Virus record (IMG/VR): IMGVR_UViG_3300017912_000319
Location: 1 to 31,283 of that record
DNA: 31,283 bases
Strand: one strand, 5' to 3'
DNA from: a virus
Taxonomy: Duplodnaviria > Caudoviricetes
The notes beneath the pieces are model-generated. The model did not search any database and had not been told where the DNA came from. It saw nothing but the letters and a program-made list of their open reading frames with translations. This document shows positions 1 to 31,283 of this stretch, one piece after another; position 1 is the first letter of the stretch, and each line of letters starts with the position of its first letter. Both the position numbers and the translations under genes were made by a program.

Positions 1-29
1 ACAGAAAGGGCCGTGATCGGATCAATCAT
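1..29 (-). CDS. 5' end of a hypothetical protein (MIDPITALS...), truncated by the window edge
   Basis: ATG at 29-27, 1 nt after the upstream TAA; only 9 codons are visible. Confidence 0.5.
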
Positions 30-30
30 T

Positions 31-303
31 TTACTTTGCTTCCAAAGCACGTAGGATTCGGTCGGATTGTTCCATCAGCGCATCCAACCGAGTCTCAATT
101 CTAACAAGCTGCACAGCCTGTGCTTGAGCAGTATCCTCAATCTGACTCACTTTGGTTTCCACTTTGGTCAGGCGTTCCCGATTGTTGTCAATGTCGCTGG
201 CCATTGAGGAGAACATCCAGATAACCCCAGCAGCCTGCACCGCCAAGCCGAGGATTAGTGTAATAGGGACACTCTTGTTTAGGTGCCATTCAGTTTGTGC
301 CAT
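31..303 (-). CDS. small membrane protein, one TM helix plus coiled coil (holin-like candidate)
   Basis: Hydrophobic ITLILGLAVQAAGVIWMF followed by a heptad-rich tail; GGAG SD upstream of the ATG at 303. Confidence 0.65.
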   Translation of the reverse strand: MAQTEWHLNKSVPITLILGLAVQAAGVIWMFSSMASDIDNNRERLTKVETKVSQIEDTAQAQAVQLVRIETRLDALMEQSDRILRALEAK

Positions 304-333
304 TATTTGCGACTCCAATGCGAGGTCAAAAGT

Positions 334-639
334 TTACCACGGCGTTCCTTTGGTATAGATTGGGTTTTTCTGCTCCTCAATATTAGCAGCCAGTGCAGCT
401 TCGGTTGCGTCCTTGTCCACGCCATCAGCCCAGCACCATGCCAGCACCTCTGCTTCCGTTACATCGTCATAGGGCGTGAAGTCCGGCGAAGAGGCGTCAG
501 GGGTAAACTCACAGGTGCTATAAGACGATGCGGTATAGTCACCATCCACAGCGGTAACACGCCAGTGAGCGACAGTGATCCCGCCAGTTGCCACCTCATG
601 TTCACAGGTAGCGATTGTCCAGTTATATTCGATAGCCAT
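334..639 (-). CDS. tail fibre-associated acidic protein (MAIEYNWTI...GTPW)
   Basis: TAATG coupling to the tail fibre stop; resembles small proteins that follow marine phage tail fibres. Confidence 0.7.
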   Translation of the reverse strand: MAIEYNWTIATCEHEVATGGITVAHWRVTAVDGDYTASSYSTCEFTPDASSPDFTPYDDVTEAEVLAWCWADGVDKDATEAALAANIEEQKNPIYTKGTPW

Positions 640-2084
640 TATGCGGTCTCCTCTTGCGTGTCTTCGACTTTTTCCGGTTCCGTTATGACCCGACCTTGTG
701 CATCGGTCCACGCGGTGTCGATCATATGTTGGTCGTGACGCTCACCGACAACCATCCACGACACAGTATCAGTACAAGCGGAATCTTGCGCTTGGATAGT
801 CAATGTGTTGCCAGAAACGCTGCCCTTCACAGCAGTCCAGCCCTGTTCGTTGCTGGTAAAGCACTGCACATTGCCGTTCAAAGCAACGAATGTGCCTTCG
901 GTCATGCGGCCTGCTGTATCCAGATTAACGGTTGCTGTTCCTCCCACCAGAGCCACACGGCCACGGTAAAGGTTGTCCGCTTGCGGTCCTTCGATGAAGC
1001 TGTGAACGAGGTGATGGGTGTCAGGCTTCAACGGGTGGCTGATCTTAAACGAACCAGAGCCTTTAGACAGTGCGCCGGTAACATCCAAATCGCCATCACC
1101 GTCCAGCGTCATGGTGGTGCCTGAGCCGCCCGTTTGAAAATGCAGTTCGCCTTTGGCTTGCAGGAAGAGCCGGTTATTACCTGCATTGTGATGAAGTCTG
1201 GCAGCTTGCGTGTCTGTCTGAGAGCCGAGATAAATCCTTGAGTTGCCGGTAGTATCATTACACAGGAGGGTCATGCCGATGTTGTTACCGGCCTTTGAGA
1301 GTACAAGCTCGTCGCCGTTTGCAGAACCGTCAGCCCCAGTGCCGATCTTAGCCCCGGAACTTATGAGACGCATACGCTCTACCGCGTTTGTAGCAAACGC
1401 CATATAATCGCCATTATGGTCGTAGACAATTTGCCCACGCTTCAAGCCGTCTCCGGTCCCGCCATCAGCAAAAAATAGACTGCCCTTGGCCGCAGTACCG
1501 GTGTCGATAGTGATACCGGCATCCGCTCCTCCGGCGTCAATCACTAGATTATCAGCATCTGGGTCTGCGCCGCTTGGATTTGAGCCTAAATCCGTTCCGA
1601 TGCCTACACGGCCAGAGAACAGACCGGTCCCCGTTACGTCTAGCACCTCTGACGGGCTGGTGTTTCCAATGCCCACGTTGCCGCTGCTGTCAACCGTAAC
1701 GCGGTCGTTTGTACCGCCCGTTTGCAAGCGCAGTTCGCCTTCAGCCTGAACGAACAGCCTGCTATTGCTTTCATTGTGCTGGATTTTTGCGGCGCTATTG
1801 TCTGTCTGTGAGCCGAAAAGAATACGACAGACCCCTGTAGAATCCGCAGCTAGAATGCTCATGCCGACGTTGTTTTGGTCTTTGGATATAACAAGTTCGT
1901 CGGCGTTACCATTCGCGTCTGCACCAGTGCCGACTTTCGCCTTAGAGACACCTTGGAACAACTCCTCACGAGTGATCTTCTTAGTCTGTGTCGCAGAGCC
2001 ATCTACGATAGCCAGTTCATCGGCTGTGTCATTTACGTTAGCACCAGTGATGCTTGTGAGTTCTGAGATTTTTGTATCTGCCAT
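639..2084 (-). CDS. tail fibre / receptor-binding protein, 481 aa
   Basis: N-terminal MADTKISELT anchor, GNVGIG and ERMRL fibre motifs, three internal repeat modules, C-terminal SKGSGSFKISHP...EGP domain. Confidence 0.85.
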   Translation of the reverse strand: MADTKISELTSITGANVNDTADELAIVDGSATQTKKITREELFQGVSKAKVGTGADANGNADELVISKDQNNVGMSILAADSTGVCRILFGSQTDNSAAKIQHNESNSRLFVQAEGELRLQTGGTNDRVTVDSSGNVGIGNTSPSEVLDVTGTGLFSGRVGIGTDLGSNPSGADPDADNLVIDAGGADAGITIDTGTAAKGSLFFADGGTGDGLKRGQIVYDHNGDYMAFATNAVERMRLISSGAKIGTGADGSANGDELVLSKAGNNIGMTLLCNDTTGNSRIYLGSQTDTQAARLHHNAGNNRLFLQAKGELHFQTGGSGTTMTLDGDGDLDVTGALSKGSGSFKISHPLKPDTHHLVHSFIEGPQADNLYRGRVALVGGTATVNLDTAGRMTEGTFVALNGNVQCFTSNEQGWTAVKGSVSGNTLTIQAQDSACTDTVSWMVVGERHDQHMIDTAWTDAQGRVITEPEKVEDTQEETA

Positions 2085-2088
2085 ACTC

Positions 2089-2679
2089 TTACCCCGATAT
2101 TACTTCCACAGCCTCAAAAGAGATGCCGTAGAAACTTGCATTGTTGATTGACCAAGAGGAGATATTCTGGTTCAGTCTAAAGACCCCTTTAGGGTTGTCC
2201 GTAACAGCTGTCTGAGAGGAGTAGTCAGACCTAAGAGCAGGCCATATTTCCAGTTGACCATCTCCTGTTTGGTCTATGAGAACTTGGTGTAGTTTAGCTG
2301 CAGACCCTGAACCTAGTTGTATGTAGTCACCAGCCAGAAGGGAGCCTGTCATGGTCACATCCACAGTCTCATCTCCAGCATTACCTGTGACAGAACAAGA
2401 GGACACTGTGCCACGAGGAGAGGCGTAGTCAGGGTCTCCTAGTAGGAAGGTACCTGCCTGACCCTTAAGAGCTACCAACATAGCCTTCCACTCAGCAGCC
2501 TTATCCCTACGTACCGAGGGGATAGTGACTGAGGCTTCCCACTTCTGTCCTGTGTGGGAAACAACCTGCTGTTTGTAAGTAAAGGGAGACTGAGAGGTGG
2601 CTACAGCATTAACCGCACGTAGCTCAATACTCTCAATCCCTATTGTCGTAGGTGTATTCAGTGGGTAGCTGATAGCCAT
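2089..2679 (-). CDS. minor tail protein (distal-tail-like)
   Basis: Directly downstream of the tape measure gene; beta-rich, 196 aa; GAGG SD. Confidence 0.7.
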   Translation of the reverse strand: MAISYPLNTPTTIGIESIELRAVNAVATSQSPFTYKQQVVSHTGQKWEASVTIPSVRRDKAAEWKAMLVALKGQAGTFLLGDPDYASPRGTVSSCSVTGNAGDETVDVTMTGSLLAGDYIQLGSGSAAKLHQVLIDQTGDGQLEIWPALRSDYSSQTAVTDNPKGVFRLNQNISSWSINNASFYGISFEAVEVISG

Positions 2680-2688
2680 GTTATCCTC

Positions 2689-4821
2689 TTAACCAAATGT
2701 GTTCTTCATGGCACCACCACGTCTACGTGCGTCCATGACCGACTGTTTAGCCATGTTAGCGATAGAAGGTGCAGCCTGAGCAATGATCCTCTTGACTGAC
2801 TCATCACCATTAGCTTGGAAGTTGAAGTTCTGATTAACGACCACAGTCTCTCCACCAGACATAGCCTTAGCCGTAAGGTCAGCATTCATAACGTGACCCC
2901 TGTTCCGTGGCATAATGAGTTCTGGACCCTTTTCGCCTACGAGGTACGGCTGGTTAGCCCTGACAGTACCACCAGAGGCTTTCTTGCCCGGGATATTAGG
3001 AAGACCTAAGAAGCCTTGGATAAAGCCAAGAATCCCTGTACCAGCAGAGCCTCCTTGTCCTAGACCGCCAATCATCTTCTGTAGAACGTAGACCTTATAG
3101 AGTTCACTGACGACGCTCTTAGCCATTTCCCTGAAGGCATCCTCTACGGACTTAGTGCCATCTACCATAGACATGAATCCTGACTCCAAGGAGCTTTCCA
3201 AGGTGTCAAACACTTGGATTTGATCCTTTAGAGCTTGGGTCATTTCAAGAGTTTCTTTAATCCTAGCGCCCGACCCTTTAGAGTTTGCCTTCTGTTGTTC
3301 CGCTCTTTTCTTCTCGATTTCCAGAAGGGTTTTTTCCAGTTCAATAAGCTGCTTATTGCCTTCTATGAACTTAGCAACGGCAGACTGACGATCAGCGCCT
3401 CCAGCAACAGCATCTACAAGAGCTTTTCTTAGATCGAAGCGTTGACCTGCAATCTTTGTAGAAATACCTGTGGAAGCCTCGTTGTTGAGAGCTACAAGTT
3501 CAGCTTTAGCAACCGCAAGACTTTTAGCGATGCCGTTGCCGATATTCTCAAGACCTCTAAGCGCAGCAGCAGCAGCCCTAGCTTGTCTGGCTAACTCTCT
3601 TGCTTCATCAGCAGCATCTTTCTCTGCCTTAGCTACATCAGCAGCTATACTTTCAAGTCTGACCTTTTCGTCGTAGAGTCTCATAGCGGCAGCTACTTGC
3701 TGTACGTTTAAACCTTTAGCCTCTTGCTGTAACTTAAAACTTTCACGCTCTTGTCTAGCAACCTCAGCCTTTACGGCGGCACTCTCTTTACCTTTAGCAA
3801 TTATAAGGTTTTGCAGGATTATCTGATTTGTGAGCGAGTCGTTTATTTCAAAGGAGGCTTGCCCCGCAGCCCTTAGCTCCTCCTGATGCTTCCTATAGAG
3901 AGAAAGCGCCCTTTTCTGAAAAGCCTTTCTCGTATTAAGGGCCTGTTCACTGGCTTCTCTTTCGGCCTCTAGTCTTTGCTTGACTAAGAGTTGGTTAAGT
4001 TGAGATTGTGCAGAGGCTAAGTCTGCAAGTTGATCTTCATACTCAGCAATGTCGCGGATTTCTTTTTCGGTTATATCCGGGTCTTTCAGCAAACCCTCAC
4101 GGAAGAAGTTGTAGAAATCTCTAGCCTCGTCTAACGCCCTTCTAGCAGCAGTAATTTGAGCTTCTAGGTCTAACTCTTCTGGTGTGATACCTAGCTTTAA
4201 AGCCTTTTCTTTTCTAAAAAACTCTTCGACAGACTTGTTAATGCTTGTGATTCTGTCTTCCAAACCTTTAGCGGAGTCTTTCGCATCATCCATATCTTTC
4301 CGGGTTCTAGACCAAGCAGCAGCAAAGGCAGTAACCAAAGGTATTGCGATACCAAGCCCAGTTCCGATGGCAATCATCCTGCCTCCTAGCAGGGTTAGTG
4401 TACCGGCAATCTGAGTAGCCTGCTGACCAAAGGCAACGAAAGCATTAGTCCCAGATTGGACCTGAACAATGAAGTCACCAACCTGATAGCCTGCCTGCTG
4501 AACCATAACACCGCTACGGCTCATTCTTCGGCCTACCTGCTCTTGAGACACAGCCAGCGCATTAGAGAACTGAGTGGCATTCTTGTACTCGTGTGCCAAC
4601 TTCATAATCTCGGAGCGGGTCATCTTTGCAGACCCAGAGAGCTTGTCTTGGGCCTTGATGATCTGGTTTACACCGCGCATCCAAGAGGATTGGTCTTTAG
4701 TATTGGCAAACTCAGCAGAGACCGCCTTCAAAGCACGTTTGGTTTGGTCTGTAGTCTTAATAAGACCTGTCAGTTCAGAGTAGTCTGCGCCGACCTTTAC
4801 GTTGATGTTGTTGTTAGCCAT
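2689..4821 (-). CDS. tail tape measure protein, about 710 aa
   Basis: Ala-rich helical protein; QAGYQVGDFIVQV..AFGQQATQ motif; C-terminal ASGGTV..PYLVGEKGPEL; follows the chaperones. Confidence 0.92.
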   Translation of the reverse strand: MANNNINVKVGADYSELTGLIKTTDQTKRALKAVSAEFANTKDQSSWMRGVNQIIKAQDKLSGSAKMTRSEIMKLAHEYKNATQFSNALAVSQEQVGRRMSRSGVMVQQAGYQVGDFIVQVQSGTNAFVAFGQQATQIAGTLTLLGGRMIAIGTGLGIAIPLVTAFAAAWSRTRKDMDDAKDSAKGLEDRITSINKSVEEFFRKEKALKLGITPEELDLEAQITAARRALDEARDFYNFFREGLLKDPDITEKEIRDIAEYEDQLADLASAQSQLNQLLVKQRLEAEREASEQALNTRKAFQKRALSLYRKHQEELRAAGQASFEINDSLTNQIILQNLIIAKGKESAAVKAEVARQERESFKLQQEAKGLNVQQVAAAMRLYDEKVRLESIAADVAKAEKDAADEARELARQARAAAAALRGLENIGNGIAKSLAVAKAELVALNNEASTGISTKIAGQRFDLRKALVDAVAGGADRQSAVAKFIEGNKQLIELEKTLLEIEKKRAEQQKANSKGSGARIKETLEMTQALKDQIQVFDTLESSLESGFMSMVDGTKSVEDAFREMAKSVVSELYKVYVLQKMIGGLGQGGSAGTGILGFIQGFLGLPNIPGKKASGGTVRANQPYLVGEKGPELIMPRNRGHVMNADLTAKAMSGGETVVVNQNFNFQANGDESVKRIIAQAAPSIANMAKQSVMDARRRGGAMKNTFG

Positions 4822-5170
4822 TAGCAACCCTCATATAAACCTGATCCACACGCATAACACTCTCGACATCTCTGCTGTCAAATGGCGTATCCGTCAGTTC
4901 TTTCCATGCTTTGATTTGTTCGTAGGTAATCGGGTTAGGTCCGCTAAAGCCAGCAGTTCTACTGTTGCTCAACGAAATAAAGGCAGACCAGACATGAGAC
5001 ACTAACCGAGGAAATTCTGGTACCTCCAGTTCTTGTGGCTTACGTCCGATCTGCCTTTCTACTTGTTCTAAGTGTTCCCTCTGAGAGACACCATTCTGAT
5101 CGGGTTTGTTGAGTTTGAACGTATGTTCAGCAAAGTCTTCTAGTTGCCCGATCAGACGCTCATAAAAGCC
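4814..5170 (-). CDS. tail assembly chaperone C-terminal extension (gpT-like), probably reached by a -1 frameshift
   Basis: Frame is open from the end of the upstream chaperone to 4814 (YERLIGQLEDF...PNPITYEQIKAW); lies between chaperone and tape measure genes. Confidence 0.75.
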   Translation of the reverse strand, partial: GFYERLIGQLEDFAEHTFKLNKPDQNGVSQREHLEQVERQIGRKPQELEVPEFPRLVSHVWSAFISLSNSRTAGFSGPNPITYEQIKAWKELTDTPFDSRDVESVMRVDQVYMRVANG

Positions 5171-5550
5171 TGAGAATTATTCAGGGCCTCCTCCAGTTGA
5201 GGTTTCAGCCAGAACAGTTCCTCGTAGATAGCCTTAGCCTTAGCCACAGTCAGCTTAGGTTGCTTGTCGTCATACGTGATGTTCCAAGACTTGGTAGCCC
5301 TAGATAGCAACTCTAGGCTGGCCTCTTCAATATCCTGTGCAGTGAAGTTCATCTCACCAGAAGCCTGTGCAGTCTTAAGACGCTTGTCAGTCTGCTCGTA
5401 CAGGGCTTCCTTGTAAACCTTAGAGTGAGGTGCATGAAGGACGATAACCATATTGCTACCATCCTTGTTAGTCAGAGGCTCACCATTCACAGGGTGCTTA
5501 ACTACAACCTCTACTTCGTCACTCTTAGGTGCAAAATCTTTCAAATCCAT
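5152..5550 (-). CDS. tail assembly chaperone (gpG-like)
   Basis: 132 aa between tail tube and tape measure genes; AAGGA SD. Confidence 0.8.
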   Translation of the reverse strand: MDLKDFAPKSDEVEVVVKHPVNGEPLTNKDGSNMVIVLHAPHSKVYKEALYEQTDKRLKTAQASGEMNFTAQDIEEASLELLSRATKSWNITYDDKQPKLTVAKAKAIYEELFWLKPQLEEALNNSQAFMSV

Positions 5551-5637
5551 TGTCGGGTTCCTTTTGTGTATAAGTCGGGTGTTAGATAAGTGGGGCCAGC
5601 GCCACCCGACACAGCACCAGCCCCTCCCTTGCGGGAA
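5551..5637 (-). promoter_or_regulatory. structured intergenic RNA: GCAA hairpin plus a 13-bp stem whose loop is complementary to the downstream translation start region
   Basis: Stem 5624-5612/5604-5592 with several G-U pairs; UGUCGGGU is complementary to ACCCGACA at 5558-5551. Confidence 0.55.
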
Positions 5638-5638
5638 C

Positions 5639-6550
5639 TTATGAAGGACGTGTTATCTTAAGGTTAGTGTCTTCAGTGCTGTCATAAATAGACACGAAAG
5701 ACATATTGATGATACGACTGTTAGGGCCATCTACACCAACATCAGCAGAGTTGATCTTGACCTTAGGGAAGTTAAAGGTATAAGCATTAGACCCAGTTGG
5801 GTCGTCTACCGAAACTTCGATTTCCGTTTCCGTCTCATTCAAAAAGCGGTTGATAAGAGCAGCATCTTCGAAGTATGCCGTAAGAGTACCTTCGATTTCT
5901 GCACGTCCATATTCAAGGGATGGAGCGGAGTCATCGCCAATTACAAAAGTAGGTGCGAAGGCATTGTTCAGGGTAAAGTCCAGACCAGTAATGATAGCTA
6001 CGGCAGAAGCTCCACCTACGTTGCCGATGGAAATGTCACCTGAGTATGAGTCGAAAGGCTGTGCTCCAGAAGCTGCATCCTGAGTTTTCTCAGTAGCACC
6101 AATCGTCATAGTTTTACCAACCATGCTGAAGGTGCTTGTGACCATCTGGTTGGGGGCCATGGAGACCGCTAGACTAGAAACAGTGCACCCTGTAAACAGG
6201 CGAGCCTGATCAATGTCGGCAGCATAGTCTTCGATAGAGAAGAACTTAGGGGTAGTGCCAACCTTAAGGACGTTAGTTGAGAAGGTGTTCAAAAGAGCAG
6301 CTTCCAAGAAAGCATCGTAGTCTCCATCACGTAGATCAACTACAATGTCACCTGACACCTGACGGTTGCCATGACGGTCAACGCGAGGCATACGGTCTGC
6401 TTGAATGTCGTTACCTGCAACACGATCCTTAGTAAGATTAAGGGAATGTGTGCTGAACGGTAGGTTTGTGAAGTTTCCAGCAGGTGTCGTACCAAAAGTG
6501 CTTTCAGCGATAAACGACAGGCTGGAGCGTGAACCCTGTGCAAAGGCCAT
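5639..6550 (-). CDS. major tail (tube) protein
   Basis: 303 aa; ESTFGTTP and RHGNRQVSGDI motifs typical of siphovirus tube proteins; gene order. Confidence 0.88.
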   Translation of the reverse strand: MAFAQGSRSSLSFIAESTFGTTPAGNFTNLPFSTHSLNLTKDRVAGNDIQADRMPRVDRHGNRQVSGDIVVDLRDGDYDAFLEAALLNTFSTNVLKVGTTPKFFSIEDYAADIDQARLFTGCTVSSLAVSMAPNQMVTSTFSMVGKTMTIGATEKTQDAASGAQPFDSYSGDISIGNVGGASAVAIITGLDFTLNNAFAPTFVIGDDSAPSLEYGRAEIEGTLTAYFEDAALINRFLNETETEIEVSVDDPTGSNAYTFNFPKVKINSADVGVDGPNSRIINMSFVSIYDSTEDTNLKITRPS

Positions 6551-6573
6551 GTTGTATTTCTCCTATAGGGGTG

Positions 6574-6996
6574 TTACTTGTAGATGTACCAGCCGATGTT
6601 GACCGGGATGAGATACCAAGGGGCATCAATTAACGAGAGGTCTCTCTCAGCGTAGTCAATAGAGACAACAATGGTCTCAGCTTCCCCGTTAGTGTAGGAA
6701 ATGTCTGTCGTGGCTTCAAACCTCTCCAGCAACTTCTCTACTACACCCTCAGCAGCGCCGGGGCCAGCACCTTCTGGGGAAAATACGTTAAGAGAAAATA
6801 TACCACGGTATAACTGTTGCGGGTTCGTGCCTCTTACGGCTGGCCTACGTACCGTGGGGATATAGGCCACTTTGATAAAACTTGTCCCGGTCGTAGGCTC
6901 ATAAGGTACGTTCTCATAAGCAATATCAGGGATGCTTGCGGTGCCAGCCAAGTGAGTTTCTAAAGCAGCACGGATGTCTTTGTTAATGTCAGCCAT
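6574..6996 (-). CDS. tail terminator-like protein
   Basis: 140 aa; IAYENVPYEP, GIFSLNVF and WYLIPVNIGW; immediately before the tube gene. Confidence 0.75.
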   Translation of the reverse strand: MADINKDIRAALETHLAGTASIPDIAYENVPYEPTTGTSFIKVAYIPTVRRPAVRGTNPQQLYRGIFSLNVFSPEGAGPGAAEGVVEKLLERFEATTDISYTNGEAETIVVSIDYAERDLSLIDAPWYLIPVNIGWYIYK

Positions 6997-7450
6997 ACCT
7001 GCTCCTCAGCGTGTTAAATATCTGGTATCCGTTAGGGGGCTTAGGGCCGGGGGGATGAGCGCCACCTTGAACACCGTACTCAACGAACCTAGCGTGGTTA
7101 GCATCATTACGTAGCGTGTAGGACTTATTCTGAAGAAGATCATCCTTGTCAGCAAAAGCTGTCTGAATGTCTCCCAGAAGCTTACCCCTACCCTCTTCCC
7201 TGTCAGCCTCAGAGCCTGTTTTCTTAGGGAACCTCCAGTTAGCGCCATCAATCCTGCGACCACGGCTGCTAGAGTTGTCAGCCTTGAAGGAGAAAGACTT
7301 TACGTAGGCACCAGACCAGATGGGGGACATGTTGATAGCGTCGTTAGCCATAACTGTGAAGTAGTCTTCTAACTGTTCACCTACAGACTCTTTAGCTTGG
7401 TCCTCAATCCTCTTAAGAACATCAAGACCTTTGATTGTTACCTGTGCCAT
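6989..7450 (-). CDS. neck / tail completion protein (HK97 gp10-like)
   Basis: SPIWSGAY and NDANHARFVEYG match the PVxTG...YAxxVEYG pattern. Confidence 0.75.
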   Translation of the reverse strand: MAQVTIKGLDVLKRIEDQAKESVGEQLEDYFTVMANDAINMSPIWSGAYVKSFSFKADNSSSRGRRIDGANWRFPKKTGSEADREEGRGKLLGDIQTAFADKDDLLQNKSYTLRNDANHARFVEYGVQGGAHPPGPKPPNGYQIFNTLRSRYG

Positions 7451-7451
7451 G

Positions 7452-7808
7452 CTACTCCCTCACTTGACAAATGTAGCAGACAACCGTAGAGCCTTCGTAT
7501 ATGGTCTGAACAGAGACGATCCTAACCTCATCACCAACTCCAGAAATCTTGTCGCCTTCGTCGGGGGCAGGCAGAGCAACATTAGAGGTGTCGAAAGCAG
7601 GTATAATAGCTCTACGATCACCCCTAACGATAAAGTCGTCGTTAAGCTCTGAGAGTGTGTAGTCTGCCACGTAGGCTTTTACAGTGTATTCGGTAGTTGT
7701 TGTCGCTACAGTGCCTGTAGAAACCGTATATACGCCTGTAGATACCTTCTTGAGTGTGACAGTCTGACCAAATTCATTAATAAGAGAAAGCGTATCCTTG
7801 TTCAGCAC
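7452..7808 (-). CDS. head closure protein
   Basis: 118 aa; FGQTVTL, IVRGDRR and terminal QVR; gene order. Confidence 0.7.
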   Translation of the reverse strand: MLNKDTLSLINEFGQTVTLKKVSTGVYTVSTGTVATTTTEYTVKAYVADYTLSELNDDFIVRGDRRAIIPAFDTSNVALPAPDEGDKISGVGDEVRIVSVQTIYEGSTVVCYICQVRE

Positions 7809-8263
7809 TAGCCTTCTCCATAACTGTCCGTGTTAGGTGGGTTCCAGAAGCGATCCCTTCGGAACTCAGACCCTACCCTGTTGGTATTGCTCCTAGCAAG
7901 CTCAACCTGTGTCTTAGTTATACCACCAGCAAAAACGCCCAACCTAGAGCCAACCTTCTTAGCCTGATAGTCTAGCTTGTCTGCAAGGGCTTTGTAATGC
8001 TCGTAGAGGTCACTATAGTCTGCCTTGATCTGCCCATCAACCTCAATGTTGACTTTACTGGCGTACTGGGAAGCTATGCTCCTAGCTACGTAAGCGGAGG
8101 CTGTATATACATCATCTGATGTTTGAGACAGGGAAAAAGTTATTTCTTCGTTCTGGACCTGCTGGTTGTTTGTATTAGTATCACCTACTAGGAAGCGAAC
8201 CGTGTTAAGGCGACCTGAGGCGGTGGTCGTATCTAAGTCTGTAGGGTCATAGGACCAAGCCAT
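7808..8263 (-). CDS. head-tail adaptor
   Basis: VRFLVGDT...NEEI motif; located after the capsid genes. Confidence 0.75.
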   Translation of the reverse strand: MAWSYDPTDLDTTTASGRLNTVRFLVGDTNTNNQQVQNEEITFSLSQTSDDVYTASAYVARSIASQYASKVNIEVDGQIKADYSDLYEHYKALADKLDYQAKKVGSRLGVFAGGITKTQVELARSNTNRVGSEFRRDRFWNPPNTDSYGEG

Positions 8264-8281
8264 TTCAGGTCTCCTTGTTGT

Positions 8282-8707
8282 TTACTCTCCGAGAATGTCG
8301 TCTCGAAACTTGTAGAAATCCTCAGCAATCCAAGGGTTCTTACGTAGGAATGAGCGTAGTAATCCACGCTGCTTATCATCAATCTTAGACTGACGACATC
8401 TTTTGTTCTTAAGCTCTTCCGCTGAGGTAGTACGTTTCTTAACCACGTCATTCAGAAGACCTACAAGAGTATAAAGCTGTTCGGAGTTCATTTCACTCAG
8501 ACGATCACCAACTTTATTATCTTTCTCTAATTCTTTATTGTGAAACAGATAACCTGCGGCGTATATAGTATAGACCTTATAAGGGTCCAACTGACGCTCC
8601 TGCCAGTTAAAGTGTTCTCCTCGTGTCCAAGATACACCAGCCGCTTGGAAGGGGTTCTTGACGAATACAGGCCAATCCATTTGGAAGCCAAGCCATGTAG
8701 GGTGCAT
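8282..8707 (-). CDS. hypothetical protein between capsid and adaptor genes
   Basis: 141 aa ORF with AGGA SD, in operon orientation. Confidence 0.7.
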   Translation of the reverse strand: MHPTWLGFQMDWPVFVKNPFQAAGVSWTRGEHFNWQERQLDPYKVYTIYAAGYLFHNKELEKDNKVGDRLSEMNSEQLYTLVGLLNDVVKKRTTSAEELKNKRCRQSKIDDKQRGLLRSFLRKNPWIAEDFYKFRDDILGE

Positions 8708-8754
8708 ATCGCGTTTCCTATTAAGATGTTGTTACGGTATTTTATAATTGGGTT

Positions 8755-8780
8755 GGACCCCAAGCCGAAACTCAGGGTCC
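8755..8780 (-). terminator. stable hairpin after the capsid gene (terminator or mRNA stabiliser)
   Basis: GGACCCTGAGT-TTCG-GCTTGGGGTCC; no U-tract follows. Confidence 0.45.
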
Positions 8781-8798
8781 ACCTTTAGTATATAGCTA

Positions 8799-9776
8799 TT
8801 AAGCTACGCAGGCTTCGAAGAAGTAACCCATTTCAGAGCCGATGAGCTTCATGTCATCAGACGACTTGACTTGGATCATTTCAGCAATCTGCTGGCGCTT
8901 CAGTGCGTCGTCCGAGAAGGACTCAACAGTGATGCCCATTCCGCTAACACCGGGGATCGAGTCCCAGCAGAAGATAGCACCAGCACCGGGGGTACGCAGA
9001 CCCATAGTAGAAGGCGTATACGTCAGCAGGGCATTCTTGCCACCAATGAAACCAAAGGAATCGGTAACACCTTCAGCAGCAGTGTTGCGGACAGCTTCCA
9101 TCACGTAGAAGTTCTCTACTTCGAAGATTTCAGCCAGTTTCGCGTCAGTGATCAACGCAGGGTTAGAGACAGTCGAGCCACCGTTCAGGCGAGCCAGAAT
9201 GTCTGGGTGGTTGATCAGAACATCGCGGACTTCCTTACCAACAACCATCGTGTTCGGCTTATAGCCACCAGAAGCCAGCTGCATGGTGCGACGACCGGTG
9301 GTTACGTCAACGATAGGTGTAGAGTTCGTGTAGTCAGACCACAGGTTGCCCGGAGTGATGTCAGTTCCCCAGATACCAGCGGCAAAGAAAGCCTCAGCCC
9401 AACGAACTTCACGGTCGATCAGGATTTTCTCCATCAGGACGTTTGCACCCTGCGAACGAAGCTCAAGCGCGGTATCTTCGTTAGCAAGAGTCTGCTCGTC
9501 GAAGTCCATGCCGAGGCCACGAACATCAGCAAAATAGCTATCGGTGGACAAAGCCATTCCGACGCGATTAACTTCCGTGCGAGGGGCAAGTACCGTCACG
9601 TCTCCATCACGGAGACCTTCACGGCTGTATTTATAGTATTTGTCCGACTGCTTGCTAACAGAAACCATAGGGAATACTTTGTCAGCAACAAAGTTTTCTG
9701 CGGACTGCATGTAAGCAATAGTCAAGTTTGTGAGAGGTACATCAACGTGCACGTCAGAGGGGGTAAGCATTGGCAT
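8799..9776 (-). CDS. major capsid protein
   Basis: 325 aa; HVDVPLTNLTIAY, FVADKVFP.V.V.KQS and KPNTMVVG; strong AAGGAG SD. Confidence 0.9.
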   Translation of the reverse strand: MPMLTPSDVHVDVPLTNLTIAYMQSAENFVADKVFPMVSVSKQSDKYYKYSREGLRDGDVTVLAPRTEVNRVGMALSTDSYFADVRGLGMDFDEQTLANEDTALELRSQGANVLMEKILIDREVRWAEAFFAAGIWGTDITPGNLWSDYTNSTPIVDVTTGRRTMQLASGGYKPNTMVVGKEVRDVLINHPDILARLNGGSTVSNPALITDAKLAEIFEVENFYVMEAVRNTAAEGVTDSFGFIGGKNALLTYTPSTMGLRTPGAGAIFCWDSIPGVSGMGITVESFSDDALKRQQIAEMIQVKSSDDMKLIGSEMGYFFEACVA

Positions 9777-9800
9777 TTTATGTTCTCCTTAAACGTGCCA

Positions 9801-10175
9801 TTAGGCGACGATGTTGCCACCTTGGATGAGTTCCATAGCGATAATCTGACCGTCAACACCAGCTTCAAGGGCATAGCCCATTACGTAGTCGCCGGAAGCA
9901 GCAGTGATAGCTTCGCCAGTTGCGTTGGTCTGAAGAGCAGCACCAGCAGCAACAGTGCCACCAGCCTCAACAAGACAACGACCAGAGATAGCGACCGTAG
10001 CGGCTTTGTCAGCAGCGTCAGGCTTGTTCAGGAGAATGCCATAGCAGTTTTCTCCTGCCGAGTCAGCAAGGTCAACTTTGCCGTCGGATTCTAGGGTTAC
10101 GAAATGGAACTGTGCAGCCGAAAGGTCTTCGCCAGCTTCCATAGAGCGCGTATCGCGGGTTTGCATAACAGCCAT
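9801..10175 (-). CDS. capsid decoration / cement protein
   Basis: 124 aa Ala/Gly-rich (GYALEAG..GQII) between scaffold and capsid genes. Confidence 0.75.
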   Translation of the reverse strand: MAVMQTRDTRSMEAGEDLSAAQFHFVTLESDGKVDLADSAGENCYGILLNKPDAADKAATVAISGRCLVEAGGTVAAGAALQTNATGEAITAASGDYVMGYALEAGVDGQIIAMELIQGGNIVA

Positions 10176-10178
10176 GAG

Positions 10179-11000
10179 TTATTCTCCTTTGTAGGCTTTA
10201 GCGATTAACGACTTGCCTTCTTCAGTCTTAGCTACGGAAGCATAAGCTTTGGCATAGTCCTTCTTGGTAAGACCGTTTTCATCCATGTACGACTTAACCA
10301 GTTCTTCAATTTTGTCGGAAGCAGAAGCAAAACCGCCATCTACGTCAGACTTGCCGAGTTCGTTCATTTTGTCTGCAAGAGCCGTATCAACAGCTTTTAG
10401 AGCTTCTAGAAGCATGTCTTTCTCTTCAGACTTTTCCACTGCCTTAATAAGACCTTTAGCAGCCTCAGTTGAGAAGTGGGGCAGAGATTCTTCAGCTTTT
10501 TTGGTAAGCTCAATATCTGCCTTTTCGATTTCAGCAGCTTCGAGGGCTTTCAAGATCGGCGTAGGAATGTCAGCCTTGTTGATCTTCTCACCTTCGTACT
10601 CCACAAATTCTACAGGCGCTTTCTTTGAAATGCCTTCCGTAGAGATGACGTAGCCTTCTTCTATGATGCCTTTGCGAAGCTTTTCATTTTCTGCTTTAAG
10701 TTTAGCAATTTCACCTTCAAGGTCTTTAGCGACTTCTTTAGCTTTATCCTCACCTTTTTCAGGGTCTTCAGCCTCCACTTTATCCATCTCATAACCAAGG
10801 GCCTTCATCGCTTCACGATAACCGCAGTTATTTTTTTCCATGTAAGCTTTTACTTTAGCTTCCATCTCTTCAGTCATTTTATCTAGTTCCTCTTCTTTGG
10901 GGACGTCCCGTTTGAAAAGAGTGACCATAGCTTCTGCATTGGCTGGACGATCAACCAATGAAAGCTCTTCTAGTTGAAGTTCCAGCAACTCAGTCGCCAT
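10179..11000 (-). CDS. scaffold protein with an N-terminal protease-like motif
   Basis: Glu/Lys-rich coiled coil; begins with LEELSLVDRPAN; AAGGAG SD. Confidence 0.75.
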   Translation of the reverse strand: MATELLELQLEELSLVDRPANAEAMVTLFKRDVPKEEELDKMTEEMEAKVKAYMEKNNCGYREAMKALGYEMDKVEAEDPEKGEDKAKEVAKDLEGEIAKLKAENEKLRKGIIEEGYVISTEGISKKAPVEFVEYEGEKINKADIPTPILKALEAAEIEKADIELTKKAEESLPHFSTEAAKGLIKAVEKSEEKDMLLEALKAVDTALADKMNELGKSDVDGGFASASDKIEELVKSYMDENGLTKKDYAKAYASVAKTEEGKSLIAKAYKGE

Positions 11001-12168
11001 TGTACTCTCCTTTTACCGCACGACCCCCAATACTGAAGGCTGCGAGTTCACCGCTTTTAACTTTAGACCAGACCTCATCGTCATAGACTTTAAAAGCGAC
11101 CAGCCAACCCTCACGGTCAGCTTCCAAGCCAACGGATTTGTTAATCTCGTCAGTGCAAGGCCACGAGTGGACTACTACACCAATCTGATCTCCGTTGTGC
11201 ATCTGCTTGCCTACACGGACGTGTTCCATGAACTTGTTCACGGCCCTAACGAGCGTGTCTGCTTTGATGATGTCACCCTGACGATCCACAACTGGTTCGC
11301 CATTCTCAGTGACTACTGAAGCCCAGCCATAAACTAGGCGTTGCTCTTCGTCGGATTTTAAAATCTTACCTTCGAGATTCTTTGTCATATCACCAACCGT
11401 AGTTCCTGCTTCCCACATACGACAGGACCAGTATCTTGCACTAGTCTTGTCAGACGCCGTATCGCACGAATGCCGGGAGCGGAAATTGGCGCGAGCTTCG
11501 GGGTCATCTCTTCGGATTTCCATGTTGGGGTCACCAAACGTTACTCGCTTGACTTTATCCCCATCCATAACGAAGACTTCAAACTTCTTGTTTCCACCTT
11601 GAAGACGACGAGGTTTGTTAAGAGTAACCTTTTGGCCTTGATACTCAGCCTTCTGGAACTCTTCCTTAAGGACTTCTTGTACAATGACCCTGAGAGCCTC
11701 TAGGCGGTCCTCTGAGGGCGTGTCTTTATCGTCAGGCTCATAGTGGTGCAGATAGTCCTCATGGCTCTCTCCGGGCATGTACACGGCCTGTCCTTCGTAA
11801 TCATGCACATGTACGTCACCACCTAAACCTAAATCCATACTCCTTGCGCGAGCCTCAGCCTCCGTAGTGAAGATGTCGTTGGCATATTTACCTTTGAGTA
11901 TCTTCTTGGTAGAGGAGGGATGAGAGGAAGGTAATAGGTCTTTGTCATGATTTGCAGGTTTAGACCCAGAGACGATCCGTATGAAGGAATTGACTCTAGC
12001 CATAGCCCACTGCTCAGGAGATTTCACGTTTGGACGAACCGATCCGGGGTTTGTACGGTAGGCACCAACACCTCTGTCGTAGACCGCTTCGAGCATACGC
12101 ATAGTCACTTTATGCTTAGACTTCTTGTTATGCTCTTTCATCTTATTCTGAAGTGCAACTTTAGGCAT
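10990..12168 (-). CDS. multi-domain prohead protease (XkdF-like C-terminal domain)
   Basis: RLVYGWAS, DRQGD, QMH and VKSGELAAFSIGG in the last ~130 aa; extra N-terminal modules. Confidence 0.8.
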   Translation of the reverse strand: MPKVALQNKMKEHNKKSKHKVTMRMLEAVYDRGVGAYRTNPGSVRPNVKSPEQWAMARVNSFIRIVSGSKPANHDKDLLPSSHPSSTKKILKGKYANDIFTTEAEARARSMDLGLGGDVHVHDYEGQAVYMPGESHEDYLHHYEPDDKDTPSEDRLEALRVIVQEVLKEEFQKAEYQGQKVTLNKPRRLQGGNKKFEVFVMDGDKVKRVTFGDPNMEIRRDDPEARANFRSRHSCDTASDKTSARYWSCRMWEAGTTVGDMTKNLEGKILKSDEEQRLVYGWASVVTENGEPVVDRQGDIIKADTLVRAVNKFMEHVRVGKQMHNGDQIGVVVHSWPCTDEINKSVGLEADREGWLVAFKVYDDEVWSKVKSGELAAFSIGGRAVKGEYNGD

Positions 12169-12881
12169 CAGTCATCCAATTCTTCATTTACTAGTACGCC
12201 TTCACCGAAGACGTTCATTTCGTGTGTTCCAGATTTAGTTTTAAGTTGAAACTGTATGTCAGTTTTCTCATCGTACTTAAAAGGCAGTCTACGTTGAATG
12301 TTCATCTGATTCTGAAAAGTGGTTCTAGCTACGTTAAACGTGTGACCAGAACTATTTCTAGTAAAGTTCTTAAACACCCCAGTCTTAGAAGAGGTACTGT
12401 CATTAGAGAAAGCATCAATACGGTATAGGTAGAAACAATGACCAGCGGGTACAGTGTATATACTGGCTTGGTTTCTACCATCCCCAATTCTTATAGCTGC
12501 ATAAACTGTACCACCATTGGAAACTGTAATTAGACCTTGATTACCGTCTGTGTTGAAATAAATAACATCATTAATTCTAAAGAAGGCTTTAGTGGTTGTG
12601 GCTGGTATAGTTATATCTTCAGAGATAATGTTATAGTTTGCATCTAAACCTATAATACGAACAGTGTATCCATTGTCATTTGCAGAATCTGTACTAGCTA
12701 CATCCATTGTTATAGCAGAATTTGGGTAAGTATAAGCTGTAGCGTATTCCCAAGCTGGTATAAAATTCGTAGTTACATTTTCCTGATAACCAAATATGTT
12801 ACGAACTGACAGGTAGTTTGACTCACCTTTGGCTATAGCTAGGGGGTCATGCTCGTACAGGTGTCTTGTCCAAGTAGTCAC
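12168..12881 (-). CDS. hypothetical beta-rich protein, possibly a virion component
   Basis: 237 aa, translationally coupled to portal and protease; AT-rich interior. Confidence 0.7.
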   Translation of the reverse strand: MTTWTRHLYEHDPLAIAKGESNYLSVRNIFGYQENVTTNFIPAWEYATAYTYPNSAITMDVASTDSANDNGYTVRIIGLDANYNIISEDITIPATTTKAFFRINDVIYFNTDGNQGLITVSNGGTVYAAIRIGDGRNQASIYTVPAGHCFYLYRIDAFSNDSTSSKTGVFKNFTRNSSGHTFNVARTTFQNQMNIQRRLPFKYDEKTDIQFQLKTKSGTHEMNVFGEGVLVNEELDD

Positions 12882-14188
12882 TGGATCACCTTCTTAGGTG
12901 GAAGCTCTGCGTTATCCAACAGAGCGTTTACAATATCCTCTTGATCACTAAGATCAATGTTAGCACCGTTGAGGTTGCGTAGGTAGGAACTGAGTTCGCG
13001 GAGGTCGTGAGGTGCGACATCACCAGCAACCAGCTTAGGCATAGTGTTCATGTTGAGGCCGTTAAGCTCATACAGAGGTTCTATGAGGTGTTTGTTGAGG
13101 GTGTCCACAACCTGTGTGATATAGCTTTCCAATGCACGTAGGAATAGGTCCGTCTTGCTCTTGGAGAGGGCATAAGAGCCGTTGGAGCCACCACCAAGCA
13201 TCAGGAACTCCGAGAGTACACTCCTAGCAATGTCATGCTGGTAACGACGGATAATAGGGTCAATTTGAATGTTGCGAGTTCCACTAGAGGACATAAGTTC
13301 AACATCAACCAGACGTTCACTAGTAGGTGCACCATCCTTGTCCGGGTAGGTGTCACTAGGGAGAATAATGTAACCTTGCTCGTTGAACTTGACATCCCGC
13401 AAGATAGACTGCAGTTCGTTACGGAAAGACACCTGACCCGTAGTAGCATCAGGGGACAAATATTCGGCTGGGATGCGAGCAACAGGTATACCGGCCAATT
13501 CGCGTTCAATAGCTACAGCCTCAATAGACTGAAAATTGTTAAGATACTGATAGCTCGTATAGGCATTCCGTAGGATAGACCTGCCAGAAGGATCACCGTT
13601 AATCGTAGTAGTACGATAGTAAAGAGACTTACGGCTGGGGATGTAGTTCTTGCCTGTAGCAAAGCCTGTGCTCTGGTAGATACCCAGAATATCCCCAGTC
13701 TTTTGATCTACGTCAAAACGGTCGATAGTCCAAGGGGAACGACAAGCCAACTTGCGGATACCCATACGACCATCTGTGTACTTGGACTTCTTTTTAGGGT
13801 TCTGATTGGCACCCTCACGGCGCTTGTATACAACTTCAAACCAAGAGAAACCGTAAGATAGGAAACTGAGGGCCTCAGCTATGTGATCGTCCAGAGTGTG
13901 CTCCATATCATCTAGGACACTCTCAACGAACTCCTTCTCTTTAGCAGCGGCTTCACTATCATCGACAGCTTTTACGTTAATGTCTACGTCCCGGAGTATC
14001 TGTTCTACTGCATACATGACAGCGCCGATAGTGCTATCATTGTCACGCATCTCACGATACTTCCTGACAGCATCACGACCTCTGATTTCCCGAAGGAACT
14101 CGTCAGCCCGGAAGTTACCGTTGTGGACATTTTGGCCTGCCACACCTAGAATGTTCATGGATTCTGTTTTTGACAGGCTCTTAGTCAT
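12878..14188 (-). CDS. portal protein (Mu gp29/DUF935-like)
   Basis: 436 aa after terL; LSYGFSWFEVVY, PSGRSILR, IARSVLSEFLMLG..GSYALS. Confidence 0.88.
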   Translation of the reverse strand: MTKSLSKTESMNILGVAGQNVHNGNFRADEFLREIRGRDAVRKYREMRDNDSTIGAVMYAVEQILRDVDINVKAVDDSEAAAKEKEFVESVLDDMEHTLDDHIAEALSFLSYGFSWFEVVYKRREGANQNPKKKSKYTDGRMGIRKLACRSPWTIDRFDVDQKTGDILGIYQSTGFATGKNYIPSRKSLYYRTTTINGDPSGRSILRNAYTSYQYLNNFQSIEAVAIERELAGIPVARIPAEYLSPDATTGQVSFRNELQSILRDVKFNEQGYIILPSDTYPDKDGAPTSERLVDVELMSSSGTRNIQIDPIIRRYQHDIARSVLSEFLMLGGGSNGSYALSKSKTDLFLRALESYITQVVDTLNKHLIEPLYELNGLNMNTMPKLVAGDVAPHDLRELSSYLRNLNGANIDLSDQEDIVNALLDNAELPPKKVIQ

Positions 14189-15558
14189 TAGCTCAGTCCT
14201 TTGTTACTGCTATATACAAGTTTGAGTTGGGGTTTTTGAAAGCCGTTAAGCATTAGATCAGTTAAGGCCCAAACCAGTGCGTCCAGTCTGTCAGGAGAGC
14301 CTATTGAGCCTAGTGGCTCCCATGTACGCATTTGAGTTTCAAGTTCGTTTAGGTTAGCACCGTCCTCTTGGTTCCTGACGTGATATATTAAACCACGCTC
14401 ATACAGGGCAGCTACAGGTTCCGCACGGGCATACTTACCTCTGGAGGCTCTAACCATCCTCAGGGGTACGCTCTCGTCCTCTCCGTGGATCGTATGCTTA
14501 ACCATATCACCACCTTGGTTGACTTCAGCTACAATACGATCAGCTTCATACTGATGATAGAGTTCGATAGCCTTAGCAGCCCAACCTTGAGGGGACAGCC
14601 GGTCAGTATAATCTCCAAGGATATAGCCTTTGCCGTTGACATCAACACCAGCCACAACAATACCAGTCATGTCAGATTCAGCATTAGAAGTAACGGCAGG
14701 GTCAAGTGCCACAACAATACGGGAAAGATCGGGAACCTTGTCTCTGTCCACCTGACAACTGTCGATAGTGTCGGTAGTCCACAGAGCACCTTCGTTTTCT
14801 TCCAAGACCTCAGCATAGAGTTCCTGACGACCAAGCCTAGTGCCTTCATACTGTTCTCTCACAGCATTCAAGTAGGTTCCAGCTAGGTTAGCCTCATTAT
14901 CGAATGTAGAACCGCCAGTTACGTGAACTTTAGGGTCTTTTAATAGTTTTCTTACTAATTTAGTAGATTTTGGTGTAGTTGTAACACAAATGCGCGGGTG
15001 TCTGCCTAAACGAAGGCAAAACTGGAGCATGTCGTATGTATCTTCATCTTTCTTCCATGCTGCCAACTCATCACACCATGCTGCATGAAACTGAGGACCA
15101 CGAAGACGCTCAGGTTCCTCCGCAGAGTAGAACTCTACTACAGCACCGTTATCCCACGACAGAGTACGCTTGGTAGGGGACCACAGGGGATAGCCCATCT
15201 CCTTACCTTTGTGGGTCTTATCGTGCTGAGAGCAACAGTTAAGGAAACCAGACTCACCTTTGACCATAACTCGTTCAATATCCGAGTTTGTCGCTGCTAC
15301 TGCTGCAATCCTCTTGTGGCCCCTCTTGATCTGCTCTCGGACCCACTCAACACCCGCCCTAGTCTTACCAAAGCCTCGCCCTGCGTTGATGAACCAGATA
15401 TTCCAATCTCCATCAGGTTCAAACTGTGCAGGTCTACCCCAGAATGACCAGTCCTTCTCTAGTTCTTCTAGTTCTTTCTTGGTCAGTTGAGATAAAGCTG
15501 CGTCAACCCTACTCTTAGGCAGAGACCTTAGTAAGTCTGCGGTTAGCTTTGATGTCAT
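14188..15558 (-). CDS. terL: terminase large subunit
   Basis: Walker A AGRGFGKTR, Walker B AWCDE, TTTP coupling motif, nuclease VALDPA and PDRLDALVW. Confidence 0.95.
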   Translation of the reverse strand: MTSKLTADLLRSLPKSRVDAALSQLTKKELEELEKDWSFWGRPAQFEPDGDWNIWFINAGRGFGKTRAGVEWVREQIKRGHKRIAAVAATNSDIERVMVKGESGFLNCCSQHDKTHKGKEMGYPLWSPTKRTLSWDNGAVVEFYSAEEPERLRGPQFHAAWCDELAAWKKDEDTYDMLQFCLRLGRHPRICVTTTPKSTKLVRKLLKDPKVHVTGGSTFDNEANLAGTYLNAVREQYEGTRLGRQELYAEVLEENEGALWTTDTIDSCQVDRDKVPDLSRIVVALDPAVTSNAESDMTGIVVAGVDVNGKGYILGDYTDRLSPQGWAAKAIELYHQYEADRIVAEVNQGGDMVKHTIHGEDESVPLRMVRASRGKYARAEPVAALYERGLIYHVRNQEDGANLNELETQMRTWEPLGSIGSPDRLDALVWALTDLMLNGFQKPQLKLVYSSNKGLS

Positions 15559-15573
15559 GTCGGGATTCCTAGT

Positions 15574-15960
15574 TTACTCCTCATCATCATCGTCGGACAA
15601 ACCGAGGAGACCTGTCAGTCGGTTGACTACACCTTCAGTCTCTTCATCCTCAGCACCAACCTCTTGTTCCTGTACGTGAGAACTTGGGGACCAACCAGCA
15701 CGAGAACGTAGGTAAAGCTCTTGGGACTTGAAGTCACCCTCTAGTGCTTGGTCAATAACTGTCTTACCAACCTTAGCATCAAGAGTGAACTTAACTTCAT
15801 CCATATCCTCACGGTACAACTTATAGAAAGTCGTATAGGACTGAGGAGCATTCTTCATATGGAGTACAGACTTGAAGATTTGCTGTACAGAAACACCACC
15901 CGCAATACCTTCACGTACCTTAAGGGCAATGTTAGGATTCTTGGGTAGCTTCTGAGTCAT
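15574..15960 (-). CDS. terminase small subunit (probable)
   Basis: 128 aa directly upstream of terL; HTH-like N-terminus, LYLRSRAGW, acidic tail. Confidence 0.7.
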   Translation of the reverse strand: MTQKLPKNPNIALKVREGIAGGVSVQQIFKSVLHMKNAPQSYTTFYKLYREDMDEVKFTLDAKVGKTVIDQALEGDFKSQELYLRSRAGWSPSSHVQEQEVGAEDEETEGVVNRLTGLLGLSDDDDEE

Positions 15961-16224
15961 TAGGGAGTCCTTTGTTTTTGATTATGTTAGACGGTCGTTA
16001 TTATAAACCGAACAACATAAGTATAGTTACCCCACAACTCATCACCTAATTGTATATGGAAGTGGGGTTCCCTCTCAAGGGAAACTGGGGTATAATATTC
16101 TTAACCGTAAACAATAAGAGAATTGTTCTTAGGTTGAGTTTTTAGTTGGTACTATAGTTATACTGTAGTTTTGATTCTATAATGATTATAAACAAGATGT
16201 ATATAAACCTTAAGGGCAACTTCT

Positions 16225-16283
16225 GTTATACTATAGTTACCCTCTCTCATAAGTATATAGATGGGGATAAAAGCTACGTCAAG
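16225..16283 (-). promoter_or_regulatory. 59-bp promoter element, copy 1, facing the terminase/morphogenesis operon
   Basis: CTTGAC-N17-CTATAT on the minus strand; 57/59 identical to 22067-22125 in inverted orientation. Confidence 0.85.
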
Positions 16284-16814
16284 CAGTTTTTTATTAAGTG
16301 CGTCAATTTGTAGCAACTTTACTGTAGACTGTGACATAAAAAGCACAACTACAGTTACTTTTCTTTTGTTTTTTCTGTGGTGGAGTTTTTAGTACCCGCA
16401 TGTCTGGTGTGCGGTTTGACCCATGTAGGTCCGATGTTTTTCTTTTGTTTTGGATTCTGAGGTACCAACCGGCACCCCCCGCGAATCACCCCCAGAATCC
16501 CTAGGGGCCCCAATGTCAACCCCCTCCCCCGTGATTAATTCGAGAGGTGTGACATATGTGCCGCATGTGTTACTTATGTAACTAGCTTAAGGATTCCAAG
16601 GGTTTACGCTTGACAACGAAAGTTTTTCCTTGCGCTAGGACAGGCGATTCGCACCCATATGTGCAGTGCATACATGTGTCATTCCCCGCCCCTCCCATGC
16701 TCACCCCATGTCCTAACCCAATGCCAACCCCATGATCTACCAATGAAACCCAATAGCCCCATACGGCCCATATGAGAGCCATACAGGGGCAGTGTAAGTT
16801 CCTTAGGTGTGACC

Positions 16815-16949
16815 CTACCTGAAAGCCCAGTGATAGCCGTGGAAGCCCATTCCTACGGTTATCCCGTCTAGCGTGGGGTATACGTACGGGGGCCACGTGT
16901 AGAGCGTTACGGCTACCAGTGTGGCCAGTGTGATTGCTGCTAGTTTCAT
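16815..16949 (-). CDS. small hydrophobic protein, 44 aa (MKLAAITLATLVAVTLYTW...)
   Basis: GAGGAG SD; signal/TM-like N-terminus; shorter than any ORF in the supplied track. Confidence 0.6.
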   Translation of the reverse strand: MKLAAITLATLVAVTLYTWPPYVYPTLDGITVGMGFHGYHWAFR

Positions 16950-16969
16950 CTCAAGACTCCTCATGTGTG

Positions 16970-17659
16970 TCAGTGTAGGCCATAGGATACGTTAGCAACT
17001 TCGGGGTTCCAGCAAGCCCTGCAGTCCCCACAGTTGCCCCCTTGCGTTGGTGCTGGACACTCGTGCCCATGCTGGTGGCTGCCCTTGCGGTGTACTGTGC
17101 TGGTGGTCGGATGAGACGTCACAGGCTTATCACCAACCATTGTGGCAGAGACGCGGATCACCAGATTGGTCGGGACCTTGCCACCTTGCTTTGCATAGGC
17201 TTTGACCGTTGCCGCCTCTCGTGTAGGTAGCCAATGGTTAACGTCTGGTGTCTGTCGTGCCACCTCGCAAATAGCTGAGAGCATCTCAACGCTGTCCAGA
17301 TCACCAGAGTCAAACCAGCGGTGATACCTCTCACCAGACTTGGCGGCCATCCGGTTGATCTGGAACACGCAAGCTGAAACCCACTTGTCAGGGTTGGTGG
17401 CGATCATTGTGGTGGCGGCCAGATAGTTTCCCTGCCACCCCTTGTCTACACTAGGACGCAGCTTCTGTAGTTTACGAGCGTAGCACCGATTGCAGACCGA
17501 ACCCTCTACCTTGGCGAGCTTGCTGCCCACCTTGCAGGCAAAAGCATCGGTTGCGAAGGTAGAACCCGGCATTTTGCTGTTGCGGTCGCTCATCTTTCCG
17601 GCCGCCTCGTGTGCAGCTTTAAGCGTCCATTTGGTTTCGGGTTGCGTATCAAAAGGCAT
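16970..17659 (-). CDS. GP88-like (radical SAM-like) Cys-rich protein
   Basis: SKMPG, C-x13-CxxCYA, RWFDSGD, HWLPTRE and C-terminal CPA..CGDCRACW; AAGGAG SD. Confidence 0.78.
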   Translation of the reverse strand: MPFDTQPETKWTLKAAHEAAGKMSDRNSKMPGSTFATDAFACKVGSKLAKVEGSVCNRCYARKLQKLRPSVDKGWQGNYLAATTMIATNPDKWVSACVFQINRMAAKSGERYHRWFDSGDLDSVEMLSAICEVARQTPDVNHWLPTREAATVKAYAKQGGKVPTNLVIRVSATMVGDKPVTSHPTTSTVHRKGSHQHGHECPAPTQGGNCGDCRACWNPEVANVSYGLH

Positions 17660-17671
17660 TGTTTCGACTCC

Positions 17672-17851
17672 TTACTGGGCTTGCGTGTTGTACACGATAA
17701 CGTCATGGCCATTGGCTCGTGCCTGATCGCAGAGTGCAGATGCCTCGCGGAATGTCAGGTTGCAGGGAATCCCTTCGATTGCCTGAGGTTCTTGGAACGC
17801 CTCATCGAGAGAAGTTACTACCGGGGTTTTGATCAGGGTGTAGGTGTTCAT
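17672..17851 (-). CDS. hypothetical protein, 59 aa (MNTYTLIKTP...)
   Basis: GGAG SD; its TAA overlaps the AAGGAG SD of the next gene; not in the supplied track. Confidence 0.7.
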   Translation of the reverse strand: MNTYTLIKTPVVTSLDEAFQEPQAIEGIPCNLTFREASALCDQARANGHDVIVYNTQAQ

Positions 17852-17889
17852 TGTGTTATTCTCCGATTGGTTGGTTGGTTTGTTGTGGT

Positions 17890-17917
17890 TAGGCAGTTTT
17901 GACGCTTGCCTAGGCGT
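17890..17917 (-). ncRNA. compact H-type pseudoknot candidate
   Basis: ACGC/GCGU and UAGGCA/UGCCUA interleaved, with a CAAAAC loop; related motif at 18209-18230. Confidence 0.5.
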
Positions 17918-17923
17918 TAGGGG

Positions 17924-18115
17924 TTAGCCGATTAGGTCACTAGGGGGCAGTTCATAATGGTCCGACAGTTTGACCTTGCCCTCATAGTTTATGTAGAGAA
18001 GGGGGCTTTCATCACCATAGACAGGGTGTTCATAAAATGGCACCCCATCGACTGATCCAATGTAAGTTGCTTTTTCTACCAGACGTTTTGCTTTCTCAGT
18101 TTTAGGTTTATTCAT
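17924..18115 (-). CDS. hypothetical protein, first gene of the leftward early operon
   Basis: 63 aa; AGGAAAG SD; FYEHPVYGDESPL motif. Confidence 0.7.
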   Translation of the reverse strand: MNKPKTEKAKRLVEKATYIGSVDGVPFYEHPVYGDESPLLYINYEGKVKLSDHYELPPSDLIG

Positions 18116-18130
18116 GTTTTCACTTTCCTA

Positions 18131-18199
18131 GTTGATTGGCTCGTTGTTTCGTTAGGTTTCTCATCAGGTGCAGCTACCAGCGCCACACGACAACTCAAC
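18131..18199 (-). ncRNA. hammerhead ribozyme (type III topology, minimal stem II)
   Basis: GUUG-UC, stem I GUGUGGC/GCUGCAC, CUGAUGA (18167-18161), G-AAACCUAA-C, GAAA, CAAC; all core nucleotides present; predicted cut between 18189 and 18188. Confidence 0.85.
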
Positions 18200-18369
18200 C
18201 TCCGAAACCAGTTTTAGCACCTGCCCGTGTCTAAGTAATCCTCAACGGTTCACTAGGGCGCTATCCTACAGCAAGGGCGGCAATCCTCCATACGCGCTAG
18301 GCGTGGGGCGTTCCTATCGGGGTTCGCGGGAGGGGGCTAAAGCCGCGTCCGTCGCTTCCGATAACAAAG

Positions 18370-18398
18370 ATCTAAGCCCTGCGATTCCGATTCTCAAC
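18370..18398 (-). promoter_or_regulatory. leftward early promoter (putative)
   Basis: GTTGAG-N17-TTAGAT containing two GANTC sites; phased A/T tracts upstream at 18404-18435. Confidence 0.55.
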
Positions 18399-18922
18399 CC
18401 CCCAAAAGCAAAAAAATGCAAAAAACCTGAAAAAAGTTTCCGGGGTCAATCTCGCAGAATATTGGGGGTTTTCTTCCTATACGAATCGGTATAAGGTGAT
18501 TCCTGAGGTCGGACATAGCCCGGACAGGCTGGTCTCCGGACGGTTTAGGAGTGTGGAATCCGACTCTATAGTTTAACCATTAAACTACCGGAACGAATCG
18601 TGCACAAAATCTCAGAACAAAATCCGGAGTGTCAAGGAATCTTTTCGTTTGACTAAACCTGATTCGCTCTGATAGGGTGGAGGTCTGGGACTTACGAATC
18701 AAACGAATCACTGGAGGCGCAATAGTAAACAGGAGAATCGGTAAAGTAAACCCATTGTAACAATTATCACGAATCGGTTACTTCAGTGAAACAATGTCCT
18801 GTCAAGGGTTGACTCGGCAATCGTTACTTTTGTGACTGATTCGTAATATTTTGTGATGTAAGAATCGTTCACAATCTTATGTCAAGGGGTTGACAGCTAA
18901 AATGTGAACTTTGTGACGATTC
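18383..18922. promoter_or_regulatory. GANTC site cluster (17 sites)
   Basis: Sites start at 18383, 18389, 18483, 18498, 18556, 18562, 18595, 18637, 18661, 18696, 18705, 18735, 18771, 18811, 18838, 18862 and 18918. Confidence 0.85.
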
Positions 18923-18963
18923 GTAACAATTCGTGAAGTGACCTAGGGTCAGCACCTACGACC

Positions 18964-19077
18964 CCCCCACGTGGGAATTGTTCACCCCTACGTGGGAATT
19001 GTTCGCCTGACCATACGATGACTATCGTCACCCCCACGAGGGAATTGTTCAGGGTCACCCCTACGTGGGAATTGTTC
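18964..19077 (+). repeat. four 20-bp direct repeats CCCCYACGWGGGAATTGTTC
   Basis: Copies at 18964, 18985, 19031 and 19058. Confidence 0.92.
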
Positions 19078-19140
19078 AGGAACGTATGTGACGTTACAAG
19101 GAACGTATGGTAAACTACTGAAACCAGACCAAAATAATCT

Positions 19141-19169
19141 CTTGACTATCGAAGAGAATCAGCTTATAA
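19141..19169 (+). promoter_or_regulatory. early promoter 1
   Basis: CTTGAC-N17-TTATAA with GAATC at spacer positions 10-14. Confidence 0.8.
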
Positions 19170-19201
19170 CCGATACCAGAGATGAAGAAAGGAGCTAACA
19201 C

Positions 19202-19666
19202 ATGCCTAAGATCAAGCAAGTATCCAAGTCATCCCCTGAGTTCAAACAGGTGGAGACTATGGTGAACAAGTGCCTACGACACCTGAGCAAGAAAGAGTAC
19301 GGCATCGTCAAGAACTACTCTGAGGCTAAAGCACAGGCCCGTAGGGTTCTTGAGGTCTACAACTCCCAAGTTCGCTCTCGTGCTGGTGCCTACCGTATCA
19401 TGCTGTGCTCTAATCACTGGGGCGTATCTCATGGCAACTTTACGGAATACCCCAGCTTCAAGGATCACCCCACCATTGGCTCCCTGAAGGGTGTCAGCCC
19501 AGAGAAAGCTTTGTTTGCTTTGGTAGCACACGAGGTATCTCACCACGTACAATACAAGTTCCTGAGGTATGACAGCAGGTACAAGCATCTGTACAAGAAG
19601 CCTCATGGTGATGGCTTTAAGCTAGTGTACAACATCTTGCGTCGTGACTTGGTAAACCCAAGCTAA
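19202..19666 (+). CDS. SprT-like zinc metallopeptidase-domain protein
   Basis: LVAHEVSH (HExxH) plus KPHGDGF; AAAGGAG SD. Confidence 0.75.
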   Translation: MPKIKQVSKSSPEFKQVETMVNKCLRHLSKKEYGIVKNYSEAKAQARRVLEVYNSQVRSRAGAYRIMLCSNHWGVSHGNFTEYPSFKDHPTIGSLKGVSPEKALFALVAHEVSHHVQYKFLRYDSRYKHLYKKPHGDGFKLVYNILRRDLVNPS

Positions 19667-19690
19667 AAATGCAGAGGGTGGTTCTTTAAG

Positions 19691-19719
19691 GTTGACACCA
19701 GAAGAGAATCACCCTATAT
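19691..19719 (+). promoter_or_regulatory. early promoter 2
   Basis: GTTGAC-N17-CTATAT with GAATC at spacer positions 10-14. Confidence 0.8.
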
Positions 19720-19745
19720 ACAATATCAACAGAAGGAGAAAACAA

Positions 19746-19940
19746 ATGACTTATACTGACTTCGTGTACCTGACCAACGAATATGATCACGAACTAGAGG
19801 TTGACCTTGCACTGATGGACGAAGGTGTCTATGTAGGTGTCTGGTGCCAAGGGCCTGATGCTGGTGTCGAGGTAGAACTGACAAGTGCTCAAGTGAAGGA
19901 AGCACGTAAGCTAGGGGAGGTCAAGAGCCTCTATGAGTGA
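19746..19940 (+). CDS. hypothetical acidic protein, 64 aa
   Basis: AAGGAG SD before the ATG at 19746; the track's TTG start falls inside the promoter. Confidence 0.7.
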   Translation: MTYTDFVYLTNEYDHELEVDLALMDEGVYVGVWCQGPDAGVEVELTSAQVKEARKLGEVKSLYE

Positions 19941-20037
19941 ACAAGAGAAAAAACCTATTGACGACCCCTGCGATCCTGTGGCACATTGGTTTCCAATAAA
20001 GGAATCACCACCTAAGAAGGAACATGAAGATGACTAA
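19933..20037 (+). CDS. small hypothetical protein, 34 aa (MSEQEKKPIDDPCD...)
   Basis: Fills the gap and overlaps both neighbouring genes; GGAGG about 12 nt upstream. Confidence 0.45.
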   Translation: MSEQEKKPIDDPCDPVAHWFPIKESPPKKEHEDD

Positions 20038-20254
20038 CACTGAATATACAACGTATGACCTCAACAAGATCATCGAAGAGACTTACCCTAATGACTACGT
20101 TTCACAGGCTGGTACTCTTCGGGCTGTCCTGTCTAGTGCACTGACTCACGTTAAGGTTCGTGATCCTAAGATGTTCGAAGAGATCGTGCAGTTCGAGATG
20201 ATAGTACAGGAGAAGATGAAGGAAGATAAGGAACGGGAGGCAAAAGACGCTTGA
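20024..20254 (+). CDS. hypothetical protein
   Basis: 76 aa ORF with AAGGA SD; the true start may be 20030. Confidence 0.7.
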   Translation: MKMTNTEYTTYDLNKIIEETYPNDYVSQAGTLRAVLSSALTHVKVRDPKMFEEIVQFEMIVQEKMKEDKEREAKDA

Positions 20255-20278
20255 CGCCCAGCACGAATCACTGTATAC
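20250..20278 (+). promoter_or_regulatory. early promoter 3
   Basis: CTTGAC-N17-GTATAC with GAATC at spacer positions 10-14. Confidence 0.78.
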
Positions 20279-20305
20279 CATAATCATCAACTGAGGAGAT
20301 ACACA

Positions 20306-20581
20306 ATGCTTACTAAAGAAACTGTCCGCGACGCCTTGGAAATCATCGGCAACAAGTTCTTCACCGTAGAGTTCGTAGCCAAGGATGGTGGTGTACGAGT
20401 GTATAACGGTCGCATCAACATCAAGAAGGGCCTCAAGAACAACGAGCGTTCTGAGATTGTACGCAAGGCTTTCCAAGCTAACGGTGTGGTACCTATCAAG
20501 ATCGACGGTGAACAGTTTAAGGCATTCAAGCTGGACAACGTGCTGTCTATCAAAGGTGCAGGTCAGGAGTGGGTGGCGTAA
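20306..20581 (+). CDS. small SH3/Sm-like beta-barrel protein (WYL_2/DUF2693-like)
   Basis: FFTVEFVAKDGGVRVYNGR ... FKAFKLDNV; GAGGAG SD. Confidence 0.6.
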   Translation: MLTKETVRDALEIIGNKFFTVEFVAKDGGVRVYNGRINIKKGLKNNERSEIVRKAFQANGVVPIKIDGEQFKAFKLDNVLSIKGAGQEWVA

Positions 20582-20718
20582 TGTCCCCCAGCTTGTCCGC
20601 AGAGTTATATCGGCAGGGTCTTATCACTAAGGAAGAGGCCCTGTGGATCATGGTAGACGGTCGCATCAGACCTAATGAGGCTGCACTGTTTGACCAAGAT
20701 GGAAACCCTAAGTTCTAA
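20581..20718 (+). CDS. hypothetical protein, 45 aa (MSPSLSAELYRQG...)
   Basis: TAATG coupling to the previous gene; stop abuts the next SD. Confidence 0.6.
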   Translation: MSPSLSAELYRQGLITKEEALWIMVDGRIRPNEAALFDQDGNPKF

Positions 20719-20729
20719 GGAGATACACA

Positions 20730-20978
20730 ATGGAAACTAATCGTAAATCTGATCATGTGCTGTGGTTTGAGGGTGTCATGCGACTCACCGGAGACAGCCG
20801 AGAGGAACAGTTGGTGGTTCGCAAGGTGCCGTTCACATGGTACTGGGACGAAAGCAGCCGCGAGTGCGCAGAGTATTGGGCAGCGGTAGACTACATCGCC
20901 AAGACTTACGGGCCTGACTGGTTCTCTATCTCTGCATGGGGTAGCAGCCCGGCACAAAAGGAGACTGATGATGACTGA
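20730..20978 (+). CDS. hypothetical protein
   Basis: 82 aa; AGGAGATACACAATG start context identical to that of the gene at 20306. Confidence 0.72.
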   Translation: METNRKSDHVLWFEGVMRLTGDSREEQLVVRKVPFTWYWDESSRECAEYWAAVDYIAKTYGPDWFSISAWGSSPAQKETDDD

Positions 20979-21228
20979 AGAACAAGAACGAGAATACTGG
21001 GTGAAGTTCCCCCACGGTGGAAAAGAGTATACTGTAGGAGCAGACCTATACGGGCAAGGCTCGTGGTACACAGACCCTACAGGGGAAACCTTCGAAGACG
21101 AGAACCCTGACTTCTATAACTATGTAGCTTATGTGAACGACAAAGAGGCTTTAGTTACCTCTGACATCGCTGCAATAGCTGACCTTATCATGACTAACAT
21201 CTACTGGAACACCCAAGAGGAAAACTGA
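20968..21228 (+). CDS. hypothetical acidic protein
   Basis: 86 aa; AAGGAG SD. Confidence 0.7.
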   Translation: MMTEEQEREYWVKFPHGGKEYTVGADLYGQGSWYTDPTGETFEDENPDFYNYVAYVNDKEALVTSDIAAIADLIMTNIYWNTQEEN

Positions 21229-21229
21229 A

Positions 21230-21472
21230 ATGAACATCTACTACATGGGCAAGAACCTGACAGAATCTGAATTTCCAATCGTAGTATGGAACACACGTAT
21301 TCCACGCAACATCAAGGGTGTAACTCAATGCCCCCAAGAGGAATACGAGAACAGACCTCGTGGCTGGGGTGAACCTGAAGGTGGCGGTGGCCCTGACGCT
21401 TGGGCTACTATTGTAAACAATACAGACAGCGCACGTCGAGACACTTTCCCACGGGAGGTAGCACCAGTATGA
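21230..21472 (+). CDS. hypothetical protein
   Basis: 80 aa; GAGGA SD; ATGA overlap with the next gene. Confidence 0.65.
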   Translation: MNIYYMGKNLTESEFPIVVWNTRIPRNIKGVTQCPQEEYENRPRGWGEPEGGGGPDAWATIVNNTDSARRDTFPREVAPV

Positions 21473-22056
21473 CACCTGATTTTATCATAGGTATGGCTAA
21501 AAGGTCAGCCGCTAAATACCGCAACATAAGCCACAAGGAAGACTTAGTATCTGAGGGCTTGATGGCAGCTTATGAGGAACTGGCAGAGAACCCACAGGCT
21601 ACTCCCGGTCGTGTCTATCAGGTAATAAGTACCGCACAATGGAAGTTCCTGAATGTTGACTGTTTGTCTGTGACTGTTCCTTTTGAGGTTGTGCGTCTAG
21701 CTAAAGGGTTAGGCTCACCAGAGGATAAGCGTGGGTACACAGAGGAGATGATTGAGTGGGCTAAACTGATCTGTGATTCACCACAGTTCGACTCTATCCT
21801 TCACGAAAAAGACGTAGAATCTGACCAAACGGAAGCCTATGAGGAGCAGGATTTGGTTCAGGTTGTGTGGGAAGCTGCAAGGGAATGTCTGACAGAAGAT
21901 GAGTATGACCTGTTTCATGCTTACTTTGAGAAGAATCTTAACGGTGAGCAGATAGGTTTTAACCTTGGTGTTACCCGTCAGGCGGTGAACTTAAAGGTTA
22001 TAAAGGCGTCTGAAAAGGTCAGGAAGCATATTGCGAACAAAAAATGGGAGTTGTAA
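21469..22056 (+). CDS. sigma-70-like transcription factor
   Basis: Region 2-like EDLVSEGLMAAYE; region 4-like LTEDE...EQIGFNLGVTRQAV HTH; GGAGG SD. Confidence 0.75.
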   Translation: MTPDFIIGMAKRSAAKYRNISHKEDLVSEGLMAAYEELAENPQATPGRVYQVISTAQWKFLNVDCLSVTVPFEVVRLAKGLGSPEDKRGYTEEMIEWAKLICDSPQFDSILHEKDVESDQTEAYEEQDLVQVVWEAARECLTEDEYDLFHAYFEKNLNGEQIGFNLGVTRQAVNLKVIKASEKVRKHIANKKWEL

Positions 22057-22066
22057 CATTTCGTGA

Positions 22067-22125
22067 CTTGACGTAGCTTTTATCCCCATCTATATATTTA
22101 TGAGAGATGGTAACTATAGTATAAC
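22067..22125 (+). promoter_or_regulatory. 59-bp promoter element, copy 2, facing the replication operon
   Basis: CTTGAC-N17-CTATAT; inverted near-identical copy of 16225-16283. Confidence 0.85.
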
Positions 22126-22194
22126 TTAAGTTTTATACTTTCTTGTTAATCTTAATAAGGATAAAAACTTAAGTATAACTTAAGGAGGACATAA

Positions 22195-23790
22195 ATGAGT
22201 AACATCATGGGACCGTGTCCCTTTACTAGTTGCGGTTCATCTGATGCGTTCAGTTGGGAGACAGAGAAACAAGTGGGTAAGTGCTTCAGTTGTGAGCAAA
22301 GCTACCCACATAGTAGGATGGTATGTGAACCTTGGGTGGCTGAAAAGTACCCACTAAAGAATGATAGGAAACAAATGGACGATATTACCCCGAAGTCAGA
22401 CAGTGACATTTTCATGGTGGTAGACAATACTAGCTCTGACGGTTTGGAATACAGACCCTACCGAGGGATTAGCTATGCAACTATGGAGTTCTACGGTGTA
22501 AAGACAAACGACAATAAGCAGGTGTACCCTTACCCTAACGGCACTAACAAGGTGCGGTTACTTCCGAAGGACTTTAGTAGGAACGCAGGGTTCAAGGCTG
22601 ACAGTTTGTTTGGTAGCAACCTGTTCCCTGTAGGGTGTGCACGTAAGGTGACTGTCTGTGAGGGTGAACTAGACGCCATGAGCGCCCATCAGATGCTCTC
22701 TGGGGGCGGTTACATTAACCCTGTGGTTTCCCTGCCTTCAGCAAGCCCTAATGGTAAGCTGTGGGGTAAAGTGTCGGCTTACTTAGACAGCTTCGACCAG
22801 ATTATATTGTCTGTAGATAATGATGATAAAGGGCGTGAGGTAGCTGAGGTTCTGTTTGACCTGTTCCCTGAGAAGGTCCACATCATGGATCACGGTGTAC
22901 ACAAAGACGCCAATGACTTCCTGATAGCTAACGAGGAAAGGGCTTACAAGAATGCTTGGTGGTCAGCTAAGAAGTACAGCCCAGCAGGCTTCACAGCGGG
23001 TGCTGAGGACTGGCTTAAGGCTGTACATGAGGAGACACCCTATGAGTACACACCGACGTTCTCTGAGGGGCTGAACGACACTATACGGGGTTGGGTCAAG
23101 GGTGGTATCACAGTTGTTAAGGCACCTCCGGGTACTGGTAAGACTTCTGTGTTCCGGGCCTCCCAGCATGATCTTGTGGTAAACAAAGGTCAACGTGTTG
23201 GTGTCTTGCACATGGAGGAGATGAAGAGTACGACAGCACGGGGTATGGCAACGTATCACCTTGGTAAGAACGTGAACACACAGGAAGACCAGGATTTCTA
23301 TGGCGTCAGTAATGAACAACTTGACATTGCTATCTCTGAGGTAGTAGAGGATAACAAGTTCGTTGCTTTTGAGGTCAACCCTCAAGACCCTATTGATGAT
23401 ACGCTCAAGCAGGCCAAGTACGCAGTGACAGTTTACGGGTGTGACTACCTGTTCATTGACCACCTGCAACGCCTAGCGTATCTATCTGGTGTTGATGGCG
23501 CTACTGCTGCTCTGACGGAGTTGGGTGTACGTTTGGTTGAGTTCTCTAAGCGACGTAACGTAGGGATCATCTGTATCTCTCACGTCAACGACGATGGCAA
23601 GACTAAGTATGCCAAGTCAATCGAAGAGGAAGCTATTATGCTGATCGAACTGAAACGCGACATGAAGGCTGAAGGTGATGACTCCAACTACACTCATGTA
23701 GAAGTCACAAAGAACCGTCCGTACTCACGTCTAGGAAATTCTGGTCGTCTGTACTATGATCCTGAGACTACTATTGTAAAGGGGGTATGA
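22195..23790 (+). CDS. T7 gp4-like primase/helicase
   Basis: N-terminal Cys4 zinc finger, TOPRIM CEGELDA and DND, KDAND, Walker A APPGTGKT, FIDHL, KNR. Confidence 0.93.
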   Translation: MSNIMGPCPFTSCGSSDAFSWETEKQVGKCFSCEQSYPHSRMVCEPWVAEKYPLKNDRKQMDDITPKSDSDIFMVVDNTSSDGLEYRPYRGISYATMEFYGVKTNDNKQVYPYPNGTNKVRLLPKDFSRNAGFKADSLFGSNLFPVGCARKVTVCEGELDAMSAHQMLSGGGYINPVVSLPSASPNGKLWGKVSAYLDSFDQIILSVDNDDKGREVAEVLFDLFPEKVHIMDHGVHKDANDFLIANEERAYKNAWWSAKKYSPAGFTAGAEDWLKAVHEETPYEYTPTFSEGLNDTIRGWVKGGITVVKAPPGTGKTSVFRASQHDLVVNKGQRVGVLHMEEMKSTTARGMATYHLGKNVNTQEDQDFYGVSNEQLDIAISEVVEDNKFVAFEVNPQDPIDDTLKQAKYAVTVYGCDYLFIDHLQRLAYLSGVDGATAALTELGVRLVEFSKRRNVGIICISHVNDDGKTKYAKSIEEEAIMLIELKRDMKAEGDDSNYTHVEVTKNRPYSRLGNSGRLYYDPETTIVKGV

Positions 23791-24233
23791 TGGAAACAGT
23801 ATTCGACATTGAGACCAACGGACTTCTTGATGTGGTAGACAGAGTGCATGTGGTGAGCTATATGGATGAGACCATGAGTGAACCTTCATCCCTGTATGAC
23901 TACGAGGAAATCAAGGGGTTCTTCAAGCAGGATCGTGTATTCATCGGCCACCACATCATAGGCTATGACTTCCCAGCACTGGCTAAGGTGTTGCAGGTGT
24001 CTAATCCTAAGCGTCTAGTGGATACTTACCCTTTGGCTGTTACTCTGATGCCTAACAGAAAAAGTTACGGTCTCGAAGGATTTGGGGTTGAATACGGTGT
24101 ACCTAAGCCTGTAGTTAAGGACTGGGAGAACCTGACACGAGAGGACTACACATTTCGTTGCGAAAGTGACGTCAAGATAAACTGGTCTCTCTGGCAGGCC
24201 CTACGACGGAAATTAGGTGAGTTGTATGGATAA
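23787..24233 (+). CDS. 3'-5' exonuclease domain of a family A DNA polymerase, as a separate ORF
   Basis: ExoI FDIET, ExoII GHHIIGYD, ExoIII RCESDV. Confidence 0.88.
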   Translation: MMETVFDIETNGLLDVVDRVHVVSYMDETMSEPSSLYDYEEIKGFFKQDRVFIGHHIIGYDFPALAKVLQVSNPKRLVDTYPLAVTLMPNRKSYGLEGFGVEYGVPKPVVKDWENLTREDYTFRCESDVKINWSLWQALRRKLGELYG

Positions 24234-25644
24234 ACCTCTAAGTGATGACGCATGGCGCTACATTGAGTATCTTAACTTCAAGATGCAATGTGCCGCAGAT
24301 CAGGAGAGACTGAAGTGGAAGGTAGATGTACCTAAAGCTGAGGCCCTGTTGGAAACATTGGAGACTATCGAAAAGGAAAAACATGAAGAACTAGTAAAGG
24401 CTATGCCCAAGAAGCCTATCCTGAAGACTGTCAATCGTCCTAAGGTTATGTACAAGAAGGATGGTACACTATCCTCCCACGGAGCCAACTTTGAGGCTAA
24501 ACGTAAGGAGAACTGCCAGCCAGAAGACGTACAGAGCTTTAACATCATCGACGGTTACGAGGATGGCAACCCCGGATCACACGCACAAGTAAAGGACTGG
24601 CTGTACAGCTTAGGTTGGCAACCCTGCACGTTTGACTATAAACGAGAGCCTAATGGAGACACTAGGACAATCCCACAAGTAAGGGAAGAAGGGGAACTGA
24701 CTGAGAGCGTAGTGAGGTTGGCAGACGTTGACCCTGCTGTTAAGGTTCTTGAAGGTCTGTCTATTGTTCAGCACCGTATTGGTGTAGTCAAAAGCTTCCT
24801 CAAGGCACTCGACAGTGAAGGCTACGTGTTTGCTGGTGTACATGGTCTAACGAATACCTTGCGGTTCAAGCATGTGAAGCCTCTGGCTAACCTTCCGGGT
24901 GTCGATAAGGCTTATGGTAAGGACATCCGAGGTCTTCTGGTTGCACCTGAGGGTTACTGCTTGTGTGGGGCCGATATGGACAGCTTGGAACAGAACACTA
25001 AGATGCACTATATGACGCCTTATGATCCTGACTATGTGGCTACACAGCAGACTGAAGGGTTCGATGCACACCTAGACCTTGCACTATTTGCTGGGGCTGT
25101 AACCGAGGAGCAGATAGAGCAACACAATAGAACAGGAAGCCTAAAGTCTGTACGTAAGGCTTACAAGGTAACGAACTACAGTGCTACCTATGGCATCAAG
25201 CCTTTAGGTCTGTCTCGTAGGGGTGGCTTCTCGGTCAAGGACGCAGAGGAGCTTCTGGATGCCTTTTGGAAACGTAACTGGGCGCTTGAGAAAATTGCCA
25301 AGGATGCCAAGACTAAGAAGACTAGGGATGGGCAGATGTGGATTAAGAACCCTGTGTCTGGTTTCTGGTATTCCTTGCGGCATGACAAAGACCGCTTCAG
25401 TACGCTAAACCAGAGTACAGGTGTCTACTGTTTTGATACTTGGTTAGGGTACTGTATTGAACTAGGGTTGTCCGCTATAGGGCAGTTCCATGATGAAGCT
25501 ATCTTCTTGGTTAAGCATGGCGATGAACTGAAGACTTCTGATGTAGTCTACGGTGCCATGGATAAGACTAACGAGAAGCTGAAGCTAAACGTGACACTGT
25601 CAACTGCACCTGAGTTTGGGTGCAACTACTCTGAAATCCACTAA
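24226..25644 (+). CDS. family A DNA polymerase, polymerase domain
   Basis: Motif A GADMDSLE, motif B RKAYKVTNYSATYG, motif C FHDE; AGGTGAG upstream of the ATG at 24226. Confidence 0.93.
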   Translation: MDKPLSDDAWRYIEYLNFKMQCAADQERLKWKVDVPKAEALLETLETIEKEKHEELVKAMPKKPILKTVNRPKVMYKKDGTLSSHGANFEAKRKENCQPEDVQSFNIIDGYEDGNPGSHAQVKDWLYSLGWQPCTFDYKREPNGDTRTIPQVREEGELTESVVRLADVDPAVKVLEGLSIVQHRIGVVKSFLKALDSEGYVFAGVHGLTNTLRFKHVKPLANLPGVDKAYGKDIRGLLVAPEGYCLCGADMDSLEQNTKMHYMTPYDPDYVATQQTEGFDAHLDLALFAGAVTEEQIEQHNRTGSLKSVRKAYKVTNYSATYGIKPLGLSRRGGFSVKDAEELLDAFWKRNWALEKIAKDAKTKKTRDGQMWIKNPVSGFWYSLRHDKDRFSTLNQSTGVYCFDTWLGYCIELGLSAIGQFHDEAIFLVKHGDELKTSDVVYGAMDKTNEKLKLNVTLSTAPEFGCNYSEIH

Positions 25645-25673
25645 GGAAATAACCCGGCCACTAAAGGAGATAT

Positions 25674-26216
25674 ATGATGGCTAAATATGCAATGGAAATG
25701 GTCCTTGAGTACGCTAAAGTGTTCGAAGAAAACCGTGACATGGGTAACGACAAAAACGACACAGGGCGTAAAATCGCAAAACATAATGGGCAGTGTGTGA
25801 CAAATGCTTATTTCACGGATGAGGATCAAATCAAAAAACTTGTAAAGGAGGGTTTGAAAGAGGTAAACCTTGGACACCCTCGTATTAAAGAAGGTGACAG
25901 CAGTTTCGGTATCGGAAAGTATATGAAGATTGGGCGTTTTTTTGAGGACGTTAAGACCTTCACCGACAATAAGGGGAACCTCAAAGAAGTAGACTACGGT
26001 GGCAAACCGACAGTAGTCAACCTTACAAAAGGTATAGAAAATAAATCTCTGTGGTCTTTCGAAGAGGATGGAGAGCTTGGTAACGGAACTAAGGCTATGG
26101 TTCAGTTTGAAACTTACCTAAATGGTTCTGGTGTTCGCTTGCTTGCTGTTGCAGTAACCGATCATGTCCCTTTTGAGGAAAACTCTTCTGCTGAAGACGA
26201 GATGTTTACCGTGTGA
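25674..26216 (+). CDS. single-stranded DNA-binding protein (T7 gp2.5-like)
   Basis: LGNGTKA motif, acidic C-terminus containing Phe; follows the polymerase; AAGGAGATATA SD. Confidence 0.75.
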   Translation: MMAKYAMEMVLEYAKVFEENRDMGNDKNDTGRKIAKHNGQCVTNAYFTDEDQIKKLVKEGLKEVNLGHPRIKEGDSSFGIGKYMKIGRFFEDVKTFTDNKGNLKEVDYGGKPTVVNLTKGIENKSLWSFEEDGELGNGTKAMVQFETYLNGSGVRLLAVAVTDHVPFEENSSAEDEMFTV

Positions 26217-26224
26217 TAAACTCT

Positions 26225-26254
26225 GGGGGTCAGCTTAGGTTGGCCCCCTACTTA
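26225..26254 (+). terminator. intrinsic terminator-like hairpin after the SSB gene
   Basis: GGGGGTCAGC-TTAG-GTTGGCCCCC followed by TACTT. Confidence 0.6.
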
Positions 26255-26271
26255 ATCTAAAGGATAGATCA

Positions 26272-26469
26272 ATGGACCAAGAGAAGTACACCCTGCGTTA
26301 TGATTACAACGGTACAACAATTGTGCGGGAGTTCGAAGCTGAAGACTTGCATGAGTTGGCTTACAACATGCTACTGTTTGTACGTAGTGCAGGCTATGAA
26401 TACATCGACATGCTAGAGTTCAGCGAACCTGAAGGAAACATCTATCGCTCGGAGGTACTAGAAGGTTGA
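26272..26469 (+). CDS. hypothetical protein
   Basis: 65 aa; AAGGA SD. Confidence 0.7.
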   Translation: MDQEKYTLRYDYNGTTIVREFEAEDLHELAYNMLLFVRSAGYEYIDMLEFSEPEGNIYRSEVLEG

Positions 26470-27167
26470 CTAATGTAATCGTAGATGCAGACATTATTGC
26501 CTACCGTGCAGCGTTCTCCGCAAGAGATGAACCGGAGAAACAAGCACGGCAGAAGGTAGATGAAATCTGTAATGACATCATGTGTGAGTGCCACTTCCCA
26601 GAGGAGTATGTGTTGGGTGAGAATACTTGGTTCTACCTAACAGGCACTGGAAACTTCAGGAAAAACTTAGCTACCATCAAGGTCTACAAAGGAAAGCGTC
26701 CACCTAAGCCAGACCACCTACCAGTAACTAGGGATCAACTGATAGAACGTTGGGGTGCAGAGGTGGTTGATGGTCAGGAAGCAGATGATGCTATAGGTAT
26801 CAAAGCAACAGACTTGAATGGGGACTGTGTTGTAGTATCTATCGACAAAGACCTGATGATGATACCAGCCACACATTATAACTTTGTAAAAAATGAGTGG
26901 ACAAAGGTTAGTCAAGAGCAAGGCACCTACGCATTCTACAAGCAACTGCTGACAGGGGACACAACGGACAACATCCAAGGTGTTCCGGGCATAGGTCCTA
27001 AGAAGGCTGAGAAGGCGTATCAAGGGTGTACGACAGAGCAGGAGTTGTACCATAAGGCCCTAGAGATGTATAAAGGGGATGCTGACGCTCTTATAGAGAA
27101 CGCTAGGCTCTTGTGGCTACGTAGGTACGAAGGTGAAATGTGGGAGCCTCCCATTGAACAAACGTAA
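26466..27167 (+). CDS. 5'-3' exonuclease (T7 gp6-like)
   Basis: DADIIAY, NFRK, YKGKR, EADD, DKDL, GDTTDNIQGVPGIGPKKA. Confidence 0.92.
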   Translation: MTNVIVDADIIAYRAAFSARDEPEKQARQKVDEICNDIMCECHFPEEYVLGENTWFYLTGTGNFRKNLATIKVYKGKRPPKPDHLPVTRDQLIERWGAEVVDGQEADDAIGIKATDLNGDCVVVSIDKDLMMIPATHYNFVKNEWTKVSQEQGTYAFYKQLLTGDTTDNIQGVPGIGPKKAEKAYQGCTTEQELYHKALEMYKGDADALIENARLLWLRRYEGEMWEPPIEQT

Positions 27168-27588
27168 GGAAGCACAACTTAAGTATGGGGTACGATCAGG
27201 TCTTGAGGCTGACAACTGCAAGTACCTAGAAGACAAGGGTGTACCTTATGAGTATGAGAAGCACAAGATCAAATGGGAGGATCACCAGTGGCGGTCATAC
27301 ACACCTGACTTTGTTATTGGCAGTAACGGTATCATCGTAGAAACTAAAGGTCGGTTCACCCCGGCAGATAGACGAAAGCACTTGCGAATCAAGGAACAAT
27401 ACCCTATGTTGGACATTAGGTTCGTGTTTACCAATGCGAACTCTAAGATAAACAAAGGCAGTAAGACTTCCTATGCTGATTGGTGTAAGCGTCATGGGTT
27501 CTTATATGCTAACAAGTTCATTCCTGAGGAGTGGCTTGAGGAGCCTGAAGTTGAGATGAGAATAGAAAGGACTGAGGATGGTCGATAA
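27154..27588 (+). CDS. endonuclease I / Holliday junction resolvase (T7 gp3-like)
   Basis: RSGLE, YTPDF, ETKGRF, DIRFVF, YADWC; TTG start with GGGAG SD is inferred. Confidence 0.92.
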   Translation: MNKRKEAQLKYGVRSGLEADNCKYLEDKGVPYEYEKHKIKWEDHQWRSYTPDFVIGSNGIIVETKGRFTPADRRKHLRIKEQYPMLDIRFVFTNANSKINKGSKTSYADWCKRHGFLYANKFIPEEWLEEPEVEMRIERTEDGR

Positions 27589-27688
27589 GATTGTGAACTT
27601 ACTTGAGGGTAATGGTATTGAGCTTAAAGACGCTTTGTTCTACTTAAGCGTATACCTACAAGATCAAGAGGTAACAGAAGATGTCTAA
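27578..27688 (+). CDS. small hypothetical protein, 36 aa (MVDKIVNLLE...)
   Basis: Fills the gap exactly and overlaps both neighbours; AAGGA upstream. Confidence 0.5.
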   Translation: MVDKIVNLLEGNGIELKDALFYLSVYLQDQEVTEDV

Positions 27689-28460
27689 AGACATTCTGGT
27701 GTTCTCGTGTGCACACACTGACCCCTCGGTGGGAAATGAGCGTTTCGATTGGCTAGGCCAGTACATTGCTGATGTCAAACCTGACGTGGTTGTTGACTTG
27801 GGTGATGGTGCTGACATGGGTAGCTTGAACAGTTTCGACACCCGCTATCCGCAGGCTATCGTGATGCAGAACTATGGTGACGACATTAACCACTACAACG
27901 AGGCTATGGACCGTATACGTGCACCTTACAAGAAGCTCAAGCGTAAGAGGCTACATTGGGTAGGTTTCGAGGGTAATCATGAAAATAGGATTAAGAAAGC
28001 CATTGCAGAAAACCCTCGCAGTGAGGACCGGACGGGACAAGGCTACGGGGTATCCTTCGGGCATCTTCAAACACACCACTGGTTCGACGACTACCACGAG
28101 TACTACAATAGCGCCCCCGCCATCGCTAATTACTTTGGTTGTGACTTCGCTCACTTCTTTGCTTCTGGTAACTATGGTACAGCTACTTCTGGTATTCACC
28201 ATGCTTATACCGTCATCAACAACCGTCACAACTCTTCTGTATGTGGTCATAGCCATAAACGTGATGTGTACTTTAAGGATGGTCCGGGTTCTATTGGCTT
28301 GGTGGTTGGGTGCTACAAAGGACACGAGGAAAGCTGGGCGGGTCAAGCGAACCTAGACTGGTGGAATGGTATTGTTCTTATGAAGGACGTAGAGAACGGC
28401 AGGTTCGAACCTACGTTTGTGTCTTTGGAAATGCTTGAGAAGGAGTACGGTAATGGCTGA
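27681..28460 (+). CDS. calcineurin-like metallophosphoesterase
   Basis: DLGDGAD, GNHE and GHSH; the first DxH motif appears as CAH. Confidence 0.88.
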   Translation: MSKDILVFSCAHTDPSVGNERFDWLGQYIADVKPDVVVDLGDGADMGSLNSFDTRYPQAIVMQNYGDDINHYNEAMDRIRAPYKKLKRKRLHWVGFEGNHENRIKKAIAENPRSEDRTGQGYGVSFGHLQTHHWFDDYHEYYNSAPAIANYFGCDFAHFFASGNYGTATSGIHHAYTVINNRHNSSVCGHSHKRDVYFKDGPGSIGLVVGCYKGHEESWAGQANLDWWNGIVLMKDVENGRFEPTFVSLEMLEKEYGNG

Positions 28461-28671
28461 TAACGTAAACAACCCTTGGCACTACAACCAAGCAGGTATC
28501 GAATGTATTGATGCCATCAAGGCTTCTCTTGACGACAACTACCAAGACTATTGCAAGGGTAACGTCATGAAGTATCTGTGGCGGTATAAGTACAAGAACG
28601 GCATCGAGGACTTGAAGAAGGCTCAGTGGTACCTTAACTCAATGATAGAAAGTGTGGAGCAAGGAAATTGA
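28453..28671 (+). CDS. DUF3310 (T7 gp1.7 nucleotide kinase-like) protein
   Basis: DNVNNPWHY, IECIDAI, GNVMKYLWR, EDLKKAQWYL. Confidence 0.88.
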   Translation: MADNVNNPWHYNQAGIECIDAIKASLDDNYQDYCKGNVMKYLWRYKYKNGIEDLKKAQWYLNSMIESVEQGN

Positions 28672-28841
28672 TCTTACAAACAGTATTTATGTCCTTGACA
28701 CTGGTTCTGCTTTTGTATACTGCTTATACGCAGTACAAGACCTACCTAGTGGCTCAGGCTACTCTGGCTACTTTCGTAGGTTTTCTTGAAGTGTTCGTAG
28801 AAGAGGATGAAGACTATGGGGAAACGCAGCAACTTCACTAG
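28668..28841 (+). CDS. small membrane protein, 57 aa
   Basis: TTGA overlap start; hydrophobic segments and an acidic tail. Confidence 0.5.
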   Translation: MILQTVFMSLTLVLLLYTAYTQYKTYLVAQATLATFVGFLEVFVEEDEDYGETQQLH

Positions 28842-29349
28842 GGTTGAACGTGATTTTTATCCGACACCTATATCTGCTGTAGAGCCTCTGATTGACCATC
28901 TCCCCGATAGTTTTACTTACGTAGAACCCTGTGCTGGAGATGGTCGCCTCGTAGATCACATTACGGAATTGACAGAGGGTCTCGGAAGGTGTATGTACCA
29001 GAGTGACATTGAGCCGCAAGCAAGTGGAATCGTGGAAGCCGATGCTTTATCGTTAATGTTCAAAGGGGATGTGGATTTCTGCATTACTAACCCTCCTTGG
29101 GACAGAAAGTTCTTGCATCCGTTCCTAGAGTGGTATATACCACAGATGCCTACTTGGTTGCTGTTCGATGCTGACTGGATGCACACTAAGCAGTCTGCGT
29201 CATACATGGTCTACTGCAAGAAGGTTGTGTCTGTGGGCAGGGTCAAGTGGATCGAAGGAAGTAAGAGCGTAGGTAAGGACAACTGTTGTTGGTATCTGTT
29301 TGACGTAGGGCAGGACAAACCGACTGAATTTTATGGGAGACTGGTATGA
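28816..29349 (+). CDS. orphan amino-DNA methyltransferase (probably m6A)
   Basis: DFYPTP, motif I EPCAGDG, motif IV TNPPW. Confidence 0.85.
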   Translation: MGKRSNFTRVERDFYPTPISAVEPLIDHLPDSFTYVEPCAGDGRLVDHITELTEGLGRCMYQSDIEPQASGIVEADALSLMFKGDVDFCITNPPWDRKFLHPFLEWYIPQMPTWLLFDADWMHTKQSASYMVYCKKVVSVGRVKWIEGSKSVGKDNCCWYLFDVGQDKPTEFYGRLV

Positions 29350-29780
29350 TCAGACCTATGACTGATGAAGAAGCTAAACGTGCCATTGAACGAGCCAAAG
29401 CTAACCGTTTCGATGAAGCAGGTAACTATGGTGAGAACAACGCGCCACTGAAGGAAACTACAAAGATGACAAAGCTTGAAGAATACGGCGACTTCGTTGA
29501 GGACATGATCCTTACCCACGGTCGTGATCGTCTGGCTGAGAATACCCTTGGTCTCGTAGGTGAGGCTGGGGAAGTAGCTGAGAAGATCAAGAAGTTCTTT
29601 CGGGATAACACTCTGGATGAAGAGGCTGTCCAGAAGGAACTGGGGGACGTTATGTTCTATCTGGTTGCTCTGCATAACGCCTTGGGTCTTGATATTGAGG
29701 TCACTATTGAGAAGAACATGGAGAAACTTATATCGCGTAAGCAGCGTGGTACTTTGCAAGGAAGTGGAGACAACCGATGA
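29346..29780 (+). CDS. mazG: MazG-like NTP pyrophosphohydrolase
   Basis: LGLVGEAGEVAEKIKK, ELGDVMFY, GSGDNR. Confidence 0.9.
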   Translation: MIRPMTDEEAKRAIERAKANRFDEAGNYGENNAPLKETTKMTKLEEYGDFVEDMILTHGRDRLAENTLGLVGEAGEVAEKIKKFFRDNTLDEEAVQKELGDVMFYLVALHNALGLDIEVTIEKNMEKLISRKQRGTLQGSGDNR

Positions 29781-29959
29781 GTTGGTTTTGGCGTTATGTA
29801 AACTATCTGGCAACTTGGCGTGAACACCGGGAGGCCATCAAACAACTGAACCGTTTGACAGACCGTGAACTGCGGGACATTGGCATTAGCCGTGCTGACA
29901 TTGACCGTATGGTGTGGCTTAAGGAAGACAAAGATGAGCGAGGGCGAGAGACAAAATGA
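29777..29959 (+). CDS. DUF1127 (YjiS-like) small protein
   Basis: W...R...QLNRLTDRELRDIGISRADI signature. Confidence 0.88.
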   Translation: MSWFWRYVNYLATWREHREAIKQLNRLTDRELRDIGISRADIDRMVWLKEDKDERGRETK

Positions 29960-31283
29960 CAAACAACTTACTACCAACCGACTACCAATCCTTTATCGCA
30001 CTCAGTCGCTATGCCAAGTGGCTTGAGGACGAAGGGCGTCGTGAGACTTTCTCTGAGACTGTCAGCCGATACATCAGCAACACGGTACACACGAAGGTGG
30101 ACACTGAGGTGGAGATGGCTCTTGAAGAAGCTATCCTGTCCCTCGAAGTCATGCCTTCTATGCGAGCTATGATGACAGCAGGTAAAGCAGCAGACCGTGA
30201 CAACACTTGTATGTACAACTGTTCGTACTTGCCAGTGGATGACCCCAAGTCCTTTGATGAGGCTATGTTCATTCTGTTGTGTGGTACTGGTGTGGGGTTC
30301 TCTGTTGAGCGTCAGTTTATCAGTAAGCTGCCTGAGGTTCCTGACCAGTTGTTCTTGAGCGAAACTACAATAGTCGTAAAGGATAGCAAAGAAGGTTGGG
30401 CTAAAGCTTACCGTCAACTGCTATCCTTGTTGTGGGCTGGTGAAATTCCAAAGTGGGACGTATCTACGGTTCGCCCTGCTGGTGCCAAGCTTAAGACTTT
30501 CGGTGGTCGTGCCTCTGGTCCTGCCCCTCTGGTTGACCTGTTCAGGTTTACTGTTGACAAGTTCAAAGGTGCTGTCGGTCGTAAGTTGTCCTCTATTGAG
30601 TGCCATGATATTATGTGCAAGATTGGTGAGGTAGTTGTAGTTGGTGGTGTTCGTCGCTCCGCTATGATTAGCTTGAGTAATCTGTCTGATGACCGTATGC
30701 GCCATGCTAAATCTGGTCAGTGGTGGGAGAACCAAGGACAACGTGCTCTGGCTAATAACTCTGTAAGCTACACAGAGAAGCCAGATATGGAGACCTTCAT
30801 GCGTGAGTGGCTTGCCCTAGTAGAAAGCAAGTCAGGTGAGCGTGGTGTGTTCAACCGTCAGGCCAGCAAGAAGCAGGCAGCTAAGAATGGTCGTCGTGAC
30901 CCTGACTTTGACTTCGGCACCAATCCTTGCTCAGAGATTATCTTGCGGCCATATCAGTTCTGCAACTTGACCGAGGTTGTTGTACGAGCAACAGACACTA
31001 TTGAGGACTTAGAGCGTAAGGTTCGCCTTGCTACCATCCTCGGTACTATCCAGAGCACATACACGTATTTCCCGTATCTACGTAAGGTATGGCAACGGAA
31101 CACTGAAGAAGAACGCTTGTTGGGTGTCAGCTTGACAGGTATTATGGATAACCCGCTGATGACTTCAGCTAATCAAGGACTGGAGGAAACTCTTGAACAT
31201 CTTCGTACTGTCGCTGTTTCTACTAATGAAGATTGGGCTGCTCGTCTTGGTGTCCCAGTTAGTGCTGCGATCACCTGTGTCAA
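29956..31283 (+). CDS. nrdJ: class II (adenosylcobalamin-dependent) ribonucleotide reductase, 3'-truncated by the window edge
   Basis: Read by hand (absent from the track): MTNNLLPTDYQSFIALSRYA, MPSMR, YNCSY, GTGVGFS, GGVRRSA, TNPCSEI, CNLTE; ends at ITCV. Confidence 0.92.
   Translation, partial: MTNNLLPTDYQSFIALSRYAKWLEDEGRRETFSETVSRYISNTVHTKVDTEVEMALEEAILSLEVMPSMRAMMTAGKAADRDNTCMYNCSYLPVDDPKSFDEAMFILLCGTGVGFSVERQFISKLPEVPDQLFLSETTIVVKDSKEGWAKAYRQLLSLLWAGEIPKWDVSTVRPAGAKLKTFGGRASGPAPLVDLFRFTVDKFKGAVGRKLSSIECHDIMCKIGEVVVVGGVRRSAMISLSNLSDDRMRHAKSGQWWENQGQRALANNSVSYTEKPDMETFMREWLALVESKSGERGVFNRQASKKQAAKNGRRDPDFDFGTNPCSEIILRPYQFCNLTEVVVRATDTIEDLERKVRLATILGTIQSTYTYFPYLRKVWQRNTEEERLLGVSLTGIMDNPLMTSANQGLEETLEHLRTVAVSTNEDWAARLGVPVSAAITCV

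Follow-up and report, generated by a model that had tools for sequence, protein, structure and literature searches.

The window analysed here, which is the whole stretch of 31,283 bases, carries PHROG matches of a tailed phage: its minus strand encodes head and tail proteins (639-15960), and a primase/helicase, a polymerase, an exonuclease and a ribonucleotide reductase are encoded on the plus strand. Among annotated phages, Roseobacter phage CRP-6 comes closest in its terminase (61.5%), and the best three matching sequencing runs are seawater metagenomes from a single study; we infer that the host is an alphaproteobacterium. None of the matching runs listed is an RNA run, which speaks neither for nor against transcription here. 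Below a non-coding divergent region lies a leftward group of small genes (18115-16582), namely a PHROG 11770 gene, a 59-aa ORF and a GP88-like gene, which is termed an early operon on the basis of the gene layout. Elsewhere, the DNA polymerase (23787-25644) is split over two overlapping ORFs that each match PHROG 17, and an ORF at 21400-22056 displays weak similarity to region 4 of sigma factors.

Several further peculiarities of this region were observed. GANTC, the alphaproteobacterial CcrM/GcrA site, is dense at 18363-19200 (18 in 838 nt; 21.5 per kb) and at 16000-16600 (5 in 600 nt), whereas coding regions have 1.1-3.3 per kb, and the spacer of related promoters also contains GAATC. A 27-nt repeat whose core is palindromic occurs four times at 18960-19080, two further repeats spaced 80 nt apart lie at 18791-18939, and the X1 and X3 contigs have a 16-base deletion at 19080; an origin, an operator or a packaging region is possible at 18960-19080. 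An intergenic hairpin with a 6-bp stem and an 11-nt loop (17890-17912, minus strand) follows the first gene of the leftward operon. Its 19-base core is identical in the related phages L390 and L393 (601-619 in both), in the same kind of position, a sequence similar to its loop is also found in the leader described below, at 18221-18211, and X1 and X3 turn to different sequence right after it (loose end 17886). This hairpin is possibly a site for protein binding or cassette exchange.

The minus strand leading into the first gene is read as follows, in the direction of transcription:

18392..18397, minus: TTGAGA, the predicted -35 hexamer, following a T-rich stretch; same layout in L390/L394, L395 and L396
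18369..18374, minus: predicted -10 hexamer TAGATC after a 17-nt spacer; TAGATT at the matching place of L390
18189..18362, minus: predicted 174-nt 5' cleavage product, a non-coding leader of 57% GC
18316..18362, minus: possible irregular hairpin at the 5' end of the leader, AUCGG/CCGAU around a GGC-UUUA-GCC tip; similar in appearance to the 5' domain in one other leader family
18197..18208, minus: decoy GUUUCG-G-AGGUU, complement of CGAAAC (18151-18146) and AACCU (18158-18154)
18190..18194, minus: 5' strand of stem III, GUUGU, including G16.2 and U16.1; stem III covaries in the subfamily
18188..18189, minus: cleavage site predicted from the hammerhead consensus, after C17 (18189) of GUC
18168..18188, minus: stem I with the 7-nt loop I GCUGGUA; kissing triplet GGU at 18178-18176
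18161..18167, minus: catalytic core CUGAUGA
18151..18160, minus: 1-bp stem II (G10.1-C11.1) closing the 8-nt loop II AAACCUAA; kissing triplet ACC at 18157-18155
18143..18150, minus: core GAA (18150-18148) and 3' strand of stem III, ACAAC (18147-18143); conserved 3' boundary of the cassette
18123..18129, minus: Shine-Dalgarno-like AGGAAAG of the first gene, beginning 13 nt past stem III
17924..18115, minus: first gene, 63 aa, PHROG 11770, with its AUG at 18115

The hammerhead motif and its kissing-loop subfamily

The original prediction had placed a minus-strand hammerhead at 18131..18199, and each of its elements is indeed found where it was said to lie. The GUC site, CUGAUGA and GAAA are combined with a stem I, a stem II and a stem III of 7, 1 and 5 bp, all borne out by the sequence, to give a type III hammerhead; the strands of stem I, GUGUGGC (18188-18182) and GCUGCAC (18174-18168), form seven pairs of which two are G-U. 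The class consensus (C3-U-G-A-N-G-A9, G12-A-A, A15.1-U16.1 and H17) is present in full, with A18147-U18190 as the A15.1-U16.1 pair and C18189 as H17, and stems I, II and III meet in a three-way junction. Loops close stems I and II and the RNA ends lie in stem III, which is the type III topology; a type II reading was rejected, there being no type II-like CGAAAC hairpin upstream. The motif is the sole type III descriptor match on both strands of the window. Dinucleotide shuffles of the window match the loose descriptor in 19 of 1000 cases and the strict one, with at least seven pairs in stem I and at least five in stem III, in none of 1000. The comparison with Rfam hammerhead models that had been proposed as a check turned out negative: no hammerhead match was obtained across the window even at E<=10, and RF00008, with its gathering score of 48.5 bits, has no match at E<=10 in 17850-18420. 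The local fold z-score at the motif is -0.41.

Relatives were collected by pattern scans in which the letters of the core and the spacing were fixed and base pairing was left free. The viral scans gave 95 loci and at least 119 loci, the GTDB scan 52 loci, and the metagenome scan at least 119 loci (total estimated at about 150). Under the spacing rule GUC-21 nt-CUGAUGAG-5 to 8 nt-CGAAAC, a perfect 7-pair stem I was found in 39 of 50 viral and 112 of 119 metagenome matches, among the matches listed, and in 5 of 54 GTDB matches, four of which represent two copies on one contig that were counted twice; among the 52 GTDB loci, one contig with two copies fits well and one locus is doubtful. Since a perfect stem I is common in the viral and metagenome matches and rare in GTDB, the subfamily looks largely confined to free phage sequence. 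Filtering for at least six of seven pairs in stem I and at least four in stem III left at least 94 distinct sequences, the window included. Members with fewer than four pairs in stem III were removed before this count, and loci departing from the 21-nt spacing also stand outside it, namely L136, L158, L175 and L208, and the variants with a bulge or an 8-nt loop I (L104, L185, L100/L103, L099, L132). The first four fit either a type II or a type III drawing, since CGAAAC stands on both sides of the core.

In the alignment of the 94 sequences among the matches listed, 98.3% of the cells are paired, and double-sided changes occur at all seven pairs of stem I and at 3 of the 5 pairs of stem III, both of these stems having entered the filter. 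The kiss between loop I positions 4-6 and loop II positions 3-5 did not enter it, and the metagenome pattern set four letters of loop I and none of loop II. Across the same 94 sequences (among the matches listed) 98.9% of the kiss cells are paired; double-sided changes number 24 and 13 at two of its pairs, and the G-C in the middle is invariant. Six triplet pairs are seen on varied stems: GGU/ACC, GGC/GCC, AGU/ACU, UGU/ACA, CGU/ACG and CGC/GCG. The kiss is kept in 28 of 32 distinct loop combinations against a permutation mean of 8.7, and in a second set in 47 of 54 against 16.8 (0 of 20000 permutations each, among the matches listed), although the members are related and these counts therefore overstate independence. 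Stem II carries no covariation, being a single invariant G-C that the search patterns fix. A fourth pair, U-A, extends the kiss in 50 of the 94 members among the matches listed, and the window copy has three pairs. Its GGU/ACC is the commonest kissing pair among the matches listed; hence, of the partners originally proposed for loop II, the loop I triplet is the conserved one, and that pairing is upheld by the covariation of the subfamily.

The absent Rfam match, the local fold z-score and the shuffles that match loose descriptors would fit a hammerhead look-alike that arose by chance. Set against these are the exact fit of the window copy to the fixed geometry of 93 others, including the kissing register (among the matches listed), and the conserved boundary at stem III in the X4 and X5 contigs, and the covariation across the subfamily effectively refutes a chance resemblance, to which we give next to no credence. 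On the whole, these sequence comparisons indicate that the window motif is very probably a genuine hammerhead and a selected ribozyme.

Members of the subfamily are typically placed before a gene. A Shine-Dalgarno-like motif with an AUG is found within 150 nt in 83 of the 94 members among the matches listed, and the distance from cut to AUG has a median of 60 nt (among the matches listed), the window having 73; the proteins that follow are small, with a PHROG match in 3 of 29. Among the matches listed that have a 600-nt flank, 52 of 65 lack a same-strand Shine-Dalgarno-led ORF of 50 aa whose end lies within 120 nt upstream; the other 13 of 65 adjoin such an ORF, leaving no leader to release there; under a looser ORF rule, short ORFs come nearer to the ribozyme in some members. 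In members without an upstream ORF the mean GC goes up from 0.47 (at about -400) to 0.59 immediately ahead of the site, as expected if a promoter precedes a GC-rich leader. A crude consensus promoter scan gave too weak a signal for counting promoters: sites lie upstream of 11 of 89 members, and the controls have them in 6 of 89 and 2 of 59. Blastn of two subfamily cores against annotated phages returned chance matches only, and thus no cultured carrier, and the window region gave one chance match in the same comparison. Two near-identical members lying 1387 nt apart (L255/L256), each before a homologous 87-aa gene, share one contig that is binned as Solirubrobacterales; no other GTDB case is clear.

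Predicted promoter, leader and optional cassette

The predicted promoter, read from the sequence, would start transcription near 18362, although the TTGAGA/TAGATC pair is not listed by a sigma70 scan of the window. If this promoter is used, the original placement of the site before the first gene, with a 5' product of about 175 nt, holds. The leader (18189..18362) contains no Shine-Dalgarno-led ORF over 28 codons, and its folding is no better than that of shuffles (z +1.93). A plus-strand ORF of 108 codons that overlaps it (18168-18494) was rejected as a gene, having neither a Pfam match nor a Shine-Dalgarno sequence. No homology between this leader and another leader family could be shown: an nhmmer profile of the family (L100/L133/L151/L201/L317) has no match in it at E<=10, and the covariance model R2 gives a non-significant 4.5 bits (E 0.52), over the 5' hairpin only. 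Blastn to the L201 leader region gives E 1.7e-5 with the promoter included, and an 18-base pattern from the leader was found at 18 loci, each unrelated to the cassette. The first gene shares 67% identity with its counterpart in the cassette-free L390 and 40% with the gene after the ribozyme in L133; a protein search with its 63-aa product returned no locus.

Comparison with relatives suggests that the leader and ribozyme come and go together. L390/L394 share with the window an upstream conserved element, the shape of the promoter, the first gene and the hairpin after that gene, and their distance from the -10 hexamer to the AUG is 29 nt versus 253 nt in the window; in L395 and L396 the promoter leads straight into a gene. 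The ribozyme subfamily model has no match in L390/L394, L395 or L396, nor in CRP-6 or in L001 and L002, which are relatives by a 229-aa GP88-like protein; the relatives searched are fragment records, five of them 13-60% complete. Conversely, two contigs from another single study, one each of runs X4 and X5 (at low depths of 4.8 and 3.1), match the window from the promoter through the leader to the ribozyme with about 95% identity, and diverge exactly after stem III (18143) into two different Shine-Dalgarno-AUG starts. Their listed differences in the transcribed part all fall in 18213-18255 and avoid 18143-18212 and 18256-18370, with one further difference in X5 and two in X4 unlisted. As X4 and X5 keep the cassette and differ after 18143, and L390 is without it, the leader and ribozyme move as a unit independent of the next gene. 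Judged by these alignments, they are an optional insert of about 224 nt between the predicted promoter and the first gene. The cassette shows neither a mobility gene nor a terminal repeat.

Other leaders precede the same ribozyme elsewhere. One family (L100, L133, L151, L201/L348, L303, L317) is multi-branched and 155-190 nt long; in this cluster of six sequences, two of them nearly identical, 12 of 32 predicted pairs show double-sided changes, and L348, the sole member scanned, has no Rfam match. Conserved, apparently structured leaders were also observed in L274, L276, L280, L283, L324, L327, L343, L366, L382 and L389, and a further such group comprises L207, L330, L364, L365 and L370. L025 (113-184), L326 (308-375), and L291 and L298 (1228-1292 in both) additionally have a type II hammerhead, which lies downstream of the type III copy at a distance of a few hundred bases.

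Possible roles of the predicted cleavage of the early transcript

We favour the view that the type III hammerhead, with its one-pair stem II and covarying kiss, likely cuts the predicted early transcript after C18189 to give a 174-nt leader and a 5'-OH mRNA. Self-cleavage is here predicted from the intact core and from the activity of a type II counterpart described in the available part of PMC3088659. Transcription would begin at about 18362 from the predicted promoter, presumably early in infection, and cleavage 3' of C17 would, by established chemistry, end the leader in a cyclic phosphate and give the message a 5'-OH. The downstream message would then begin with the stem I hairpin as a cap and serve the first genes. 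5'-OH ends resist 5'-end-dependent decay. The purpose might be to mature the 3' end of the leader into a separate RNA cargo, with the message gaining a defined new 5' end; after the cut, an RNA of about 174 nt would be freed and a short-leader message restored. That the same gene is expressed in a ribozyme-free relative makes it the simplest reading that the ribozyme serves the insert. Three features of the window copy weigh against this explanation, namely a competing inactive rod favoured by 9-10 kcal/mol, a kiss of three pairs and the leader folding value of z +1.93, to which the non-significant match with the other leader family is added, so that a function for the released RNA is hypothetical. 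On the side of the subfamily, the weak promoter scan and the 13 of 65 members close behind an upstream ORF also count against it.

The rod arises from the decoy upstream of stem III. The original prediction had offered GGUUU (18209-18205) as another partner for AAACC in loop II; the complementarity is real and in fact longer, at 11 bp, but it is unique to this copy and was equalled by shuffles. In the predicted rod the 11 Watson-Crick pairs of the decoy are joined by pairing of UUGUC with the core, and stem I is extended. The rod lies 9-10 kcal/mol below the best hammerhead-compatible fold, the fifth highest gap of 93 members, against a subfamily median of 4.3 kcal/mol (both among the matches listed). 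The gap is 2.2 kcal/mol with 12 nt of upstream sequence and 9-10 kcal/mol with at least 25 nt, in a model without tertiary energy, and the probability of the rod is near 0.99 once CGAAAC is made, in a model that omits the energy of core and kiss. As the decoy competes with the active fold, the window copy may, by these models, cut slowly or incompletely. It could further be supposed that the ribozyme is a conditional switch, off while the decoy (18208-18197) forms the rod and on when the leader, a protein or an RNA captures the decoy. The 11 in-register pairs cover CGAAAC as well as the kissing triplet, and in the rod the cleavage site is paired, too, with the core. Before the ribozyme emerges (at 18196), the decoy is predicted to be mostly paired within the leader, at 0.8-0.9 for most of its bases, and only afterwards to go over to the rod. 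However, GUUUCG within 45 nt upstream is found in the window only, of 93 members among the matches listed, and the same gap is reached by 66 of 1000 shuffles of the upstream 40 nt, which is not significant. Among 89 members in the matches listed, the least-interfering 5% bin contains 22 and the most-interfering 5% bin 4, counts inflated by stems III of more than 5 bp. X4 and X5 have no listed change in the decoy, but at 95% identity an unchanged 12-mer carries little weight. We therefore regard such switching as unlikely.

Two further proposals shift the benefit of cleavage away from the leader. According to the original prediction the cut frees the ribosome-binding region, so that translation of the first gene would be turned on by removal of a masking strand. 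GUUGA (18199-18195) and UCAAC (18135-18131) are complementary as had been noted, and could lengthen stem III to one base before the Shine-Dalgarno sequence; elsewhere in the subfamily, stem III covers at least three Shine-Dalgarno bases in 14 of 76 members and at least one in 24 of 76, and the predicted Shine-Dalgarno access rises by more than 0.1 in 20 of 76 (all among the matches listed). In the window copy, however, 13 nt separate stem III from the Shine-Dalgarno sequence, the extension falls one base short of it and has probability 0.0 in the model ensemble, and the predicted change in access on cleavage is -0.04, with a subfamily median of 0.01 among the matches listed. X4 and X5 keep the cassette and lose UCAAC, and AAUCAAC is also present in the short 5' UTRs of the ribozyme-free L390 and L393, which makes UCAAC likely to be ancestral UTR sequence. 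Hence masking of the ribosome-binding site by stem III may hold for a minority of the subfamily, not for the window copy, and release of translation seems very improbable here. Scarcely better placed, and quite improbable in our estimation, is the notion that the cassette is a hitch-hiking mobile piece behind early promoters, which the ribozyme only excises and whose leader is idle (or whose copy is decaying). It accords with the presence and absence of the cassette among close relatives, with leaders that fall into many unrelated clusters (34 of 118 singletons, among the matches listed) and with the lack of a folding signal in this leader. It is opposed by the lack of any mobility gene or terminal repeat noted above, by the covarying structure in another leader family, and by the clustering of the listed X4/X5 differences in 18213-18255, though one recombination patch would look alike.

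Returning to cleavage in the service of the leader, a more specific and decidedly tentative proposal is that the subtype is a 3'-end maturation device for small structured RNAs, carried by free phages as the first cargo of early operons and swapped like early protein genes; the 174-nt RNA would here act on the host or the transcription machinery, with its release gated by the decoy. If the leaders prove functional, ribozyme-released leaders would represent phage small RNAs. The fixed geometry, the consistent place before a start codon and the comparison of relatives with and without the cassette make the question of whether the message or the leader benefits directly testable.

Comparison with known hammerheads

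The window subtype resembles RF00008 (Hammerhead_3) and bacterial type III hammerheads in its open stem III, GUC, CUGAUGA, GAAA and G10.1-C11.1, and differs from them in the one-pair stem II and in the 3-pair Watson-Crick kiss, held in a fixed register with a 7-bp/7-nt stem-loop I. Over 36 loci, the best subfamily member scores 33.3 bits with RF00008 versus the gathering score of 48.5. It is thus a very compact type III fold (51-54 nt) that is missed by Rfam. RiboJ and like ribozyme insulators are engineered self-cleavers of different ribozyme sequence, and the analogy with them is functional only: a self-cleaver before the ribosome-binding site would fix the 5' end independently of the leader.

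The available parts of PMC3088659 describe pseudoknots in all three hammerhead types, hammerheads that flank phage and prophage genes, including one situated 13 nt ahead of the first gene in the early transcript of a halovirus, and the processing of native transcripts by prophage hammerheads. A type II hammerhead with a 1-bp stem II and a pseudoknot cleaved there at more than 1.2/min in 0.5 mM Mg2+, and shortening the pseudoknot from 6 bp to 4 cost about 20-fold. In Fig. S4 of that paper, the text of which is garbled, the 1-bp stem II class is apparently given for type II only. The pseudoknot class defined in the same available parts has at least 4 bp between stems I and II, and the window copy has 3 pairs; the viroid-type loop contact (U-Nm-Y-N / R-Nm-A, legend to Fig. 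S5) needs U first in loop I, where the window has G. Over 34 cores the first base of loop I is A in 24, G in 9 and C in 1.

Another counterpart is seen in RF02276 (Hammerhead_II), which displays the same contact: loop I has UGG in the consensus, and a tail complementary to it follows CUGAUGAG. Its stem II is open and its stem III a hairpin, whereas in the window stem II is closed by a loop and stem III joins leader to message. In L025 the type II copy has a stem I, loop I and tail nearly equal to those of the type III copy, and the two predicted ribozymes of this locus are, as far as their sequences indicate, a natural circular-permutation pair. By the same comparison, the subtype is a putative type III circular permutation of the pseudoknotted type II form, overlooked by the Rfam models. 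RAGATH-1 (RF03152), as presented in the accessible portion of PMC11300833, also has a reduced stem II whose loop enters a pseudoknot, of 6 pairs, the partner being an extra stem-loop (helix IV) on helix I. In the window the partner is loop I itself, in a type III topology with a closed stem I, in place of an open stem I and a pseudoknot between loop II and an additional 5' stem-loop.

The available parts of PMC10085705, PMC6765202, PMC5737381 and PMC6155905 describe no hammerhead of type III whose stem II is a single pair, and the role of hammerheads in bacteria and phages is there described as largely open (PMC6765202, PMC6155905). The literature accessible to the search gave no description of the subtype, and members of the subfamily may already stand in the type III alignment of Dataset S1 of PMC3088659. 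The chemistry and the phage setting are already known, as are phage hammerheads with pseudoknots (PMC3088659); what appears new is a predicted kissing type III subtype that in the window resides in an exchangeable, promoter-proximal RNA cassette.
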